DNA of 64,000 nucleotides from an uncultured SAR86 cluster bacterium (GTDB lineage: Bacteria > Pseudomonadota > Gammaproteobacteria > Magnimaribacterales > D2472). Under the pieces are notes generated by a model, which saw only the letters and a list, made by a program, of their open reading frames with translations, was not told the DNA's origin and did not search any database. Location of the stretch: assembly GCA_902509555.1 (NCBI GenBank), contig CABWYS010000003.1, forward strand, positions 937-64,936, given 5' to 3'. Shown one piece after another: positions 1-64,000 of the stretch; within the stretch, counting starts at the first letter, position 1, and each line of letters starts with the position of its first letter. The translations under genes were made by a program, and so were the position numbers.

Positions 1-67
1 ATGAAATAGATCAGTATGTTGAGAGCGCAAATGCAGCTGAGATTCCGACAGTAAATATTGTGAGCGC

Positions 68-1549
68 TTAGTTAGATTTTTCTCTAGCAACTTTCTGGTC
101 GTCTTTCCTAGAGGACTCAAGATCCTCTAGATAATCTGAGCTAATTGAAGTTGGATATTTGCCATCAAAAATAGACATTTCAAAATTTTTAATCATTGGA
201 TTGCCTTCTTGAGCAGAATCAATTAAGTCATCTAGATCTTGATAAATAAGCCAATCAGCTCCAATCTCTTTAGCGACTTCTTCATCAGTTCTCCCAGAAG
301 CAATCAGCTCATTCGTTGCTGCCATATCAATGCCGTAAAGGTTTTGAAATTTCACTGGCGGTGCTGCAGATGAAAAGTACACTTTATTTGCACCAGCCTC
401 TTTAGCCATTTCAATGATTCTCTTGCTGGTTGTACCCCTGACTATCGAATCATCAACTAACAGTACATTTTTTCCCTTAAACTCAAGGTCTAATATATTT
501 AACTTACGCCTAACTGATTTTTTTCTTTCTTCTTGATTTGGCATAATAAAAGTTCTTCCAACATACCTATTTTTAACAAAGCCCTGCCTGTAAGGAAGTT
601 TTAAAGCTGCTGCAAGCTGTAAAGCAGCTGTTGTAGAGCTATCAGGTATAGGTATTACTACATCAATATCATGCTCAGGGTTTAATTTGAGTATTTTTTT
701 TGCTAGCTTTTGCCCCATTCTCATTCTTGCTTTATAAACTGAAATCTCATCCAAAGTAGAATCAGGTCTAGCTAAATATACATATTCAAAGATACAAGGG
801 GTTGGTTCTGCGTTCTCAGAGCACTGATCGCTGTGTAAATTTCCTTCAACGTCTATGTAAACAGCCTCTCCAGGATATACATCTCTTAATGTTTTAAAGC
901 CTAAAGCAGAGAAAGAAGCATTCTCAGACGCAATGATATATTCTTTTTTTGATATACCCTCTTTAACACCAATCACTAGCGGGCGAATTCCGCGCGGGTC
1001 TCTAAAAGCAAGCAATCCAAAGCCAGTAATTAAAGCAACTACTGCATAGGCTCCTTGACATCTGATGTGAGTTTTTCTAACAGCTTTAAAAAAATGCTTT
1101 TTAGAAGGAAGAATTGCTCTCTGCTTTCCAAGCTCATGGGCAAAAATATTAAGCAGGACCTCTGAGTCTGAATCGGTATTAAGGTGACGCATTTCAGCAT
1201 GAAATAATTCACGCGCAAGAACTTTAGAATTTGTTAAGTTTCCATTATGGGCAAGACTAATGCCATATGGAGAATTAACATACATGGGTTGAGCAAACTC
1301 TTTACCTGCACCACCCGCTGTTGGGTAACGAACATGGCCAATTCCATAATTACCGAGCAATTTATTCATATGTCGCTGCTGAAAAGTGTCACGAACATAG
1401 CCCATAGATTTACGGCTATTTAATCTGCCAGTCTCATCACAAACGACCATTCCTGCTGCATCTTGACCTCTATGTTGAAGCATTAATAGAGAATCATAGA
1501 TTGAGCTAGCTACATGAGTTTCAGAGTATATGCCAACTATTCCACACAT
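68..1549 (-). CDS. purF: Amidophosphoribosyltransferase (glutamine-PRPP amidotransferase)
   Basis: 493-aa ORF starting MCGIVGI (Ntn Cys nucleophile). PRTase loop VLLVDDSIVRGTT. Conserved dedD-cvpA-purF context. Start overlaps the cvpA stop by 1 nt (TAATG). Confidence 0.95.
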   Translation of the reverse strand: MCGIVGIYSETHVASSIYDSLLMLQHRGQDAAGMVVCDETGRLNSRKSMGYVRDTFQQRHMNKLLGNYGIGHVRYPTAGGAGKEFAQPMYVNSPYGISLAHNGNLTNSKVLARELFHAEMRHLNTDSDSEVLLNIFAHELGKQRAILPSKKHFFKAVRKTHIRCQGAYAVVALITGFGLLAFRDPRGIRPLVIGVKEGISKKEYIIASENASFSALGFKTLRDVYPGEAVYIDVEGNLHSDQCSENAEPTPCIFEYVYLARPDSTLDEISVYKARMRMGQKLAKKILKLNPEHDIDVVIPIPDSSTTAALQLAAALKLPYRQGFVKNRYVGRTFIMPNQEERKKSVRRKLNILDLEFKGKNVLLVDDSIVRGTTSKRIIEMAKEAGANKVYFSSAAPPVKFQNLYGIDMAATNELIASGRTDEEVAKEIGADWLIYQDLDDLIDSAQEGNPMIKNFEMSIFDGKYPTSISSDYLEDLESSRKDDQKVAREKSN

Positions 1550-2088
1550 TAGGTTGTCTCGTAAATTGTGCTGATATCTGGTTTAAGCATAACTGAATTT
1601 TTATCCGAGATCATACTTTTAAAAAAATTTTCAGCCATAGGCGCATATTTTTTTAAATAAGCAGAGCTTTTAGACTCTGTGATGAAGGAAGATTGCTTAA
1701 AATCGCTGGGTAGAACCAAGTAGATGACTACAATTAGAAGCATGCCTCTGAGAAATCCAAATAATACCCCCAACAGTCTATCTAGACCTCCCATGCCGGA
1801 CCAATGAACTAAACCTCTCAGCAGTTTGATTAACAGGCCTCCCAAAAAGATAATTCCAACAAAGACAGAAACGATTGTAAGAATTCTTCTCATTTCAGGA
1901 CTGTTAATATAATCGATAAAATAAGGTTCTAAGTATACGTTTAAAAACATTGATGCTGAAAAGGCAATGATCCACAACAAAAGAGATAAAGTTTCTTGGA
2001 TAAAGCCTCGAAAAAATGCAATTAAACCTGAAAGTGCGATTATTCCAAGCACAAGATAATCAAAGTGAGATAAAACTAAGGATTCCAC
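1549..2088 (-). CDS. cvpA: CvpA-family inner membrane protein
   Basis: 179 aa with several hydrophobic helices. Located immediately upstream of purF, as cvpA is in other gammaproteobacteria. Confidence 0.8.
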   Translation of the reverse strand: MESLVLSHFDYLVLGIIALSGLIAFFRGFIQETLSLLLWIIAFSASMFLNVYLEPYFIDYINSPEMRRILTIVSVFVGIIFLGGLLIKLLRGLVHWSGMGGLDRLLGVLFGFLRGMLLIVVIYLVLPSDFKQSSFITESKSSAYLKKYAPMAENFFKSMISDKNSVMLKPDISTIYETT

Positions 2089-2564
2089 GCCATCACCTCA
2101 CCAACTTTTATGCCTGCAATTTGATTAAGAGTTTTTTGATTATCTTTAATATCTTTTTTGCTAGCAAAAGGTCCTACTAAAACATTGGTAAGCTTTTGAT
2201 TTGATTTATTTTGCTCAGTAAACGCTGGAAAGCCTGCATCATTAAATGCTTTGACTAGATTAGAAATAGTGGCCGAAGACCCAAAAGCGCCAGCTTTATA
2301 AACATATAAATTAAAATCAATATTTTCCAATCTATCCTTTGCAGATGGGAGCGTATCTTTTGTATCGATTTCCAGAGAGTCATTGTTGACCTCTTTAAAT
2401 TCTATTTTTTGAAGATTGTCTTGCTCAACCACAGGTTCTGGTAGTTTAGGAATATTGATATTACTAGTTTGTTGATACTTAGGCTGAGGAGAGAATGCAA
2501 AAATAAGAATCCAGGCCAACAAAGTAACTGCAATAAAAATTCCAAGCATTCGATTAGTATTCAT
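2076..2564 (-). CDS. SPOR-domain protein (DedD-like cell-division/peptidoglycan-binding protein)
   Basis: 162 aa. N-terminal TM (LGIFIAVTLLAWILIFAF) and a C-terminal SPOR-like segment (YVYKAGAFGS...LVGPFASKKDIKD). Occupies the dedD position between accD and cvpA. Confidence 0.7.
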   Translation of the reverse strand: MNTNRMLGIFIAVTLLAWILIFAFSPQPKYQQTSNINIPKLPEPVVEQDNLQKIEFKEVNNDSLEIDTKDTLPSAKDRLENIDFNLYVYKAGAFGSSATISNLVKAFNDAGFPAFTEQNKSNQKLTNVLVGPFASKKDIKDNQKTLNQIAGIKVGEVMAWNP

Positions 2565-3421
2565 TGCTTAGGATGAAGTTTAGATAGAATGCTTGATACC
2601 TTAGCTCTTAAATCTTTTCTATGAACTATCATGTCAATTGCCCCATGATCTAATAAAAATTCTGATTTTTGAAAGTCTTCAGGTAGATCGACTCTCACAG
2701 TCTGCTCAATAACTCTTCTGCCTGCAAATCCGACTAATGCTTTTGGCTCAGCTATATTTATATCTCCAAGCATTGCTATGCTGGCTGAAACTCCACCATA
2801 AATGGGATCAATCATTATTGAAATATATGGTAATCTTGCTTCTTTAAGTTTCTCTAATGCTGCTGATGTTTTTGCCATTTGCATTAAAGAAACCATAGAC
2901 TCTTGCATTCTTGCTCCTCCACTCGTAGAAAAACATATCAATGGGGTTTTGCTCGCTATTGCCGCATCGACTCCTTGGACAAATTTTGTTCCAACTGCCC
3001 CGCCCATGGATCCTCCCATGTAGCGAAATTCAAAAGCTGCCACAACAATTTCAACACCCTCTAGCTTACCCTTACCAATAACAATTGCTTCCTCTTCGCC
3101 CGTACTAGAGACAGCCTCTTTGATACGCTGACTATAAGACTTAGTATCTTTAAATTTTAAAATGTCTTTTGTGATAATTTTAGTTGCTAGCTCATGAAAG
3201 CTTCCACCATCAAAGAAAATCGACATTCTTGTTCTTGCACCAATGCGTAAATGATGATCACATTTTGGGCAAACAAAAAGCGATTTCTCTAATTCAGGTT
3301 GATATAAGATAGCTTCACATGCTGGGCAATTATTCCACAATCCATCAGGCACCTTGCTTTTAGAGGAATCTGAATCACGATTTGAGCCAATAGATGGAAT
3401 TAATCTTGTAAGCCAATTCAT
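2561..3421 (-). CDS. accD: Acetyl-CoA carboxylase carboxyltransferase beta subunit
   Basis: 286 aa. N-terminal Cys4 zinc ribbon (CPACEA...CPKCDHH) and a carboxyltransferase core (GGSMGG, GGARMQE). Confidence 0.93.
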   Translation of the reverse strand: MNWLTRLIPSIGSNRDSDSSKSKVPDGLWNNCPACEAILYQPELEKSLFVCPKCDHHLRIGARTRMSIFFDGGSFHELATKIITKDILKFKDTKSYSQRIKEAVSSTGEEEAIVIGKGKLEGVEIVVAAFEFRYMGGSMGGAVGTKFVQGVDAAIASKTPLICFSTSGGARMQESMVSLMQMAKTSAALEKLKEARLPYISIMIDPIYGGVSASIAMLGDINIAEPKALVGFAGRRVIEQTVRVDLPEDFQKSEFLLDHGAIDMIVHRKDLRAKVSSILSKLHPKQ

Positions 3422-4218
3422 CTACTTATTGCTTCAGCCATTTCATGAAGGTAATTATATATTTTTTTATATTCTTTTTGGTCGGATTGTTCGTGAATCA
3501 TCTGAACTAAACTGGATCCAATTACAATCCCGTCTGATATTTTACTTAAATTAAAAGCGTCATCAGGAGTCTTAATTCCAAACCCAGCAAACACCGGAAG
3601 TGAAGTTTGCGACCTAATGTAATTAATATTACTTTCTGCTTCCTGGATATTTAGATGAGAAGATCCTGTCACACCTCGAAGAGTAACGTAATATATGAAA
3701 CCTGAACTGGAATTACATATTTTACCAATCCTATCCTCACTTGTGGTTGGAGCTATTAATGATATAGAGGCAAGATGTTCATTCTTAATCCCGAGATCCT
3801 CTAGATTGCTCTCACCAGGAATATCAACGATTAAAACTGCATCAGTCCCAGATTGATGAGCTTCTTTTAAAGCTTCTGCGTTGGCTAGAAAAGTATTAAT
3901 GTAACCCATCAGAATGATTGGAGTATCAGTATTTTTTTCTCTAAATCTCTCAACAAGCTGAAAAATGTTATTTAGCGATGTATTATTTTTTAAGGCTCTA
4001 TCATGGGCAGCTTGAATAATAGGCCCTTCAGCAATAGGGTCAGTAAAAGGAACGCCAATCTCAAGAATGTCTACTCCTGCGCTAACAAATCCATGCATAA
4101 GCTCAAGGGTTGAATCCAAGTCTGGGTCCCCAGCTACTAAATATGCAACTAGTGCTTTTTTTGAAGTCTTGTTAAAAGAAAGAATCTTCTCATCTAATCT
4201 AGTCAAGAGATATCCCAT
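3418..4218 (-). CDS. trpA: Tryptophan synthase alpha chain
   Basis: [15 protein letters not shown] and GFGIK motifs. The track ORF extends to 4266. I prefer the ATG at 4218 ([12 protein letters not shown]...[13 protein letters not shown]), which matches normal TrpA N-termini and overlaps trpB by 20 nt. Confidence 0.88.
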
Positions 4219-5404
4219 CCATGGTAGCAACTGTATTAATGTCTTTATCTCCTCTTCCAGAAACATTAATTACAACATGTTGATTAGATTTATAATTTTT
4301 AGCAATATGTTCTAATGCAGCAAATGCATGTGCAGTTTCTAGAGCGGGCATAATACCCTCAAGCTTTGTTACTAGATGAAAAGAACTTAAAACTTCATCA
4401 TCATCCACAGCTATATAATTAGCTCGTCCAGAATCCTTTAAATTTGAGTGCTCTGGACCAACTCCAGGATAATCTAATCCTGCTGAGATAGAATGTGTGT
4501 CTACTACCTGGCCATTTTCATCTTGCATAAGATAGCTCTTTGCTCCGTGGAGAATACCTGGCTCTCCATCGTTTAGGGGAGCTGCATGTTTACCGCTCAT
4601 TAAACCGCTACCAGCAGCTTCAACACCAATCAGATCAACATTAGACTCTTCAAGAAAAGGATAGAAAATTCCCATCGCATTTGATCCACCGCCAACACAT
4701 GCAACAATTGCATCTGGATATTGCATAAATTGTTCCATAGATTGCTTTCTTAATTCCCTTCCAACGATGGCATTAAAATCCCTTACTATCATTGGATAAG
4801 GATGAGGGCCTGTAACACTGCCAATAATATAATAAGTATCCTCAATGTTAGTTACCCAATCTCTCATAGCCTCATTTAATGCATCTTTAAGTGTTGCAGT
4901 ACCAGAATCAACTGCATGCACTTTTGCACCAAGAAGTTTTATTCTGTAAACATTTAATGACTGCCTTTTTACATCTGCGGCGCCCATATAAATATGGCAC
5001 TCAAGACCAAGTCTTGCTGCAACTGTTGCAGTTGCTACTCCATGCTGTCCGGCACCAGTTTCAGCAATAATCCTTTTCTTGCCCATTGCCTTAGCAAGCA
5101 ATATCTGCCCAACAGTATTATTAATCTTATGAGCACCTGTATGATTTAAATCCTCTCTTTTAAGCCATATTTGTGGACCAGAATAATAATCTGTTAATCT
5201 TTTGGCAAAATACAATGGAGAAGGTCTGCCCACGAATTGGACTAAATCTTGATCAATTTCTTCTATAAATTCAGGGTTATTTTTTAGCTTTGCATATATT
5301 TCATCCAGCTCTTTTAGTGCATGCATGAGCGTCTCAGGAACAAACTTCCCTCCATAGTCTCCAAAAAAACCATCAGGGTTTGGTAAATCAGTTAAGTTAT
5401 TCAT
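4199..5404 (-). CDS. trpB: Tryptophan synthase beta chain
   Basis: 401 aa. PLP-lysine motif HTGAHKINN and the GGGSNAMG loop. Confidence 0.95.
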
Positions 5405-6005
5405 TTTTTAAAATTTTTATAATCTGAGCTATCAGATTTCTATCTTTGTGTGCGAGTGATGATTCTACCCCAGAGTTCACATCAATACACCATGGATTGA
5501 GATAGGCCGCTTCTTTAATATTCTTAGAATTAATTCCCCCAGCAAGTATAAATTTACTTTGAAGTGAGATATTTTTTAACAAACTCCAGTCAAACACTTT
5601 ACCAGTTCCCCCATAAGCATCCCCAGAAAATGTTTCAAGCAGCAACGCGTTGGCAGAAGGAAAATTATTTACTGCCTTAAGAGATTGAGAATCTTTAACC
5701 CTAATCGTCTTCCAAAATGGATGATTAAATTGTTGGCAAAAACTATCTTCTTCTTCACCATGAAATTGCAAGATTGGATTTTCAATATTAGTTGTAATTC
5801 TTTTAACCTCATCAACTGATGGATTTACAAAAATAAAAACTGGTGTGGTGCCATGAAAGTTAAAAGTCTCTAAAGAGGATAAAAAATCATTAGAAATTTT
5901 TCTAGGGCTATCATTAGCTAAGATGAATCCAGCAAAATCAACACCTGCTTCACAAACATATTCCAATATATTTGTGTCTTGTATCCCGCAAATTTTTAAT
6001 TTCAT
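5397..6005 (-). CDS. trpF: Phosphoribosylanthranilate isomerase
   Basis: 202 aa, MKLKICGI start typical of TrpF, TIM-barrel size. Lies in a truA-trpF-trpB-trpA arrangement with overlapping junctions. Confidence 0.85.
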
Positions 6006-6796
6006 TGTCTTGAACCAATAAAAAAACTAAAAGGGTTGGTGGCGTCATCTTGCAAATCTAAATTTATCTTTTTATATTCAGCGCCTGTAAAGAAGAGTCC
6101 TTGAGCTTGTGCCGTCTTCCCAGCAACCTTTCGATCTTGAGCATTTAAAATAGTCTTCATATTTTTTCCAGAGCCTTTAGAAATGTCTAGCAATGTGCCA
6201 ACAATAATTCTAACCATATTATACAAGTATGCATTTGCACACAGACTTATAATAATAAAGTTCTCCCTTTGCTCAATATCAATACTATGTAATGTGCGAA
6301 TTGGATTTTTTGCAGTACATTTTGATCCCCTGAAGGAATTAAAATTATGTTTACCAATTAAATGAGCAGCTTCAGATCTCATAATTTCTATATCAATTTC
6401 ATGTTTTTCCCAATAAATATAATCTCTAAAAAAAATTGGCTGAGTTTTACCGGTATAAATTACATAAGTATAAGATCGATTAATAGCATCAAATCTAGAA
6501 TGGAAGTCATCTGGTGCCTTTTGAATAGAGGAAATGGAGATATCACTGGGTAATTGAGAATTAAGACCTTTGAGCCATTGACTAATTTCTCTATGATCCT
6601 TGGATAAAAAATCAAAAATCTGTCCTGTAGCATGCACCCCAGCATCTGTTCTTCCAGCGTAATTAATACGCTCTTCAAGAGCCCCAATTGATGAGATGGC
6701 TAGTTCAAGATGATTTTGAATAGATGATGCATTCTTTTGTGATTGAAATCCGGAATAATTAGAGCCATCGTACTGACAAATACCTACAAACCTCAC
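6002..6796 (-). CDS. truA: tRNA pseudouridine(38-40) synthase
   Basis: 264 aa. Catalytic-Asp motif GRTDAGVHA. YDGSNYSGFQ N-terminus. Confidence 0.92.
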   Translation of the reverse strand: MRFVGICQYDGSNYSGFQSQKNASSIQNHLELAISSIGALEERINYAGRTDAGVHATGQIFDFLSKDHREISQWLKGLNSQLPSDISISSIQKAPDDFHSRFDAINRSYTYVIYTGKTQPIFFRDYIYWEKHEIDIEIMRSEAAHLIGKHNFNSFRGSKCTAKNPIRTLHSIDIEQRENFIIISLCANAYLYNMVRIIVGTLLDISKGSGKNMKTILNAQDRKVAGKTAQAQGLFFTGAEYKKINLDLQDDATNPFSFFIGSRQ

Positions 6797-6799
6797 AAT

Positions 6800-8161
6800 C
6801 TAATTCTTTTCTTTTAATAGCGCACGGGCATCAGAAACAATTGCTTCATTATTTGAGTTAGCAATAAGCTTTTCTAAAATTTTTTCTGCGCTATCCCAGT
6901 CCTCCATTTCAATATAAGTTCTAACCAAATCTAATTCTTGGGTCTCAATATCATTGGATATGCTTAAATTTGTTTGGAAGGTATTATTCTCATCCTGCAA
7001 ATCTTCTTCTGCAGCTGCTCTTGTAAATGCAGGTCTCTTACTTGATCGGATAAGCATATAAGAAATCACAAAGCCTAAAAGTAAAGACAAAACTCCAACC
7101 CAAAATAGATCTCTAAGATCAAAACCTTTAGAGTTTTTTGAAATATCAGTTCTTGCAGAAAGATCAGTTTCTGACCGTATCTGAATGATTGAAGTATTTT
7201 TTGAAACTATTTCTGAAGCATTTAATTCAGAATTATCTATTTCGTTTATTGGATCAGGTTTTGATTTAAGAGTCGGGCTATCAATAGAATCTTGATTATT
7301 GCCGGGGTTAAGGTAAGTTTCTGCAGGCGCAGTTAATTTAAGAATTGGCTTGATTATAGATCCTTTAATTTGTTTGTTTCTTATATCCATGAAAGCAATT
7401 GACTCTTTTGCACTCACCTCTGAGGTGGAAGCGACTAGTTCTTGAGAAGGCAATGAAAGATCAATATCCCCTCTTACTCTATTAATGTCCTCATCAATAA
7501 ATGCATCTGGATTCTCAAGGTAAAAGCCCCACATTATTTGATATATTGAAGCATCATAATTTTGACTGACAGACTGTGAGACGCTCCATATAGTCTCAAC
7601 CTCGCTGCTTGGTATGCTTTTAGGGTCTTCAACATCATTGCTGTTATCAGCGTTAGGCTTGGCAAGAGAGAAGGCGTTAGAGTTATTAACCTCAGGGTCT
7701 TGATAATCAATCTCCTCAGATAGTATTTTTTCTAAATCATATCGTTGTGGCTCGCCATAAATTTTCTTTGCTGGTAGTTTAAAAGAAACTTGTGATTTTG
7801 CCTTGGGAGCAAGATTATTTTGTGGGAGAAATATAAATATATCTTTTTTTAATTCTTTCTTAATATTGAGCCGAAAAGAAATATAGTCTTCTAAATAATT
7901 CCCAGGTATGGCCAAGGTTAAACGTTTATAATCCTGGAGATTTTCAAAAATTCTAAATTCAAATTTAAAATCTGAAAGCTCATCATCTGATTTGAAATTC
8001 GTAAAAGAAATATCATCTTCATCTAGATTTATAGTTGAGCTGATCTTAATCTGAACCAGATATAATCCTTCTGAATTAATTTCTACAAGAGGACTTCCAA
8101 TGATAGTGCTTGCATAAAGGCTATGACTCAACAAGGCTAATAAAAGAAAATGCTTTTTCAT
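6800..8161 (-). CDS. FimV/HubP-like peptidoglycan-binding membrane protein (compact form)
   Basis: 453 aa. Signal peptide, then a FimV-type LysM-like segment (ETIWSVSQ...IMWGFYLENPDAFIDEDINRVRGDIDLSLPS). One TM (FWVGVLSLLLGFVISYMLI) and a C-terminal FimV motif (LDLVRTYIEMEDWDSAEKILEKL). Syntenic with fimV between asd and truA. Confidence 0.65.
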   Translation of the reverse strand: MKKHFLLLALLSHSLYASTIIGSPLVEINSEGLYLVQIKISSTINLDEDDISFTNFKSDDELSDFKFEFRIFENLQDYKRLTLAIPGNYLEDYISFRLNIKKELKKDIFIFLPQNNLAPKAKSQVSFKLPAKKIYGEPQRYDLEKILSEEIDYQDPEVNNSNAFSLAKPNADNSNDVEDPKSIPSSEVETIWSVSQSVSQNYDASIYQIMWGFYLENPDAFIDEDINRVRGDIDLSLPSQELVASTSEVSAKESIAFMDIRNKQIKGSIIKPILKLTAPAETYLNPGNNQDSIDSPTLKSKPDPINEIDNSELNASEIVSKNTSIIQIRSETDLSARTDISKNSKGFDLRDLFWVGVLSLLLGFVISYMLIRSSKRPAFTRAAAEEDLQDENNTFQTNLSISNDIETQELDLVRTYIEMEDWDSAEKILEKLIANSNNEAIVSDARALLKEKN

Positions 8162-9186
8162 TCTAATAAATTAATACTAAGAAGTTCTTCGCATATCTGA
8201 ACTGCGTTTAATGCAGCGCCTTTGCCATAAACATTATCAGCAACTATCCACATTGAAATCCACGTATCCCCATCAAGCTTTTGCGAGCGAATTCGCCCAA
8301 CATAAACTTCCTCTGTATCAGATGCATTCTCAACAGGTGTTGGATACACTTCATTTCTTGGGTCATCGAGTACTTTAATGCCAGGAGAATTGTTAAGAGT
8401 TTCAATAATTTCTTCTCGTGATATTGCTTTAGATACCTTAAAAAACACTGCCTCAGAATGTCCATTGAATACTGGAACTCTTACGCAAGTTGCCTGAACT
8501 TGAATGTTTGGATCAAGGATTTTATGAGTTTCCCAAGTTAACTTCATTTCCTCTTTAGTAAAATTATTTTCCAAAAAAATGTCACATTGTGGAATAGCAT
8601 TAAAAGCAATTTGCTTCGGATAAACTGAAGATTCGCCAGCTGAATCAGTAAAATATGTTTGATTATGCAATTCCTCTAAGGCGGCCTTTCCAGTTCCTGA
8701 AACTGCCTGATATGTTGCTATATTTAGAATCTTGATTTTGACTTGATCATGAATAGGTTTTAAAGCCATAAGCAATTGAGCTGTAGAACAATTTGGGTTG
8801 GCTATAAGCGATGGCTTTGAGAGGCCGCTTAGAATCTCTCCGTTAATTTCTGGAATAATTAAAGGGACATCATCTTCATATCGAAAATTCGAGGATAAAT
8901 CTATAACAAAACTACCTTGAGTAACAAAGTTTCTAGCATATTGTTCTGCAACACTTGATCCAGCAGAAAAAATTATAAATTGTCCTTTTTTTGGAATAAA
9001 ATTTTCTAATGATTCTACTTCAAAATGTTTATTATTAAATTGAATCGATGCTCCCACTGTTGAATTACCCAGAGGTATAAATTGATCTATAGGAAATGCT
9101 CTTTTCTCTAATAATTGGATGATTTTTGTTCCAACAACGCCAGATGCTCCTATCAAAGCAAGAGATACTCCCTTATTCATTTTCAT
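8158..9186 (-). CDS. asd: Aspartate-semialdehyde dehydrogenase (short type)
   Basis: 342 aa. GASGVVG Rossmann start, active-site Cys in ANPNCST, His in NGHSEAV. Could alternatively be a USG-1-like paralogue, but the catalytic residues are intact. Confidence 0.78.
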   Translation of the reverse strand: MKMNKGVSLALIGASGVVGTKIIQLLEKRAFPIDQFIPLGNSTVGASIQFNNKHFEVESLENFIPKKGQFIIFSAGSSVAEQYARNFVTQGSFVIDLSSNFRYEDDVPLIIPEINGEILSGLSKPSLIANPNCSTAQLLMALKPIHDQVKIKILNIATYQAVSGTGKAALEELHNQTYFTDSAGESSVYPKQIAFNAIPQCDIFLENNFTKEEMKLTWETHKILDPNIQVQATCVRVPVFNGHSEAVFFKVSKAISREEIIETLNNSPGIKVLDDPRNEVYPTPVENASDTEEVYVGRIRSQKLDGDTWISMWIVADNVYGKGAALNAVQICEELLSINLLE

Positions 9187-10267
9187 TCTTTAAGATTCTA
9201 ATTAAAGCTGGAGCAACTTCTTTGGTTTTCATGAATTCCTCAGAAGTCGAGATATCTTTTGTTCTATGACCTTCACTGATAAAGGTTTTGATCGCCGATT
9301 CAATCCTCCTTGCAAGATCAACTCTTCCAAGCGAGTACTCAAAAGCCATTGCAAGAGAGGCAATCATTGCAATTGGATTTGCAATGCCCTCCCCAGCAAT
9401 ATCAGGTGCACTTCCGTGACATGGCTCATACATACCTTGAGAAGAACTATTTAAGGATGCAGAGGGAAGCATTCCAATAGAGCCACTTAATGTAGCGGCA
9501 ATATCAGACAGCATATCTCCAAAAAGATTGCCTGAAACAATCACATCATATTGATTTGGATTTAACACGAGCTGCATAGCTGTATTATCAGCAAGTTGAT
9601 GAGAAAGCTCTACTTCTGGATACTCTGAGCTCATCTCAGTGACTATACTTCTCCAAAACTTTGAGACCTCAAGAACATTGGCTTTTTCAACAGAGCATAA
9701 CTTCTTGTCTCTATTCATTGCAGCTTCGAATGCGACCTTTGCAATTCTTCTAATTTCGTCTTCGTTATAGATCATTGTATTAAAACCATATTTAGGAGTT
9801 TCATTCTCAACAATACCTCGAGGCTCACCAAAATATACCCCACCAGTTAGCTCTCGCACTATAAGGATATCTAGATTTTCTATAATATGATTTTTTAGAG
9901 GAGATGCAGATGCAAGCTCGTTAAACAAGAAAGCAGGTCTTAGATTAGCAAACAGACCAAGAGATTTACGCAATCCAAGTAATGCTTGCTCTGGTCGAAG
10001 ATCCCATCCAAGATCATCCCATTGCGGTCCGCCAACGGCTCCAAATAAAATTGCATCTGAGTTTCGAGCTATATCTAAAGTTTCTTCAGTTAACGGTTGG
10101 CCAAACTCATCATAAGATGAGCCACCAACTTTTCTCTCAGATATATGAAAATCCATGCCTTGTTCATCAATTAGATAGTGTAAAACTTCATTCATTGAAG
10201 AGGTAACTTCTTGGCCAATGCCATCTCCTGGAAGAATTAATATTTTTTTTGTCATTCCTGCGCTCAA
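9173..10267 (-). CDS. leuB: 3-isopropylmalate dehydrogenase
   Basis: 364 aa. ILILPGDGIGQEV N-terminus, typical IMDH length, downstream of leuCD. The true start may be the Met at 10255 (MTKKILIL). Confidence 0.93.
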   Translation of the reverse strand: MSAGMTKKILILPGDGIGQEVTSSMNEVLHYLIDEQGMDFHISERKVGGSSYDEFGQPLTEETLDIARNSDAILFGAVGGPQWDDLGWDLRPEQALLGLRKSLGLFANLRPAFLFNELASASPLKNHIIENLDILIVRELTGGVYFGEPRGIVENETPKYGFNTMIYNEDEIRRIAKVAFEAAMNRDKKLCSVEKANVLEVSKFWRSIVTEMSSEYPEVELSHQLADNTAMQLVLNPNQYDVIVSGNLFGDMLSDIAATLSGSIGMLPSASLNSSSQGMYEPCHGSAPDIAGEGIANPIAMIASLAMAFEYSLGRVDLARRIESAIKTFISEGHRTKDISTSEEFMKTKEVAPALIRILKNENE

Positions 10268-10905
10268 TTAGTGTAATCAAAAAGCCAGGGTCTCTGGTTT
10301 CTTCTTATTTGTTCAAAAATCTTGATATCACTTTTATGTCTCAAGGTAATATCCACATCATCTAAATTATTAATAATACGATCAAGCAGACTATCTTTTA
10401 CATCAAAGGAATAGGAAGAGTCATCACCAAACTTCAGATCTTTTCTTTGTAAATCTATTTTAAAGTTAACTGATGAAGAGCTAGAAATGTTAAATAGATG
10501 ATTAATCTCTTCTTTAGACAATTTTATTGGCAGAACAGAATTCTTAAAACAATTATTGTAAAAAATATCTCCAAATGAGCTTGCTATGACTGCCTTAAAG
10601 CCAAAATCTCTTAAAGCCCACACAGCATGCTCTCTACTAGATCCACAACCAAAATTATCTCTAGCTAATAGAATTTCGGCATTTGTAAAAGGCTCCTTAT
10701 TTAAAATGAAATCATGATTTTTAGAACGATCTTCTGAAGTCATATCTAACCTTCCTTCATCTAAATATCTCCATCCATCAAAGAGAAAATCTCCAAAGCC
10801 AAATTTTTTTATAGATTTTAGATACTCAGTTGGAATAATTTGATCAGTATCAATATTATCTCTATCAAAAGTTGCTACGATGCCTGTAATAACTGAATTG
10901 GTCAT
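10264..10905 (-). CDS. leuD: 3-isopropylmalate dehydratase small subunit
   Basis: 213 aa with the GCGSSREHA motif. Overlaps leuC and leuB by 4 nt each. Confidence 0.92.
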
Positions 10906-12302
10906 GATGGATCCGTTATTTTACCGTTTACTGCCGTCAACGCAGCCATTAAAGGACTCATCAAATGGGTCCTTCCTAGATTGCCTTGTCTGCCTTCAAA
11001 ATTCCTATTAGAAGTTGATGCACAGCGCTCATAAGGCTTTAACTGATCGGGATTCATGCCCAAGCACATTGAGCAACCTGGATCACGCCACAAAAAACCC
11101 GCATCTAGGAAAATTTTATCCAAGCCCTCTTCTTCTGCCTGTGCTTTTACCATTCCAGAACCGGGAACCACAATGGCTTCTGTAATATCTTTTGAGATTT
11201 TCTTACCTTTTACAACAGATGCAGCATCGCGCAAATCTTCTATTCTTGAGTTGGTACAAGAACCAATAAAAATCCTATCAAAACTTAAATCTTGCAGAGT
11301 CTTTGAGTTATCTAAACCCATATAAGTTTTTGCAAGTAATAAGTTTTCATGACTTACTTCGTTGATATCCTCTTGAGAGGGAATATCTGCATCAAAATCT
11401 ATAGTCATTTCGGGGGAAGTACCCCAAGTTACTTGAGGTTTAATCTTTGAAACATCAATATTAATTGTTTGATCAAAATTTGCATCTGGATCTGATTGTA
11501 AGGTCTGCCAATATTCACTAGCTTTGCCGAACATTGAATCTGAAAGGTTTGAATGTTTTTTCACATAGTCAAGAGTAGTTTCATCAACTCCAGCAAGGCC
11601 AACTTTTGCTCCAGCTTCAATAGCCATATTGCAGATTGTCATCCTAGACTCCATTGAAGCAGATGATATATATGAACCTGAAAACTCAATAGCGTGGCCA
11701 GTGCCGCCAGCAGTTCCAATTAACTTAATCAAATGCAACACAATATCTTTTGAAGTAACGCCTCTTTGAGGATTACCGTTAAAATTAATTAGCATATTTT
11801 TTAGCTTAGTAATTTTTAAACATTGCGTAGCTAAAACATGTTCGACTTCAGACGTCCCTATGCCCATAGCCAAACACCCAAACGCACCATGAGTTGAAGT
11901 ATGAGAGTCGCCACAAACAATGGTCATACCTGGTAGCGTGTATCCAAGCTCTGGACCCATCACATGAACAATACCCTGTTTATTTGATGTTATATCAAAT
12001 TGATGAATACCAAAATTATTACAGTTTTTATCAAGCTCAACTACCTGAATTTTAGCTACCTCATCTTCAATTGAAGCTATATTAAATGAATCGCCTCGAT
12101 CTGTAGGTACATTGTGATCAGGAGTAGCAACGTTTGCGTCAAGCCGCCATGGTTTCAATTGTTTGTGCCTTAGACCTTCAAAAGCTTGAGGTGAGGTAAC
12201 TTCATGTAGATAATGCCTGTCAATGTAAATTAATGACTCACTAGTATCATCAGTTTCAACTAAATGCTCATCCCAGAGCTTGTCATATAGAGTAACTGGC
12301 AT
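10902..12302 (-). CDS. leuC: 3-isopropylmalate dehydratase large subunit
   Basis: Aconitase-family motifs ([26 protein letters not shown]). The track ORF runs to 12332. [13 protein letters not shown] at 12302 is the canonical LeuC N-terminus and avoids overlap with aroC. Confidence 0.93.
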
Positions 12303-12303
12303 A

Positions 12304-13389
12304 TTATTTCTTAAATGGAGCCGATTGATCAATCGTTCCGCATTGGGCTTGGTTTCTTAGCAAATGATCCATAAGAACTAAATTTACCATTGCTTCTGCT
12401 ATAGGAACTGCTCGAATCCCAACACAAGGATCATGCCGACCAGTTACCTCAACCTCCACTTCATCACCAGCAGCATTGATTGTTTGACCCTTTGATTTAA
12501 TGCTTGATGTTGGCTTGATAATAAATTCTAGTTCGATTAAATCGCCATTTGTAATTCCACCAAGAATACCCCCAGCATTATTTGATTTGAAGCCATCCTG
12601 CGTCATTTCATCTCTAACCTCAGAACCTCTCAAATCCATCATATTGTGAGTATTCCCAATGCTAACTGATTTAACAGCATTAATACTCATAATCGCTTTT
12701 GCTAAATCTGCATCAAACTTATCAAATACTGGTTCGCCAAGACCAATGGGGCAGTTTGTTACTCTTACACCAAGCTTTGCTCCAACTGAATTACCCTCTT
12801 CAATCAATTCAGAAAACATTACATCAAGATCTTCTAATTTAGAGTCATCAGCAAAAAAATACTTGTTAGACTTAGCATTTTTTAAATTGATAGTATCTGC
12901 TGAAATGTTACCTATTTGATTAACGTAACCATCAGTATGAATACCATGAGAATTAAGATATTTTTTAGCAACCGCTCCCGCTGCTACTCTCATGGTGGTC
13001 TCTCTGGCACTTGATCTGCCTCCGCCTCTATAGTCTCTATGACCATATTTTGCTTGATAAGTAATATCAGCATGATTAGGGCGAAATACATCTTTGATAT
13101 TGGAATAATCTTTTGATCTTTGGTCTTCGTTATAAATAATTAAACTGATTGGAGTTCCCAAAGTCTTGCCCTCAAATACGCCAGACAGAATTTCCACAAT
13201 GTCGTTCTCTTTTCTTTGAGTTGTTACATCAGACTGGCCTGGTTTTCTTCGGTTTAGCTCAGATTGAATATCATCGGTTGAAAGCTCTATTTGTGGTGGG
13301 CAACCATCTATAATACACCCAAGAGCTTTCCCATGGCTTTCTCCATAAGTTGTTACTTGAAACAATTTTCCAAATGTATTCCCTGACAT
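12304..13389 (-). CDS. aroC: Chorismate synthase
   Basis: 361 aa. [21 protein letters not shown]-terminus and a [10 protein letters not shown] loop. Confidence 0.95.
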
Positions 13390-13423
13390 ACGCGGAATTA
13401 TAGACCAAAAAGCTTATTAGAGC

Positions 13424-14113
13424 CTATCTAAGGGTTGATAGACCTCCATCAACGTTTATTGTTTGACCAGTAATCCAATTATCTTTGGCAGAAAAAAGGT
13501 TGTATATAACACCAGCAATCCTCGCAGGATCTCCAATGGTGTTTAATGGATGCCTTTCTTCAGAGGATTGTAATTTTTTTTCATTGTTAAGAAGGTGTTC
13601 AGCCATTGGAGTATTGGTTAGGGAGGGAGCAACACAATTTATAGCTACTCTTGGCGCAAGTTCAGAAGCAAGACTTCTAGCAAAACCTTCAAGCGCGGCC
13701 TTAGATGCTGCAATGGAAGAATGAAATGTCATTCCATTCTTGGCAGCTACAGAGGAAATGAATACAACCGAGGCTCCATCATCTTTTTTAAGATTAGGTA
13801 AAACTTTTTTGATGATATTAAAAGCGCCCTCAACATTGATTCTAAAATCGTCTCTAACATCAGAAATATCCATTCTTTGAATTGATTTAAGTGAGATAGA
13901 GCCCGGGCAATAAAGTAATGCATCAATAGAGTCAGGCAAAGTATCTAGTCCAGATAAATCTTCATTTGGATCTAATTGAATAAAGTTCTTTAAAGGTATA
14001 TCAATTATTGATCTAGAAGTTGCAATAACGTTATCACCTTGTGAATTGGCGAGCTTAATTACCTCCTGACCAATTGAAGAGTTGCCACCTATTACCAAGA
14101 TATTTTTTTGCAT
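13424..14113 (-). CDS. Short-chain dehydrogenase/reductase family protein (atypical active site)
   Basis: 229 aa. Rossmann VIGGNSSIG, NVEGAF, ISSVAA, and a PG-like C-terminal segment. The canonical YxxxK reads IAASK. Confidence 0.72.
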   Translation of the reverse strand: MQKNILVIGGNSSIGQEVIKLANSQGDNVIATSRSIIDIPLKNFIQLDPNEDLSGLDTLPDSIDALLYCPGSISLKSIQRMDISDVRDDFRINVEGAFNIIKKVLPNLKKDDGASVVFISSVAAKNGMTFHSSIAASKAALEGFARSLASELAPRVAINCVAPSLTNTPMAEHLLNNEKKLQSSEERHPLNTIGDPARIAGVIYNLFSAKDNWITGQTINVDGGLSTLR

Positions 14114-14154
14114 GATTAAGAAATATTTTTATCAGAAGCTATTACAATATATTT

Positions 14155-16158
14155 GTGATGATAAAAAAAATTTCAAGTGCTTGTTTGCTCTTAGCTATCT
14201 TAAGCCTAGTCCTGAGTTCTTGCTCAATGATTGAAAAGAACTCAACTTTTGAAGTTAGTAATCGATACGATGTCTTTATTAACAGAGATTTTTGGGGAGT
14301 TCCATATATCAAAGGTCAAACAGATCAAGATGTTGCGTTCGGCATAGGCCTAGTTCATGCAGAAGATGCATATGAGGATCTTGTGGAATTGATGCCATTA
14401 TATCGAGGTCAAAATGCAATTTATAATGGTCTTGATAGTATTGAGACTGACTACATTGTTAGGTTATTAAAAGTTCATTCAAATGTAAGGAGTATTGGGA
14501 AGAAACAACTTTCTCAAAATATACTTTCCATGGCCCAAGCATATGCGGATGGAGTAAACACATATGCTAACAAACATCCAGACAGGGTGAACCCTTCCCT
14601 CCACCCAATTACTCAAGAAGATGTTCTTGCCGGATCATATATTCAACATCTTTTTTTTGCAGGCTTAGATAGAGACTTATCTCAGATGGCTGCAGACGAC
14701 AAAACATCAATTCCAACTGGATCGAATGCAATAGCCATTAACTCAATAAAAGCAGATTCAAATGCTGCTTACCTTCTAATTAATTCGCATCAACCCTTAT
14801 CTGGTCCGGTTGGTTGGTATGAATTAAATATAGAAAGTAAATCAGGGTGGCATGGACATGGTGGCAACTTTCCAGGATCTTTTTTAATTAACGTTGGCTT
14901 TAATAAAGATATTGGCTGGGGCGCTACCGTAAATCGCCCCGATGTAATGGATATATTCGAACTCACAATTAATCCAGAGAATTCAAATCAATATCTGCTG
15001 GATGATAAGTGGGAATCTTTTAAGATTGAAGAGGATTATTTAGCATTCAAACTTTTTGGTTTTTTGAAACTACGTACAAAGCAAAAATTTAGATACTCAA
15101 AGTTTGGTCCTGTTTTGGAAATGAAGGGAAAGTATTTTGCTCTTAGGCACATAAATCAGAACTCTTTTAATGAAATAGAGGGGTGGTATGAAATTGGTAA
15201 CTCAACCAACGTATATGAATTTGAGAAACAACTTGCAAAAAGAAAAATTCCTAGTTTCAACTTTGTAACAATGGATTCTAAAAGGAATATTGGATATTTT
15301 TATAATGGTAGAATTCCTGTCAGAGCCGACGCTTTAAAAGCAAGGCAAGTTTTAAGAAGTTCAAGCTCTAATGATATTTGGGATGATAGTAAACTAATTC
15401 GTGATCTACCTAAGTTTATCAATCCCTCCAATGGGTGGATTCAAAGCACTAATCAAAATCCATATTCTGTGATGGGAAATCATTCCCTAGCAATGAAATC
15501 GATGAAAAAAAACGTTCATTTTGAACAGAGACTAACAAATAGGTCCTATGTGGCGAATGAGCTTCTTTCTTCAAATGAAAGCATTGATTTGGACCGATTT
15601 ATTGAAATCAAATTTGATAACTCATACTCAAAAAATTCAAGGCAATATAAATATCTGGAATCAGTTGCTAAAAATGACAGAAATCTTGAGCTGATATTGC
15701 AAAATTGGAATAGAAAAACTGATCTCAATAATACCGATGCTGCACTAGGAATGTGCTTGATGGCACAAGAGTGGATTTCAGAAATGAATAGTAAACCTAC
15801 CCCCTCATTCAAATCAGCAAAACAAGAATGCGATAGCCTTTTTCAGAAAATTCAAAGAAACTATTCTGATCGGTGGGGTTTGATTAATACTATTTCTAGA
15901 GGCTCAAGAACTTATCCAATTCAAGGCTCAGTTGATACCTTGAGAGCTGTTTATGGAACGCCTAATGCAAAAACCAAGAGTTTAAATATGTCCGGAGGTG
16001 ATGGTCTGTTCTTTATTATTGCTGAAGACGACAACGGTAAAACAATTTACGGCATGCATAATTATGGATCATCTAGAAAGGAGTCTTCTGTCCATTATTC
16101 TGACCAAACATTCTTATTTAGCCAAGAAGCACTTAGATTTATTCCAATGAGCCTTTAA
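14155..16158 (+). CDS. Penicillin/acyl-homoserine-lactone acylase family Ntn-hydrolase lipoprotein (S45)
   Basis: 667 aa. Lipobox [15 protein letters not shown]...[12 protein letters not shown] alpha-chain motifs. Candidate autoprocessing nucleophile in [11 protein letters not shown] 14155 or ATG 14158 start. Confidence 0.8.
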
Positions 16159-17615
16159 AAAGAATTCTTTTCTACTGTAAATAACTCTTGAAAATCTAGG
16201 ACACTCATAGACTCAAGCGCATCTTGATCAAGGCACTGAGATAAAATAGCAGTAACTTTTTCATTTTCAAAAATTTTACCGAGATTATTCTCAAATTTCT
16301 TTTCTAAAACAGGTATTCCCTCCTCTCTTCGACGCTTGTGACCTATTGGGTACTCGACTTCAATAGCATCTGTTGAAGAGCCATCATTAAAAAATATCTG
16401 TATTTTATTAGCTATAGATCTTTTATCAGCTTCTAAGTACTCATCTGTATATCTCTTATCCTCTTTGATTGTCATCTTTTCTCTAAGCTGATCAACTCTT
16501 GGGTCGCTGGCAACATCATCCTCGTAATGCTCTGCAATAAGATCCCCGTGAATTAAACCTATTGCAATCATATATTGCAAACAATGATCTCTATCAGCCG
16601 GATTATTTAGCTGTCCTGATTTAGAAATAATTCTAATTGCAGATTCATGAGTCGTGACCTCAATATTAGCTATATCGTCAAGCCGATCTTTGATTTGAGG
16701 ATGCAATGTAACTGCGGCCTCTACAGCTGTTTGTGCGTGAAACTCTGCAGGGAAGCTAATTTTAAAAAGAACATTCTCCATAACATAAGAACCAAACGGT
16801 TGGCTCAGAGATAATTTTTCTCCCTTAAAAGAAACATCTTCAAAGCCCCATGTTGGAGCTGATAAAACGCTTGGATATCCCATTTCACCAGAAAGAGTTA
16901 TAAGCGCAAGTCTAACCGCTCGACTGGTAGCGTCACCGGCGGCCCAGCTTTTTCTAGAACCAGCATTCGGTGCATGACGATATGTCCTAAGACTTTGACC
17001 ATCCACCCAAGCTTGACTTACCGCATCCATGATTTGATCAGTATTTCCACCAAGCAATTTCGTGACAACAGCTGTTGATGCAACTTTTACAAGCACAACA
17101 TGATCCAAACCAACCCTATTAAAGCTATTTGTAAGAGCCAAAACTCCTTGGATTTCGTGAGCCATAATCATGCACTCTAAAACATCTCTCATTGTTAAAG
17201 GGTCTTTACCAGCTGCAACATTTTCCTGAGAAACATAATCTGCTATTGATAGAATTGCACCAAGATTATCTGATGGATGGCCCCATTCAGCAGCCAACCA
17301 TGTATCGTTATAGTCCAGCCATCTAATAATACAGCCTATATCAAAAGCACCTTTTACAGGGTCAAGTAAAAAATTAGTCCCGGGAACTCTTACTCCGTTA
17401 GGTACATTCGTGCCTGGAACAATGGGACCAAGCATTTTTGTGCATGCAGGAAAAGTTAATGCCAATAACCCACAACCAATAGTGTCTATTAAACAATTTC
17501 GAGCGGTTGAAAGAGCTAGCTCCGAGTTAATATCTTGCTTTGAAACATATTCTGCAATTTCTACAAGCAAAGAATCGGGACCTGACCTTATATTCAGTTC
17601 AACATTATTTGACAT
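16155..17615 (-). CDS. prpD: 2-methylcitrate dehydratase
   Basis: 486 aa, MmgE/PrpD-family size and sequence character. Immediately downstream of prpB-prpC. Confidence 0.88.
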
Positions 17616-17618
17616 GAT

Positions 17619-18740
17619 TTACTCCCTATCTTCGAGGTCAACCCAAGCGGAAGTCTCAGGACCTGTATATTCTGCACTTGGTCTAATAATTCTATTATTT
17701 GCCCTTTGCTCCATGCAGTGAGCAGTCCAACCTGTAACTCTAGACATTACAAAGATCGGAGTAAAAAGTTTTGTTGGAATTCCTAGATAGAAATATGCTG
17801 AAGCGTGAAAAAAGTCTGCATTTGGGAATAATTTCTTCTCATCCCACATTACCTGCTCGACCTCCTCAGACACTTGGTACAAAGAATCATCGCCGTATTC
17901 TAGAGATAATTCTTTAGAAAACTCCTTTATCACAGCATTTCTTGGATCTCTTTCTGAATATACCGCATGTCCAAAGCCCATGATTTTGCCTTTATTAGCA
18001 AGCATATCCAATATTTTGTTTTTAGCTTCATCCCTTGTCTTCCAGTTTTCAATCATCTCCATTGCAGCCTCATTCGCACCTCCATGCAAAGGGCCCTTAA
18101 GAGAACCTATGGCAGCTACGACACAAGAGAAAATATCTGACATTGTTGAAGCGCAAACCCTTGCAGTAAAAGTAGAAGCATTAAATTCGTGCTCAGCATA
18201 TAAGACCAAGGAAGCATCCATGACTCGTCTATGAAGGTCTGAGGGAGACTTACCAAGGAGAATATGTAAAAAATGACCTGCCATTGTATCTTCATCATTT
18301 ATCAGACTGATATCTTCACCATCATGAGAAAATTTATACCAGTAAGTAACAATTGATGGCATCGTTGCAACCATTCGATTGATTGAATCCATTTGTGCAT
18401 CCATTGACTCCTCAGGCTCAAGGTTTCCTAGCATTGAGCATCCTGTTGCCATAACTGCCATTGGGTGAGCTGATGCAGGTATTTCTCTAAGAACCTTCTT
18501 TAAGGAATCGGGAAGATCTCTTAAACCTTTCAATAAGGATTTATAATTTGATAATTCAGATGTGTTGGGCAATTTACCGTAAAGAAGAAGGTATGCAACC
18601 TCTTCAAATGTTCCTTTTTCAGCCAATGTCTCAATTTTATGACCTCTATAAGCCAGGCCTTCTTCTTGCCCAACCGTACATAGCGATGTCTCACCCGCAA
18701 CTTGACCGCGTAGCCCAGCTCCTTCTAACTTCTTAACCAT
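17619..18740 (-). CDS. prpC: 2-methylcitrate synthase
   Basis: 373 aa citrate-synthase fold (GPLHGGANE, GFGHAVY). Flanked by prpB and prpD. Confidence 0.9.
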   Translation of the reverse strand: MVKKLEGAGLRGQVAGETSLCTVGQEEGLAYRGHKIETLAEKGTFEEVAYLLLYGKLPNTSELSNYKSLLKGLRDLPDSLKKVLREIPASAHPMAVMATGCSMLGNLEPEESMDAQMDSINRMVATMPSIVTYWYKFSHDGEDISLINDEDTMAGHFLHILLGKSPSDLHRRVMDASLVLYAEHEFNASTFTARVCASTMSDIFSCVVAAIGSLKGPLHGGANEAAMEMIENWKTRDEAKNKILDMLANKGKIMGFGHAVYSERDPRNAVIKEFSKELSLEYGDDSLYQVSEEVEQVMWDEKKLFPNADFFHASAYFYLGIPTKLFTPIFVMSRVTGWTAHCMEQRANNRIIRPSAEYTGPETSAWVDLEDRE

Positions 18741-19622
18741 TTACTTATTCTCCTTCCTTTTAAATAATTCATCTAACTTTTGTTCAAATGAATGATAGTT
18801 TAAATACTCATACAGTTCATCTCTTGTTTGCATTTTATCAATTGAATTTGCTTGAGATCCGTTTGCAATAATGTCTTGATACACACCCTCTGCAGCTTTG
18901 TTCATTGCCCTAAAAGCTGATAATGGAAATAGCATTATGTCAACTCCAACTGATGCCAGTTCCTCTGAAGTAAAAAGAGGAGTTTTCCCAAACTCAGTGA
19001 TATTTGCAAGAACAGGAACTTGTAATGCGCTTTTTAATTGCTTGTAATCTTCTAAACTAGATACAGCCTCTAAAAATAACCCATCTGCACCAGCTTCAAT
19101 GTATTCCTTGGATCGTTCAATTGCGCCGTCCATTCCCTCAGTTGCATATGAATCTGTCCTTGCCATGATAAAAAAACTTTCGTCAGTGCGAGCATCAACA
19201 GCGGCTTTGATACGATCACTCATTTCAATTTTGTCGACAAGATTTTTATTTGGCCTATGGCCACATCTTTTTTGAGTCACTTGATCTTCAATATGAACAG
19301 CCGCAACATCTGCAGCAATCATCTCTTTGATAGTTCTGCCAATGCTAAATGCGCCACCAAAACCAGTGTCAATATCAATCAAAAGAGGTAGGTTTGTTGC
19401 TTGAGTGATTCTTCTTGAATCATCGGCGACATCATTTAAGGTTGTGATGCCTAAATCGGGTAGCCCAAAAGATGCAGTTGCAACTCCTGATCCAGATAGA
19501 TAAAGCGCTTTGTGGCCAGCTTTCTCAGCCATTTTTGCACAATAAGCATTTACTGCGCCGACAACCATTAAAGGGTTGTTATCAGCTATAGCTTGTCTGA
19601 ATTTTTTCCCCGGAGTATTCAT
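18741..19622 (-). CDS. prpB: Methylisocitrate lyase
   Basis: 293 aa. ICL/PEP-mutase family with a KRCGH catalytic loop and IDTGFGG. Confidence 0.92.
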
Positions 19623-19661
19623 TGGTTCGTATTGTACTTTGCCAAAGGTATGTTTCCCAAA

Positions 19662-20324
19662 TTAATTATAGAATTTAATACCTCTAATAATTCGATCTTT
19701 GTTATTTTCTTGGCGCCATTTGTTGGTGTCCCTCAAACTGTATACACAACCACAGTATTCTTGTTGGTAAAACTCTTCTCTTTTTGAGATTTCGATCATT
19801 CGTGAGGAGCCACCTTTTTTTCGCCAATTAAAATCCCAGTAATGAATATCAACATATCGGTTTGCAGCCCTGATGCCCGAATCATTGATTTGATCCATAT
19901 TTTTCCATCGTGAAATTCCAAGGGTAGTTCCATAAACTTTAAAACCATTTTCATGAGCATAAAGAGCTGATCTTTCAAATCTCATATCAAAGCATTGAGT
20001 GCATCTTTTTCCTCTTTCAGGCTCATTCTCTAAGCCCTTCACCCTCTCAAACCAGTTTTCTTTATCGTAATCTGCATCTACAAAATTAAATCCAAGCATG
20101 TCACAAAATCTCTTATTTTCATCTTTTCGAATCTCATATTCTTCTTGGGGATGAATGTTCGGATTATAAAAATAAACTGTTGTCTGAATATCTGATGCTG
20201 CAACAGCTTCCATGATTTCTCCTGCGCATGGTGCGCAGCAACTATGAAGTAGAAGTTTTTTTTCATCTCCAGGCATCTCTAGCTTTGGTCGAGAAAAATT
20301 ATTTAACGAAAACGGATTATCCAT
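19662..20324 (-). CDS. queH: Epoxyqueuosine reductase QueH (DUF208)
   Basis: 220 aa. [11 protein letters not shown] motif and a C-terminal YCGCVYS cysteine cluster typical of DUF208. Confidence 0.8.
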
Positions 20325-20329
20325 AAATA

Positions 20330-20929
20330 TTACTTAAAGTCTCTTAAAGCATTCAAAAGATTAGGATATTCATTAAAACATTGTATTTCAGGCATTGATT
20401 TAGAGATAGTTTCAGGCGCATTAATAAAAAAACCTTGGTCTGCAACTTCAAACATTTGTAAATCATTAAACGAATCTCCTACAGCTAAACAGCTGTAGCC
20501 CATAGATTGAAAACCTAAGATTGCTTGTTTTTTTGCTTGCAAATCTCTTAACTTGTAACCAAGAATATTGTCCTCAGCATCAACATCTAGGGTATGACAA
20601 AGCAAAAGAGGGTAACTAAGCTTTTTCATTAATGGGTATGCAATCTCATGAAAAGTATCAGATAGAATTACAACTTGGAATTCTTTCCTAACCTGATTCA
20701 AGAAATCTAGAGCTCCATCGAGCAAATCTAATTTCTTAGTTACCTCAACTATGTCAGCGAGCTTAAGATTATTCTCTTTCATTACCTTAATTCTGTAGTC
20801 CATTAGATCAGAATATGAGGGTATATCTCTAGTGGTTTTGTTTAACTCAGAGATGCCAGAATCAACAGCAACCTGTTCCCATATTTCTGGGGTAAGAGTC
20901 CCCTCCATATCAAGACAAACTATATCCAT
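20330..20929 (-). CDS. thrH: ThrH-like HAD phosphatase (phosphoserine phosphatase/homoserine phosphotransferase family)
   Basis: 199 aa. N-terminus [21 protein letters not shown] closely resembles Pseudomonas ThrH. HAD motif GDSFND. Confidence 0.68.
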
Positions 20930-20931
20930 TA

Positions 20932-21825
20932 TTAATTCCTATTTTTAATCCCGAATGGTACATGAGCTGAAGTAACTTTTGCAGACGCATCTGTAATATT
21001 TTGCTGCTGGTCATCAAAAAATATATCTGCCTCAAATGATTTTAAAAATTCTGACTTATTCATGCCTCCTAAAAAAAGAGACTCATCAATCCTAACTCCC
21101 CATTTTCTTAACGTTTTAATAACTCGCTTATGGGATGGGGCTGATCTAGCAGTTACAAGAGCTGTTCTGATAGGGTTTACGCCTGAGTCTAGTTCAGATT
21201 GAAGTTTATTGAGTTCAACTAAAAATGATTTAAAAGGCCCCGCCTTCAACACTGATTTCTTCTTTCGCTCATTATCCAAGAAAGCTTTCAAACCCTCTTC
21301 TTCAAATACTTTTTCAGATTCATCAGAAAAAATAACTGAATCGCCATCAAAAGCTATCTTAAGAAGATCGCCTCCTTTAACTTTTTTCTTAGCTTTTGAT
21401 GGAATAATTCTTGCAGATGGAACATTATTTTCAATGGCCATCTTAACGTCATCTTTACTACTAGATAAAAATAAATCTACTCCAAATGCTTTTACATACT
21501 TGTAGGGACTTTCTCCGCCACAAAAAACGGCACGAGTAATATTTAGTTTATGAGCTTCAATTGAATTAAACACCCTAAGACCAGTGTCTGCTGTGTTTCT
21601 AGACAATAGAATCACTTCTATCCTATCAGTGGGCTCGTAAAGCTCATTAATTTTTAAAATCTTAGTTACCAGATTGAAAGCTTCACCCGGATCCAGTATT
21701 TCATTTTCATTTTGAATTTGATGATTGCGGTAAGCTTCAATACCATCATTTTCAAAGATTTGATGACTTTGACTTAAATCAAAGAGTGCTCTTGAAGATA
21801 TGCCGATTACTAATTTTGAGTTCAT
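20932..21825 (-). CDS. 5'-nucleotidase family protein (PF06189-like)
   Basis: 297 aa. The IGISSRALFDL N-terminal signature is what I recall for this bacterial 5'-nucleotidase family. Confidence 0.55.
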   Translation of the reverse strand: MNSKLVIGISSRALFDLSQSHQIFENDGIEAYRNHQIQNENEILDPGEAFNLVTKILKINELYEPTDRIEVILLSRNTADTGLRVFNSIEAHKLNITRAVFCGGESPYKYVKAFGVDLFLSSSKDDVKMAIENNVPSARIIPSKAKKKVKGGDLLKIAFDGDSVIFSDESEKVFEEEGLKAFLDNERKKKSVLKAGPFKSFLVELNKLQSELDSGVNPIRTALVTARSAPSHKRVIKTLRKWGVRIDESLFLGGMNKSEFLKSFEADIFFDDQQQNITDASAKVTSAHVPFGIKNRN

Positions 21826-21865
21826 GATTTTTAAAGAAAGTTGCAGTTATATATTAAAATTTATA

Positions 21866-21885
21866 TACTGTAAAAATATACAGTA
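21866..21885. promoter_or_regulatory. LexA (SOS) box upstream of lexA
   Basis: TACTGTAAAAATATACAGTA, a perfect TACTG-N10-CAGTA palindrome. It ends 8 nt before the lexA ATG at 21894. Confidence 0.88.
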
Positions 21886-21893
21886 TAAATAAT

Positions 21894-22511
21894 ATGAAAG
21901 AATTAACAAAACAACAATCAAAAGTTTTAGCTTGTGTAGAAGTTTATCTCAATAAAACTGGTTTTCCACCAACTCGAGCCGAAATATGCAAAGAGTTAGG
22001 TTTTAAATCTCCTAATGCAGCTGAAATGCATCTAAGAGCTCTTGAAAAGAAGGGCTATATTGCAATTCAAAGTGGATCTTCAAGAGGAATATCTGTTGTT
22101 AAAAGCCAACAAAATTTTACACAAAGCCCTGATCAAATGCCGGTCATTGGATTAGTTGCTGCAGGCTCTCCTACCCTTGCTGAGGAAAATATTGAAAAAA
22201 GAATTCCATGCGACCCAAACATGTTTGCTGATAGCTTTGATTATTTTTTAAAAGTGAAGGGGCTTAGCATGATCGAGGCAGGAATTCATGAAGATGATCT
22301 AGTGGCAATTAAAAAAACAACAGATGTAAAAAATGGTGATCTGGTTGTTGTGCGGCTTGAAGATGAAGTGACTTTAAAATATTTCAAACAAAACAATCAC
22401 AACCTTGAACTAATTCCAGCTAACAAAGATTTCTCAATAATCGAAGTTGATCTTAGGGAGCAAGAAGCGTTTGTTGAGGGCAAGAGCGTGGGTTTAATTA
22501 GAACTCACTAA
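21894..22511 (+). CDS. lexA: LexA repressor
   Basis: 205 aa. Winged-helix N-terminus (LTKQQSKVL...GFPPTRAEI), Ala-Gly cleavage site (VAAGSP), Ser (GLSM) and Lys (TLKYF) of the S24 peptidase dyad. Confidence 0.95.
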   Translation: MKELTKQQSKVLACVEVYLNKTGFPPTRAEICKELGFKSPNAAEMHLRALEKKGYIAIQSGSSRGISVVKSQQNFTQSPDQMPVIGLVAAGSPTLAEENIEKRIPCDPNMFADSFDYFLKVKGLSMIEAGIHEDDLVAIKKTTDVKNGDLVVVRLEDEVTLKYFKQNNHNLELIPANKDFSIIEVDLREQEAFVEGKSVGLIRTH

Positions 22512-22765
22512 TGAAGAACTACTGGTTTTTTTCTTAAGCTATTTTTTTCACTGTCAAAAAAGTCGTCGAAGTCGATTGAATTTCCACTAACACTTTCTAT
22601 TCCAGCTCGTATCATTTCTTTGGCAACTGAAAGTTCTGAGCCATTTAAAAATTCTTTAGATTCACCAGAAAACTCAATTTTAACTATTGGATTCTCATGA
22701 TCATCAGATCTTCTCAAGACGATTGTGCCGTCAGGGAGTTGGGTTAGCTCTAGATAATTAGACAT
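22508..22765 (-). CDS. Hypothetical small acidic protein
   Basis: 85-aa ORF, the only long frame in this interval. Same strand as the downstream topA. No recognisable motif. Confidence 0.4.
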   Translation of the reverse strand: MSNYLELTQLPDGTIVLRRSDDHENPIVKIEFSGESKEFLNGSELSVAKEMIRAGIESVSGNSIDFDDFFDSEKNSLRKKPVVLH

Positions 22766-22858
22766 ATATATTTATTCTTAAACTGTAACACCCTTCACAT
22801 AGATAATAAAAGGCTTCGTAATTAATATAAGAACTAATTAAAATTATTCAAGGAATAA

Positions 22859-25486
22859 TTATTTTGTTACTTCAACCCACTTATCACCATTATGCGTGGC
22901 AGTGTTTCCAGTCTTTTTACCATCTTTTTCTGAAGCTAGATAATGAGTGTCCTCAACCTTGTTGTATCTAATGACATAAGTATTTCCATCAATATCTTTT
23001 TTAGGGGCATCCAAAAGATGGGTATGCTTGCCTTGATCTTCTAAATACCTGCACGCATTAAGCAAAGTTTCCTCTGTAACTGCTTGATTAAATTCCTCAA
23101 CAGATGGCGCACGAGTCTCTCTATTTTTAGGATATTTACTCGCTGCTAAAAAAAGTCCTTTCATGCTGTCTCTTAACAAGTAAATATCTTCAAATTTAAT
23201 ACAAGAGATTTCTGTGGTAATTGGTTCCATCACTATGGGTTTTGGCTCTCCATTTCTTTGAAGCGCTCTGGTTGCACCGCAATTATCGTTCATACAACCA
23301 AAATATTTACCAAACCTACCTGTTTTTAACTGCATTTCAGATCCACACTTATGGCAGGATAAGGTGGGGCCATCATATCCTTTAATTTTAAATGTGCCCT
23401 CTTCCACCTCAAATCCATCACAATCAGGATTGTTTGAGCAAACATGCAGTTTATGATTTTCATCTAACAGATAATTATCCATGCTCGTATCACATTTTGG
23501 ACAACGAAGTTTTGCTATTAAATGCTCAGCCTCCTCTTGATCATCAACACTTACAGCTTCATCGCCCGAGATGAGATTAAGAGTTTTTTTGCATTGCTCA
23601 TCTCCTAGCAAGCTATAACCCGCACATCCAAGAAAAACTCCATTACTAGCATTTCTTATTGTTAGTTTATTCTTTTTGCATTCTGGACAATTAATATTTG
23701 TCATCGTAGGAAGGTTAGGAACCATTCCAGTTTCCTCGTCCATTGCCGAGTAGAGATCATCTTGAAAAGCTGCGTAATATGAATTTAAAACGTCTTTCCA
23801 ATTTAATTCACCGTTTGCAATTCTGTCCAATTCATTTTCAAAATTAGCAGTAAAACTATAATCCATGATGTCATCAAAGCTACTTACAAGTCTGTCTGTA
23901 ACAATCATTCCAATTTTTTTAACAAAGAATCTTCTGTTTTGAACCTCAACATATCCGCGGTCCTGAATTGTAGAGATAATATTTGCATAAGTAGAAGGTC
24001 TGCCAATTCCTTTCTTTTCTAATTCCTTTACTAATGCTGCTTCTGAAAACCTTGCAGGAGGTTTGGTGTACTTTTGTTTGTTCTCTAAATCTTTGAGGAT
24101 TAATTGTTGATTGACTGCAAGGGGAGGAAGAAGATTGGCATCTGGGTCATCAGATTTTGACTTAACTATTCTTGTAAAACCATCAAACACGACCTCTCGT
24201 CCTGTTGCAGAAAATATATATTCATCTAAATGAATTTTTGCATTAGTTGCTAAATATTCTGCATCTGGTAATTGTGAACCGATAAATTGCTGCCAAATTA
24301 GTTCGTATAATCTTTTTTCTTCATCTGATGAAGAGATCAACCCTTCTGATTTTGTTGATGCATTTGTAGGCCTAATTGCTTCATGGGCCTCTTGTGCATT
24401 TTCATTGGAGGAATATATTCTTGGAGCATTGGTAAGATATTTATCTCCAAGGTTGGTTTCAATATACATTCTTGCATCTGCAATTGATTCAGGCGACAGA
24501 GCGGGAGCATCAGTTCTCATGTATGTAATGAGACCATTTTCATATAATTTTTGAGCTGTTCTCATAGTTCTCTTTACATTAAAACCAAGTTTTGTACTTG
24601 CTGCTTGTTGCAGTGTAGATGTAATAAAAGGAGGTTTTGGTTTTGATTTAATAGGTTTTTGAGTAACCTCACTTACAAGTAAATCTGAGGACTTAACCAG
24701 CTCTTCAATTTTTTTTGCCTCCTCAGCCTGCAACAAAGGATCTGATTTTTTTCTATTTAGACTAAATTCGATGCCAGTATTTTTATCATCTTCTGCATTG
24801 AATGAAATCTCCCAAAACTCATCTGGTTTAAACTCTTGGATGCTATGCTCTCTTTCTACTAAGAGCCTTAATGCAACAGATTGAACTCTTCCAGCAGATA
24901 AATTACGGGCTATTTTTGCCCATAAAAGTGGTGATAGCTCAAAACCAACCACCCTATCAAGAAATCTTCTTGCTTGCTGAGCCTCTACAAGGCTTGCATC
25001 TATATCTTTTGGGTCTTCAAAAGATTCTAAGATTGCATCTTTGGTAATTTGATTAAATCTAACCCTAGAATAGTTAAATTTATCTGCACCTAGCGCCTCT
25101 TTTAGGTGCCATGCTATTGCTTCGCCTTCTCTATCAAGATCGGTTGCTAGAAAAATTGAGTCCACGCCCTTTGCAGCTGTTTTTAATTCTTTGATAACTT
25201 TTTCTTTTTCGGGAATGATTTCGTAATTTGCAGCCCAACCATTGTCTGGATCAATTCCCATTCTTCTAACAAGTCGTTTGCGTTCATTAATTTTTTTGAG
25301 TCTTCTTTTCTCATCTTCAGGGAGATCTTTGGGGATAGTATTTCTCTGGGTGGGTTTTTTAGACTTACCCTTTGGCAGATCCCTTATATGTCCAACACTG
25401 GACTTGACGATATAGTCTGACCCTAGATACTTAGAAATAGTCTTAGCTTTGGCAGGTGATTCAACTATAACAAGAGTTTTTGACAT
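22859..25486 (-). CDS. topA: DNA topoisomerase I
   Basis: 875 aa. Toprim (VIVESPAKAKTI, TDLDREGE), active-site Tyr context ITYMRTD, C-terminal Cys4 zinc-ribbon repeats. Confidence 0.95.
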   Translation of the reverse strand: MSKTLVIVESPAKAKTISKYLGSDYIVKSSVGHIRDLPKGKSKKPTQRNTIPKDLPEDEKRRLKKINERKRLVRRMGIDPDNGWAANYEIIPEKEKVIKELKTAAKGVDSIFLATDLDREGEAIAWHLKEALGADKFNYSRVRFNQITKDAILESFEDPKDIDASLVEAQQARRFLDRVVGFELSPLLWAKIARNLSAGRVQSVALRLLVEREHSIQEFKPDEFWEISFNAEDDKNTGIEFSLNRKKSDPLLQAEEAKKIEELVKSSDLLVSEVTQKPIKSKPKPPFITSTLQQAASTKLGFNVKRTMRTAQKLYENGLITYMRTDAPALSPESIADARMYIETNLGDKYLTNAPRIYSSNENAQEAHEAIRPTNASTKSEGLISSSDEEKRLYELIWQQFIGSQLPDAEYLATNAKIHLDEYIFSATGREVVFDGFTRIVKSKSDDPDANLLPPLAVNQQLILKDLENKQKYTKPPARFSEAALVKELEKKGIGRPSTYANIISTIQDRGYVEVQNRRFFVKKIGMIVTDRLVSSFDDIMDYSFTANFENELDRIANGELNWKDVLNSYYAAFQDDLYSAMDEETGMVPNLPTMTNINCPECKKNKLTIRNASNGVFLGCAGYSLLGDEQCKKTLNLISGDEAVSVDDQEEAEHLIAKLRCPKCDTSMDNYLLDENHKLHVCSNNPDCDGFEVEEGTFKIKGYDGPTLSCHKCGSEMQLKTGRFGKYFGCMNDNCGATRALQRNGEPKPIVMEPITTEISCIKFEDIYLLRDSMKGLFLAASKYPKNRETRAPSVEEFNQAVTEETLLNACRYLEDQGKHTHLLDAPKKDIDGNTYVIRYNKVEDTHYLASEKDGKKTGNTATHNGDKWVEVTK

Positions 25487-25515
25487 AATTTTAATTTACT
25501 ATAATTTGCAAAAGT

Positions 25516-25950
25516 TCATATTTTTAATACAGCTTCCTTAATTTTTAAAAGCTCTCTAATGCCAAGCATTTCATTCCAAACGATTGCTATATTGGACTGA
25601 TAAAAAATAATTTCAAGTACAGAGGACGGTAATTTAGAAATTTTTTCTTCCACTATTTGAAATTGTTTTTCATATTTAAAGGAGATTGGCTCATAAAGTT
25701 TAAGCTTATTTTCTATTTTCAAATAGTGTAAATTCTTATAATCAGAAGTGTTTTTAATTTGATATATAGCTACTTGCGGGCTCCAGTTTTTGCATTTTTT
25801 TCTTAATTCATTCGTAGAACCAATCTTAAAACCCTCTTTAGCAGCTGACATTCTAACTTCACTAAGTGCCTTCATTTTTTTCGAAGGCTTTAAAAAACTT
25901 ATTGCGCCAACTAAAAAAAGAATAACAAAAAGAGAAATGAATAATTCCAT
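25516..25950 (-). CDS. Hypothetical membrane-anchored protein
   Basis: 144-aa ORF with one N-terminal TM (LFISLFVILFLVGAISFL). Fills the pyrD-topA interval with no alternative frame. Confidence 0.45.
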   Translation of the reverse strand: MELFISLFVILFLVGAISFLKPSKKMKALSEVRMSAAKEGFKIGSTNELRKKCKNWSPQVAIYQIKNTSDYKNLHYLKIENKLKLYEPISFKYEKQFQIVEEKISKLPSSVLEIIFYQSNIAIVWNEMLGIRELLKIKEAVLKI

Positions 25951-25958
25951 GAAAAATT

Positions 25959-26945
25959 TTAGTTCAATAATTTTTTGATAATTTTCGGGCCTTGATAAAT
26001 AAAACTGGTATAAATTTGTACTAAGGAGGCTCCTTTTTCAAATTTCATATTAAAACTCTCTTTATTATGAACTCCACCAACTCCAATCTTCAAAAGCTCA
26101 GGCTCTCTTGAATGCACCAAAGAAAGAAGTTCATTTGATTTTTCAAGCAAAGGTTTGCCCGATAGGCCGCCCGAAAGATCTTCTTTGAATTGAAATATTA
26201 AATTGCTCTTATCAATTGTGGTGTTTGAAGTGATTACTCCATCAAAATTAAATTCTTTGATAGCTTTGGTAATTTCAGAAATTACACCTATGTTTTCGTC
26301 TGGTGATAATTTTATAAAAATTGGATTCAAAAAATTTTCAGTTTCTCGGACATGGCTAATAGCTTGAAATAGTGGTAAAAAATTTTCTTTGGAATGCAAA
26401 GATCTCAACCCAGGAGTATTTGGTGAGGAAATATTAACCGTAATATAATCTGCATAAGCAGAAACTTTCTGGAAACATTCAATATAATCATCGACTCTCT
26501 TCTGGCCTATAGAATCCTTGTTTGCTCCAATATTAATTCCAAGCACCCCATTATATTCTCTTCCCTTGACCCTTTTTACAAGGTAATCAACGCCTTTATT
26601 ATTAAAACCTAGCCTATTTACAATTGCTTCTTGATCAGCAAAACGAAATACTCTTGGCTTCGGATTGCCAAGCTGTGGTTTAGGGGTAATAGTTCCAACT
26701 TCAATAAAACCAAAACCCAATGCTCCCAATGAATTTATAAAATCTCCATTTTTATCTAATCCTGCAGCTATACCAAGTTTATTTTTAAATTTTAGACCTT
26801 TGAAAGTGAATGAAGTCTCAGAAAATCTCTGTGGGAAAAATATGCTAATTATTTTTAATTGATATAAAAGCTGTAATGAATTAAGCGCAATTGAGTGAGC
26901 AAGCTCAGGAGGCAGCATTCTCAAGAATGAGAGCAATATTCTCAT
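25959..26945 (-). CDS. pyrD: Dihydroorotate dehydrogenase (quinone), class 2
   Basis: 328 aa with motifs GFGFIEVGTITP, NISSPNTPGLR and GVGGV. Confidence 0.9.
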   Translation of the reverse strand: MRILLSFLRMLPPELAHSIALNSLQLLYQLKIISIFFPQRFSETSFTFKGLKFKNKLGIAAGLDKNGDFINSLGALGFGFIEVGTITPKPQLGNPKPRVFRFADQEAIVNRLGFNNKGVDYLVKRVKGREYNGVLGINIGANKDSIGQKRVDDYIECFQKVSAYADYITVNISSPNTPGLRSLHSKENFLPLFQAISHVRETENFLNPIFIKLSPDENIGVISEITKAIKEFNFDGVITSNTTIDKSNLIFQFKEDLSGGLSGKPLLEKSNELLSLVHSREPELLKIGVGGVHNKESFNMKFEKGASLVQIYTSFIYQGPKIIKKLLN

Positions 26946-27775
26946 TTAGGCAAAAGATCAGATGCTAGATGGGCAATTGCTTGAACATATCCCTCCTTGG
27001 ATCCGCAATCAAATTTAATGCCATCATAAAGATACCCATTGATATCATGTTCTTTTAACATTAGTTTAATTGCGTCTGTTAGCTGGATTTCCCCAGCAAC
27101 CCCAGGATCTATGATCTCTAAATAATTAAATATATGATGAGATAAAACATATCTGCCAAAAACAGCCATGTCTGAAGGAGGATTTGATTGAGGTTTTTCA
27201 ATAATCCCATCAAGAAGAAATAGTTTTTCTTCTTTAGATACATCTGCAGAAGAGATAACTCCATACCTACTAATATTTTCTTTAGGAACTTTATTTAATC
27301 CGATTACAGATGAGTTAGTCTTTTGAGCAATATTGATTAATTGCTGTGTAGCAGAAGGATCATTGATAATCAGATCATCTGCTAGCAAAATAGCAAATGA
27401 CTCATCTTTTATTAAGTGCTTGGCTTGCAGAATTGCATGCCCTAAGCCTTTTTGTAATTTCTGCCGCACATAAGTGAAGGTGACATCTTGGAATATATTT
27501 CTATTTATCTTTTTTATGGCGTCTTTTTTGCCTGACTTCAGCAATTTTTCTTCAAGCTCAAGGTTCGTATCAAAATGATCTTCAATTGATCTTTTTGTAT
27601 GACTTGTAATAAAGATTATTTCTTCTATTCCTGCAATCACTGCTTCCTCAACAGCGTATTCAATCAGAGGCTTGTCTATAATTGGAAGCATTTCTTTTGG
27701 AATAGCTTTGGTTGCAGGTAAAAATCTTGTTCCAAGACCAGCAACAGGAAAGATTGCTTTAGTAATTTTTTTCAT
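26942..27775 (-). CDS. galU: UTP-glucose-1-phosphate uridylyltransferase
   Basis: 277 aa. AIFPVAGLGTRFLPATKAIPKEMLPI signature. Confidence 0.92.
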   Translation of the reverse strand: MKKITKAIFPVAGLGTRFLPATKAIPKEMLPIIDKPLIEYAVEEAVIAGIEEIIFITSHTKRSIEDHFDTNLELEEKLLKSGKKDAIKKINRNIFQDVTFTYVRQKLQKGLGHAILQAKHLIKDESFAILLADDLIINDPSATQQLINIAQKTNSSVIGLNKVPKENISRYGVISSADVSKEEKLFLLDGIIEKPQSNPPSDMAVFGRYVLSHHIFNYLEIIDPGVAGEIQLTDAIKLMLKEHDINGYLYDGIKFDCGSKEGYVQAIAHLASDLLPK

Positions 27776-27779
27776 TAGG

Positions 27780-28421
27780 CTAAAACTTCATAGTATATTT
27801 GGCTATTAAACCAAGTATAAACCCAGCTATCATACCAACTAAATGAGCTATATTCGCAACATTCCCAAAACCAAAAATTGTTAATAGCCCTGTAAAGCCA
27901 ACTAATAGCCAAATGAACATAAAGATGTATAAGGCATTTGGTAGATCATATCTTTGACCCCTGTTATCTATATCTAAAATAAAACAGTAGCCTAAAAGGC
28001 CATACACAGCTCCACTCAATCCCCCAAATAGATAATCACCAGTTATGAAATATTGACCAAGATTACTTGATAAACCTGAAATTAAAAATAAAACTAAAAA
28101 GACTGCCTTCCCATCAATCACTTCAATTTTGGATCCCAGGATATAAATCCATAAACAATTAAATATTAGGTGAGTTAGAGAAAAATGAAGGAAAGTTGGA
28201 GTAATAAGTCGCCACCACTCTTGAGAAGCCAAATAAGTATTCTGAAATGATGGGTATAAATTTGACCCATTGCTTTTAAGAAAAAGAAATGGATCTAACA
28301 AACTACTAAAACCAAAATTTGTTAAAAAGCTTAACAGTACAGCAATCGCAATAATAAAAAAGTATAAGGAGTTAGTATTCAAGTCTAATGTGTTTTCTTG
28401 GCAGTAATATCTAAGCTCCAA
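27780..28421 (-). CDS. Rhomboid family intramembrane serine protease
   Basis: 213 aa, polytopic. WWRLITPTFLHFSLTHLIFN and the catalytic GLSGAVYG plus a later AHLVG His. Confidence 0.8.
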   Translation of the reverse strand: MELRYYCQENTLDLNTNSLYFFIIAIAVLLSFLTNFGFSSLLDPFLFLKSNGSNLYPSFQNTYLASQEWWRLITPTFLHFSLTHLIFNCLWIYILGSKIEVIDGKAVFLVLFLISGLSSNLGQYFITGDYLFGGLSGAVYGLLGYCFILDIDNRGQRYDLPNALYIFMFIWLLVGFTGLLTIFGFGNVANIAHLVGMIAGFILGLIAKYTMKF

Positions 28422-29275
28422 CCCAGTTTTTCTCTGCAGGCTTCATAAAAATCATTATCAGAGGGATGAATAATTTTTAAAGACGAGTCCTTTTTGGAAA
28501 TATGAATAGAATTATTGTATTCCATAGGCATATCTTTTTGGCCGTCTACACACACCATTGGATGATCTAAAGGCCCTTCAATCAATTGAATCTCCAGAGA
28601 TTTCTGATTTGAAACTATTAAAGGTCTGGAGGAAAGGCTTTGGGACATCATGGGTATAATATTCCAGATATTTAATTCTGGATGCACTATTGATCCTCCT
28701 GCAGATAATGCATATGCAGTAGACCCAGTTGGGGTTGCAACTATCAATCCATCTGATCGCTGCTCATATACAGTTTTACCATCAATCAATAATCTATATC
28801 TCATTAGCTGAGCATAAGATCCTGAGTGAATTAATACTTCATTGAGACCAAAAACTTCTTGATCTGAGAATTGCGCTTCAACCAAACTTCTCTCTTCAAG
28901 AATATAATCACCTTTAAAAACATCATTTATAACTGATTCAAAGTTTTCAATATTCACATCAGTCAGAAAGCCAACAGCACCCATATTTATTCCCAAGATT
29001 GGAGTCTCAGTTTCAATAAATTTTCTTGCTGCCCCCAATAAAGTTCCGTCCCCACCAAATACAATGATTAAATCAACTGATTGATTAAATTTTTCAATAT
29101 CAACAATATCCACCCCCTTAAAGTCAATCTGGTCAGTTGAATATATTGTTTTAGTGTTTTTGAGTAAAACACTAAGCAATCTGCTTACAACAGAAGATTC
29201 GTTAGATGAGAGGGTGTTTTTTAAAACAATGCCTATATTTTTAAACATGCGAGCAATTATACTCTCTGAAGTCAA
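28385..29275 (-). CDS. nadK: NAD kinase
   Basis: 296 aa with GGDGTLL and TPTGSTAYALSAGG motifs. The start may be the internal Met at 29248 (MFKNIGIV). Confidence 0.9.
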   Translation of the reverse strand: MTSESIIARMFKNIGIVLKNTLSSNESSVVSRLLSVLLKNTKTIYSTDQIDFKGVDIVDIEKFNQSVDLIIVFGGDGTLLGAARKFIETETPILGINMGAVGFLTDVNIENFESVINDVFKGDYILEERSLVEAQFSDQEVFGLNEVLIHSGSYAQLMRYRLLIDGKTVYEQRSDGLIVATPTGSTAYALSAGGSIVHPELNIWNIIPMMSQSLSSRPLIVSNQKSLEIQLIEGPLDHPMVCVDGQKDMPMEYNNSIHISKKDSSLKIIHPSDNDFYEACREKLGWSLDITAKKTH

Positions 29276-29290
29276 TTTAAAAGCAAATTT

Positions 29291-30037
29291 GTGAATACAT
29301 TTAATGAAATCATTAAGCTAGTAAAAGCTAGCAATCGTACAGTTATTTTAACTGGTGCTGGGATAAGCACAGAATCTGGGTTACCTGACTTTAGGAGCAA
29401 TAATGGTTTTTGGACCAAAAATAAGCCTATTCAGTTCAATGAGTTTTTGATGAGCGAAGAAAAACAAAGGCTGTCATGGGAAAGAAATATTGAGCTTCAT
29501 TCGCTTCTTAAAAACATAAAGCCAAACATAGGGCATGCTTTTGTTGAAAAAATTACCAACATACAAAAAAATAATTTCCTACTAACTCAGAATATTGATG
29601 GGCTCCATCAGAAATCAGGCATCCCTAGAAATAAAATTATAGAGATCCATGGTAATGCTATCGAAGCTGCTTGTTTGGAGTGTGGGGCAAAACAAAATAT
29701 TACAGATTTCCATGATGCTATTAAATCCAAAGCTCCATTACCAAAATGCAATTTTTGTGAGGGCATTGTGAAAGTAGCCACCATCTCATTTGGCCAACCT
29801 ATGAATGAAAAGGACATGATGCATGCCTCAAAGATTGTTCAAGAAAGTGATTTAATGATTGTTATGGGTTCATCTTTGAAAGTATTGCCTGCAGGAAAGC
29901 TACCTAATTTAGCAATGCAATCAGGCTCAAAGCTTATTATATTAAATAGAGAAAAAACTCGGTATGACCAAAGCGCAGATATAGTGATGAATGAAGAATT
30001 ACAGAATATATGTAGCAGGCTACTCGAAGAACTTTAG
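29291..30037 (+). CDS. cobB: Sir2-family NAD-dependent protein deacylase
   Basis: 248 aa, GTG start. GAGISTESGLPDFR, QNIDGLH, catalytic His in EIHG, Zn ribbon CLECG...CNFCEG. Confidence 0.85.
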   Translation: MNTFNEIIKLVKASNRTVILTGAGISTESGLPDFRSNNGFWTKNKPIQFNEFLMSEEKQRLSWERNIELHSLLKNIKPNIGHAFVEKITNIQKNNFLLTQNIDGLHQKSGIPRNKIIEIHGNAIEAACLECGAKQNITDFHDAIKSKAPLPKCNFCEGIVKVATISFGQPMNEKDMMHASKIVQESDLMIVMGSSLKVLPAGKLPNLAMQSGSKLIILNREKTRYDQSADIVMNEELQNICSRLLEEL

Positions 30038-31080
30038 TCGTGCATTAGGGCAGCTCTACCAAGAATTTTACCATTTTTAAGATCTTCTAAAGTCTGGTTT
30101 GCTTGAGACGCCGGTCTTTTCTCTACTGGAATTGGATCAACTTTTCCGGATCTTACAAGCTCCATCAGCTCATGCATATCACCCGGGCTGCCAGTGTATG
30201 AACCTTGCACGCCTCTTTCCATGATTGGGATCAAAGGTAGAGGGAGTTTTAACTCACCCCCATAAAGTCCTACGATAATATACTTACCGCCTTTTCTTAA
30301 AAGATTGGTTCCAAATGCAGTGGACTGTTCTGAACCAACAAAATCTATTGCAACAGATGCATTGCCACCAGTTATTTCAAAAACTTTCATCATTGCATCC
30401 TCGTGCGTAGGATTGATAGCAGCTGATGCACCATTTTCAAGAGCTAGTTTGAGCTTTTCTTCATCCACATCTACAACGATTGGATTGCAATTGAATGCTG
30501 CCTTGGCAATCTGTAAACCCATCATGCCAACACCTCCAACACCAATAATAATTAAATCATGATCTGAAGTGTACGGAGCACCTTTTTTAAGAGCACTGTA
30601 GGCTGTCAGGCCTGAGCAAGCATAACTCCCAGCTAAATGTTCAGGCGTATCCCCTGCGTCATGTAAATATTTTGAATCAGGGACTACAACATGATCTCCA
30701 AAACCACCAGGCTGCATAACACCAATAACAGGACCTGTATTACACAAGTGCTCATCACCATTAACACAAACATTACAATCGCTGCACCCAATCCATGGAT
30801 AAACAATTCTTTTATCTCCAACATTAATATTGGTTGCTTCTGGCCCAACTGCTACAACTTCTCCAAAGACCTCATGTCCTAATGTAAATGGATTTGGAAC
30901 AGGCACAGGTAATTCATTGCCACCACCAAGATCAAATGCACCCGAGTGTATGTGCACATCAGAATGGCACACCCCACAAGCTATAGTTTTTATAATTACC
31001 TGACTGCCAGTTGGCTCAGGTGTTGGAGACTCGACTTCTATAAGTGGCTTTCCAGCCTCTGGAGCTTGGTATGATTTCAT
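30034..31080 (-). CDS. Zinc-dependent alcohol dehydrogenase (MDR family)
   Basis: 348 aa. GVCHSD, GHEVFGEVV, a structural-Zn Cys cluster (CSDCNVCVNGDEHLC), Rossmann GVGGVG. Confidence 0.85.
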   Translation of the reverse strand: MKSYQAPEAGKPLIEVESPTPEPTGSQVIIKTIACGVCHSDVHIHSGAFDLGGGNELPVPVPNPFTLGHEVFGEVVAVGPEATNINVGDKRIVYPWIGCSDCNVCVNGDEHLCNTGPVIGVMQPGGFGDHVVVPDSKYLHDAGDTPEHLAGSYACSGLTAYSALKKGAPYTSDHDLIIIGVGGVGMMGLQIAKAAFNCNPIVVDVDEEKLKLALENGASAAINPTHEDAMMKVFEITGGNASVAIDFVGSEQSTAFGTNLLRKGGKYIIVGLYGGELKLPLPLIPIMERGVQGSYTGSPGDMHELMELVRSGKVDPIPVEKRPASQANQTLEDLKNGKILGRAALMHD

Positions 31081-31155
31081 ATTTTAAATTGCCAAAAAAA
31101 TGATTACTTGATTATAATAACCCCTCTTTAAATATGCGCAAGCAATCAAAAAAAT

Positions 31156-32340
31156 ATGGAACATTTAGAGCAGTTTAGGCAAGAAGTCAGGGATTGGTTA
31201 GAGGAAAATTGCCCTCCTTCCATGAGAACTCCACTCGTGCCTGAAGAAGAGGTTTGGGGCGGTAGAAATGCAGAATACGTTAATCCCGAATCGAAATTAT
31301 GGTTAGAAAGAATGGGAGAAAAGGGTTGGACTGCCCCTAATTTACCAAAAGAATATGGTGGCGGAGGTCTAGATAGGGATGAAACTAAAGTCCTTCACCA
31401 AGAACTCTTTAGAATTAAAGCAAGGCCCGCGTTAAATAGCTTCGGTATTTGGATGCTCGCACCATGCATAATTGAATTTGGTTCAGAAGAGCAAAAAAGA
31501 GAGCATCTCCCAAAAATTATTAAAGGCGAGATTAGATGGTGCCAAGGTTATTCCGAACCTGGTTCAGGCTCTGACTTAGCCAGCCTCTCAACCAAAGCAG
31601 AGGATATGGGCGATCATTATTTAGTCAACGGTCAAAAAGTTTGGACTTCCTATGCTGATAAAGCAGATTGGATATTTGCTCTGGTTAGAACTGGTCCAAA
31701 AGAGCCAAAGCATAATGGAATTAGTTTTTTGCTTATTGATATGGCTACTGAGGGAGTTAGCACCAAGTCAATCACACTCATCAGTGGCAAATCACCGTTT
31801 TGTGAAACTTTTTTTGATAATGTCAAAGCACCAAAAGAAAACCTTGTTGGGGTGGAAAATTCTGGCTGGACAATAGCAAAAAAACTCTTGCAACATGAAA
31901 GAAACTTTATTTCCAATTTTGGTCTTGCTGGAGGCGGGACTGGATCTGGAGCAGATGTTGTAAGCATAGCTAAGAAATATTTAGGTGAAGCTAACGGCCA
32001 AATAGCCAATTCAGCTCAAAGAGAAAATATAACATTACACAAGATGAAAGAGCATGCATTTGGATTAACCTTGCAGCGTTCTGGAGATGAAGGCGCCAAA
32101 GCCTCAGCTGCATCATCAATGTTTAAATACTATGGAACCGAACATAATAAAGACCGCTATGAGCTTATGATTGCTGCAATGGGAAACAAAGGCTTAGGCT
32201 GGACCAATGAAGGTTTTTCAGATGATGAGCAAGCCATAACCAAAGCATGGCTGAGAACCAAAGCTAATTCAATTGAGGGAGGAACTTCTGAAGTTCAGCT
32301 CAATGTTATTTCTAGAAGAGTTCTAGACCTACCCAACTAA
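31156..32340 (+). CDS. Acyl-CoA dehydrogenase family protein (larger member of pair)
   Basis: 394 aa. WCQGYSEPGSGSDLASL, GQKVWTS, C-terminal IEGGTSEVQLNVISR. Confidence 0.85.
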   Translation: MEHLEQFRQEVRDWLEENCPPSMRTPLVPEEEVWGGRNAEYVNPESKLWLERMGEKGWTAPNLPKEYGGGGLDRDETKVLHQELFRIKARPALNSFGIWMLAPCIIEFGSEEQKREHLPKIIKGEIRWCQGYSEPGSGSDLASLSTKAEDMGDHYLVNGQKVWTSYADKADWIFALVRTGPKEPKHNGISFLLIDMATEGVSTKSITLISGKSPFCETFFDNVKAPKENLVGVENSGWTIAKKLLQHERNFISNFGLAGGGTGSGADVVSIAKKYLGEANGQIANSAQRENITLHKMKEHAFGLTLQRSGDEGAKASAASSMFKYYGTEHNKDRYELMIAAMGNKGLGWTNEGFSDDEQAITKAWLRTKANSIEGGTSEVQLNVISRRVLDLPN

Positions 32341-32347
32341 GGAACCT

Positions 32348-33487
32348 ATGAAATTAATACTTACAGAAGAACAACAGTTTTTAAAAGATACTGCTCAAAG
32401 TTTTGCTAGAGATAAAACTCCCGTGACTCATTTCAGAGAGTTGCGAGATAACAAAAACAGCCAATGCTGGGATGAGTCAGTGTGGAAGGAAATGGTTGGG
32501 CTAGGCTGGTCTGGGATTCTGGTTCCAGAGCAGTTTGGTGGTTCAGAATTTGGTATGGCTGGTATCAGTGTAATCATGCAGGAATTAGGTAAAACCCTTA
32601 CACCCTCTCCCATATTATCAACATCCGTTCTTGGCGTTTCAGCCATCAATATGCTTGGCTCAGATGAGCAAAAAGAGAATTATCTACCAAAAATAGTAGC
32701 CGGCGAATTAACAACAGCTTTAGCAATTGACGAAGGCAATCACCATGATCCTTTTGCCATTGACGCCACTGCAGTTCTTGATGGAGATAAGTGGGTATTG
32801 AATGGAAAAAAAGTATTTGTTGTGGATGGCGCAAGTGCAGGTAGTATTTTGTTGGTTGCCCGAACCTCTGGTAAATCAGGAGAATCAAATGGAATTTCTG
32901 TATTTGTTGCTAACAAAGATAGTGCTGGATTGGATATAACCAAGATATCAACAGCTGATTCTAGAAATTATGCAAACATTGAAATGTCTGATCTTACATT
33001 AGAACAAAATGCTTTATTGGGTGAGAAAGACTTAGCTGGTGAAACCCTTGAGAAAATTCTTGATTTGGGTCGCATTGCTATTTCAGCAGAGATGTTAGGA
33101 AACACCGAAGAAGCTTTCGAAGTTACGGTTAATTATCTTAAAGAGAGAAAACAGTTTGGTGTGCAAATTGGATCCTTCCAGGCCCTTCAACACAGAGCTG
33201 CAAAAATGTTCTGTGAAATTGAATTAACTAAATCAGCAGTGATTGCTGCAATGCACGCTGCAGATGAAAATTCAAATGAACTAGAAAGACTTTCTAGTCT
33301 AGCTAAGTTTCAAGCCGGAGAAACACTCCATCTAGTAAGCAATGAAGCAATCCAAATGCATGGTGGGATAGGTGTAACTGATGAATATGATATTGGTTTC
33401 TACCTCAAAAGAGCGCGGGTTGCTGAACAGATCTTTGGAACTTCAGAGTTTCATCAGTCAAGGTATGCAGATATAAGCGGTTTCTGA
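32348..33487 (+). CDS. Acyl-CoA dehydrogenase family protein (smaller member of pair, degenerate C-terminal motif)
   Basis: 379 aa with ACAD fold features (ERKQFGVQIGSFQALQHR). The C-terminal motif reads QIFGTSEFH, with Phe where classical ACADs have the catalytic Glu. Confidence 0.8.
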   Translation: MKLILTEEQQFLKDTAQSFARDKTPVTHFRELRDNKNSQCWDESVWKEMVGLGWSGILVPEQFGGSEFGMAGISVIMQELGKTLTPSPILSTSVLGVSAINMLGSDEQKENYLPKIVAGELTTALAIDEGNHHDPFAIDATAVLDGDKWVLNGKKVFVVDGASAGSILLVARTSGKSGESNGISVFVANKDSAGLDITKISTADSRNYANIEMSDLTLEQNALLGEKDLAGETLEKILDLGRIAISAEMLGNTEEAFEVTVNYLKERKQFGVQIGSFQALQHRAAKMFCEIELTKSAVIAAMHAADENSNELERLSSLAKFQAGETLHLVSNEAIQMHGGIGVTDEYDIGFYLKRARVAEQIFGTSEFHQSRYADISGF

Positions 33488-34266
33488 TGCCTTCAATTAA
33501 AACCTTGCTCGAGACAATGCGCATGCTTCGAGATAAGGACAGTGGATGCCCATGGGATATTGAGCAGACTCTTGAATCTCTCTCTCCTTGCGTTGTTGAA
33601 GAAGCGTATGAGGTCTCTGATGCTATAGCTAAAAAAGATTACGAAAATCTTAAAGAAGAGCTTGGAGATGTCTTTCTTCAAGTGATATTTCAAGCAGAAA
33701 TAGCCAATGAATTAAAGTTATTTAACTTTGATGAGATAGTCGATACCTTAAATAAAAAATTGATTAGAAGACATCCACATGTCTTTAAAGATGCTCCAAA
33801 ACCTCTTTCAGCTCAAGAGCAAACTCAAGCATGGGATGAAATAAAAGTACAAGAAAAAAAACCAAAGGATACTCGCGGTAGTTTTGATGATATACCCACA
33901 TCATTACCTCCAATTTTAAAAGCAAAAAAAATACAAAAAAAAGCTAGCAAAAAAGGTTTTGACTGGAAAGACAGCATCGGCGTTATTGAAAAAGTTGAAG
34001 AAGAGCTAAAAGAGCTAAAGCTTGAGATTCAAAAAAATAATAAAGAAAATATTAAAGATGAATTGGGAGATTTGTTATTTTCTATTGTCAACCTAAGCCG
34101 ACATTTAGAGATAGACGCAAGCGAAGCGATCAATCAAGCCAATCACAAATTTGTAAAGCGCTTTAGATTGATGGAAGAAGAGATTGCTAAAGATAATCAG
34201 GAAATAGACAATCTAACCTCAGAGGAGCTTGAAGAATTTTGGGTTAAAATAAAGTCTCATGAGTAA
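33487..34266 (+). CDS. mazG: Nucleoside triphosphate pyrophosphohydrolase MazG
   Basis: 259 aa. Two MazG repeats (EEAYEVSDAI...ELGDVFLQV and EELKELK...ELGDLLFSIVNL). The ATG shares 1 nt with the upstream TGA. Confidence 0.88.
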   Translation: MPSIKTLLETMRMLRDKDSGCPWDIEQTLESLSPCVVEEAYEVSDAIAKKDYENLKEELGDVFLQVIFQAEIANELKLFNFDEIVDTLNKKLIRRHPHVFKDAPKPLSAQEQTQAWDEIKVQEKKPKDTRGSFDDIPTSLPPILKAKKIQKKASKKGFDWKDSIGVIEKVEEELKELKLEIQKNNKENIKDELGDLLFSIVNLSRHLEIDASEAINQANHKFVKRFRLMEEEIAKDNQEIDNLTSEELEEFWVKIKSHE

Positions 34267-35140
34267 AGTTAGAAGATTTTTTATAGGTATTCTCACCTTT
34301 TTTGCAATTTTTGTTATTCTGAGTTTTGCAGTAATACTCTTAACAATTGTAAATATCCCCAGAATTATTCCGAATAAAAACTTAAAGGTTTCATTGGGCT
34401 CACTCTCAAATAAGATGGGTAGCACAACTGTCGCTAGCATTACTTCAGCCCTGAGAATATTGCATAAACTTGAATGGGACTTCCAAATACCCGAGGATGT
34501 AGATACTGATACTTGGTACCTTGCTATAAGCAATCACCAGTCATGGGCTGATATATTTATTTTATTGGCTGCAGGGCATAAAAAAATGCCCCTTCTAAAG
34601 TTTTTTATGAAAAAGGAATTGCGATGGATACCAATCATTTACCTGGTTCATAAAACAGTAGATATGCCTTTTCTAAATAGACATTCAAGGGCTCAAATTC
34701 AAGCAAATCCAGAATTAAAAAAAGTTGATTTTGAAAATGCAAAAAAAGCCGCGAAAAGATTCTCTCGAAATCCCTCTACAGCATTTAGCTTTGCTGAAGG
34801 AACTAGATTCAATCTCCAAAAGCATGCTGAACAGGAATCCCCATACTCTAATTTATTAAAACCAAAAGTAGGAGCTCTTGCGGTTGCATTGTCAGGAATG
34901 CCCCAAGTCAACACATTGGTTGATTTTACAGTGGTGTATGCAACTGAAAAAAGATCGACATGGGACTTCCTGTGCGGCGACTTGTGCAAAGCAAAGGTTG
35001 CAGCAAAGACATATGCTTTGCCTGACAAACTTAAAAATAGATCCTTCGAGGAAGAAGATGATTACAGAAGAAGCTTCCAAACATTTATTGATGAAATTTG
35101 GTTAGAAAAAGAGCAGTCGATAAAAGATCTAAAGTTCTAA
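34259..35140 (+). CDS. PlsC/YihG-like lysophospholipid acyltransferase
   Basis: 293 aa. N-terminal TM, HX4D motif (NHQSWADI) and FAEGTR motif. Its stop codon lies inside the octamer repeat. Confidence 0.75.
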   Translation: MSKVRRFFIGILTFFAIFVILSFAVILLTIVNIPRIIPNKNLKVSLGSLSNKMGSTTVASITSALRILHKLEWDFQIPEDVDTDTWYLAISNHQSWADIFILLAAGHKKMPLLKFFMKKELRWIPIIYLVHKTVDMPFLNRHSRAQIQANPELKKVDFENAKKAAKRFSRNPSTAFSFAEGTRFNLQKHAEQESPYSNLLKPKVGALAVALSGMPQVNTLVDFTVVYATEKRSTWDFLCGDLCKAKVAAKTYALPDKLKNRSFEEEDDYRRSFQTFIDEIWLEKEQSIKDLKF

Positions 35141-35228
35141 AGTTCTAAAGTTCTAAAGTGCTAAAGTGCTAAAGTTCTAAAGTTCTAAAGTTCTAAAGTT
35201 CTAAAGTTCTAAAGTTCTAAAGTTCTAG
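35129..35228. repeat. Octanucleotide tandem repeat (CTAAAGTT)x12 plus a partial unit; units 4-5 are CTAAAGTG
   Basis: Read directly: twelve head-to-tail 8-nt units over 35129-35224, then CTAG. Spans the whole spacer between two convergent genes and contains both stop codons. Confidence 0.97.
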
Positions 35229-35696
35229 CTTATTATCAGCGACTAACCAGCCATTTTGATCAATGTAAATCCATTTCCCAGAAGTCATAACTACGCTTCC
35301 AAAGGAAATTAAAACATCTTCAAAACCATGATTTTTTTTATTTGTTTTTTGGGCAATAGAACCTTTTGCAAAGATACCTATAGGAAGATTCTTCAGCTCC
35401 TCTACATCTCTAACGCAACCATTGATCACAATACCTGCCCAATTATTTTTTACTGCAGATTCTGCAATCTGATCTCCAATCATTGAAGCATGAGATACAC
35501 CTGCGGCATCAACAATCAACACTCTATTTTTACCATCTGTGCTTAATATTTTTTTTACTATTGAGTTATCATCAGCGCAACTAACTGTATATACTGCTCC
35601 GAAAACCTGATTTTTGCCTCCAAAAGATTCCAGTTTAATTTTGCCAATTTGAATATACTTTTGATAGCGATCAGAGATATCAGGCAAGTTAATCAT
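35217..35696 (-). CDS. rraA: RraA family protein (RNase E regulator / HMG-aldolase-like fold)
   Basis: 159 aa, colinear with E. coli RraA as I recall it (FGG...V.C..DN...L...G.G.VLVVD, GCVRDV..L..L.IG). The ATG overlaps the upstream stop (ATGATTAA). Confidence 0.8.
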   Translation of the reverse strand: MINLPDISDRYQKYIQIGKIKLESFGGKNQVFGAVYTVSCADDNSIVKKILSTDGKNRVLIVDAAGVSHASMIGDQIAESAVKNNWAGIVINGCVRDVEELKNLPIGIFAKGSIAQKTNKKNHGFEDVLISFGSVVMTSGKWIYIDQNGWLVADNKLEL

Positions 35697-36813
35697 TTGA
35701 AAATACCGAAAGAATACTCTCCTGAATTTTATTCATATCCATTCCAAGCCACAAAGGCAATCTAACTAATTGCTTGCTAATGCGATCAGTTACCGCCATG
35801 CTGCCACTGACCCGACCATACTTAATTCCTGCTGTGGAAGCATGCAAAGGAACATAATGAAAAACACAGTCTACTCCTGCTTTTTTCATTTTTTCAATAA
35901 ATTTATTTCTCTCAAAAGAATTATTCAAAATTATGAAATACATATGACCATTTCCCTTGCAATCTGCCGGAATAACTGGAGTGTCTAATAATTGGCGTTG
36001 ATGAAGCTGAGAAAAAAATTGATCATAGCTTTTCCATAATTCTTTTCGCTGTAAGGTTATATCCTCTGCATTTTGAAGTTGCGCCCATAAAAAAGCTGCA
36101 ATAATCTCTCCTGGTAAATAAGAAGAGCCAATATCCACCCAAGAGTACTTATCAACTTTTCTACTTAGGAATTGTTCTCGATTTGTACCCTTTTCTCTAA
36201 TTATTGCAGCTCTATCTGAAAGAGCTGCATTATTAACTAATAAAGCTCCTCCTTCTCCGGAAATAACATTCTTAGTCTCATGAAAGCTGTAACATCCTAA
36301 ATCCCCAATGGAACCTACCTGTCTACTCTTATACTCTGAATAAATACCCTGAGCAGCATCCTCAATAACTAAAATTTTATTCCTTTTAGCTATATCTATA
36401 ATTGCGTCCATTTCGCAAGAAACACCAGCATAGTGAACTACGACAATTGCTTTTGTTTTTGAGGTTATTGCTTGAGAAATAAGGTTTTCATTTATATTTA
36501 ATGTATCCTCCCGAATATCAACAAATACTGGAACACCACCTCTTAAAACAAACGGATTTGCTGATGAAACAAATGTATATGAAGGCATAATCACTTCATC
36601 TCCAGGCTGAATATCTGCTAAAATTGCTGTCATTTCAATTGCAGCTGTGCATGAATGTGTAAGAAATGCTCGGTCGGTTCCAGTCTTTTTTTTCAGCCAA
36701 TCGCTACAAAGTTTTGTGTAATAGCCGTCCCCGGATAGTTGCGACCTATTATGAGCATCTTGGATATATTCCAATTCCTGGCCTGTAAGGTAGGGCTTAT
36801 TAAAACCTATCAT
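35689..36813 (-). CDS. DegT/WecE-type PLP-dependent sugar aminotransferase (dTDP-4-keto-6-deoxyhexose transaminase-like)
   Basis: 374 aa. N-terminus MIGFNKPYLTGQELEYIQDA...LSGDGYYTKLCSDWL parallels E. coli WecE. The HETKN segment contains the candidate PLP lysine. Confidence 0.8.
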   Translation of the reverse strand: MIGFNKPYLTGQELEYIQDAHNRSQLSGDGYYTKLCSDWLKKKTGTDRAFLTHSCTAAIEMTAILADIQPGDEVIMPSYTFVSSANPFVLRGGVPVFVDIREDTLNINENLISQAITSKTKAIVVVHYAGVSCEMDAIIDIAKRNKILVIEDAAQGIYSEYKSRQVGSIGDLGCYSFHETKNVISGEGGALLVNNAALSDRAAIIREKGTNREQFLSRKVDKYSWVDIGSSYLPGEIIAAFLWAQLQNAEDITLQRKELWKSYDQFFSQLHQRQLLDTPVIPADCKGNGHMYFIILNNSFERNKFIEKMKKAGVDCVFHYVPLHASTAGIKYGRVSGSMAVTDRISKQLVRLPLWLGMDMNKIQESILSVFSND

Positions 36814-37553
36814 TTGGCAACATATAAATTAGAAAATAAGGCAATCCTGCCCTTGTTAGAATTCCAGTCAATTACTTTACTGGGATCAATATCCTCAACA
36901 CCATGTTTAAGAGATCCATCAAATATAACAATTGATCCTTTACTATGCTCATCTTCAAAAAAAATTTTTTCATTGCTTCTGTTAATAATAAATCCGCCCC
37001 CATCATCAAAATCATCTTTTCTACTGGAGAGCAGAACAGCAACTTGAACAAATGGAATATTGGATTCGCTTAAAATGGAAGGAAAGTGAGTATCTGCGTG
37101 CTCAGACATATGCCCACCACCGCATGGATAATGATGTACTCTAGATGCATTCCAATAAGTTCCTTGATGAAAATTAAAGCCAAAACCAAAATCTTTATTC
37201 ATATTAGTTAGTTTATTCCTGAGAATAACTGAGATTTTTATACAATGACTTAGGTTCTGAAAATTTTTCTGATTGTTAATTGGTAAATAAGTTGTTTGAA
37301 GAACTTGTGAGTATTTTTCACCAACTCCATTTCCTGATCCAACAGCTGTTTTTCTCCAAGGATTCTCCAAAATATCCTCAGGCAAAAAAGATTCAGCCTG
37401 AGCATGAAGATAATTTTGGTGAATGGATTGAAAGTATTCAACCCTTGCGTTCTCAATAATTTCATGAGGTATAATATTTTTAAGAATGCAATATCCATCA
37501 ACTTTGAGACATTCTTTTATATTAGCTAAATCTGCTTTATTAAAATCAAACAT
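36810..37553 (-). CDS. 2OG-Fe(II) oxygenase superfamily protein (P4H-like)
   Basis: 247 aa. HxD in MSEHADTH, distal His in SLKHGVEDI, Arg in KGRIALFSNLY. Confidence 0.6.
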   Translation of the reverse strand: MFDFNKADLANIKECLKVDGYCILKNIIPHEIIENARVEYFQSIHQNYLHAQAESFLPEDILENPWRKTAVGSGNGVGEKYSQVLQTTYLPINNQKNFQNLSHCIKISVILRNKLTNMNKDFGFGFNFHQGTYWNASRVHHYPCGGGHMSEHADTHFPSILSESNIPFVQVAVLLSSRKDDFDDGGGFIINRSNEKIFFEDEHSKGSIVIFDGSLKHGVEDIDPSKVIDWNSNKGRIALFSNLYVAK

Positions 37554-37666
37554 ATTTTAAATAATCATATTTTTTATTAAAAATCTTTTTTAAGCAGAGC
37601 ATGTTAATTATTAAATAAATATAATTCGTTATGGGAAATAATTTAACAAGCATCTACCTTAAGAAA

Positions 37667-38065
37667 CTATACATAAACATACTTTTTTTGCATTATAAAT
37701 GAATAAATAGCAAGAAGAATTACAGCTATCCCCTGTCCTAAATAAGATGGAATAAAGAATAAATTTTCAGCAATAAATAAAATAAAAATATTTAAAACAT
37801 ACATACTGAAATATATTGATAGAAAAATAATCTTTTGCTTTTTTTGGGGGCTGCTTTTTCGAAAAGTATGATTTTTGTTAAGAACATAAGATGTTGAGAT
37901 TGATAGCGGATATAAAAAACTTACAGCGAGATATGGAGAAAATTCTAATAAAATGGTCAAAGTTAGAAAAAGTGAATAGCCAATAAGGTTTGTGAGCATT
38001 CCAATAGCACCAAATCGTATAAGTTGATCTACATGAAAGTTGCGGGGAATTAACTTATTTCTCAT
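37667..38065 (-). CDS. GtrA-family small membrane protein (candidate polyprenyl-phosphate-sugar flippase)
   Basis: 132 aa, four hydrophobic helices. N-terminal RFGAIGMLTNLIGYSLF is typical of GtrA-like proteins. Confidence 0.7.
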   Translation of the reverse strand: MRNKLIPRNFHVDQLIRFGAIGMLTNLIGYSLFLTLTILLEFSPYLAVSFLYPLSISTSYVLNKNHTFRKSSPQKKQKIIFLSIYFSMYVLNIFILFIAENLFFIPSYLGQGIAVILLAIYSFIMQKKYVYV

Positions 38066-38984
38066 ATATAAGCTGAGCTAATCCGAAGCCTGTTTTACCG
38101 AATCCATTCCCATTATAAAGCATATACTTTTTTTTCTTATGGATAAAAACATAGGGATACTCAATCATTTCAGAATCCCATCCGCTATTTGAAATGTTAA
38201 GTAAGTCAGGGGTCTCAGACTGAGACCATTTTTCTCCATCAGCACTTTCAGCAAGTCTAATCCTGTATGAATCCCCATTCCCAGATCGATATGAAAACCA
38301 CATTTCATAATCTCCTGACTCATTAAAGGAAATAGATGGTCTTGACATCATCTGAAGTTTTTGATTTTGAAAAGATAACGCCAAGCCATCTTTCTTCCAT
38401 AACAAACCATCGTTTGAATGAGCCTTATGTATAGCATGAATCATCTTGCTATTTTTTTTATCATGGCCAATTGTGGATCCATACCATGCTAAAAAATTAG
38501 AAGATCTAGTTTCAAGAATCCATGGATAAGACAAGCTTATTGGGTCGATATCAGTATCAGTTTGAATTATTGGTTTGGGTGACACCTTATCAAGGAACAA
38601 TTTATTGGTCAGTGAAAAGAAACCTATTTCGCCTTTCCAGCTCCCATCTTCCATAGTGCGCCATCCCATAAAAGATATTGCCTTCTTGTTGTTTAGTTTA
38701 AACAAATTCCCTAAGCTAATACCGTCTGAAAAATATGAGGGTGTTGAGTCATATGTAACTATTGGTTTCTTATGTATTTTCAAAATCTTTCTTTTGATAA
38801 TATCAAAGTCTAATGCGCCTACAGAAGATCGATTGTGTGAGTCCCTAGCGCTGTAAAATATTCTAAATACATCGCCATTCAGCAAAACAGGAACAGGATT
38901 TGATGCATGAGTTAGAAGTTTGCTGTGATATGACTTCTTTCTTGGATCATAAATTTGACCAAGTTTAAGAAATTTTATACTCAT
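38055..38984 (-). CDS. Beta-propeller glycosidase/phosphorylase-like protein (GH130/GH43/GH32-clan-like)
   Basis: 309 aa and soluble. Repeated W/Y-rich blade-like segments (FRIFYSARD, FLAWYGST, YEMWFSYRS, YMLYNGNG...GFGLAQL). The call is by resemblance only. Confidence 0.45.
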   Translation of the reverse strand: MSIKFLKLGQIYDPRKKSYHSKLLTHASNPVPVLLNGDVFRIFYSARDSHNRSSVGALDFDIIKRKILKIHKKPIVTYDSTPSYFSDGISLGNLFKLNNKKAISFMGWRTMEDGSWKGEIGFFSLTNKLFLDKVSPKPIIQTDTDIDPISLSYPWILETRSSNFLAWYGSTIGHDKKNSKMIHAIHKAHSNDGLLWKKDGLALSFQNQKLQMMSRPSISFNESGDYEMWFSYRSGNGDSYRIRLAESADGEKWSQSETPDLLNISNSGWDSEMIEYPYVFIHKKKKYMLYNGNGFGKTGFGLAQLIYEK

Positions 38985-39655
38985 ATTTTTTTTATTTTAG
39001 AGCTACCTTCTTTGGAATTCTTGCTAGCGAGGCCCTTGATTAAACTATTTGCATGCTGATCATGCAAAACAAGTGCGCCAGCACCAACAATAGTTTTATT
39101 ACCTATTGTTATATGATCTCTAATTGTAGAGTTAACCCCTAAGAAACATTGATCTCCAATTTGAACACCGCCTGAGATTACAACATGAGAAGAAACAAAT
39201 GAATGGTCACCGATGCTCGAATGATGACCAATATGATTGCCACTCCATAAAGTGACATTGTTACCAATCCTAGCAAATGGTTGAATAGTATTGTCCTCTA
39301 GAATAAAACAATTTTCACCAATGTTAAAATCATTCAACACTGTGGAATAAGAACTTACATAACTTGCAAGATTATACCCTTTGCTTTTTGCCTCTAAATA
39401 TTTAGCTTTCCTTATAGAATTTAATTCAGAATAACTGAGAGCAATAAAAAGATCATGCTCGCTAGGACTATATTTTTTTTCAATGATCTCAAAAGAATAT
39501 ACTGGCAAAGAACAAAAAGTTGTTTCAGTGATATAGTTTTGATCAATAGTGAAGCAGCAAATGTCATATTGCGAATCATTCAAAAAATAATAATGAGCAA
39601 GTTGAGCAATCTGGCCTGTGCCAAAAATAATTAATTTTTTTTTCATTTCCATCAT
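38981..39655 (-). CDS. NeuD/PglD-family hexapeptide-repeat sugar N-/O-acetyltransferase
   Basis: 224 aa. N-terminal Rossmann-like KKLIIFGTGQIAQLAHYY, then left-handed beta-helix hexapeptide repeats (IGENCFI...IGNNVTL...IGDHSFV...IGDQCFL...IGNKTIV). Confidence 0.8.
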   Translation of the reverse strand: MMEMKKKLIIFGTGQIAQLAHYYFLNDSQYDICCFTIDQNYITETTFCSLPVYSFEIIEKKYSPSEHDLFIALSYSELNSIRKAKYLEAKSKGYNLASYVSSYSTVLNDFNIGENCFILEDNTIQPFARIGNNVTLWSGNHIGHHSSIGDHSFVSSHVVISGGVQIGDQCFLGVNSTIRDHITIGNKTIVGAGALVLHDQHANSLIKGLASKNSKEGSSKIKKI

Positions 39656-39661
39656 TAAATC

Positions 39662-40300
39662 TTATTTATAAACTAAAATTGTAAATTCATATAATCCATA
39701 ATTGTGGATTAGGGATACATTATCAGAATAGTGTCTTTTGCAATGATCAAAAAGTATCAAAGGATCGGCATAATAAAGTTTGGATGATCGCTTTTCAGCA
39801 TCAGAGTAAGAGCTTAAACAATTAAAAGAAAACCCTTTTTCACTGTATTTATTAAAATCATCTAAGGTCTTATAAATATAATTTCTCCATACTGATTCCT
39901 TTGAGTTAAGCTTAATATTAAATATTCCACTAGCAACAATAAAATCTGACATGGAAGATATATTAGAGGCTTCCTTAAATTCCACCCCTTTATAATTGAG
40001 GTAGTGTTTTTGAGCTGCTTGAATCATTAAAGGGGATATATCTAATCCTAGATAGATAAAATCTTTATTTAGATTTGCCAATATATCAACCAAGATTCCA
40101 TAGCCACATCCATAATCAAGGACTGAAAAAGCTTCAAAGCCTTCTGTTATTGTTAAAAGTTGCTCATATCTTAAAATTTGACTATCGCTTTCGTTCCAAT
40201 CTACTCCTTTTGCAGTCCTGCCATATAATTTAATAGATTTTGTATAGTAATTTTGTATATCTTGAAGAAGTTTATTCTGCTGCTTAATTTCATCTTTCAT
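39662..40300 (-). CDS. Class I SAM-dependent methyltransferase
   Basis: 212 aa with motif I VLDYGCGYGILV and the following LGLDISP. Confidence 0.75.
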   Translation of the reverse strand: MKDEIKQQNKLLQDIQNYYTKSIKLYGRTAKGVDWNESDSQILRYEQLLTITEGFEAFSVLDYGCGYGILVDILANLNKDFIYLGLDISPLMIQAAQKHYLNYKGVEFKEASNISSMSDFIVASGIFNIKLNSKESVWRNYIYKTLDDFNKYSEKGFSFNCLSSYSDAEKRSSKLYYADPLILFDHCKRHYSDNVSLIHNYGLYEFTILVYK

Positions 40301-41118
40301 GATGATTCTTTGGAATTTAAAAAAGCATCAATTGAGTCTGGAACTAAATTTTTATATCCAAGAACTTGTTTTTCAAAATCACTTAACTTCTTTTCAATTT
40401 CTTTTGGAAAAGAAATTTGCTGCTTTATGTATGGGATTGTGAATACATGATTGATGCCACGACGAATGCTGTTACTGAGGTTGATTCCCCCAGCATGAAA
40501 ACACATTGAATCAAAAACTATGAATTGCCCTCTTTGAGCTTCCAATTGAAGGCTTCTCTTCCTTATCTCAGATTTTGAAGGCAACCACTCCTCTTTGTGA
40601 GATCCAGGCAATACATATGTAGCCCCATTATCTAAAGTGAAGTTATCAATGCAAAATAGGCAGCTTATGGCAATAGGCTTTGATGTAACAAAATGTTGGT
40701 ATGGCAAATCTCTGTGCCAGCTTGCTTGAGTGTATGATGATGCATTTGCAGGGTTGAAAACAGCATTTTGTTGATTCAGAATAAAAGTTCCTTCAATCAA
40801 ATCATCAACTAAGGTAATTAAATTCTTATTAAAAACTAATTCTAGTAAACTTTTACTATGAGCAAAAGGCATTCTTACAATGTCTTTCTCGCCTCTAGTT
40901 TCTAAATTTTTAATTCCATATTTTTGCAAATAAGCCTGATGAACTTCCTCAAGAGACTTTTCTAGATCCAACAAATCGGCATCAGAAATCCCCGAATCAA
41001 TAACAGAATATCCAGACTTATATATAGATATGGCATGCTTGCTTTTGCCTGTCATTTTTGAGGAAGGCGCATTAAATGCACCATAAGAACTATTTGGAAT
41101 CTTGCTCATTGGTCTCAT
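40297..41118 (-). CDS. Phytanoyl-CoA dioxygenase (PhyH) family Fe(II)/2OG oxygenase
   Basis: 273 aa. WHRD (HxD facial triad context), GATYVLPGSH, distal His in MCFHAGGIN. The start may be an internal Met (41109 or later), which would reduce the overlap with the GT2. Confidence 0.7.
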   Translation of the reverse strand: MRPMSKIPNSSYGAFNAPSSKMTGKSKHAISIYKSGYSVIDSGISDADLLDLEKSLEEVHQAYLQKYGIKNLETRGEKDIVRMPFAHSKSLLELVFNKNLITLVDDLIEGTFILNQQNAVFNPANASSYTQASWHRDLPYQHFVTSKPIAISCLFCIDNFTLDNGATYVLPGSHKEEWLPSKSEIRKRSLQLEAQRGQFIVFDSMCFHAGGINLSNSIRRGINHVFTIPYIKQQISFPKEIEKKLSDFEKQVLGYKNLVPDSIDAFLNSKESS

Positions 41119-42025
41119 ATATTTTCTTCACAATTACATTAGGGCGTTGCTTCACTTCCATAAATATTTTTGATATGTAAATTCCTTGTATACTGTTTAA
41201 AAAAATTATCAAGCCAGAAAAAAGCCATATAGAGGCAATAATTGAGACATAACCTTCTGGAGGTGTTTGAAAAGTAAATAAGTAAACTAAATAACCTACA
41301 AATAAAAAAGCAGAAAAAGATAATAACAGGCCGCAATAGAATGAAAATCTTAACGGAAGACTGCTAAAAGAGGTTATAGAGTTCAGCAAATGATCAAGCT
41401 TGTGGCGATTAGTGTAAACCGACGGTGATGAAGAGTTTTTGGTAATTACTTGAAAGCATTGCTTGAAACCAGTAATAATAAATAATCCTCCTATATTCAT
41501 TTCTCTCTCTCCATGCAAAAGGAGTGCCTGAAGATATCTTCTACTCATAAGTCTTGCTGTAGTAATATTATTAGGTTGATCTAGCTTCGTAAATAATCTG
41601 AATAATTTATAAAATAAATAGCCAGATACTCTTTCAAATAATCTCCCTTTTCGTTTTTGCTGAACTCCATATACAAGGTCAGCTTTCTCAATATCCATAA
41701 GCTTATTAAATGAAAATAGCCATTCTGGTTGTTCTTCAAGATCAACATCAATTAAAAATATTTTTTCTCCCTTGGCATTCTTCAAACCAGCCATAATTGC
41801 CTGATGATGTCCAAAGTTTTTAGATAAATCTATAATCTTGATATTGAAGTTGCTAGACATTAAGCTCAAAGATATGTCCAAGCTTTTGTCAGGCGAGCCA
41901 TCATTTACAAAAATAATCTCGAAATCTTCGCCAACCAATTCCCTGGCAGCAATTGAAGCTCTGCTATGAAACTCCTCTATGTATGAAGAAGACCCATAAA
42001 GAGTTGTTACTATAGATAATTTCAT
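41090..42025 (-). CDS. GT2 glycosyltransferase of the polyprenyl-phosphate sugar synthase type (GtrB/ArnC/DPM1-like)
   Basis: 311 aa. LSIVTTLYGSS...FVNDGSPDKS, LSKNFGHHQAIMAGL, DVDLEEQPEW, plus two C-terminal TM helices. Confidence 0.8.
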   Translation of the reverse strand: MKLSIVTTLYGSSSYIEEFHSRASIAARELVGEDFEIIFVNDGSPDKSLDISLSLMSSNFNIKIIDLSKNFGHHQAIMAGLKNAKGEKIFLIDVDLEEQPEWLFSFNKLMDIEKADLVYGVQQKRKGRLFERVSGYLFYKLFRLFTKLDQPNNITTARLMSRRYLQALLLHGEREMNIGGLFIITGFKQCFQVITKNSSSPSVYTNRHKLDHLLNSITSFSSLPLRFSFYCGLLLSFSAFLFVGYLVYLFTFQTPPEGYVSIIASIWLFSGLIIFLNSIQGIYISKIFMEVKQRPNVIVKKIYETNEQDSK

Positions 42026-42040
42026 ATTTCTCTATGCATT

Positions 42041-42745
42041 TTAACTGGCATTAGACTTGCTTGCATTAAATAAGTAATTTTTTGACTCGCATCCACAATT
42101 AAACAAAAGATCTATAATAGAAATGCGGTCTTCAAAGTTGCCCCATAGTTGCGGATACGGACCATAATCAACATAATCAAACCACTCTACTTCAATTTTA
42201 TTTCCTTTAAAAATTTTAAGATCTAAATATTCTTTTGCCGATGGGCCTGAAATATATTTACTTGCACCAGATTGAATGCATAAATTAAGCAGCTTTTCAG
42301 ATCGACTGCCATGCAATTCATAAGAATTTGAGTCTGAAATTTTAGTTTTAATTTCTAAATATTTACAAATATTAATTATCAAGTTTCTATTTAAAGAGGA
42401 TAAATTTGTGTGATTAAAGCTATAAACTGGCTTAATAAATTCGATGATCTCGCCAAAAAAAGGGGCTTTTGCATAATTCATTGAAATAGCCTTCAAATGA
42501 TCTTGTTGCCACTTTTCTCCATCAATCTTAGTATCAAATATCGACTGAAAATACTTACCCTTAGTCTCCACAGGTACGCTCAGCCACTGCTTACCATTAG
42601 GTGTTTTAATGACATTCCGGTTTCGCCAATCCCTTTTAGTGTACTGCATTGAATCATAAATAATAAATTCATCGACATACCCAATTAGATCAAAATAACC
42701 TATCCATGGAATATAATTTGATTGAACAATTGCAACTTTTTTCAT
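42041..42745 (-). CDS. WbqC-family protein (function unknown; named from O-antigen clusters)
   Basis: 234 aa. N-terminus VAIVQSNYIPWIGYFDLI...YDSMQYTKRDWRNRN matches my recollection of the WbqC family signature. Confidence 0.7.
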   Translation of the reverse strand: MKKVAIVQSNYIPWIGYFDLIGYVDEFIIYDSMQYTKRDWRNRNVIKTPNGKQWLSVPVETKGKYFQSIFDTKIDGEKWQQDHLKAISMNYAKAPFFGEIIEFIKPVYSFNHTNLSSLNRNLIINICKYLEIKTKISDSNSYELHGSRSEKLLNLCIQSGASKYISGPSAKEYLDLKIFKGNKIEVEWFDYVDYGPYPQLWGNFEDRISIIDLLFNCGCESKNYLFNASKSNAS

Positions 42746-42782
42746 TGAGATATTTTGTCAATTAAAAACTTCATTGAGCATC

Positions 42783-44105
42783 TTATCCATTGATGCCTGT
42801 TAAGAAACTTACCCTTGTAGAAAGGATTACTATTCCAGCTATAGCTGGAGTTACAAAAATAATATTCAATATGACTGATGAAAAATATTTACTTGATAAA
42901 TTAATAAGGAAGGCAATGCCAAATGCAAAAAAAATTGCAAAAGGATATGAAAAGCCCATTAAGTGAGCTGAGAAAGCTTGCTGCAATATCATAACTAAAA
43001 CAAAAAATGCGAAGACAATAGGTGTTAAGAATTTTTTTGCACTTAAATTACTAGCCATTAATAAGCATAATCCAATTATCGATAGGAGTGATATTGCTGC
43101 CATTCCTATCAGAGATAAAGAACAGTTAAAAATAAAAATATTACTATTTAAATTTTCTTGAATAATTGATAATCCGCTATTAGGTAAACATGTTGACAGT
43201 CTATTACCAGCTAAAAACTGCATTGCTCCAATTATTCCTCCATTATGTATATCATCACCATTAATGCCCACTCTTGTCATAAAAGAGGAGCCTCCAGATA
43301 TTAAGAGCTCGCTACTTGCAAAAAATTTTAAAAATGATTGGATCATAAATGGCATTAAAAGACTTAATGGAATTAAAAATTTTTTATTATTACTGCTATT
43401 TGAAATAGATGGTAAAAAAATATTTAGGTTTGTTTTATCCTTGATTATGGTTGGAAGAAATATGATACCAATATAGAAAAAGCCTATGATTGCTCCCCAA
43501 ATATAATGGAATAACCCAGATAAAAAAAGAAAGAATAGAGCTATATTATTTTTGTTTGCATTAAGATATGACAACGCAATGATTAAAAAAAAAATAAAAA
43601 ATATTTCTGCCCAGGAGGCTAAAAACATTTTATAAACCCATGGAGAAGAAATAAATAAGATGAAAATGCCAATACCAACTAAAAAATTTGGAAATGAAGA
43701 CTTAAAAATTTTAATTCCTATTTCTGCAATCATTGCACCAGTTAAAAAAATGATTGTTTTATCAATAAGCGGCCCGTAAAAAAATAAAGCCTCCTTACCA
43801 CCAAAATGATTGATTAATAAATATGGAGATAATGGAAAAAAATTTGCAGACAAATAAACTCCCTGGTTCCAATAAACTATTGAGCAATCTGTGCATGAAG
43901 ACCATATAGAAAAACCATATGATGAAAAGTATCCATTTAATCTTAAATATTCTGCTGCATTAAAAATTTTTTGGGCATGCCAATCAAACCAATCAATTCC
44001 CAGAGGAGCTGAAAGGGACAAATAATATAAATATGCTGTACAAATTAAAAAGTATGTTGATATGCGGGCAATTCTAGCCAAATGAATAATATTCATAAAC
44101 ATCAT
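42783..44105 (-). CDS. Polytopic membrane protein, candidate GT-C-type glycosyltransferase (or Wzy/ligase-like)
   Basis: 440 aa, about 10-12 hydrophobic helices. Acidic/aromatic first loop (GIDWFDWHAQK). Function inferred from context only. Confidence 0.4.
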   Translation of the reverse strand: MMFMNIIHLARIARISTYFLICTAYLYYLSLSAPLGIDWFDWHAQKIFNAAEYLRLNGYFSSYGFSIWSSCTDCSIVYWNQGVYLSANFFPLSPYLLINHFGGKEALFFYGPLIDKTIIFLTGAMIAEIGIKIFKSSFPNFLVGIGIFILFISSPWVYKMFLASWAEIFFIFFLIIALSYLNANKNNIALFFLFLSGLFHYIWGAIIGFFYIGIIFLPTIIKDKTNLNIFLPSISNSSNNKKFLIPLSLLMPFMIQSFLKFFASSELLISGGSSFMTRVGINGDDIHNGGIIGAMQFLAGNRLSTCLPNSGLSIIQENLNSNIFIFNCSLSLIGMAAISLLSIIGLCLLMASNLSAKKFLTPIVFAFFVLVMILQQAFSAHLMGFSYPFAIFFAFGIAFLINLSSKYFSSVILNIIFVTPAIAGIVILSTRVSFLTGING

Positions 44106-44113
44106 TATAAACG

Positions 44114-45130
44114 CTAACTTTGTTTTCTTAAATTATGAATAATTTCTGAGGTTACCTGATGATCGCCAGAAAAAATTGATGGGGCAATCCTAGAAGCGAT
44201 ATCGCCATATCGATTTTTAATTTCACGAGAAATTTCAAGCGGAGTACCTGTAACTGCCATGCTTTCTAACATTTCATCCGAGATAAATCCCGCTATTTTG
44301 TGCCACTCTCCTTTTTTAGTAAGTTGATTTAAATCTTGCTGCACTCCTTCCCATCCATGTTGCTCTAAAACTACTCTATAGGCAGGGGTAGAACCATAAA
44401 ATCCAATTTGTGCCTTGCAGGCATCCCTTGCTTTAGCAATTTCCTCATCAGTTATTCCCGTTGCAACCATGACACCCAATGAAATATCAAATTCTTTTGC
44501 TGCTGATAATTCAAGTCCTTTTTTTATAGAAGGCAAGGTGATATTTTCTAAAAACTTAGTTGTGTGAAAAGGATGCACAATGAAACCATCACCAGATTCA
44601 GCTGCAGCTTGAGTCATCATTGGCCCCACACCTGCAACATATATTTTTGGGAGACCAAATGGATTTTCTCCCGGATTAAAAATAGGAGTCATAAGTGTAT
44701 GTTGATAAAACTCGCCTTTAAAATCCAGATCTTTCCCTTCATGCCAACACCCCCAAATAGCCTTGATAGCATCAACCATTTCTTTCATGCGTTTTGCAGG
44801 TGAAGACCAGGGCATAGAGTATCTCTTTTCAATATGAGGTTTTATTTGGGACCCTATGCCGAGCGTAAATCTCCCCTTGGACATCAACTGAAGGTCATAG
44901 CCAATATTAGCCAAAGTCATAGGACTCCTAGAAAATGCAACTGCTATTGAGGTTAAGAGTTCTAACTTTTCTGTTGCAAGAGCAGCGGCAGCAAGAGGCA
45001 AAAATGGTTCATGAGGTCCTTCAAAAGTATAGGCGCCATCGTATCCAAGATCTTCTAACTCCTTGCTTGCTTTTGAAGCTTCTGATGGATCTCGAGTAAT
45101 CATCGAACAGTCTATTTTAATTTTTTTCAT
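44114..45130 (-). CDS. Luciferase-like monooxygenase (LLM) class flavin/F420-type oxidoreductase
   Basis: 338 aa with TIM-barrel LLM character (GYDGAYTFEGPHEPFLPLAAAA, RFTLGIGSQ). Its stop lies 8 nt before the next gene. Confidence 0.7.
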   Translation of the reverse strand: MKKIKIDCSMITRDPSEASKASKELEDLGYDGAYTFEGPHEPFLPLAAAALATEKLELLTSIAVAFSRSPMTLANIGYDLQLMSKGRFTLGIGSQIKPHIEKRYSMPWSSPAKRMKEMVDAIKAIWGCWHEGKDLDFKGEFYQHTLMTPIFNPGENPFGLPKIYVAGVGPMMTQAAAESGDGFIVHPFHTTKFLENITLPSIKKGLELSAAKEFDISLGVMVATGITDEEIAKARDACKAQIGFYGSTPAYRVVLEQHGWEGVQQDLNQLTKKGEWHKIAGFISDEMLESMAVTGTPLEISREIKNRYGDIASRIAPSIFSGDHQVTSEIIHNLRKQS

Positions 45131-45196
45131 CTTGAATTATTTCTACGTTAATCATGAATGATTATGATGGATGTATTTCAATTTGTGTATCCCGAG

Positions 45197-45224
45197 TGGT
45201 AATATAAAAATCAGTCTATTACCA
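45197..45224. promoter_or_regulatory. 28-bp palindromic operator candidate TGGTAAT-N14-ATTACCA (site 1)
   Basis: Read directly in the LLM/NMO divergent spacer. It ends 14 nt before the ATG at 45239. Half-sites and spacing are identical to the site at 47057-47084. Confidence 0.6.
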
Positions 45225-45238
45225 ATATAGGAAAAATA

Positions 45239-46378
45239 ATGAACTCAAAGATTTGCGAACTTCTTGATATAGAATTCCCTCTTGTTGCATTTACCCACTG
45301 TAGAGATGTTGTTGTAGCAGTATCAAAAGCAGGTGGATGCGGCGTACTAGGTGCTGTTGGAATGACTCCTGAACAGCTTGAAGAAGAGCTGAAGTGGATT
45401 GATGATCATATCGATGGGCTTCCATACGGCGTGGATGTTTTAATCCCCAATAAAATGGCCGATCAAAATCAAAAATTTGATCCTGAAAAATTAACCTCGA
45501 TGATTCCTCAAGAATATGCAGATTTTAGAGCAGACATCTTAGAACAGCATGACATTGAAGCTGATGAACTACGAACAATCAAAACAGCAGCAACATACAT
45601 GGCTGAAAATACTAAAGCAGATGGTGCAAAAGCTTTGCTGGATGTTGCATTTAGTCATCCGATAAAAATAATTGCAAATGCATTGGGCGTCCCGCCTGAC
45701 TGGATGGTGAAAATGGGGAAAGATAATAATGTAAAAGTTGCGGCCCTTCTAGGTACTGCACAACACGCTATCAATCAAGTAAAAGCAGGTGTTGATATTT
45801 TGGTTGTCTCCGGCACAGAGGCTGGCGGTCATTGTGGGAGTGTTTCAACCATGGTCTTAATTCCGGAAGTTCATGAAGCCATTCAACCATATGGTGATGT
45901 ACCAATTCTAGCTGCAGGAGGGATCGCAACTGGAAGACAAATGGCAGCTGCGATGAGCATGGGAGCATCAGGCGCTTGGTGTGGCTCTGTATGGTTAACA
46001 ACAGCTGAATCTGAAGTTCCGCCTGTGATAAAAGAAAAAATGGTCGCTGCAACCTCAAGCCAAACAACCAGATCAAGAAGCAGAACAGGAAAGCACTCTA
46101 GACAGTTGGTTTCTGAATGGACAAAAGCCTGGGAAGCAGACGGAGCTCCTGAACCACTTCCATTGCCACTGCAGCCTATGGTAGCTGAACCAGCATTGGC
46201 AAAAGTTAATAAATTAGCAGAAGGCGGACATGAAGGCGCCAAAGAACTTTCGACTTACTGGGTCGGTCAAGGCGTGGGATTGATGAACCAAACAATCTCA
46301 GCAAGTGATGTGGTTCAAGATTTTAAAGAAGACTTCATAGATGCATATGAAAGACTGGCAAATTTTGTAGGTGATTAA
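45239..46378 (+). CDS. Nitronate monooxygenase (NMO/2-nitropropane dioxygenase) family FMN enzyme
   Basis: 379 aa. IEFPLVAF...AVSKAGGCGVLGA and GTEAGGHCG motifs. Confidence 0.78.
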   Translation: MNSKICELLDIEFPLVAFTHCRDVVVAVSKAGGCGVLGAVGMTPEQLEEELKWIDDHIDGLPYGVDVLIPNKMADQNQKFDPEKLTSMIPQEYADFRADILEQHDIEADELRTIKTAATYMAENTKADGAKALLDVAFSHPIKIIANALGVPPDWMVKMGKDNNVKVAALLGTAQHAINQVKAGVDILVVSGTEAGGHCGSVSTMVLIPEVHEAIQPYGDVPILAAGGIATGRQMAAAMSMGASGAWCGSVWLTTAESEVPPVIKEKMVAATSSQTTRSRSRTGKHSRQLVSEWTKAWEADGAPEPLPLPLQPMVAEPALAKVNKLAEGGHEGAKELSTYWVGQGVGLMNQTISASDVVQDFKEDFIDAYERLANFVGD

Positions 46379-47002
46379 TTACTCAGGAGCAGAATATCTT
46401 TGAGATACAGCTCTTTGAAATCCATCTCTTTCAAAAAGCATGTCAGTCCAACGCTTGATATTAGGTTTAAATGCTTCCTCTATTTGAAGAGTTTTAGCTA
46501 AATAGATAGCATAACTAACGCATATATCTGCAATTGTAAATCTATCTGAGCACAAGTATTCTCTTGATTCCAAAGATTTCTCCAACAGCTTTAATCTAGC
46601 AACAAACCATCTTCTATAACCTTCTGCAGCCTTATCCGCAACACCTACCTCTTGAAATGTGTACCTTAAGACAACGGTTTGAGGGAAAGTTAAAGTAGCA
46701 TCTGAATGAGCAAGCCAATTTAAATAATGGTGAAAATCAGCCTCATCACTATTAACTTTCAAGTCAGTAGGGCCATATTTTTCGACTAAATATTGACACA
46801 TAGCAACTGATTCTGTCATTTCTACTTCACCATCAATTAAATATGGAATGGTGCCAAGAATATTTACATCCATATATTCTTTATGCAAAAACCTTGGAGG
46901 GAATGGCATCATCTCAGATTCATAACTTACTCCCATCTCCTCTGCGGTCCACATTGGCCTTAAACCTCTAGAATCATTGCAGCTATAAATTTTGATGCTC
47001 AT
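46379..47002 (-). CDS. Glutathione S-transferase family protein
   Basis: 207 aa. Thioredoxin-like N-domain (GTIPYLIDGEVEMTESVAMCQYL) and a helical C-domain. Confidence 0.75.
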   Translation of the reverse strand: MSIKIYSCNDSRGLRPMWTAEEMGVSYESEMMPFPPRFLHKEYMDVNILGTIPYLIDGEVEMTESVAMCQYLVEKYGPTDLKVNSDEADFHHYLNWLAHSDATLTFPQTVVLRYTFQEVGVADKAAEGYRRWFVARLKLLEKSLESREYLCSDRFTIADICVSYAIYLAKTLQIEEAFKPNIKRWTDMLFERDGFQRAVSQRYSAPE

Positions 47003-47056
47003 TATTTTCTCCTAAAAAATAGAAAAGCCATGATTTTTAAAATTAATTTCAAAAAA

Positions 47057-47084
47057 TGGTAATTATTTGTATATTATATTACCA
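47057..47084. promoter_or_regulatory. 28-bp palindromic operator candidate TGGTAAT-N14-ATTACCA (site 2)
   Basis: Read directly in the GST/carboxylase divergent spacer. It ends 20 nt before the ATG at 47105. Confidence 0.6.
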
Positions 47085-47104
47085 CTCAATTTTATTAAAT
47101 AAAA

Positions 47105-48763
47105 ATGCCAAGAAAAAATATTGCTCCCGAAATCAAAACAAGTATTGATATAAATTCTGATGAATTTATTCATAACAAAAAAGTGATGTTAAAGAAAATA
47201 AATTTCCTTGATGAGCTTTTAGACAAAGCTGAATTAGGAGGCGGGGCTTATCACCACGAAAGATTAGCAAAACGAGGAAAGATGCCCGTAAGAGAAAGAG
47301 TTTTTAATTTGCTAGATCCTGATACACCCTTCTTGGAGATTGCTCCATTTGCTGCTTATGGAACAGACTTCACAGTGGGTGGTGGATGCGTTGCTGGAAT
47401 TGGAATTGTTGCCGGTACTGAATGTGTAATCTTTGCTAATGATCCTTCGGTTTTAGCTGGCGCCATGACGGTTTATGTTGGAGAAAAATGGAACAGGGCA
47501 ATGGAAATTGCTCGAGATAACCGTTTGCCCTATATTAATTTTGTGGAATCTGCAGGAGGAGATCTTCGAATGGGTACTGGTAAGAAAGGAGATCAACCCC
47601 CCATCGCACCCACCATAGGTCATACTCATTTTGCAGCAACTGGAAGATATTTTTATGATCTTACAGAGCTTTCTAAGATGCGCATTCCGGTGATATCAAT
47701 TGTTTTTGGTTCTTCAACTGCCGGTGGTGCTTATCAACCAGGTATGTCTGATTACAATATCTTTATTAAAGATCAAGCTAAAGTTTTTCTTGCAGGACCT
47801 CCTCTAGTCAAAATGGCTACTGGTGAAATATCAGATGATGAGACCTTGGGTGGCGCAAAAATGCATTCAGAAGTTTCAGGTCTATCAGATTATCTAGCTG
47901 AAGATGAGATGGATGCTCTAAGATTATGCAGGAATGTAGTCTCACATTTGCATTGGATTAAAGAGGGTCCCTCGCCTATTTCAGATGCTGATAGTCCAAG
48001 TTTATCTGAGGAAGAATTATTAGGTCTTGTTGATGAAGAACTCAAAAGTCCTCTTGATATTAGGGAGGTGATTGGTCGAATTGTTGATGGGTCAAGATTT
48101 GAAGAGTTCAAACCTCTTTATGGTAAAACTATGATTTGCGGATGGTCAATGCTTCACGGATATCCTGTTGGCATATTAGGAAATAATGGTCCCATCTATC
48201 CGGAAAGTGCTGAAAAAGCTGCAACCTTTATACAACTATGCAATAAACGAAACATGCCATTAATTTTTCTTCAAAATGTCACGGGTTTTTTAGTAGGAAA
48301 AGATTTCGAGAGACAGGCTATTATTAAAAAAGGCTCTCAGCTTATTAATGCAGTGTCTAACTCTAATGTACCTCATATCACAATTATTATTGGTGCTTCA
48401 TTTGGTGCAGGTACATACGCTATGTCGGGCAGAGCATATAATAATAGATTCACTTTTCTCTGGCCCACAGCAAAAATTGCTGTTATGGGTTCGAAGCAGA
48501 TTGCTGGAGTAATGTCGATTGTTCGAAGAGGTCAAGCCGCAAGAAAAGGTGAAAAATTTGATGAAAAACTTGATGCTCAAATCGTAGAGACAGTTGAGCA
48601 AATGTCAGACCAGATGTCAGAGGGGCTGGTTGCAAGCAGCATGGTTACCGATGATGGCATCATTGACCCAAGAGATACAAGAAGTGTTATTGGATTTTGC
48701 TTATCTATAGTTTCTAACTCTTCAATTGATGGAGCTAAAGAATATGGAGTATTTAGATTATGA
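47105..48763 (+). CDS. Acyl-CoA carboxylase carboxyltransferase (beta) subunit, MCC/geranyl-CoA carboxylase-like
   Basis: 552 aa. Two crotonase-like CT domains (ANDPSVLAGAM, STAGGAYQPGM, FGAGTYAM). Confidence 0.85.
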   Translation: MPRKNIAPEIKTSIDINSDEFIHNKKVMLKKINFLDELLDKAELGGGAYHHERLAKRGKMPVRERVFNLLDPDTPFLEIAPFAAYGTDFTVGGGCVAGIGIVAGTECVIFANDPSVLAGAMTVYVGEKWNRAMEIARDNRLPYINFVESAGGDLRMGTGKKGDQPPIAPTIGHTHFAATGRYFYDLTELSKMRIPVISIVFGSSTAGGAYQPGMSDYNIFIKDQAKVFLAGPPLVKMATGEISDDETLGGAKMHSEVSGLSDYLAEDEMDALRLCRNVVSHLHWIKEGPSPISDADSPSLSEEELLGLVDEELKSPLDIREVIGRIVDGSRFEEFKPLYGKTMICGWSMLHGYPVGILGNNGPIYPESAEKAATFIQLCNKRNMPLIFLQNVTGFLVGKDFERQAIIKKGSQLINAVSNSNVPHITIIIGASFGAGTYAMSGRAYNNRFTFLWPTAKIAVMGSKQIAGVMSIVRRGQAARKGEKFDEKLDAQIVETVEQMSDQMSEGLVASSMVTDDGIIDPRDTRSVIGFCLSIVSNSSIDGAKEYGVFRL

Positions 48764-50679
48764 GATTTAATTCAATTCTTGTTGCTAATCGCGGAGAAAT
48801 TGCCTGTCGAATCATGCAAACCGCTCAATTTATGGGTATAAAATGTGTAGCTGTTTTTGTTGATGCTGATAAGGATGCTCCATTTGTAAAGATGGCAGAT
48901 GAAGCCATCAAGTTATCTTCTAGCTACATGGATGGCTCTGCCATCATTGATGCAGCTAAACAATCTGGAGCAGAAGCAATCCATCCAGGATATGGATTTT
49001 TATCAGAAAATGAAGCCTTTGCAAGAAAAGTTAAAAGCAATAAATTAATTTGGATTGGTCCATCCCCTCATGTAATCAAGGTCATGGGTGATAAATTAAA
49101 AGCCAAAGAACTAGCTGAAAAATCTGGGGTTCCCACTCTGCCAATGACCTCAAATACCAAAGATGTAAAAAGTATTGGCTACCCGATCTTGATCAAAGCT
49201 GCCGCTGGAGGTGGTGGTAAAGGAATGCGAATTGTTAAAAAAGAAAGTGAATTAAAAGATTCAATCATAAGCGCTAAAAGAGAAGCTCTCTCAGGTTTTG
49301 GTGATGACAGAATTTTTATAGAAAGATATGTAGAAAAATCGCGTCATATTGAAATACAAATCTTAGGTGATGAACACGGTAATGTCGTTCATTTGGGAGA
49401 ACGTGAATGCTCCATACAAAGAAGACATCAAAAAATTATTGAGGAGTCGCCTTCTCCAAGAATTGATCCATTTTTACGTGAGGAGATGGGTCAAGCAGCT
49501 GTTAAATTAGCTAAAAAAATTAAATACTGCTCTGCAGGAACTGTTGAATTTTTATTTGATGATAAAACAGATGAATTCTGGTTTTTAGAGGTTAATACTA
49601 GACTGCAAGTTGAGCACCCAGTTACAGAAGAAGTTACAGGAATAGATTTAGTTGCTGAGCAAATCAAGATAGCGAGAGGAGATGAGCTTGAATTTGCTCA
49701 AGATGATATTGATTGGCATGGACATGCAATTGAAGCAAGATTATATGCTGAAGATCCTGGAAATAACTTTTTACCTGAAATAGGAACATTGCACGCATAT
49801 GATACTAGTCTAGCTTCAGAGGTAAGATGGGATTCAGGGGTGGAAGAAGGTAGTGTTATTGGAACAGATTTTGATCCCATGCTATCTAAGGTTATTTCTT
49901 GGGCGCCTAATAGAATTGATGCTGCAAATAAATTGGCACGTGGACTTGAAAGAGCTCACATGGGAGGTGTAGTAACAAATCGTCAATTTTTAATTTCTTG
50001 CTTAAGAAATGAAAACTTCATAAGCGGAAATACAACAACAGACTTTATTGAACGCGAAGCTTTAGAAACTAAAAAGAATCTTTCAGTAAATGAGCTTCAT
50101 CAAACATCAACAGCACTTGCTTTATGGCTAGCACAACAAAATAGAGTCTCTGACCCTGTTACAGGTTTTATGCCTGCAAACTGGACCAATGGAAGAATGC
50201 CTCTTCAAAGGGTTAAGTTGCTTTTTATACAAGATGAGATAGAAGTGCAATATAAATTAAATAAAGATAATTTATATGAAGTTATGGGCTCCATTTGTGA
50301 AATTTACCATTGTGATATTGCTGGCATTGATGTGGAGATAGACTCTCACAGATTTTATGCTCATGTAACTGAGGCAGGCAGTGAAATCACTATTAACATG
50401 CCGTTTGGAGACGTTAATGCATCTGTTCTACCCAGGTTCATAGAACCGGGTAATGACGTCCCTGAGGGAGGTTTGATCGCTCCAATGCCTGGAAAAGTTA
50501 TTGATGTAAAGGTTAAAAAAGGCAGTAAAGTAAAAACTGGGGATACTTTAGTAATTATTGAGGCAATGAAAATGGAACATGCAATTAAAGCAACTGAGAC
50601 AGGCAAGATAGCTAAAGTGATGATTAAACTTAATGATCAAGTTGACAACGGAGCTACCCTTCTCGTTCTTGAAAAATAG
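48760..50679 (+). CDS. Acyl-CoA carboxylase biotin carboxylase/BCCP (alpha) subunit
   Basis: 639 aa. ATP-grasp BC domain (ILVANRGEIACRI, GGGGKGMR, EVNTRLQVEHPVTE). C-terminal biotinyl domain EAMKMEH (Lys codon 50569-50571). Confidence 0.9.
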   Translation: MRFNSILVANRGEIACRIMQTAQFMGIKCVAVFVDADKDAPFVKMADEAIKLSSSYMDGSAIIDAAKQSGAEAIHPGYGFLSENEAFARKVKSNKLIWIGPSPHVIKVMGDKLKAKELAEKSGVPTLPMTSNTKDVKSIGYPILIKAAAGGGGKGMRIVKKESELKDSIISAKREALSGFGDDRIFIERYVEKSRHIEIQILGDEHGNVVHLGERECSIQRRHQKIIEESPSPRIDPFLREEMGQAAVKLAKKIKYCSAGTVEFLFDDKTDEFWFLEVNTRLQVEHPVTEEVTGIDLVAEQIKIARGDELEFAQDDIDWHGHAIEARLYAEDPGNNFLPEIGTLHAYDTSLASEVRWDSGVEEGSVIGTDFDPMLSKVISWAPNRIDAANKLARGLERAHMGGVVTNRQFLISCLRNENFISGNTTTDFIEREALETKKNLSVNELHQTSTALALWLAQQNRVSDPVTGFMPANWTNGRMPLQRVKLLFIQDEIEVQYKLNKDNLYEVMGSICEIYHCDIAGIDVEIDSHRFYAHVTEAGSEITINMPFGDVNASVLPRFIEPGNDVPEGGLIAPMPGKVIDVKVKKGSKVKTGDTLVIIEAMKMEHAIKATETGKIAKVMIKLNDQVDNGATLLVLEK

Positions 50680-50680
50680 C

Positions 50681-51283
50681 ATGAAATCTCAAACCATCCT
50701 CTCAAGCAAGTCACCTCAAATTGGAAAGCGCCATCTTGAAGTGATGGATGAGCTAGAAAGTATGCTTGATCAAGGAAAGTCATTTTCAACAATGTCTGAT
50801 CTTGCAAAAAAATTGAAAATTTCATTAAGAACTCTATACGAAATTGCACCAAGCAAAGAGGAGCTTATAGTGACAACAGTTGATAGAGTGTTAAAAAAAC
50901 ACGGTAAGATTGCTATGGATGCAATGAACACTCATTCATCTCCAATTAAAAAATTAGAAAGTTTTTTAACTGTTGCCAATCAAGCGGTTGGGCCAAGATT
51001 TGAAAGATTCACACTATCTCTTAGTAGTTTAAATTCGTCTAAGCCAATGGTGGACTATCATGAGCAATACATAACAGACCTAATAAAAAATCTTTTAGAT
51101 GAAGCAAGAATTAAAAATGAGATCAAGGAAATTGATACTCAGGCAACTGCATTACTATTGGGAGGCCTTGGTAGATATTTTCAATCTAAGAAACTCTTAA
51201 AAGATTTGCATCAAACTCCTGAAAAAACTAGTAACTTCTTAACAAAAATCATTATTGATGGCATAAAAATGGAGAAATCTTGA
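50681..51283 (+). CDS. TetR-family transcriptional regulator
   Basis: HTH segment MSDLAKKLKISLRTLYEIAPSKEELI. I prefer the ATG at 50681 (MKSQTI...), 1 nt after the upstream stop, over the track start at 50633. Confidence 0.78.
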   Translation: MKSQTILSSKSPQIGKRHLEVMDELESMLDQGKSFSTMSDLAKKLKISLRTLYEIAPSKEELIVTTVDRVLKKHGKIAMDAMNTHSSPIKKLESFLTVANQAVGPRFERFTLSLSSLNSSKPMVDYHEQYITDLIKNLLDEARIKNEIKEIDTQATALLLGGLGRYFQSKKLLKDLHQTPEKTSNFLTKIIIDGIKMEKS

Positions 51284-53055
51284 GCGAAGAAATTATAAGG
51301 ATTGCAAATTGTAGCGGCTATTACGGAGATAAATTATCTGCTGCTAAAGAAATGGTGGATGGAGGGCCTATAGATGTACTGACTGGAGACTATTTAGCAG
51401 AACTCACCATGACAATTCTTTTTAATCAAAAGATGCAGCGAGGAGATGATAAGGGATACGTGGGTACTTTTCTCAAACAAGTGAAAGCAGTAGCTAAGTC
51501 ATGCAAAGAGAAAAATATTAAAATTGTTACAAATGCGGGTGGCTTGAACCCCTCTTCTATGGCTAATGAAATAGAAAAAATCTTAGATGAGCTCAATATT
51601 TCTCTCAAAGTAGCTTACATAACTGGCGATGATTTAATGCCAAGAATGGAGTCCTTAAAAAATGAAGGAGAATCGTTTCTTAACATCGATAAAAATATCC
51701 CGATTGATAAATCAGGATGTCAAACACTCACAGCAAATGCTTATCTTGGAGCTTGGGGAATTAAAGAAGCATTAGATGAGGGAGCTGATATTGTAGTATG
51801 CCCAAGGGTGACGGATGCTGCAGTAGTCATTGGTCCAGCAGCATGGAAATTTAATTGGAAGAGAAATGATTATGATGCATTGGCTGGTGCATTAGCAGCC
51901 GGTCATATCATTGAATGTGGATGCCAGGCAACTGGCGGGAACTATTCTTTTTTTAAAGAGGTGCCCAGCTTTGACAATGTGGGCTATCCAATAGCTGAAA
52001 TCAAAAACGACGGAAGTTTTTACATTACCAAACATCCAGGCACTGGGGGTTTAGTATCTACCGGAACTGTAACAGCGCAGCTTTTATATGAAATTAGCGC
52101 TCCTGCATACTTAAATCCAGATGTTATAGCTCATTTTGATACCTTGAATATTGAGGAAGTCTCTAAAGACAGAGTTTATGTATCAGGTTGCAGGGGAAGC
52201 TCACCAACTAATACTCACAAAGTCTGTATTAATCTTGCTGGTGGTTATAGAAATGGTATGGAGTTTATTCTTACAGGCATAGATATTGAAGAAAAAGCTC
52301 AAATTATAAGTGATGCACTATTTAACTCTGTTGGAGGCAAAGAGCAATTTGATGAGGTTTCAATTTTATTAGATAGAACCGACAAAAAAGATCCCCATTC
52401 TAATGAAGAAGCAATGGCCTCTCTTAGAATTTCGGTCAAATCAAAAGACCCTGATTTAGTTGGCAGAATGTTTACAGCAAAAATGATAGAGTTGGCTTTA
52501 GCCAATTATCCAGGATTTTTTACTGGAGGAGGAGTAAGATCTGGAGGACCGGTCTTAGTCTATTGGCCTGCTTTGATAGATAGCAAACACATTGAAGAGA
52601 CTGTTCATATAGACGGCAAAGAAATTAATGTAAAGCCAACTAATCAACTCGATTTAGAAGAAACCTATTATCAAAAACAACCAATTGAAATACCTCCTCC
52701 TCCATCGGGTCAAACTCTCAACAAACCATTAGGAGAGCTTTTTGGTGCTAGATCTGGTGATAAAGGTGGTTGTGCGAATATCGGTGTATGGGCCAAAAAT
52801 GAAAATGCATTCTCTTTTTTAAATAATTATCTAACTGTCGAAAAAATCAAAGAATTGATGCCTGACATAAGGGAATTTGAAATAGATAGGTATGAGCTTC
52901 CAAACATACTTTCACTAAATTTTTACATCCATGACATATTAGAAGATGGAGTTTCTTCTAATACTAGGAAAGATGGCCAAGCTAAATCTCTCGGGGAATA
53001 CTTAAGAGCTAAGTATGCAGATATCCCTAAATCTTTATTTGAGGAAAACATATGA
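51280..53055 (+). CDS. AtuA-like acyclic terpene utilisation protein (DUF1446)
   Basis: 591 aa. N-terminus IRIANCSGYYGDK and overall size match my recollection of AtuA/DUF1446. TTG start 6 nt after a GGAG, overlapping the TetR stop. Confidence 0.7.
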   Translation: MSEEIIRIANCSGYYGDKLSAAKEMVDGGPIDVLTGDYLAELTMTILFNQKMQRGDDKGYVGTFLKQVKAVAKSCKEKNIKIVTNAGGLNPSSMANEIEKILDELNISLKVAYITGDDLMPRMESLKNEGESFLNIDKNIPIDKSGCQTLTANAYLGAWGIKEALDEGADIVVCPRVTDAAVVIGPAAWKFNWKRNDYDALAGALAAGHIIECGCQATGGNYSFFKEVPSFDNVGYPIAEIKNDGSFYITKHPGTGGLVSTGTVTAQLLYEISAPAYLNPDVIAHFDTLNIEEVSKDRVYVSGCRGSSPTNTHKVCINLAGGYRNGMEFILTGIDIEEKAQIISDALFNSVGGKEQFDEVSILLDRTDKKDPHSNEEAMASLRISVKSKDPDLVGRMFTAKMIELALANYPGFFTGGGVRSGGPVLVYWPALIDSKHIEETVHIDGKEINVKPTNQLDLEETYYQKQPIEIPPPPSGQTLNKPLGELFGARSGDKGGCANIGVWAKNENAFSFLNNYLTVEKIKELMPDIREFEIDRYELPNILSLNFYIHDILEDGVSSNTRKDGQAKSLGEYLRAKYADIPKSLFEENI

Positions 53056-53843
53056 GTGTAGATAAATTATCTTTAGAGGGTTTGCATTTTCAAGCAACGA
53101 AAGTAAGTGTTAAAAATAATATTTTAACTATTACATTAAATCGACCTGAGAAAAAAAACGCATTAAATAATGTGATGATGAATGAGCTGAATTATGCTTT
53201 AGCGTTCGCGAAACAAGAAAAAGAAATCAGAGTTGTTGTTATTGATGCGGAAGGAGATATTTTTTGTGCCGGAGCTGATCTAAGGCTTGCTAAAGAAGAT
53301 TCTAATGTCCCAAAAATAGAGGGTGCAGATGACATCAGTTTCTCTCTTAGAAGACTGCACAAACCAGCTATATGCAAAATTCAAGGCTCTGTTTTAGCCG
53401 GAGCCTTGTTGATTTTAACCAATGCAACACATGCCATAGCAGTCGATACTGCAAAGTTTTCAGCGCCTGAGATACACAGAGGCTTGTGGCCTTTTATGGT
53501 TATGGCTGGATTATTCAGAGTGATGCCTAAAAGAGCTGGGCTTGATTTTATTATGCGAGGTCAGCCTATTAATGCCAATCAGGCTGAAAGATGGGGGTTG
53601 ATTAATGAATCTGTAGCGGCTAATGAATTGGATAAAAGAGTTAGCGAGCTGGCTGAAGAACTAGCTAGCCTGGCGCCAGGAACTATGCAATTTGGTCTAG
53701 AGGCATATGAGAAACAAGACGCTTTAGAATTTGATGAGGCTCTGCCTTATTTACAAAAACAAATTGCTAAATGTTTTGAAGGTGATGATGCTAAGGAAGG
53801 TATTGCTGCGTTTTTAGAAAAAAGAAAACCCAATTGGAAATAA
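53052..53843 (+). CDS. Enoyl-CoA hydratase/isomerase (crotonase) family protein
   Basis: 263 aa. NRPEKKNALN, FCAGADL, C-terminal EGIAAFLEKRKPNW. Confidence 0.88.
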   Translation: MSVDKLSLEGLHFQATKVSVKNNILTITLNRPEKKNALNNVMMNELNYALAFAKQEKEIRVVVIDAEGDIFCAGADLRLAKEDSNVPKIEGADDISFSLRRLHKPAICKIQGSVLAGALLILTNATHAIAVDTAKFSAPEIHRGLWPFMVMAGLFRVMPKRAGLDFIMRGQPINANQAERWGLINESVAANELDKRVSELAEELASLAPGTMQFGLEAYEKQDALEFDEALPYLQKQIAKCFEGDDAKEGIAAFLEKRKPNWK

Positions 53844-53856
53844 ATAGGGAAGAATT

Positions 53857-55080
53857 ATGGATTTAGAATACGGGCCTGAATATCAAGACTTCACAAAAGA
53901 GGTTGAAAGCTTTTGTGAAAAATATAAAGGATTGTCTTTTACGGATGGTTCTAATAATCCATTAGGAAGTTCAGGAGGTTTTGGTGGCCCCCAAATGTCT
54001 AGATCTGAATGGCAAAAAACCTTAATTGAAAATGGCTATTTTGCTCGCTCAGTGCCAAAAGAATATGGAGGATATGGCGGCGAAGCAGATATTCTGAAAA
54101 GCAGAATTATTGCTGCAGAATTTTCAAAATCTAACACTCCGGGAGCAATGGGTGGTCAAGGGATTGATATGCTGGTTCCCACTCTATTGGAGATGGGTAC
54201 TGAGGAACAAAAACAAGCCTATATCAAACCCACGCTTCATGGAGAAATGATTTGGTGCCAAGGTTACTCTGAACCAAATGCGGGGAGCGATCTGGCAAGT
54301 TTACAAACTAAGGGGGACTTAGTTGGGGATGAATGGGTGATTAATGGTCAAAAAATATGGACCAGTACCGCTCAATACTCACAAATGTGTTTTTGTCTTG
54401 TTAGAACTGAACCAGATGCACCAAAACATGCTGGAATAAGTTACTTATTGATCCCAATGGATACCTCAGGCATTGAAATTAGACCACTTGTTGATATGAC
54501 TTTGAAGGCTGGATTTAATGAAGTCTTTTTTACAGATGTGAAAATTCCTGCAGGCAATATTGTAGGCAAAAGAGGTGAAGGCTGGGCCGTTGCAAATGCA
54601 ACTTTAGGGCATGAAAGAGGTTCCTTAGCTCCACCAGATGCAACCATGAATAGAGTAAATATGCTTATGCAGCTAATGAAAGAAGAAACGTTAGATGGAA
54701 AGCCATTAATTGAGCATCCAATTTACCGAGATCGATTAATGCAAATTCAAGGCAAAGTTTTAGCTCAACAATCTCATGCCTTAAGACTGTTATCAGCTAA
54801 GTTAAATCCAGGAGCTGATGTCAAGATAGGCAAAATGATACAAAAACTCACTGGAACAGAGTTAAGGCATGAATTAGAAGGCCTTGCCATTGATGTGATG
54901 GGTGAAATTGGAACATTGTATGAAGATAGCCCGCATCTTAAAAATGACGGTACATGGCAATTCATATACATGTATTTTCTCGGTCTCATTATCGGTGGAG
55001 GAACCAGTCAAATTCAAAAGAATATCATTGCCGAAAGAGGTCTAGGCATGCCTAAAGAACCAAAAGTAGAGGGAGCATAA
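53857..55080 (+). CDS. Acyl-CoA dehydrogenase family protein (larger member of second pair)
   Basis: 407 aa. WCQGYSEPNAGSDLASL, GQKIWTS, C-terminal IIGGGTSQIQKNIIAE. Paralogous to the 31156 ORF. Confidence 0.85.
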   Translation: MDLEYGPEYQDFTKEVESFCEKYKGLSFTDGSNNPLGSSGGFGGPQMSRSEWQKTLIENGYFARSVPKEYGGYGGEADILKSRIIAAEFSKSNTPGAMGGQGIDMLVPTLLEMGTEEQKQAYIKPTLHGEMIWCQGYSEPNAGSDLASLQTKGDLVGDEWVINGQKIWTSTAQYSQMCFCLVRTEPDAPKHAGISYLLIPMDTSGIEIRPLVDMTLKAGFNEVFFTDVKIPAGNIVGKRGEGWAVANATLGHERGSLAPPDATMNRVNMLMQLMKEETLDGKPLIEHPIYRDRLMQIQGKVLAQQSHALRLLSAKLNPGADVKIGKMIQKLTGTELRHELEGLAIDVMGEIGTLYEDSPHLKNDGTWQFIYMYFLGLIIGGGTSQIQKNIIAERGLGMPKEPKVEGA

Positions 55081-55081
55081 A

Positions 55082-56167
55082 ATGTATTTTGGCTTATCAG
55101 AAGAACAATCCTTTTTTCAGGACAATGTAAAAAAGTATCTAGCAGAACATGCCACCATAGATAATATTAAACATATTACTAGCGGTGATAAAAAAAATCT
55201 TTCTGCAGAGATTCATCAAGGCCTTCTTAATCTAGGTATAAATGGGCTTTTAATTCCAGAAGAATTTGGTGGTCTAGGCCTGGATTTGCTCTTTGCAGCT
55301 GTTGTTTCAGAAGCTTTGGGAGGTGGGGTGGGCCCTACTCCATTTATTGCACCCTATGTTATGGCACCAACAGCCATTAAACATGCAGGTAGTAAGACTC
55401 AGCAAGAAAATTATCTTTCTAAAATTGCCTCTAATGAAAATCGTTTTGGGGTTGGGTTTAGTGAATTCATTGGCAAAAGAAATGATGCTGGAATAACTTT
55501 TTCAGACAATACATTAAACGGAAGAGCTATGTTTGTGCTCGATGCAAATGACGCAACACATTTATTGCTTGCAGATGAAAAAGGTCAGATATTTGTTGTA
55601 GATGCAAAATCTGCAGACTTAGAAATAGTCAAACTAACCACAGTGGATAAAACCAGACAATATACAGAGGTGATTTGTAAGAACTTAGAAGCAGAACTGC
55701 TAGAACATTCATCTGATTCAAGAAATCCAATCTATCAAGCAATTGATGCTGGAAGGATTATGCTTGCTGCAGATTCTCTTGGCGCATCACAAACCATGAT
55801 AGACAAGGCAGTTGATTATGCTAAGGAGCGAAAGCAGTTTGGCAGAGCCATAGGGTCATTTCAGGCTGTAAAGCATATGTGTGCAGAGATGGCTGCTGAC
55901 CTAGAGCCATGCTATGCACTGGTTTGGCAAGCTGCGCATTGTCATGATCATTCTCCTGATGAGGCGAGATTGATGGCCTGTCATGCTAAAGCGCACGTCT
56001 CTGAAATGAGCAAAGGCATAGCTAAGAAAGCTACTGAGGTTCATGGCGGCATGGGTTTCACAGACTTACTTGGCCTGCATTACTGGTTCAAACGAATTGG
56101 ATTAAATCGTCAAATTCTTGGCAGCCCAGAACTTGTTCGAGAAGAAGCATATAAAACACAGGTTTAA
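55082..56167 (+). CDS. Acyl-CoA dehydrogenase family protein (smaller member of second pair)
   Basis: 361 aa. ERKQFGRAIGSFQAVKH. Degenerate C-terminal motif QILGSPELV. Starts 1 nt after the upstream stop. Confidence 0.8.
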   Translation: MYFGLSEEQSFFQDNVKKYLAEHATIDNIKHITSGDKKNLSAEIHQGLLNLGINGLLIPEEFGGLGLDLLFAAVVSEALGGGVGPTPFIAPYVMAPTAIKHAGSKTQQENYLSKIASNENRFGVGFSEFIGKRNDAGITFSDNTLNGRAMFVLDANDATHLLLADEKGQIFVVDAKSADLEIVKLTTVDKTRQYTEVICKNLEAELLEHSSDSRNPIYQAIDAGRIMLAADSLGASQTMIDKAVDYAKERKQFGRAIGSFQAVKHMCAEMAADLEPCYALVWQAAHCHDHSPDEARLMACHAKAHVSEMSKGIAKKATEVHGGMGFTDLLGLHYWFKRIGLNRQILGSPELVREEAYKTQV

Positions 56168-56778
56168 ATTAAATTTCTTGTAATTGCTTCCTCTAAGAGA
56201 TGTAATCGGTCATTACCAAAAAACATTTTTTCTTTATAGAAAAATGTGGGTGAACCAAATCCCCCGCGCCCAATTAATTCATCAGTATTTTTGATCAATA
56301 GATCTTTGGCTTCTTGTGATGTGATAAATTTTTTAAATTCTTCAGTATCTAAATTTGAATTTTTGGCAATGGTTAATAATAAATCTTCCTGACTGATGTC
56401 TTTACCCTCACCCCAATAGGCTTGAAATACATTATTAGCAAACTCAACCAGTTTACTTTCTTGGTTAGCAAACAAGCAGCCTCGCATTGCCTTGACGGAA
56501 TTAACTGGAAATACTTTTGGAAAGCTGATGCTAATTCCTCTAATCTTTGACCATAAATGTAAATCCTCATTTGAGTAATTAAGTTTTAAAGGATTGGGCT
56601 TTTTCCTAAACTCATACACATCTTGATTAACGGTATTAAAAACTCCTCCAACAAGTACTGGCCTCCAGTCAATATCTAGCTCATGTCTTTGTGATAATGA
56701 TACAATTTCGGCAAATGCTAAATATGTCCAGGGGCTTGAACAGTCAAAGTAAAATTCTATATAGTTAGCATTCATCAT
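56164..56778 (-). CDS. 2-hydroxychromene-2-carboxylate isomerase / DsbA-like thioredoxin-fold family protein
   Basis: 204 aa. IEFYFDCSSPWTYLAF N-terminus and GSPTFFY...FFGNDRL C-terminal segment typical of the HCCA-isomerase branch. Confidence 0.68.
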   Translation of the reverse strand: MMNANYIEFYFDCSSPWTYLAFAEIVSLSQRHELDIDWRPVLVGGVFNTVNQDVYEFRKKPNPLKLNYSNEDLHLWSKIRGISISFPKVFPVNSVKAMRGCLFANQESKLVEFANNVFQAYWGEGKDISQEDLLLTIAKNSNLDTEEFKKFITSQEAKDLLIKNTDELIGRGGFGSPTFFYKEKMFFGNDRLHLLEEAITRNLI

Positions 56779-56802
56779 TATAAATATTGTAAATTAATTA
56801 TC

Positions 56803-58920
56803 TTGTGTAAACAGAAAAAAGCCTTGAGCTTAATAACAATACTGTTGCTTAGCATTGGTATTGAGGCAAAAATAAATATACCTGCATCAGCTAAAAAACA
56901 AGAGCTGTGTCAGGAAATTTACAAAAAGATAACCAACGAGCACTTTTTTAATGACAGAGACTTGAGCTTCATTAATTCTGAAATATTTGATACGTTATTA
57001 GATCAGCTGGATTCACAGAAAATATATTTCACAAAAAATGAAATTACTTTGTTTAAAAGAAAATTTTCTAAATTTGATGATCCCATTAGTTATCAAAAAA
57101 AATACTTAAAATCCTCTCTTTGCTCCATAGACTTAAAATCTAAATTTTCGTTTATAAATCTATACTTCAACCGGTTAATTGAGGCAACTAACTATCAACT
57201 CAAAGAAGTTGCTAAAAAGAATTTTGATTTTACAAAAGAAGAGGTCATCTTGATTGATGATGATCAAAAAAAATGGCAGAAGAGCAAATTTGAGCTTAAG
57301 AAAGTATGGAGAAAACTGGCAAAAAATGATGTTTTAACATCGATGCTCGCTGATAAAGAATTAGATGAAGCAACAGAAACTATTGAGAAAAGATATGAAA
57401 ATAGACTCCGAAGAATCTCTCAAAGAAATGAGGAAGATGTCTTTTCAATTTCTATGAATAATTTGACGTCTTTTTTTGATCCGCATTCTTCATACCTCTC
57501 TCCTAAATCAGCTGAGGATTTCGAAATGACAATGAGTCTAAAGCTTGAGGGAATTGGAGCTTTGCTTACAACAGAGGATGATTACCCAACCATAGTAAGT
57601 GTTGTACCTGGGGGTCCAGCTGAAAAAACAGGAAAAATTAATCCAGATGACAAAATAGTAAAGATATTGCAAGTTGAGGAATCGAATTCAACTTCAACTG
57701 ATGTTGTCGGATGGAGAATAGATGAAGTGGTTCAATTAATTCGAGGTAAAGCTGGTACTAAAGTTGAGTTGGAGATAATTCCAGGGAAAACAGAAGATTT
57801 TAGCGAAAGGAAATTTGTAACAATCACACGCGAAGAAGTGAAACTGGAGGAGCAAGCAGCAAAATCTAGGATAATTGAAATCCAAAGAAATTTACAAATA
57901 ATAAAAGTTGGCATAATAGATTTACCTACCTTTTATATAGATTTCAATGCATGGCGAAATAGAGATCCTAATTTCAGAAGCAGCTCAAAAGATGTTGAAA
58001 CCATACTAAGAAAATTTACTGCTCAAAGAGTTGATGCAGTCTTGATTGATCTGCGAGGTAATTCCGGTGGCTCTCTTTTTGAGGCAAATAAATTAACTGG
58101 ATTGTTTGTTTCGTCTGGAGCAACATTGCAAGTCAAAGAGAGCAATGGCAGCATAAGACCCTGGGGAGATGCTAGAGCTAAACAAATTTGGAAAAAACCA
58201 GTGGCAGTTATGGTTGATAGATACTCTGCCTCTGCATCAGAAATTTTTGCAGGAGCCATTCAAGATTATCAAAGGGGAATAATTATCGGACAAAAAACAT
58301 TTGGCAAAGGGACTGTTCAAAAATTAGATAATTTAAGCTCAGGGCAAATCAAAATCACTGAATCAAAGTTTTATAGAGTTACTGGGGCTGGGATGCAAAG
58401 CAAAGGCATATATCCCGATATTACATTACCTAGTACCTGGGATATTGAAGAGATTGGTGAAAGTTCATACGATACTGCTCTTCCATGGGATGAAATTAAA
58501 CCAGTGCGTTTCAAGAAATTTTCTATGGGGCCAACTTTGATTTCCAAATTAAATGATGGACATTTAACAAGAGTCAATCAAAGTCCTAACTTACAATACA
58601 TCCTTGATATGAGAAAAAGATATGAGATCCAAAAAAATAATGAAGTGATCTCTTTAAACTTAACCAATAGAAGAGTTGAAAAAGAAGAAAGGCAGTCATG
58701 GGCTTTAGATATAGAGAACAAAAGACGCGCCTCTCTAAATTTAGAAACTTTTAGTTCGTTCAAGGCTATGAAGGATTACAATGATACCGAAGAAACTGAA
58801 TACGATGAGAGGGATTCTCAGATAGACGTTGATAATGACTATCTTCTAAATGAAGGTATGCAAATACTTTCAGACTATGCAATATTTAATCAAAACATTT
58901 ATCTATCTAAAGCTGCATAA
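56803..58920 (+). CDS. prc: Tail-specific (C-terminal processing) protease, S41 family
   Basis: 705 aa, TTG start, signal peptide, PDZ region. DLRGNSGGSL, Ser in SASASEIFAGAIQDY, Lys in TFGKGTVQ. Confidence 0.9.
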   Translation: MCKQKKALSLITILLLSIGIEAKINIPASAKKQELCQEIYKKITNEHFFNDRDLSFINSEIFDTLLDQLDSQKIYFTKNEITLFKRKFSKFDDPISYQKKYLKSSLCSIDLKSKFSFINLYFNRLIEATNYQLKEVAKKNFDFTKEEVILIDDDQKKWQKSKFELKKVWRKLAKNDVLTSMLADKELDEATETIEKRYENRLRRISQRNEEDVFSISMNNLTSFFDPHSSYLSPKSAEDFEMTMSLKLEGIGALLTTEDDYPTIVSVVPGGPAEKTGKINPDDKIVKILQVEESNSTSTDVVGWRIDEVVQLIRGKAGTKVELEIIPGKTEDFSERKFVTITREEVKLEEQAAKSRIIEIQRNLQIIKVGIIDLPTFYIDFNAWRNRDPNFRSSSKDVETILRKFTAQRVDAVLIDLRGNSGGSLFEANKLTGLFVSSGATLQVKESNGSIRPWGDARAKQIWKKPVAVMVDRYSASASEIFAGAIQDYQRGIIIGQKTFGKGTVQKLDNLSSGQIKITESKFYRVTGAGMQSKGIYPDITLPSTWDIEEIGESSYDTALPWDEIKPVRFKKFSMGPTLISKLNDGHLTRVNQSPNLQYILDMRKRYEIQKNNEVISLNLTNRRVEKEERQSWALDIENKRRASLNLETFSSFKAMKDYNDTEETEYDERDSQIDVDNDYLLNEGMQILSDYAIFNQNIYLSKAA

Positions 58921-58923
58921 AAT

Positions 58924-59733
58924 ATGAAAATTGTATCTTTTAATATAAACAGCATAAGAGCTCGCCCCCACCAACTTATTCATCTTAGAGATACCATCGA
59001 TCCTGATGTAATTGGAATACAGGAAACTAAAGTAAATGATCCTGAGTTTCCGATTGATGAAATTAAAAAAATTGGGTACCACCCAGAATTTTGGGGACAA
59101 AAAGGGCACTATGGAGTTGCTATTCTAAGCAAAAAAAAGCCTGAAAATGTGCAAAAAGGTTTTGCAGGTGATTCAGATGATGACCAAAAAAGATTTATAC
59201 AAGCTACTTTTAAATGGAAAAGAAAAAAAATTACTATCATGAATGGGTATTTTCCTCAGGGAGAAAATAGGTCGCACGAAACCAAATTTCCAAAAAAAAT
59301 AAAATTCTATGATGATTTAGAAAATCACATCAAAGAACTTAAAAAAGTTGAAGAGAATTTAATTGTAATGGGAGATTTTAATGTTGCTCCTACACAATTA
59401 GATATTGGAATAGGTGAACAAAATGCAAAGAGATGGTTACGAGATGGAAAAACAGCATTCCTTCCAGAAGAAATAGAAATGTGGAATAAAATTAGAGACT
59501 TAGGTTTTTTAGATTCATGGAGAATGCAAAATCCTAATGAGGGATCAATTTATTCTTGGTTTGATTACCGCTCAAGGATGTTTGATGATGATCCTAAAAG
59601 AGGGTTGCGAATCGATCACATACTTATATCACAAAATATAGAGCACGAAATCCTTGATACTGGGATAGACTACTCTGCGAGGGCAATGGTAAAGCCCTCT
59701 GATCATTGCCCGATATGGGTAGAATTGAAATAG
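58924..59733 (+). CDS. xthA: Exodeoxyribonuclease III
   Basis: 269 aa. MKIVSFNINSIRAR, IGIQETK, GDFNVAP, SDHCPIWVEL. Confidence 0.93.
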   Translation: MKIVSFNINSIRARPHQLIHLRDTIDPDVIGIQETKVNDPEFPIDEIKKIGYHPEFWGQKGHYGVAILSKKKPENVQKGFAGDSDDDQKRFIQATFKWKRKKITIMNGYFPQGENRSHETKFPKKIKFYDDLENHIKELKKVEENLIVMGDFNVAPTQLDIGIGEQNAKRWLRDGKTAFLPEEIEMWNKIRDLGFLDSWRMQNPNEGSIYSWFDYRSRMFDDDPKRGLRIDHILISQNIEHEILDTGIDYSARAMVKPSDHCPIWVELK

Positions 59734-59746
59734 CAATTAGTGTGAA

Positions 59747-60193
59747 TCATCTTCTGTTATAAAAGAAGCTTTTTAGAAGCTCGGAAGATTCATTAGATTT
59801 GTGACCCCAGCTATAGCTCACATGATGATTTAAATCTTCTCTATCAAGGAAAAAATCAATAGACTGTATTGCTCCTGTTTTTGGCTCTAAAGCTCCAAAA
59901 TATAAATGCTCAAGCCTAGCATCAACTATTGCTTTTGCGCACATATGACAAGGCTCAAGGGTGACATAGATATCACAATGAAGGAGTCTATAGTTATTTA
60001 AAATTTGGCTAGCATTATTTATTGCAAGAATCTCGGCATGGGAAGAAACAGAATTATTTGCAATTACCTTATTATGAGCTTGACTTATAACATTCCCTTG
60101 ATGAGTTATAACTGCACCAACGGGGACCTCGCCCTTATTAAAGGCAATTTTAGCCATCTCAATTGCAAGAGTCATAAAATCTTTTTTATACAT
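59747..60193 (-). CDS. tadA: tRNA adenosine(34) deaminase
   Basis: 148 aa. CDA-fold zinc motifs HAEILAI and PCHMCAKA. Confidence 0.9.
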   Translation of the reverse strand: MYKKDFMTLAIEMAKIAFNKGEVPVGAVITHQGNVISQAHNKVIANNSVSSHAEILAINNASQILNNYRLLHCDIYVTLEPCHMCAKAIVDARLEHLYFGALEPKTGAIQSIDFFLDREDLNHHVSYSWGHKSNESSELLKSFFYNRR

Positions 60194-60214
60194 ATATTTG
60201 ATAGGAAAATCTAA

Positions 60215-60868
60215 CTAAATAAACTTTGCCCATTCTTCTATCGGCCTTCTGGAAGATTTAAGAGAGTTTATTGGATCACTGTCATTGCTATAGCCTATGC
60301 ACATTCCGCAAAATAAAATTTCATCAGGATCGGCTCTCATAAATTCAGAAACACTATCATGTTTTATTGACCAAGCTTCTTGAGCACATGTATCTAAACC
60401 AACTTCTTTAGCAAGCAACATAAATGTTTGCAAAAACATTCCTAAGTCAGACCATTGCGGAGGTCCCATTTGCCGATCAACAAAACAGAATAAAGCTGCA
60501 GGGGCGCCAAAAAATTCAAAATTTTTCATCACCTGATTTAAACGACCAGATTTATCATCTCGGCCTATTCCTAATATCTTATACATCTCTTCCCCAAGCT
60601 CATATCTTGAGGTTCTATATGGCTCCTTTAATTTGCTTGGATAAATGTCATATGCAGGGTTTTCCTGTTCGGTCCATTTTTGTTGAAAAATTAAGAAATC
60701 ATCCATGCTTTTTTCATTAATAACAAAAATCTTCCATGGCTGAAGATTGCCTCCAGAAGGGCTCCTTGAAGCCTTTAGCAATAAATCTTTTATCAAAGAG
60801 TTACTGATTGGTTTTGATTGAAAAGATCTAACGGACGATCTCAATTTTACGGCATCTGAAATCTTCAT
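60215..60868 (-). CDS. Nitroreductase family protein
   Basis: 217 aa. LRSSVRSFQSKPI N-terminal motif and QPWKIFV. Confidence 0.72.
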   Translation of the reverse strand: MKISDAVKLRSSVRSFQSKPISNSLIKDLLLKASRSPSGGNLQPWKIFVINEKSMDDFLIFQQKWTEQENPAYDIYPSKLKEPYRTSRYELGEEMYKILGIGRDDKSGRLNQVMKNFEFFGAPAALFCFVDRQMGPPQWSDLGMFLQTFMLLAKEVGLDTCAQEAWSIKHDSVSEFMRADPDEILFCGMCIGYSNDSDPINSLKSSRRPIEEWAKFI

Positions 60869-60988
60869 AAATTAAAGTTTGAAATTTGAATTATTAAAAC
60901 ATTATACAAAATCAATTTAAATAAAAATTAAATTATATTGCACTTCTAAAGTAGCATTTAAATTAGCAAGCTCAAGCTGTACTAGTAA

Positions 60989-62620
60989 TTAACTAATTTT
61001 TTTGAAAGTGCTATGATCGTAAACGCAATATCTATTGTTCATATGTAGGTGATGAACTCCTGAAAGATTCTTAAAAAAATTCGCTTTTATTGAGAAAACT
61101 TTACTTTCTTGATAAAAGTTTGTATCGATATAGTCTATTTTATTAATTGAAATTCCAGTTCCATACCTTCCTATGTCATGAAATTGATTCACTCTATATG
61201 CGACTCCATCTAATTCAAAAAAACCACCATTTCTAGCTTTTTGAGAATCAAAAATCACTGGATTGATTGAGCTCTTTTTCCAAGAATCAGTGAGAATGCC
61301 ATCACTTGTATATAGATGCAGCTCGGATAATCTATCATCGATTTTGCTTGAGCAAATATTTGTTAATAAATGCCATTGCGAATCTGAGTTAAAAATTATT
61401 GTATCCGAAGCTGAAACATCTCTGATAAGAGTTTTTTTATAAATCCATTTATTTGGAAATGATACACATTCATACAAGCGAATTTCATTGATTTGAGCTG
61501 TTTCAGGGCACATATATATTTTGTTTTCATATTCAAAGATAAAGGGAAAGGATAAATGGAAGTTCTCCTCAAGAGCAACTCCCATATTTTCATACCCATC
61601 CTCAAGGATTTTATAGCATGAGATTTTTCCTTTATTCTCAGAATATGAAAAATCTTCAAGGAAACAATAATCACTTTCACCCATTGAAAAAATAAATGGA
61701 TCAGCTAAAAATCTCCCTTTGGGGTTCTTAATTGTTATGCCTTGCGACAAATTTGATTCAAGTCCCTCAGCAGACACAAATGAAACACTCCATTCATGTC
61801 TGTAATTGAGATATCTAAGGGAAAAATTCTTTACTAATGCAAAGGATGTATTAAATAAGTATTTTAATAACTCAAAAAATGATGGGGATGTATATAATTT
61901 AGCTATTGGAGAAAATGGCTTCTCAATAATTGAAATTTTTCTCGTGATTGAAATTTCCTTTAAAAGATTTAGTAAGAATATATTGCTCTTATAAGAAATT
62001 CTTGTTGCATTTAGCTGCCAATACGAAGCAGTAGGAATATTGCCTCGCATCAAGATATTTCCATTATCTAATTCTTCAGTAAGTTGTTGAATGATAAATC
62101 CAGTGGTAGGTTTTTTTAAAAAAACTTCCCAAAACCCAGCTGGCATACCTCTAATTTCTCTATTATCTCCATGATGAAAAGATAGCACGCCAAATTTTGT
62201 AATAGTCAAAATTTTACCTTTCAATATTCCTGTCCCACATCTGATAAGAACGTCAAGATTTAAGTTAGAAATCTGATCTAAATCATAGGAAGAGAAAGTA
62301 TGTGCAAGGCCACTCGTTGATAATTGAGGCTGTATTCTTATTATGCTCAATTTTAAATTTGATATCATAATAGTATTTTTATGTTGAGAAAATAGTGGAT
62401 TTTTTTGCAGCCAAAAAGTTTCAATCTCTACAATCATCCTTCTTAAAATTCTTCTAAAAAAATTTGTAAAAAAAAATTTATTTTTATTGGAATAAACCTG
62501 TGATAAAAGCACAGGCTGCTCAAAAAAAAAGTTTTCTTTTTTTAATGCGCATATTAAATCATAAGTACTTTTACTTACTTTATGATTGTCAATGATGAGC
62601 CCAACTTTAAGTTTTTTCAT
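60989..62620 (-). CDS. Fusion protein: formyltransferase-like N-domain plus propeller-like C-domain of unknown function
   Basis: 543 aa. N-half has a Formyl_trans_N-like core (DVLIRCGTGILKGKIL...GVLSFHHGDNREIRGMPAGFWEV...ELDNGNIL). C-half (FLADPFIF...FPFIFEY...WHLLTN...YRVNQ) resembles bacterial proteins I recall as annotated 'glucosamine inositolphosphorylceramide transferase family'. Confidence 0.5.
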   Translation of the reverse strand: MKKLKVGLIIDNHKVSKSTYDLICALKKENFFFEQPVLLSQVYSNKNKFFFTNFFRRILRRMIVEIETFWLQKNPLFSQHKNTIMISNLKLSIIRIQPQLSTSGLAHTFSSYDLDQISNLNLDVLIRCGTGILKGKILTITKFGVLSFHHGDNREIRGMPAGFWEVFLKKPTTGFIIQQLTEELDNGNILMRGNIPTASYWQLNATRISYKSNIFLLNLLKEISITRKISIIEKPFSPIAKLYTSPSFFELLKYLFNTSFALVKNFSLRYLNYRHEWSVSFVSAEGLESNLSQGITIKNPKGRFLADPFIFSMGESDYCFLEDFSYSENKGKISCYKILEDGYENMGVALEENFHLSFPFIFEYENKIYMCPETAQINEIRLYECVSFPNKWIYKKTLIRDVSASDTIIFNSDSQWHLLTNICSSKIDDRLSELHLYTSDGILTDSWKKSSINPVIFDSQKARNGGFFELDGVAYRVNQFHDIGRYGTGISINKIDYIDTNFYQESKVFSIKANFFKNLSGVHHLHMNNRYCVYDHSTFKKIS

Positions 62621-62665
62621 TTATTTCTAGCATAAATATAATTCTTTCAATTATTTCAGCGCGAA

Positions 62666-63841
62666 TCACTTAAAAGTTCGAAGCAAGGCATTAATAGCCC
62701 CAAATATATAACCTGGAAATTTAGCAATATCTAAAATGAATCCAAATAGGCCAAATAATAACCAATTAAAAGGTAATACTTCTTTCAAAGATAAACCGCC
62801 AACAAATGGTTTGTAAATTGCTCTAAATAAAAAACCTACTGAAATTAAAAACAAAATATAACTTTTAGTAATATGTGGAATATATAAAAATGACTCATCT
62901 GCCCAACTTGCTATTACCTGATTCCACTGACTAGCTATGTAAAGAGAAAATGTTACAAAAATCGCCCCGATAAATTTCGACATAGAGGATCTTAATTTAA
63001 TAAATTTTGATGAGGTCAGAATAATGATTGCAAATATTGAAAAGATGTAAAAAAAACCTCTGGTGATATGCGGAACATAGAGCAAGCTGTCATCCCAACC
63101 AACAATAGCATTCCAATGAGGAATAATAAGTGAAATAAGCAACAGTGAGATTCCAAAAATAAATATCTTAGTATTCATCTGAACTTCAGTTAAAGCGCTA
63201 TGAAACTGATAGATAAAATGTCTTTTTATTTCATCGCTAAATTTTTTAGATATTTCTGAATAAGTTAAATCTCCATTATTTGGTGAAATAAATGTTAAGT
63301 TGGATTGACGTATTCTGTTTCTCCAATCTAGGTCATCGCTAGCTCTTATGCCCTCCTGAAAAAATCCAATCTTAGAATTTACATCTTTAATCATAATAGA
63401 GCCAGGCGTTGTTTCAAGCGGTTTCTTGCCATAAATACATCCTAGCAAGATAAATTGAAGCAAAGATTCTGCTTGATATTTTGTTGAGCCAAAAACAATA
63501 TCAACGTTTTGATTTATCAGTAGATTAAAGTTTGTTTCAAGCCAATATCTGTTTGGAATAGTTTTTGCATCTAGCAAAGCAATGCATCTGTTCGTTGCAT
63601 TTGAAATTCCTAAGTTTCTTGCTTCCCCAGGAAATGCTTTCTCCACTTTTAAATATTTTATTTTAAAAAACTTTTCATATAGTAAGGCAATCTCCTGAAT
63701 TTTATTAGATTCAGACGAATCAACTACTACTATCTCATCGGGTAAGAGTGTTTGGGATGATAAGGCATTAAATAATTTTTCTGTTGAATTAATATAATTA
63801 AGTGTTGGTATTACTATACTAATTAAGGAATCAGGATTCAT
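62666..63841 (-). CDS. GT2 glycosyltransferase fused to a C-terminal multi-TM domain with an internal duplication
   Basis: 391 aa. ISIVIPTLN...DEIVVVDSS GT-A N-domain. The C-terminal about 170 aa is hydrophobic with a repeated WN..W.D.S.LY[VI]PHIT[RK] module. Confidence 0.75.
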   Translation of the reverse strand: MNPDSLISIVIPTLNYINSTEKLFNALSSQTLLPDEIVVVDSSESNKIQEIALLYEKFFKIKYLKVEKAFPGEARNLGISNATNRCIALLDAKTIPNRYWLETNFNLLINQNVDIVFGSTKYQAESLLQFILLGCIYGKKPLETTPGSIMIKDVNSKIGFFQEGIRASDDLDWRNRIRQSNLTFISPNNGDLTYSEISKKFSDEIKRHFIYQFHSALTEVQMNTKIFIFGISLLLISLIIPHWNAIVGWDDSLLYVPHITRGFFYIFSIFAIIILTSSKFIKLRSSMSKFIGAIFVTFSLYIASQWNQVIASWADESFLYIPHITKSYILFLISVGFLFRAIYKPFVGGLSLKEVLPFNWLLFGLFGFILDIAKFPGYIFGAINALLRTFK

Positions 63842-64000
63842 AATTTTTAATTCAATAATTTAGATTTGTCAGTTCGATCATAAAGGTAGATTTGATATAC
63901 TCTGTATCTAATAAATATTATATATAAATAAAATTACTCTCACCATTATCAAAAAAATAAAGAAATTCTTCTAATCATGATTAAATAAAATGCTGAAAGT

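Follow-up and report, generated by a model that had tools for sequence, protein, structure and literature searches.

A ten-gene island in a SAR86 genome that probably couples donor-sugar tailoring to Gtr-type extracytoplasmic glycosylation

Introduction

In an uncultured SAR86 cluster bacterium, ten consecutive minus-strand open reading frames (ORFs) span positions 44105 to 35689 of a 64,000-nucleotide stretch of contig CABWYS010000003.1 (the window), and the question is what kind of glycan pathway they encode. An initial annotation, made from the sequence alone, took them for an Arn/Gtr-like module that builds a modified amino sugar on a carrier lipid and attaches it to the cell envelope. The analysis described here indicates that the island probably joins a three-component system for extracytoplasmic glycosylation, of the Gtr type, to a dedicated pathway that tailors its donor sugar.

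Island layout and boundaries

The ORF listing of the window confirms the ten frames and their exact coordinates. From 44105 to 35689, the computed junctions are +37, +15, -29, -4, +6, -4, -11, +113 and -4 nt (negative values are overlaps), which agrees with the spacing described earlier, a range from a 29-nt overlap to a 37-nt gap with one 113-nt gap at 37554–37666. Pfam and NCBIfam scans recovered the earlier family calls other than the propeller, with the P4H-like match falling below its cut-off. The features of the island and its borders are as follows.

44114–45130, minus strand: LLM-class oxidoreductase, left flanking core gene (TIGR03617 at 438 bits)
42783–44105, minus strand: polytopic membrane protein, 440 aa, predicted GT-C glycosyltransferase (AF2 model and Foldseek)
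42041–42745, minus strand: WbqC-family protein, 234 aa (PF08889 at 269 bits)
41090–42025, minus strand: GtrB/ArnC-type polyprenyl-phosphate glycosyltransferase (GT2), 311 aa (PF00535)
40297–41118, minus strand: PhyH-family Fe(II)/2-oxoglutarate dioxygenase, 273 aa (PF05721 at 71 bits)
39662–40300, minus strand: class-I SAM-dependent methyltransferase (MT), 212 aa (several Methyltransf Pfam models, 27–35 bits)
38981–39655, minus strand: NeuD/PglB/VioB-family hexapeptide N-acetyltransferase, 224 aa (TIGR03570 at 172 bits, cut-off 160.8)
38055–38984, minus strand: five-bladed beta-propeller, GH43/GH32/GH130-like, cytoplasmic, 309 aa (AF2 model and Foldseek)
37667–38065, minus strand: GtrA-family small membrane protein, 132 aa (PF04138 at 61 bits, cut-off 26.1)
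37554–37666, no strand: non-coding gap of 113 nt, a variable cassette slot (mostly filled in relatives by a second methyltransferase, MT2, of ~250 aa)
36810–37553, minus strand: P4H-like Fe(II)/2-oxoglutarate oxygenase, 247 aa (2OG-FeII_Oxy_3 at 22 bits, below the cut-off of 27)
35689–36813, minus strand: WecE-type dTDP-4-keto-6-deoxy-D-glucose 4-aminotransferase, 374 aa (NF008687 at 571 bits, cut-off 375; TIGR02379 at 554 bits, cut-off 434.85)
35217–35696, minus strand: RraA family, right flanking core gene (PF03737 at 131 bits)

Two further genes on the same strand thus border the island directly, one at each end. The LLM-class oxidoreductase gene lies 8 nt upstream, has a GC content of 0.394 against 0.29 in the neighboring gene, and adjoins the GT-C gene at 81–89% identity in five related loci (L002, L003, L006, L013, L018); it probably marks a fixed insertion site and lies outside the pathway. 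The RraA gene, which marks the other end, overlaps the WecE gene by 8 nt and is 76–79% identical in L003, L013 and L018, where a NagZ-like GH3 gene sits between WecE and RraA. Overall, the flanking core genes have a GC content of 0.35–0.39 and are 76–89% identical in relatives, compared to 0.28–0.36 and 50–76% for the island genes. According to the window annotation, core metabolic genes surround the island.

A conserved cassette

The order WbqC, GT2, (PhyH), MT, NeuD, propeller, GtrA, (MT2), WecE is common to Bordetella bronchialis, Pseudoduganella violaceinigra and all 23 well-flanked metagenomic loci over which the cassette counts were taken. Since dozens of independent loci show this gene order, the ten-gene arrangement is not due to chance, and its core genes are common among environmental bacteria. 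The tailoring set had been called unusual, which does not hold in the sense of rarity, since this is a widespread, order-conserved cassette; the description stands only for the lineage-specific P4H-like oxygenase and the 440-aa GT-C protein.

WecE, NeuD and WbqC genes occur in 23 of 23 cassette loci, GT2 in 22, the methyltransferase in 21, MT2 in 16 and PhyH in 10, while in at least 20 the gene after the propeller encodes a small GtrA-like protein with 2–4 transmembrane (TM) segments. Large polytopic membrane proteins, one or more per locus, are encoded in 22 of the 23; L023, the only locus that has no GT2, is also devoid of GtrA and of any polytopic protein. The large membrane proteins form a hypervariable set (39 clusters among 68 proteins), and some non-marine loci carry several additional ones. 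GT2 and GtrA are interspersed among the tailoring genes, often with translational coupling, in loci from unrelated environments. This comparative record speaks for the components acting jointly. In phage-like contigs, a PhyH-WbqC-NeuD-propeller module is found without GT2 or GtrA; therefore, the modified sugar can feed other glycosyltransferases too.

Predicted synthesis and tailoring of the donor sugar

The aminotransferase matches PDB entry 6BLG at 4.9e-127 and E. coli WecE (4PIW) at 4e-123, compared to about 1e-35 for ArnB, and it keeps the “SFHETKN” PLP-lysine motif. Its product, by homology, would be dTDP-4-amino-4,6-dideoxy-D-galactose. Because the aminotransferase is a true WecE, a dTDP-derived 4-amino-4,6-dideoxygalactose (Fuc4N) derivative, and not an Ara4N-like one, is the most likely island sugar. 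The earlier statement that rmlB is absent was correct, with neither rmlA nor rmlB found within the 64-kb window, and supply of the precursor from elsewhere in the genome is thus assumed. At least 9 loci carry rmlA, with or without rmlB/C/D, beside the cassette or the GT-C gene, among them Prochlorococcus L008, in which rmlACDB lies directly upstream of GT-C.

The NeuD-type protein resembles PglD (3BSS, 8e-14), PerB (4EA7, 1e-11) and VioB (7TXP, 4e-8), and is a putative acetylating or acylating enzyme for the amino sugar or its N-substituent. Together, a WecE orthologue and a NeuD/PglB/VioB-family N-acetyltransferase would yield an N-acetylated 4-amino-4,6-dideoxyhexose, as in the dTDP-Fuc4NAc (WecE/WecD, enterobacterial ECA) and dTDP-Qui4NAc (VioA/VioB) pathways. 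Unlike the ECA pathway, in which WecD is a GNAT acetyltransferase, the island uses a hexapeptide-type enzyme, and unlike either pathway it has no linked rmlA/B within the window. Moreover, in ECA and O-antigens a cytoplasmic glycosyltransferase uses the dTDP-sugar directly on an Und-PP-linked intermediate, whereas the island encodes a GtrB-type Und-P loader.

WbqC is a candidate for adding an N-acyl or aminoacyl group to the 4-amino sugar. It directly adjoins WecE in L126–L128, and adjoins the propeller gene in 40 of 72 WbqC-anchored viral-contig loci. Neither single-sequence nor profile searches found a solved relative, and the sole functional annotation found for the family is that of the S. 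oneidensis protein, a “putative glycine transferase” (PMC7253198). The name derives from O-antigen clusters (PMC5532660), its source being the Qui4N(N-acetylglycyl) system of E. coli O121 and Shigella dysenteriae 7, whose O-antigen bears an N-acetylglycine amide (PMC7685785). As in that system, WbqC, a 4-aminotransferase and an acetyltransferase are encoded together in the island; however, the O121 and S. dysenteriae 7 genes form a Wzx/Wzy O-unit locus, and the island is probably a lipid-carrier modification module.

The PhyH protein, which carries an H135-x-D137 motif and weakly resembles DhiD, AndA and FtmOx1 in the PDB, would serve an optional tailoring step, probably a hydroxylation. The 212-aa methyltransferase weakly resembles the TIGR04371 sugar O-methyltransferase and has no match in a PDB sequence search. 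Nor does the P4H-like oxygenase, which contains H152-A-D154 (an H-x-D motif) and a later H217, and which forms just 18 clusters among 5.8 billion proteins. It occupies the equivalent position in L013 and in a JGI contig of P0248, and other members adjoin WbqC, PhyH, MT or DegT genes. From its sequence and position, it appears to be a rare, lineage-specific tailoring enzyme that replaces the usual second methyltransferase. The 113-nt gap is the position of the cassette's normal MT2, missing here: the slot holds a 250/251-aa SAM methyltransferase in L013 and L018, no remnant of MT2 was detected in the gap or the rest of the window, and promoter and terminator scans gave counts at chance level.

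The propeller protein has no Pfam match and a weak NCBIfam match to GH130 (27 bits), and its PDB profile search reaches GH130 at E = 1e-4. The earlier propeller-fold call is upheld by the AF2 model (pLDDT 88.9), which Foldseek places close to BT_0996 (E = 5e-12, TMq 0.72) and GH130 mannan phosphorylases (TM 0.71). Its 2643 homologues, of about 307 aa, share 64 invariant columns, and no hydrophobic signal-like stretch is present at the N-terminus. This GH-type propeller is a conserved core member of the cassette.

Predicted carrier-lipid loading and transfer

Against NCBIfam models, the GT2 matches PgfS (150 bits, equivalog cut-off 500) and ArnC (90 bits, equivalog cut-off 529) along its entire length, with scores well short of either threshold. 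In phmmer searches it aligns over its full length with GtrB (5EKP, E = 1.3e-38, residues 2–302) and ArnC (9HWJ, 1.4e-24). The alignment includes both C-terminal TM helices (225–243 and 258–276) and matches its “DVD” to the “DAD” of GtrB (the DxD motif), so the original assignment to the polyprenyl-phosphate type is well founded. By homology, the enzyme would load the sugar onto undecaprenyl phosphate. The GtrA-family protein has 3–4 TM segments and is a proposed flippase for the polyprenyl-phosphate-sugar, a role that is a literature proposal rather than proof (PMC11127046).

The 440-aa protein has about 10 TM segments and no Pfam or NCBIfam match. Its AF2 model is confident (pLDDT 86.7, pTM 0.90), and the top Foldseek PDB matches are all GT-C enzymes (ALG9, STT3/PglB, PimE, AftA, ArnT, Pmt4), with probability ~1.0, Foldseek E ~0.01 and TMq 0.37–0.50 for the leading ones. 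A transporter was rejected, as MFS transporters reach a TM of only ~0.1, and the fold bears out the earlier view of a large membrane transferase. The protein is predicted to be a GT-C enzyme that transfers a lipid-linked sugar to an acceptor in the periplasm.

Its 123 homologues, every one unannotated, come from SAR86, Pelagibacteraceae, Prochlorococcus and one Luminiphilus-labelled MAG, which suggests a new small family limited to marine picoplankton. Conserved residues include H43, R46, D115, E128, R278, D285 and H381, and the conserved loop cysteines (C71/C74/C306/C328) are consistent with periplasmic loops. Where periplasmic loop 1 begins, many GT-C enzymes carry their catalytic acid; this family has no strictly conserved Asp or Glu there.

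Proposed pathway and comparison with known systems

In the proposed pathway, WecE would, by homology, convert dTDP-4-keto-6-deoxy-D-glucose, made by RmlA and RmlB encoded elsewhere in the genome, into dTDP-4-amino-4,6-dideoxy-D-galactose. The NeuD-type acetyltransferase and WbqC (possibly by aminoacyl addition) may then cap and elaborate the 4-amino group in the cytoplasm, and the 212-aa methyltransferase, PhyH and P4H-like oxygenase may further modify the sugar or its N-acyl group. N-acetylated, methylated and hydroxylated sugar chemistry is inferred. The GT2, as its GtrB/ArnC homology suggests, would pass the completed sugar from its nucleotide on to undecaprenyl phosphate, and GtrA, judged by its family, may help bring the Und-P-sugar to the periplasmic face. 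Finally, the GT-C protein would attach the sugar to an envelope acceptor, for which the candidates are LPS (core or O-antigen), a protein and a lipid-linked glycan. The logic of a carrier-lipid modification module, as first described, is sound in that the aminotransferase, N-acyltransferase, polyprenyl-phosphate GT2, GtrA and large membrane transferase are all encoded. A literature and database search found no characterized O-antigen or capsule module of this composition, in line with the earlier statement that no such pathway could be named.

GlcNAc, GalN, GalA and mannose serve as donors in three-component systems. Glucose, galactose, Ara4N and pentofuranoses are also used (PMC11127046). Like the Gtr systems of Shigella and Salmonella (Mann & Whitfield 2016; Kelly et al. 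2024, PMC11127046), the island combines a GtrB-type GT2, GtrA and a GT-C-fold transferase, has a conserved donor-making core with hypervariable GT-C partners (compare the serotype-specific Gtr enzymes), and lies at a strain-variable genomic site. Unlike them, it has six to seven dedicated sugar-tailoring genes, a donor predicted to be a dTDP-derived 4-amino-4,6-dideoxyhexose derivative instead of glucose, and a GT-C outside every annotated family.

The leading alternative, a rather unlikely one, is that two functions share one operon, with the tailored dTDP-sugar destined for cytoplasmic glycosyltransferases elsewhere (for O-antigen or capsule) and GT2/GtrA/GT-C independently adding a simple sugar (Glc or GlcNAc) in the manner of classical Gtr seroconversion. 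GT2 and GtrA are indeed missing beside the PhyH-WbqC-NeuD-propeller and WbqC-WecE modules of L023 and of many viral-type contigs, and the closest solved relative of the GT2 is GtrB, whose family is described as an Und-P-glucose synthase (PMC11127046). The GT-C family is also found apart from the cassette, solitary and away from any GT2/GtrA, in L001 and L009; it was not found in viral contigs. However, the interspersion of GT2 and GtrA is kept in order in 22 of 23 loci from unrelated environments, neither island nor window encodes another glycosyltransferase able to use the dTDP-sugar, and even the minimal islands at the SAR86 site, L004 and L006, keep an aminotransferase together with GT2 and GT-C.

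An Arn-like modification of lipid A or core, placing the amino sugar on lipid A phosphates for resistance to cationic antimicrobial peptides, is improbable. The series of aminotransferase, N-acyl group (transient in Arn), polyprenyl-phosphate GT2, small flippase and GT-C does parallel ArnB/ArnC/ArnD/ArnEF/ArnT, the GT2 resembles ArnC along its length (E = 1e-24), and ArnT is among the GT-C structural neighbors. Yet the aminotransferase is WecE-type (1e-127, compared to ~1e-35 for ArnB), so that its substrate would be a dTDP-6-deoxyhexose, not Arn's UDP-pentose. Pfam and NCBIfam scans of the ten proteins gave no deformylase or deacetylase (ArnD/LgmC-type) match, and an ArnA-type dehydrogenase/formyltransferase is likewise absent; with an N-acetyltransferase encoded, the amine would be expected to keep its cap and carry no charge, so that a positively charged addition to lipid A is not the product one would first expect. 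Moreover, the island has GtrA in place of the SMR-type ArnE/F pair, adds WbqC, propeller, methyltransferase and oxygenase genes, and encodes a GT-C that matches neither ArnT nor any Pfam/NCBIfam family, lacks ArnT's large C-terminal periplasmic domain, and is closer to ALG9 or PglB (TMq 0.46–0.50) than to ArnT (0.31). Of the original Arn/Gtr analogy, the Gtr component logic therefore stands and the Arn part is loose. This alternative concerns the acceptor alone; in other respects it amounts to one particular form of the three-component system.

A repeat-unit assembly locus of the usual O-antigen or capsule kind, in which the membrane protein would be a Wzy/WaaL/Wzx-like polymerase, ligase or flippase, is highly improbable: WbqC is named from O-antigen clusters (PMC5532660) and some non-marine cassette loci have several additional polytopic membrane proteins, but Pfam and NCBIfam scans support the claimed lack of wzx/wzy/wzz in the ten genes and their flanks, where no O-antigen ligase or initiating phosphotransferase match appears either, the sole glycosyltransferase called by sequence is GtrB-type, the 440-aa protein has GT-C enzymes as structural neighbors, and the surrounding genes are core metabolic ones.

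A variable site in SAR86 genomes

The island occupies a fixed site in SAR86 genomes, in the order LLM, island, (NagZ)-RraA. The content of this site differs between strains: the window, L013 and L018 have the full cassette, L003 holds GNAT, GT2, GtrA and WecE genes, and L006 holds two aminotransferases and GT2. What is specific here is the marine GT-C family, the rare P4H-like oxygenase in place of MT2, and the strain-variable fixed site, the last being the pattern expected for a surface-glycan diversification locus.

Organization of the Island and Its Surroundings

The glycan island occupies ten consecutive minus-strand ORFs running from 44105 to 35689, and the same ten were recovered when the ORFs of the window were listed. 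Their junctions, computed in gene order, are +37, +15, −29, −4, +6, −4, −11, +113, and −4 nt, in line with the range and the single 113-nt gap given in the initial annotation. The family assignments made there (WbqC, GT2, PhyH, methyltransferase, NeuD, GtrA, P4H-like, and WecE) were all reproduced in Pfam and NCBIfam scans, and the proteins of genes 1 (440 aa) and 7 (309 aa) match no Pfam family.

Features within and beside the island
Island gene 4, minus strand: PhyH-family protein (Pfam)
Island gene 5, minus strand: class-I SAM methyltransferase (MT), 212 aa
44114–45130, same strand as the island: LLM-class oxidoreductase, 8 nt upstream of the block
35217–35696, same strand as the island: RraA, with an 8-nt overlap with WecE

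The LLM and RraA genes are taken as flanking core genes because of their higher GC content and much higher conservation in relatives. A twelve-gene operon that includes both in the pathway is unlikely, since these high-identity, higher-GC core genes lie at the same site in relatives with differing islands.

The remainder of the window encodes core metabolism, and tRNA and Rfam scans of the window found nothing. A prpD-prpC-prpB (methylcitrate cycle) operon lies at 16155–19622 on the minus strand, and around it are queH, a 5′-nucleotidase, topA, pyrD, a GalU-like nucleotidyltransferase (26942–27775), a rhomboid protease, and an NAD kinase. These are ordinary core-genome genes, which leaves the glycan island isolated from other envelope loci. 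Neither rmlA nor rmlB is present in the window, where the nearest sequence is the 27%-identical nucleotidyltransferase at 26942–27775.

The best promoter-like match of the region (TTAAGA-16-TATAAT, 10/12) is found at 44104–44131 on the minus strand, within the 3′ end of the LLM gene, and ends at the start codon of the first island gene. Promoter-like sites overall are no commoner than in shuffled sequence. The first ORF begins with MMFM, so a downstream start is possible.

A Fixed Chromosomal Site in SAR86

The SAR86 island lies at a fixed site, where the gene after LLM invariably encodes the 440-aa membrane protein (GT-C). The content of the site varies among relatives sharing the LLM flank: L003 carries GNAT, GT2, GtrA, and WecE genes, L006 carries two aminotransferase genes and a GT2, and the full cassette is found in the window, in L013 and L018, and in a JGI contig. 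In relatives, the flanks are 76–89% identical, compared to 50–76% for the island genes.

In all close relatives, a NagZ-like GH3 gene (344–345 aa) separates WecE from RraA. It is absent from the island border in the window and from the rest of the 64 kb, and as a result WecE overlaps RraA by 8 nt (35689–35696). At this edge of its island, the window seems to have lost a gene for peptidoglycan recycling by deletion.

NagZ-like GH3 genes between WecE and RraA
L003, 14904–15938
L013, 13484–14521
L018, 11451–12485

A further locus, L002 (JAYQIT010000001.1, 8971–14259), comes from a MAG labelled Luminiphilus and has an LLM flank 87% identical to that of the window. Its order is LLM, GT-C, WbqC, GT2, and PhyH, ending at a 145-aa methyltransferase remnant that is followed by genes on the opposite strand. 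The island here has either decayed or been affected by faulty binning or assembly.

A Widespread Cassette with a Conserved Order

The initial annotation regarded the set of tailoring genes as unusual. This view was not upheld, as a search with the propeller family (gene 7) finds these genes together outside the window as well. Bordetella bronchialis encodes in series a 601-aa membrane protein, WbqC, GT2, a methyltransferase, a hexapeptide acetyltransferase, the propeller, GtrA, and another methyltransferase, with a DegT gene nearby. Pseudoduganella violaceinigra encodes a 773-aa protein, WbqC, GT2, PhyH, an acetyltransferase, the propeller, GtrA, a methyltransferase, and DegT. The regions concerned are 2209293–2230216 of CP178749 in B. 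bronchialis and 74720–95655 of AUDI01000009 in P. violaceinigra. A metagenome scan found 363 propeller-family relatives. Among 80 of these 363 metagenomic loci and the two genomes, 23 loci with enough flank on both sides were scored for the cassette.

Genes present in the 23 scored cassette loci
WbqC: 23/23
NeuD: 23/23
WecE: 23/23
GT2: 22/23
At least one large polytopic membrane protein: 22/23 (two or more in 15)
212-aa MT: 21/23
Small GtrA-like protein (2–4 TM) after the propeller: 20/23 by automated filter, with two more visible
Second methyltransferase (MT2), ~250 aa: 16/23
PhyH: 10/23
P4H-like oxygenase: 1/23

The detected genes follow the order WbqC, GT2, (PhyH), MT, NeuD, propeller, GtrA, (MT2), and WecE. 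The three exceptions (L027, L046, and L070) have a divergent, 27%-identical GT2 across PhyH. The large membrane proteins of the cassettes are highly diverse, with 68 proteins falling into 39 clusters. By analogy, this pattern would match the Gtr paradigm, in which a conserved donor-making core is combined with variable, acceptor-specific enzymes, here putative GT-C proteins.

Two further arrangements were observed. Some cassettes, such as L051 (900–13938) and L054 (3651–15723), encode four to five large polytopic membrane proteins, placed among the core genes or after them. This suggests that one donor is shared by several transferases with their own acceptors, or by membrane enzymes of another kind. 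The locus L023 (5054–9149) contains WbqC, MT, NeuD, the propeller, and WecE without GT2, a GtrA-like gene, or any large polytopic protein, so the three lipid-carrier components have been lost together in a natural “knock-out” of the lipid-carrier layer.

The Probable Amino Sugar

The island aminotransferase is, from its sequence, unambiguously of the WecE type. It scores 571.3 bits against NF008687 (cut-off 375) and 554.4 bits against TIGR02379 (cut-off 434.85), matches 6BLG over residues 1–371 (E = 4.9e-127) and E. coli WecE 4PIW (4e-123), compared to about 1e-35 for ArnB, and conserves the PLP-lysine motif “SFHETKN”. A WecE-type enzyme means that the amino sugar is most likely 4-amino-4,6-dideoxy-D-galactose, made from dTDP-4-keto-6-deoxy-D-glucose. 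The dTDP-sugar precursor is supported by the genomic context in other organisms, since at least nine loci have rmlA, with or without rmlB/C/D, as a neighbor of the cassette or of the GT-C gene; in the Prochlorococcus locus L008, rmlACDB lies directly upstream of GT-C.

NeuD belongs to TIGR03570 (NeuD/PglB/VioB; 172.2 bits, cut-off 160.8) and has a Hexapep match of 68 bits, together with a weak PglD_N match (17.5 bits) under the Pfam cut-off. Among solved structures, those of PglD, PerB, and VioB match it best.

The Lipid-Carrier Components

The GT2 protein contains a GT-A/GT2 catalytic domain (PF00535, 86.6 bits) followed by two C-terminal TM helices (225–243 and 258–276). Residues 2–302 of its 311 align with Synechocystis GtrB 5EKP (E = 1.3e-38) and residues 2–307 with ArnC 9HWJ (E = 1.4e-24); in all, three ArnC structures are aligned full-length, including the C-terminal TM helices and the DxD. 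In a phmmer alignment to 5EKP, the “DVD” of the metal-binding motif coincides with the “DAD” of GtrB. This full-length collinearity identifies GT2, by homology, as a polyprenyl-phosphate glycosyltransferase of the GtrB/ArnC type. It bears out the polyprenyl-phosphate features first assigned to the protein and rules out a processive or soluble enzyme. NCBIfam scores of 150 bits for PgfS (cut-off 500) and 90 bits for ArnC (cut-off 529) are far under both equivalog cut-offs, so GT2 is an orthologue of neither. GtrA (132 aa; PF04138 at 61.3 bits, cut-off 26.1) has 3–4 hydrophobic segments and shares an operon with the GtrB-type GT2 and GT-C.

The 440-aa membrane protein (42783–44105) has 123 homologues, every one unannotated, in SAR86, Pelagibacteraceae, Prochlorococcus, and one MAG labelled Luminiphilus. 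Neither ArnT/PMT_2 nor any other Pfam or NCBIfam family matches it. AlphaFold2, given 40 homologues, models it with confidence (pLDDT 86.7, pTM 0.90), and the best 12 Foldseek matches of this model in the PDB are all GT-C enzymes (probability 0.82–1.0, E about 0.01–0.1). TMq values are 0.50 for ALG9, 0.45 for STT3, 0.46–0.48 for PglB, and 0.31 for ArnT, with PimE, AftA, GPI mannosyltransferase I, EmbC, and Pmt4 as further GT-C neighbors. The PDB neighbors are exclusively GT-C glycosyltransferases with lipid-phosphate-sugar donors. The modelled protein is thus a GT-C fold by a moderate match (TMq ≤0.50) that holds at the fold level only. The same Foldseek comparison rejects a transporter, as MFS and other transporters reach a TM of ~0.1 compared to 0.4–0.5 for GT-C enzymes.

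Directly after TM1 there is no invariant Asp/Glu: 40% of sequences have Asp at position 38 (D38 in the window), and 48% have an acidic residue at position 41. The acidic residues of loop 1 are E52 and D73 (78% each), and better-conserved ones lie outside it (D115, 93%; E128, 97%; D285, 90%). The conserved polar residues of the family are H43, R46, E52, D73, D115, E128, R278, D285, H287, R302, H381, and R431. In addition, four loop cysteines are near-invariant, which suggests disulfide-bonded loops in an oxidizing (periplasmic) environment. Together with the co-encoded GT2 and GtrA, these cysteines are indirect support for GT-C as a putative user of a polyprenyl-phosphate-linked donor at the outer face of the membrane. 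TM helices extend up to residue 434 of 440 in the model, so there is no soluble C-terminal domain like the periplasmic one of ArnT.

No homology to the GT-C of the window was detected by HMM in the large membrane proteins that non-marine cassettes encode. Isolated GT-C homologues with 33–44% identity occur in L001 (10001–11317) and L009 (10001–11296) with no GT2, GtrA, or aminotransferase nearby, and the family is therefore not strictly tied to the cassette.

WbqC and the Propeller Protein

WbqC matches PF08889 (268.8 bits) over model positions 1–217 of 218. Sequence and profile searches found no relative in the PDB, and there is no match in E. coli DNA. The family name derives from the O-antigen of E. 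coli O121. This O-antigen carries N-acetylglycine (PMC7685785). The only functional hint found for WbqC is the annotation of the S. oneidensis protein, encoded beside dTDP-Qui4N genes, as a “putative glycine transferase” (PMC7253198).

The propeller protein (38055–38984) belongs to a tightly conserved family of ~307 aa with 2643 matches. Its AlphaFold2 model (pLDDT 88.9) resembles five-bladed beta-propellers of GH43, GH32, GH130, and GH117 about equally in Foldseek (TM about 0.7). Similarity in sequence to GH130 phosphorylases is marginal, with 27 bits for NF052550 (cut-off 450) and a PDB profile match of E = 1e-4 over ~95 residues. By sequence it falls outside the GH130 phosphorylases, with a score far under the NF052550 cut-off and no Pfam Glyco_hydro_130 match. 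The N-terminus is not signal-like, so the protein should be cytoplasmic.

Variable Tailoring Genes and the 113-nt Gap

The P4H-like protein has a 2OG-FeII_Oxy match of 22 bits, below threshold, and an H152-x-D154 motif. Sequence searches found no solved-structure relative for it or for the 212-aa MT. The P4H-like family is very small (18 clusters in 5.8 billion proteins), and in the contexts examined its members lie among sugar-tailoring genes. Outside the cassette, one member is beside an ATP-grasp enzyme, an amidohydrolase, and aminotransferases (L206, 6168–10753), and another is beside WbqC, PhyH, and methyltransferases (L207, 328–4493). Such neighbors hint that the enzyme acts on the N-acyl or aminoacyl group and not on the sugar ring itself.

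SAR86 islands also differ in what they carry between GtrA and WecE. L018 has only MT2 at this position, L013 has MT2 together with P4H, and both the window and the JGI contig have only P4H.

MT2 genes (~250 aa, hydrophobic C-terminus)
L013, 10855–11610
L018, 9539–10291

At the MT2 position, the window has only 113 nt of AT-rich non-coding DNA (37554–37666). This gap contains no residual similarity to MT2 beyond the GtrA 3′ end, promoter and terminator scans return chance-level counts that argue against a regulatory element, and in the JGI contig P4H directly follows GtrA. The gap is therefore best read as a variable slot, the place of the missing MT2.

Tailoring Genes in Viral-Type Contigs

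The propeller homologues of viral-type contigs nearly always neighbor WbqC, and a frequent arrangement is PhyH, WbqC, NeuD, and propeller without GT2 or GtrA. This module is present at 40–52% identity in marine IMG/VR contigs of 52–158 kb (L093–L098 and L136–L148). Around the module of L098 (7872–10867) lie genes for PhoH, an exonuclease, three glycosyltransferases, an NDP-sugar epimerase, and an endolysin-like protein; one 127-kb viral-type contig with such a module has PhoH, an exonuclease, and endolysin-like genes close by. These surroundings suggest that phages encode sugar tailoring. Cultured phage genomes yielded no propeller relatives, and IMG/VR yielded none of GT-C. Carriage of the complete system by phages, in the manner of Gtr, is rejected, as only the tailoring sub-module occurs in viral-type contigs. 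With WbqC as the anchor in viral contigs, 40 of the 72 loci that could be evaluated contain the propeller, and others have WbqC-WecE or WbqC-MT pairs.

The sub-modules without GT2 or GtrA indicate that the tailoring genes are a unit of their own, able to supply other glycosyltransferases as well. They are the basis of the main alternative for the island, in which the tailored sugar is used by such enzymes and not by its own GT2.

Relation to Known Systems and Proposed Mechanism

As first reported, the island has no wzx, wzy, or wzz. It is not an O-unit (Wzx/Wzy-type O-antigen or capsule) assembly locus, since no Wzx, Wzy, Wzz, ABC transporter, ligase, or initiating phosphotransferase family and no group of cytoplasmic glycosyltransferases was matched in the ten genes, ten flanking genes, and the other window genes examined. 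The island is also not an Arn orthologue. Arn has ArnB, ArnA, ArnD, ArnE/F, and ArnT, whereas the island has WecE in place of ArnB, GtrA in place of ArnE/F, and a GT-C outside the ArnT family, with no ArnA or ArnD. In architecture it corresponds to the three-component systems of periplasmic glycosylation (review: PMC11127046). Full-text literature searches, whose coverage is incomplete, found no characterized system that has these genes together or that uses a 4-amino-4,6-dideoxyhexose donor.

Loading of the tailored sugar onto a lipid carrier by the island's own GT2 is the preferred reading. First, dTDP-4-keto-6-deoxyglucose would be aminated by WecE. The amine and the sugar would then be elaborated in the cytoplasm by NeuD, WbqC, the propeller, MT, and the two oxygenases. 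The product would be loaded on Und-P by the GtrB-like GT2, its translocation would be assisted by GtrA, and GT-C would finally transfer it to an envelope acceptor. This scheme builds on the family membership of WecE, GT2, GtrA, and NeuD, on the GT-C fold, and on the synteny statistics; the identity of the donor, the order of tailoring, the flippase role, and the acceptor are what we infer. Its overall logic is probable, and confidence in the chemistry is much lower.

A broader reading has five parts, and although it could well be correct, we lean slightly against all five holding together. The cassette of WbqC, GT2, MT, NeuD, propeller, GtrA, MT2, and WecE may be an uncharacterized and very widespread pathway. 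It may decorate envelopes with a heavily tailored, N-acylated 4-amino-4,6-dideoxyhexose via an Und-P-linked donor of a type undescribed for three-component systems in the literature searched. WbqC and the cytoplasmic propeller may perform new chemistry, such as (amino)acyl transfer to the sugar amine. In SAR86, SAR11, and Prochlorococcus, the sugar may be attached by a new minimal GT-C family. Finally, strain-wise swaps of tailoring enzymes (MT2 or P4H-like) may generate surface diversity.

Significance

Seroconversion of O-antigens, antibiotic resistance through Ara4N, and the decoration of cell walls are the work of three-component glycosylation systems. To our knowledge, few of their donor sugars have been established, and this locus points to a further donor class. 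Its interest lies mainly in a conserved set of eight to ten genes, common in environmental Proteobacteria and conserved in order, for which no characterized member was found. It contains three families without an assigned function (WbqC, the ~307-aa propeller, and the 440-aa GT-C), in addition to a very rare 2OG oxygenase. Because cultured bacteria (Bordetella bronchialis and Pseudoduganella violaceinigra) carry the cassette, the pathway is directly testable by genetics and by lipid/LPS mass spectrometry.

In SAR86, SAR11, and Prochlorococcus, cell-surface diversity is thought to shape ocean phage-host dynamics. For marine microbiology, the locus represents a strain-variable surface-modification site in SAR86, common to SAR11 and Prochlorococcus by horizontal transfer. 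If the broader reading is true, swaps of tailoring enzymes at this site would be relevant to recognition by phages and grazers.

Follow-up and report, generated by a model that had tools for sequence, protein, structure and literature searches.

A conserved 28-bp palindrome and an in-operon TetR-family protein: a predicted operator–repressor pair of an atu-like operon in SAR86-type bacteria

The window analysed here is a stretch of 64,000 nucleotides from the genome of an uncultured SAR86 cluster bacterium. Pfam matches identify within it an operon, CT-BC-TetR-AtuA-ECH-ACAD-ACAD, whose gene order is kept in all relatives examined (Table 1). The first gene of the operon (CT) and the GST gene diverge from a spacer of 102 nt, and the NMO and LLM genes likewise diverge from a spacer of 108 nt. 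Each spacer holds a 28-mer of the form TGGTAAT-N14-ATTACCA, with the same 7-nt arms and the same 14-nt spacer length at both sites. A preliminary description of this DNA had reported these two elements, and its coordinates, arms and spacing all proved correct.

Table 1. Genes and sequence elements of the two divergent promoter regions and the adjoining operon
Feature	Coordinates	Strand	Sequence	Basis or remark
LLM oxidoreductase, F420-type (TIGR03617)	44114..45130	-		NCBIfam, 437.6 bits; divergent from NMO
Conserved block beside site 1	45155..45196	.	ATGATTATGATGGATGTATTCCATTTTGTGTATCCCGAG in congeners	Overlaps minus-strand promoter-like match
Site 1, secondary genus-specific copy	45197..45224	.	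TGGTAATATAAAAATCAGTCTATTACCA	LLM–NMO spacer; 14 nt 5' of NMO start codon
NMO-family (PF03060) oxidoreductase	45239..46378	+		Pfam; ATG at 45239; site 1 directly upstream
GST	46379..47002	-		Pfam; divergent from CT
Site 2, primary operator (predicted)	47057..47084	.	TGGTAATTATTTGTATATTATATTACCA	GST–CT spacer; 20 nt 5' of CT start codon
Regulated operon (predicted), CT to second ACAD	47105..56167	+		Pfam matches
CT, carboxyltransferase, operon head	47105-48763	+		Pfam; ATG at 47105
BC-BCCP	48760-50679	+		Pfam
TetR-family regulator, proposed binder	50681..51283	+		Begins 1 nt past BC stop; stop overlaps AtuA start
AtuA	51280-53055	+		Pfam
ECH, enoyl-CoA hydratase	53052-53843	+		Pfam
ACADs, acyl-CoA dehydrogenases	53857-55080 and 55082-56167	+		Pfam

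In a scan of the 1,049,113-base genome, sites 1 and 2 are the sole matches with 0–1 mismatch, and base composition predicts about 0.012 exact copies per genome. This genome-wide search, which the preliminary description had proposed, thus yields two matches in 1.05 Mb and extends to the whole genome the earlier claim that no other paired occurrence exists in the window. When up to two mismatches are allowed, the 64-kb window contains 5 matches compared to 0.36 expected, a number reached in 0 of 100 shuffles. We also scanned the genome with a position weight matrix built from the sites of relatives. Site 2 scores 29.0 bits and site 1 scores 23.9 bits, while the next-best match in the genome, at 12.5 bits, falls within the range of shuffled-genome maxima (9.5–19.3). 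Neither the mismatch scan nor the matrix scan gave any further site above noise in this genome, and hence the proposed "regulon" comprises two promoter regions at most. Lone half-sites, TGGTAATAT, are as frequent in the genome as chance predicts (23 observed versus 22.5 expected); it is the paired arrangement alone that is special, not the single half-site. When the motif words were looked for in the literature, the only matches were to unrelated primers or sequences.

Site 2 is shared widely among relatives. One exact copy is found just 5' of CT in every relative whose contig reaches the spacer. These relatives comprise 18 congeners as well as members of seven other genera and of another family, and the copy is likewise exact in 34 of the 34 named loci that reach the spacer. 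Across the 18 congeneric spacers the arms are invariant, with a variable GST-proximal spacer half, and in one of these congeners the arms are exact though the TetR protein is only 51% identical. Beyond the genus, the exact site is seen at 40% TetR identity in a member of another family (G025), and among the 34 named loci at TetR identities as low as 34% and at locus GC contents of up to 44%. The phylogenetic footprinting suggested earlier therefore holds for site 2, within the genus and beyond it. In a sample of 121 genomes of the family, 84 contain an exact single copy, compared to 2 for a reversed control motif. The motif lies just 5' of CT in every genus checked, with a TetR ortholog within the operon, and takes the form 7-N14-7 or, in most genera, 9-N10-9, the spacing being invariant over all sites found. 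On this comparative evidence, site 2 is a deeply conserved putative operator.

The product of the gene between BC and AtuA scores below the Pfam TetR_N cut-off as a single sequence (21.0 versus 24 bits, E=2.8e-4), and NCBIfam gives weak KstR and SlmA matches only. A profile of 13 orthologs matches the TetR structure 6azh in the PDB (E=1.2e-9), with dozens of further TetR chains ranked below it, and the segment TMSxLAxxLKISLRTLYEIAPSK has the layout of a TetR helix-turn-helix (HTH). An AF2 model (pLDDT 82.9, pTM 0.76) comprises nine helices. All of the top 50 Foldseek matches to this model in the PDB are TetR-family proteins (TM 0.48–0.72), and the closest structures are acyl-CoA sensors, namely KstR2, 6azh, FadR, AibR and PfmR. 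By profile and by its modelled nine-helix, all-alpha, two-domain fold, then, the protein is a member of the TetR family. Regulators of this family act as homodimers on palindromic operators, from which a small ligand usually frees them; recruitment to DNA by the ligand is rarer. The subfamily is found in MAGs of SAR86-type and other marine gammaproteobacteria. Within the HTH, SLRTLYE.APS is invariant, such that an invariant recognition helix parallels the invariant operator arms; one caveat here is that the named loci were retrieved with an HTH-derived peptide pattern, and hence HTH conservation among them is partly by construction. The DNA motif formed no part of that query.

We next consider how the motif and the TetR gene are distributed with respect to each other. 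In the 121-genome sample, 80 genomes contain both, 4 the motif only, 9 the TetR gene only, and 28 neither. All 4 motif-only genomes can be resolved, three as contig ends and one (G100) as a coding match, its exact copy lying inside a 1035-codon ORF and being attributed to chance. Four of the 9 TetR-only genomes were shown to have contig ends within CT, and the rest lie where a contig end would explain the result. Overall, motif and TetR ortholog co-occur over about 115 genomes, and the motif accompanies the TetR gene in an operon that has apparently moved between lineages (G101).

The genomes in which both are missing are equally informative. Neither motif nor TetR gene occurs in any of the 11 genomes of genus g16, three loci of which were examined. 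In these and in G048, CT-BC-AtuA is kept, BC and AtuA are separated by 4–8 nt with the TetR gene absent, and no motif was found in the CT spacers (∼55 nt). The operon is otherwise intact, the losses at these loci being limited to the TetR gene and the stretch of spacer that bears the motif. A conserved 1-mismatch match in g16 was considered as a displaced operator and dismissed as coding conservation, as it lies inside a 560-aa ORF 3 kb from CT. In a tree of CT, BC and AtuA, g16 and G048 each nest in a separate, well-supported group of TetR-bearing genomes (supports 1.0 and 0.96), which implies that TetR gene and motif were lost together in two independent lineages. Genomes that are related do not count as independent observations; the informative events number two losses, several rearrangements at genus level and one probable transfer of the operon. 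Because motif and TetR gene co-occur in about 115 genomes and were lost together in two lineages, the atu-like operon is very probably autoregulated via site 2, and the mid-operon TetR-family protein is by far the best candidate binder of the palindrome.

This pattern also bears on other ways of reading the palindrome. It could be bound by a different transcription factor encoded elsewhere; the genome encodes about five other TetR_N candidates, and the two-turn spacing of the half-sites is unusual for a single TetR dimer. Such a factor would have to account for the disappearance of the motif from two independent lineages whose only losses at this locus are the TetR gene and the spacer part that carries the motif, and for the tracking of TetR by the motif through the apparent operon transfer and into other families. 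We regard it as very unlikely.

Alternatively, the palindrome might be the core of a bidirectional promoter, made of two opposed extended –10 elements (TGnTAATAT) and served by no dedicated repressor. Each half-site can indeed be read as TG-n-TAATAT, both sites lie in divergent spacers, and the TetR-less lineages retain a TAATAT word in the CT spacer. Yet the half-site is not enriched in the genome (see the counts above), at the CT site neither the "n" nor the flanking bases vary, as they do in promoter elements, and the second arm and the TGG were lost exactly where the TetR gene was lost, though the operon still needs a promoter there. These observations leave the promoter reading with scarcely any credibility.

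We judge just as improbable a reading in which the palindrome forms a hairpin in the 5' leader RNAs of CT and NMO (7–11 bp stem, 6–14 nt loop) and affects translation or stability, not transcription. If the –10 element lies about 13 nt 5' of the site (TAnnnT in 22–24 of 57 sequences), the entire palindrome would be transcribed, and the predicted hairpins range from –4.4 to –9.8 kcal/mol. Against this, the loop varies but the sequence of the stem does not, even at very deep divergence, and the stem in this genome is AU-rich and weak (–4.4 kcal/mol). Not one compensatory stem change was seen across sites, the changes at site 1 simply breaking pairs, and this lack of covariation disfavours the hairpin. 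Moreover, an RNA stem would not explain co-loss with the gene for a DNA-binding protein 3.6 kb away. A DNA operator bound by the in-operon TetR-family protein is the preferred reading of site 2.

Site 1 is another matter. The preliminary description emphasized identical palindromes in two promoters, which is true of this genome but peculiar to it, as no other of the 121 family genomes has two exact copies. Site 1 is confined to the genus and exact in this genome alone. Footprinting gives a mixed picture: 9 of 16 aligned congener spacers have 0–1 mismatch and the remaining 7 have 2–4, and outside the genus the site is absent. No site was found upstream of free-standing NMO orthologs in other genera. 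One way to explain these data is that only site 2 works, and that site 1 is a look-alike with little or no function, its left arm being kept as the extended –10 (TGnTAATAT) of NMO and its right arm matching by drift or relic ancestry. The left arm varies at position 3, exactly the "n" of that element (TGG, TGA or TGC before TAAT), whereas G is invariant here at all CT sites. The right arm has 1–4 mismatches in all congeners but one; it is lost in L031, L033 and L066, in the last of which it has decayed to GGTACCG despite a 99% identical TetR protein. NMO lacks a site in most other genera.

Other observations speak for a functional site 1. For all 14 bases to match exactly at a distance of 1.86 kb from the primary site, the chance expectation from base composition is about 1e-4. 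In L039–L042, the most diverged congeners, the 14-nt spacer is wholly different and ATTAC(C/T) is nonetheless found at the unchanged distance. In addition, gene position ties NMO to the operator in two other lineages: in genus g17, CT diverges from the NMO ortholog and the two have a single site in common, while in G025 an NMO-family paralog is the first operon gene behind the site. An NMO-type gene thus sits behind the operator in three different arrangements (its own site, g17 and G025). On balance, we consider the look-alike explanation somewhat unlikely, and NMO a plausible second target in this genome. The inclusion of NMO in the regulon stands to the extent that site 1 lies directly upstream and the link recurs in g17 and G025, and is tempered by the genus-limited, degenerate nature of the site. 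Likewise, the proposal that the TetR protein probably represses both divergons fares well for the operon via site 2, given co-occurrence and co-loss, but is only plausible for site 1 and NMO.

The other neighbouring genes are less closely tied to the two sites. GST is the usual divergent neighbour of CT, and co-regulation from site 2 is possible from its position, but the GST–CT adjacency, seen in most genera, persists in TetR-less, motif-less lineages. A predicted LLM promoter (TACACA-17-CATAAT, 45189-45161) lies between site 1 and LLM. Site 1 is upstream of its predicted –35 and off the core promoter, and the suggested membership of LLM in the regulon is not supported. The conserved block that covers this region shows the highest conservation within the LLM–NMO spacer over 16 genomes and is probably the LLM promoter or the site of another factor. 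The glycan island downstream of LLM, also put forward as a possible member of the regulon, was rejected as a conserved member, since different genes follow LLM in most congeners.

Taken together, these data suggest the following mechanism, which we consider likely as a whole. Site 2 would be the operator of a TetR-family repressor encoded inside the operon behind it, with the half-site TGGTAAT, usually extended to TGGTAATAT, occurring in two inverted copies that span 28 bp. Without inducer, the repressor would occupy the operator, which would overlap or sit just 3' of the CT promoter, and block CT-BC-TetR-AtuA-ECH-ACAD-ACAD including its own gene, in negative autoregulation. Release would probably come from an acyl-CoA or fatty-acid-like intermediate of the pathway. 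In this genome and some congeners, a weaker second operator, site 1, may put the NMO-family gene under the same control. The exact position of the CT promoter is harder to specify. There are –10-like hexamers both upstream of and inside the site; TAnnnT hexamers peak 18–19 nt 5' of the site in only 22–24 of 57 sequences and are abundant inside the site as well; and a promoter consensus scan did no better than shuffles (7 versus 7.4 promoter-like matches).

The distance between the half-site centres, about two helical turns, is more than one TetR dimer should span, and occupancy of each operator by two dimers, the QacR and IcaR arrangement, would thus be the likeliest stoichiometry. A two-dimer site would be expected to contain an inner pseudo-palindrome, TAATATTA, which most genera show but neither site of this genome does; a TAAT|ATTA core occurs in each half in most genera, e.g. 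TGGTAATATTAAT, and in neither site here. What is strongly specified are the 9-bp half-sites (TGGTAATAT), with a middle that is nearly free. A more unusual recognition mode, in which a TetR tetramer binds or two dimers each make one specific HTH contact, seems fairly improbable. If it were true, the subfamily would represent a distinct operator-geometry class within the TetR family. Its motif would have stayed frozen in two or more families of streamlined marine bacteria, and its regulon would have been rewired lineage by lineage: NMO would have joined through a site of its own, through divergent placement or through fusion to the operon, and in genus g15 an ACAD pair would have been added.

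Several known systems resemble parts of this arrangement. AtuR of Pseudomonas is a TetR repressor of the acyclic-terpene utilisation cluster with a tiny regulon, whose second site lies at a gene for an acyl-CoA dehydrogenase, and fatty or terpenoid acids release it (bioRxiv 10.1101/2025.09.24.678253). As in that system, a TetR-family regulator is found here with AtuA, a biotin carboxylase pair, a hydratase and acyl-CoA dehydrogenases, and a palindrome lies in a divergent promoter region; g15 even has a conserved 1-mismatch site about 30 nt 5' of an ACAD pair, reminiscent of the second AtuR site. The features that mark AtuR itself, its operator sequence and the divergent atuR–atuA arrangement, are not seen. 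The AtuR operator is a 24-bp imperfect repeat, TACAAACCAAGCGCTTGCTTGGTA, unrelated to the 28-mer in sequence and spacing, and the TetR gene here is mid-operon between BC and AtuA.

With respect to operator length, QacR and IcaR provide the closest parallel, as their 28-bp operators are bound cooperatively by two TetR-family dimers (PMC2275139). Site 2 is of this QacR-type length, about 28 bp: like QacR/IR1 and IcaR/ica, it is a palindrome beside or over the promoter and start codon whose width exceeds that of a one-dimer site. QacR is among the Foldseek matches of the TetR model; unlike the operon here, the genes that QacR and IcaR control are for efflux or biofilm. AibR of Myxococcus xanthus is an in-operon TetR protein that senses isovaleryl-CoA and has one extra target locus elsewhere (PMC5389471). 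The TetR gene here similarly lies inside the operon it would control, and its product matches AibR by profile (E=3.3e-4) and fold. AibR differs in having an 18-bp near-perfect palindrome bound by one dimer, in binding DNA with ligand present, and in controlling a biosynthetic pathway rather than a catabolic one. Finally, comparative genomics of the LiuQ, LiuR, PsrA and FadP regulons revealed a conserved core operon with lineage-specific expansion, LiuQ being reported there as unique to betaproteobacteria (PMC5343134). The regulators and motifs are different, but the pattern is similar here, with the CT operon as core and NMO (g1, g17), the ACAD pair (g15) and the NMO paralog (G025) as expansions.

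SAR86-type bacteria are abundant, uncultured and possess very few regulators. The circuit predicted here from sequence comparison is of a standard, known kind, TetR autoregulation, while the 28-bp operator and the in-operon TetR protein appear to be a new pair. This pair would give a handle on the switching of an operon for catabolism of branched-chain or terpenoid-type acyl-CoA, and the motif could be used to annotate the true start of the operon in MAGs. A 200-aa protein and a 28-bp site would make a test system in E. coli that requires no culturing of SAR86, and the inducer would be a route to the substrate of the pathway. The TetR-less lineages, for their part, may offer a natural in situ comparison of regulated versus constitutive expression.

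The palindrome TGGTAAT-N14-ATTACCA occurs once in each of two divergent spacers, LLM–NMO (108 nt) and GST–CT (102 nt), and a check of the sequence bore out the coordinates, start-codon distances and divergent placement given in the preliminary description. When up to two mismatches were allowed, five matches were found in the window versus 0.36 expected. The genome-wide search that had been proposed, carried out on the 1.05-Mb assembly (36% GC, 53 contigs, ∼70% complete), returned these two sites as the sole copies with zero or one mismatch. A weight matrix derived from relatives scores them at 29.0 and 23.9 bits; the next-best match in the genome, at 12.5 bits, falls inside the range of shuffled-genome maxima. 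The paired motif exceeds chance. The 9-mer half-site TGGTAATAT by itself is not enriched (23 observed, 22.5 expected). A literature search found no published description of the 28-bp motif.

Operator copies and surrounding genes in the window
Feature	Position	Strand	Basis or detail
Site 1	45197-45224		TGGTAATATAAAAATCAGTCTATTACCA; ends 14 nt before ATG of NMO-family gene
Site 2	47057-47084		TGGTAATTATTTGTATATTATATTACCA; ends 20 nt before ATG of carboxyltransferase gene
F420-type luciferase-like oxidoreductase (LLM)	44114-45130	-	Pfam/NCBIfam
NMO family	45239-46378	+	Pfam/NCBIfam
GST	46379-47002	-	Pfam/NCBIfam
Carboxyltransferase (CT)	47105-48763	+	Pfam/NCBIfam
Biotin carboxylase/BCCP (BC)	48760-50679	+	Pfam/NCBIfam
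TetR-like protein, 200 aa	50681-51283	+	Pfam/NCBIfam
AtuA	51280-53055	+	Pfam/NCBIfam
Enoyl-CoA hydratase (ECH)	53052-53843	+	Pfam/NCBIfam
Acyl-CoA dehydrogenases (ACAD), two	53857-55080; 55082-56167	+	Pfam/NCBIfam

The tightly packed genes from CT to the second ACAD form one operon, with TetR encoded in its midst. The single TetR sequence scores slightly below the Pfam TetR_N cut-off. However, a 13-ortholog profile matched TetR proteins among solved structures (best 6azh, E=1.2e-9), AlphaFold confidently predicts a bundle of nine helices (pLDDT 82.9), and every top match in a structural search with this model is a TetR-family protein; together these results identify the regulator as a member of that family. 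Among the structural matches are many regulators of lipid or branched-chain metabolism that respond to acyl-CoA (KstR2, FadR, AibR, PfmR). The recognition helix, SLRTLYE.APS, is invariant among orthologs, in parallel with the invariant operator arms.

Among 121 genomes from 10 genera of the family, the exact motif is present in 84, one copy per genome, with two copies only in the genome under study; a reversed-pattern control matched in 2. In every genus examined, a copy lies directly upstream of CT and heads the same operon, with an embedded TetR ortholog of 46–61% identity. The extended consensus is TGGTAATAT-N10-ATATTACCA. Motif and ortholog are both present in 80 genomes and both absent from 28, while 4 have only the motif and 9 only TetR; these counts come from related, non-independent genomes, and many of the assemblies are incomplete. 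In three of the motif-only cases the contig stops short of the TetR position, and the fourth is a chance match inside a 1035-codon ORF. For four of the nine TetR-only genomes the contig is shown to end within CT; the rest involve nearby contig ends or cut genes. In G098 (C2:402598-402813), which keeps an exact operator, the TetR match is limited to residues 4-75 and runs through a TGA, and in G050, G058 and G084 (genus g12) the match contains one TAA; these may be recent pseudogenes, alignment edge effects or assembly errors.

The association extends beyond the family. G025, an outside genome with a 40% identical TetR, has the operon order NMO-CT-BC-TetR-AtuA-ECH and an exact site ∼31 nt upstream of the NMO-family gene. 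A TetR-alignment search of named genomes, in which the DNA motif was no part of the query, yielded 40 loci in MAGs and single-cell genomes of marine gammaproteobacteria (SCGC AAA076-P13 and AAA168-P09 among them; some carry the label Woeseia). One exact copy was found upstream of CT in 34/34 loci whose contig reaches there (39/40 scanned), at TetR identities down to 34% and locus GC up to 44%. Helix-turn-helix (HTH) conservation among these loci is partly by construction, since a peptide from this motif was one search key. In the CT+BC+AtuA tree, the operon of G101 (L055, genus g13) groups with another family (G025, L104) and away from its own genus, which suggests that the whole operon and its operator may have been horizontally transferred; nor does GST lie divergently beside this operon.

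Natural deletions bear on which factor reads the palindrome. In genus g16, motif and TetR ortholog are each found in 0/11 genomes. The operon is retained in the three g16 loci examined and in the single-contig genome G048; in all of them AtuA starts 4–8 nt after BC, which leaves no room for a TetR gene, and the motif is missing from a GST–CT spacer that has contracted to ∼55 nt. The concatenated CT+BC+AtuA tree places G048 inside the g17+g1 clade (support 1.0) and g16 inside the g12/g15/g14/g10/g13 clade (support 0.96). Because both clades otherwise bear TetR, gene and site were jointly lost twice, independently. This co-loss, across 3.6 kb, makes the strongest case so far for TetR rather than some other factor as the probable reader of the palindrome; recognition by an unlinked regulator is hard to reconcile with it. 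A pure bidirectional-promoter element is contradicted by the lack of half-site enrichment and by the disappearance of TGG and the second arm in just those lineages that lost TetR. The shortened spacers (L059-L062) still hold a TAATAT or TATAAT word (TTGTTAATATAATATC; TACTAATATCG), perhaps what remains of the CT promoter's -10. In g18, AtuA and TetR were not found in the two genomes checked, and no genome has the exact motif.

Within the genus (g1), TetR orthologs are present in 21/24 genomes, and the order LLM–NMO, GST–CT-BC-TetR is kept. The footprinting suggested in the preliminary description gave a split result. All 18 congeners whose sequence extends to site 2 have both of its arms unchanged, one of them with a TetR just 51% identical, and the 28-mer forms an invariant island beside a freely varying GST-proximal half of the spacer. 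Site 1 is degenerate in many congeners, with 0–1 mismatch in 9/16 aligned spacers and 2–4 in the other seven. Its left arm changes mainly at position 3, where TAAT is preceded by TGG, TGA or TGC. Erosion of the right arm is frequent, and two lineages have lost this arm, as has one relative whose TetR is 99% identical. The four most diverged congeners argue for some constraint, since they keep ATTAC(C/T) at the right distance although their internal 14 nt differ completely. The conserved part of the left arm could be explained by an extended -10 element; on balance, we consider site 1 fairly likely to be functional. The data do not support a hairpin in the leader RNA: no covariation is seen in its stem, changes in site 1 simply break pairs, and the structure is weak here (-4.4 kcal/mol). 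One locus copy, L066 (JAYQIT010000001.1, labelled Luminiphilus sp.), is 98–99% identical to ours, and ∼10.3 kb into it GC leaps from ∼37% to ∼61% within AtuA, suggesting a chimeric join of a SAR86-type and a high-GC genome.

In this genome the motif marks two promoter regions and no more. NMO is a plausible regulon member, because NMO-type genes are tied to the operator in three arrangements: with their own site in g1, as divergent partner of CT sharing a single site in g17, and first in the operon in G025. No site was found at the free-standing NMO genes of other genera. CT usually has GST as its divergent neighbour, also in TetR-less lineages, and the case for control of GST is positional. 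The regulon first proposed also took in LLM and possibly the ten-gene glycan-modification island downstream (35689-44105). The predicted LLM promoter, however, lies between site 1 and LLM, inside a separately conserved 40-nt block, so repression from site 1 is not expected. This block (45155-45196, ATGATTATGATGGATGTATT(C/T)CA(A/T)TTTGTGTATCC) adjoins site 1 and is better conserved across 16 congeners than any other part of the LLM–NMO spacer. A promoter-like match on the minus strand, TACACA-17-CATAAT, coincides with it, and the block could serve LLM as its promoter or be bound by another factor. Most congeners (L024-L042 compared) lack the island at this position and carry a 343-aa gene (MSKSFLGRLMLDLDG...) and an RraA-like gene directly after LLM, which marks the island as a strain-variable insertion, not a conserved regulon member. 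Genus g15 has a second site, conserved and with one mismatch, TGGTAATAGAATATAATTCTAATTACTA (L051:4992-5019, G053:C1:330591; also G098, G046, G061, G068), ∼30 nt upstream of a different ACAD pair; the spacer is divergent, with a gene for a 226-aa membrane protein on its other side. Here, too, the regulon seems to have expanded in a lineage-specific way.

Across sites, the operator ends 11–44 nt before the start codon, and promoter-like hexamers are found within it as well as ∼13 nt upstream. The operator would therefore either overlap the -10 or cover ∼+5 to +35, both classical positions for repression. TetR on site 2 would repress the operon from CT onward and, since its gene is co-transcribed with its targets, would be negatively autoregulated. 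Of the proposed repression of both divergons, the part concerning site 2 and the CT operon is backed by motif–TetR co-occurrence and the two co-losses; the part concerning the degenerate site 1 is less firm. Half-site centres lie 19–21 bp apart, too wide for a single TetR dimer (operators known to take one dimer span 15–18 bp; PMC5389471), and the geometry resembles that of QacR and IcaR, whose 28-bp operators bind two dimers on opposite faces (PMC2275139). For these reasons we would lean towards two dimers per operator, at roughly even chances. The pathway and nearest structural relatives point to an acyl-CoA or related acid as the probable ligand. Binding, direction of regulation, ligand and stoichiometry are all deduced from comparative genomics.

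Functionally, the system would resemble AtuR, AibR and FadR: an acyl-CoA catabolic operon under a TetR repressor whose regulon is very small. AtuR, of which the protein need not be an ortholog, differs in operator sequence and gene placement. The second g15 site has a parallel in Pseudomonas, where AtuR also has a second target (bioRxiv 10.1101/2025.09.24.678253). Such a pair is not surprising in mechanism. It constitutes, by sequence, a clean, testable regulator–operator pair in an uncultured, regulator-poor marine lineage.
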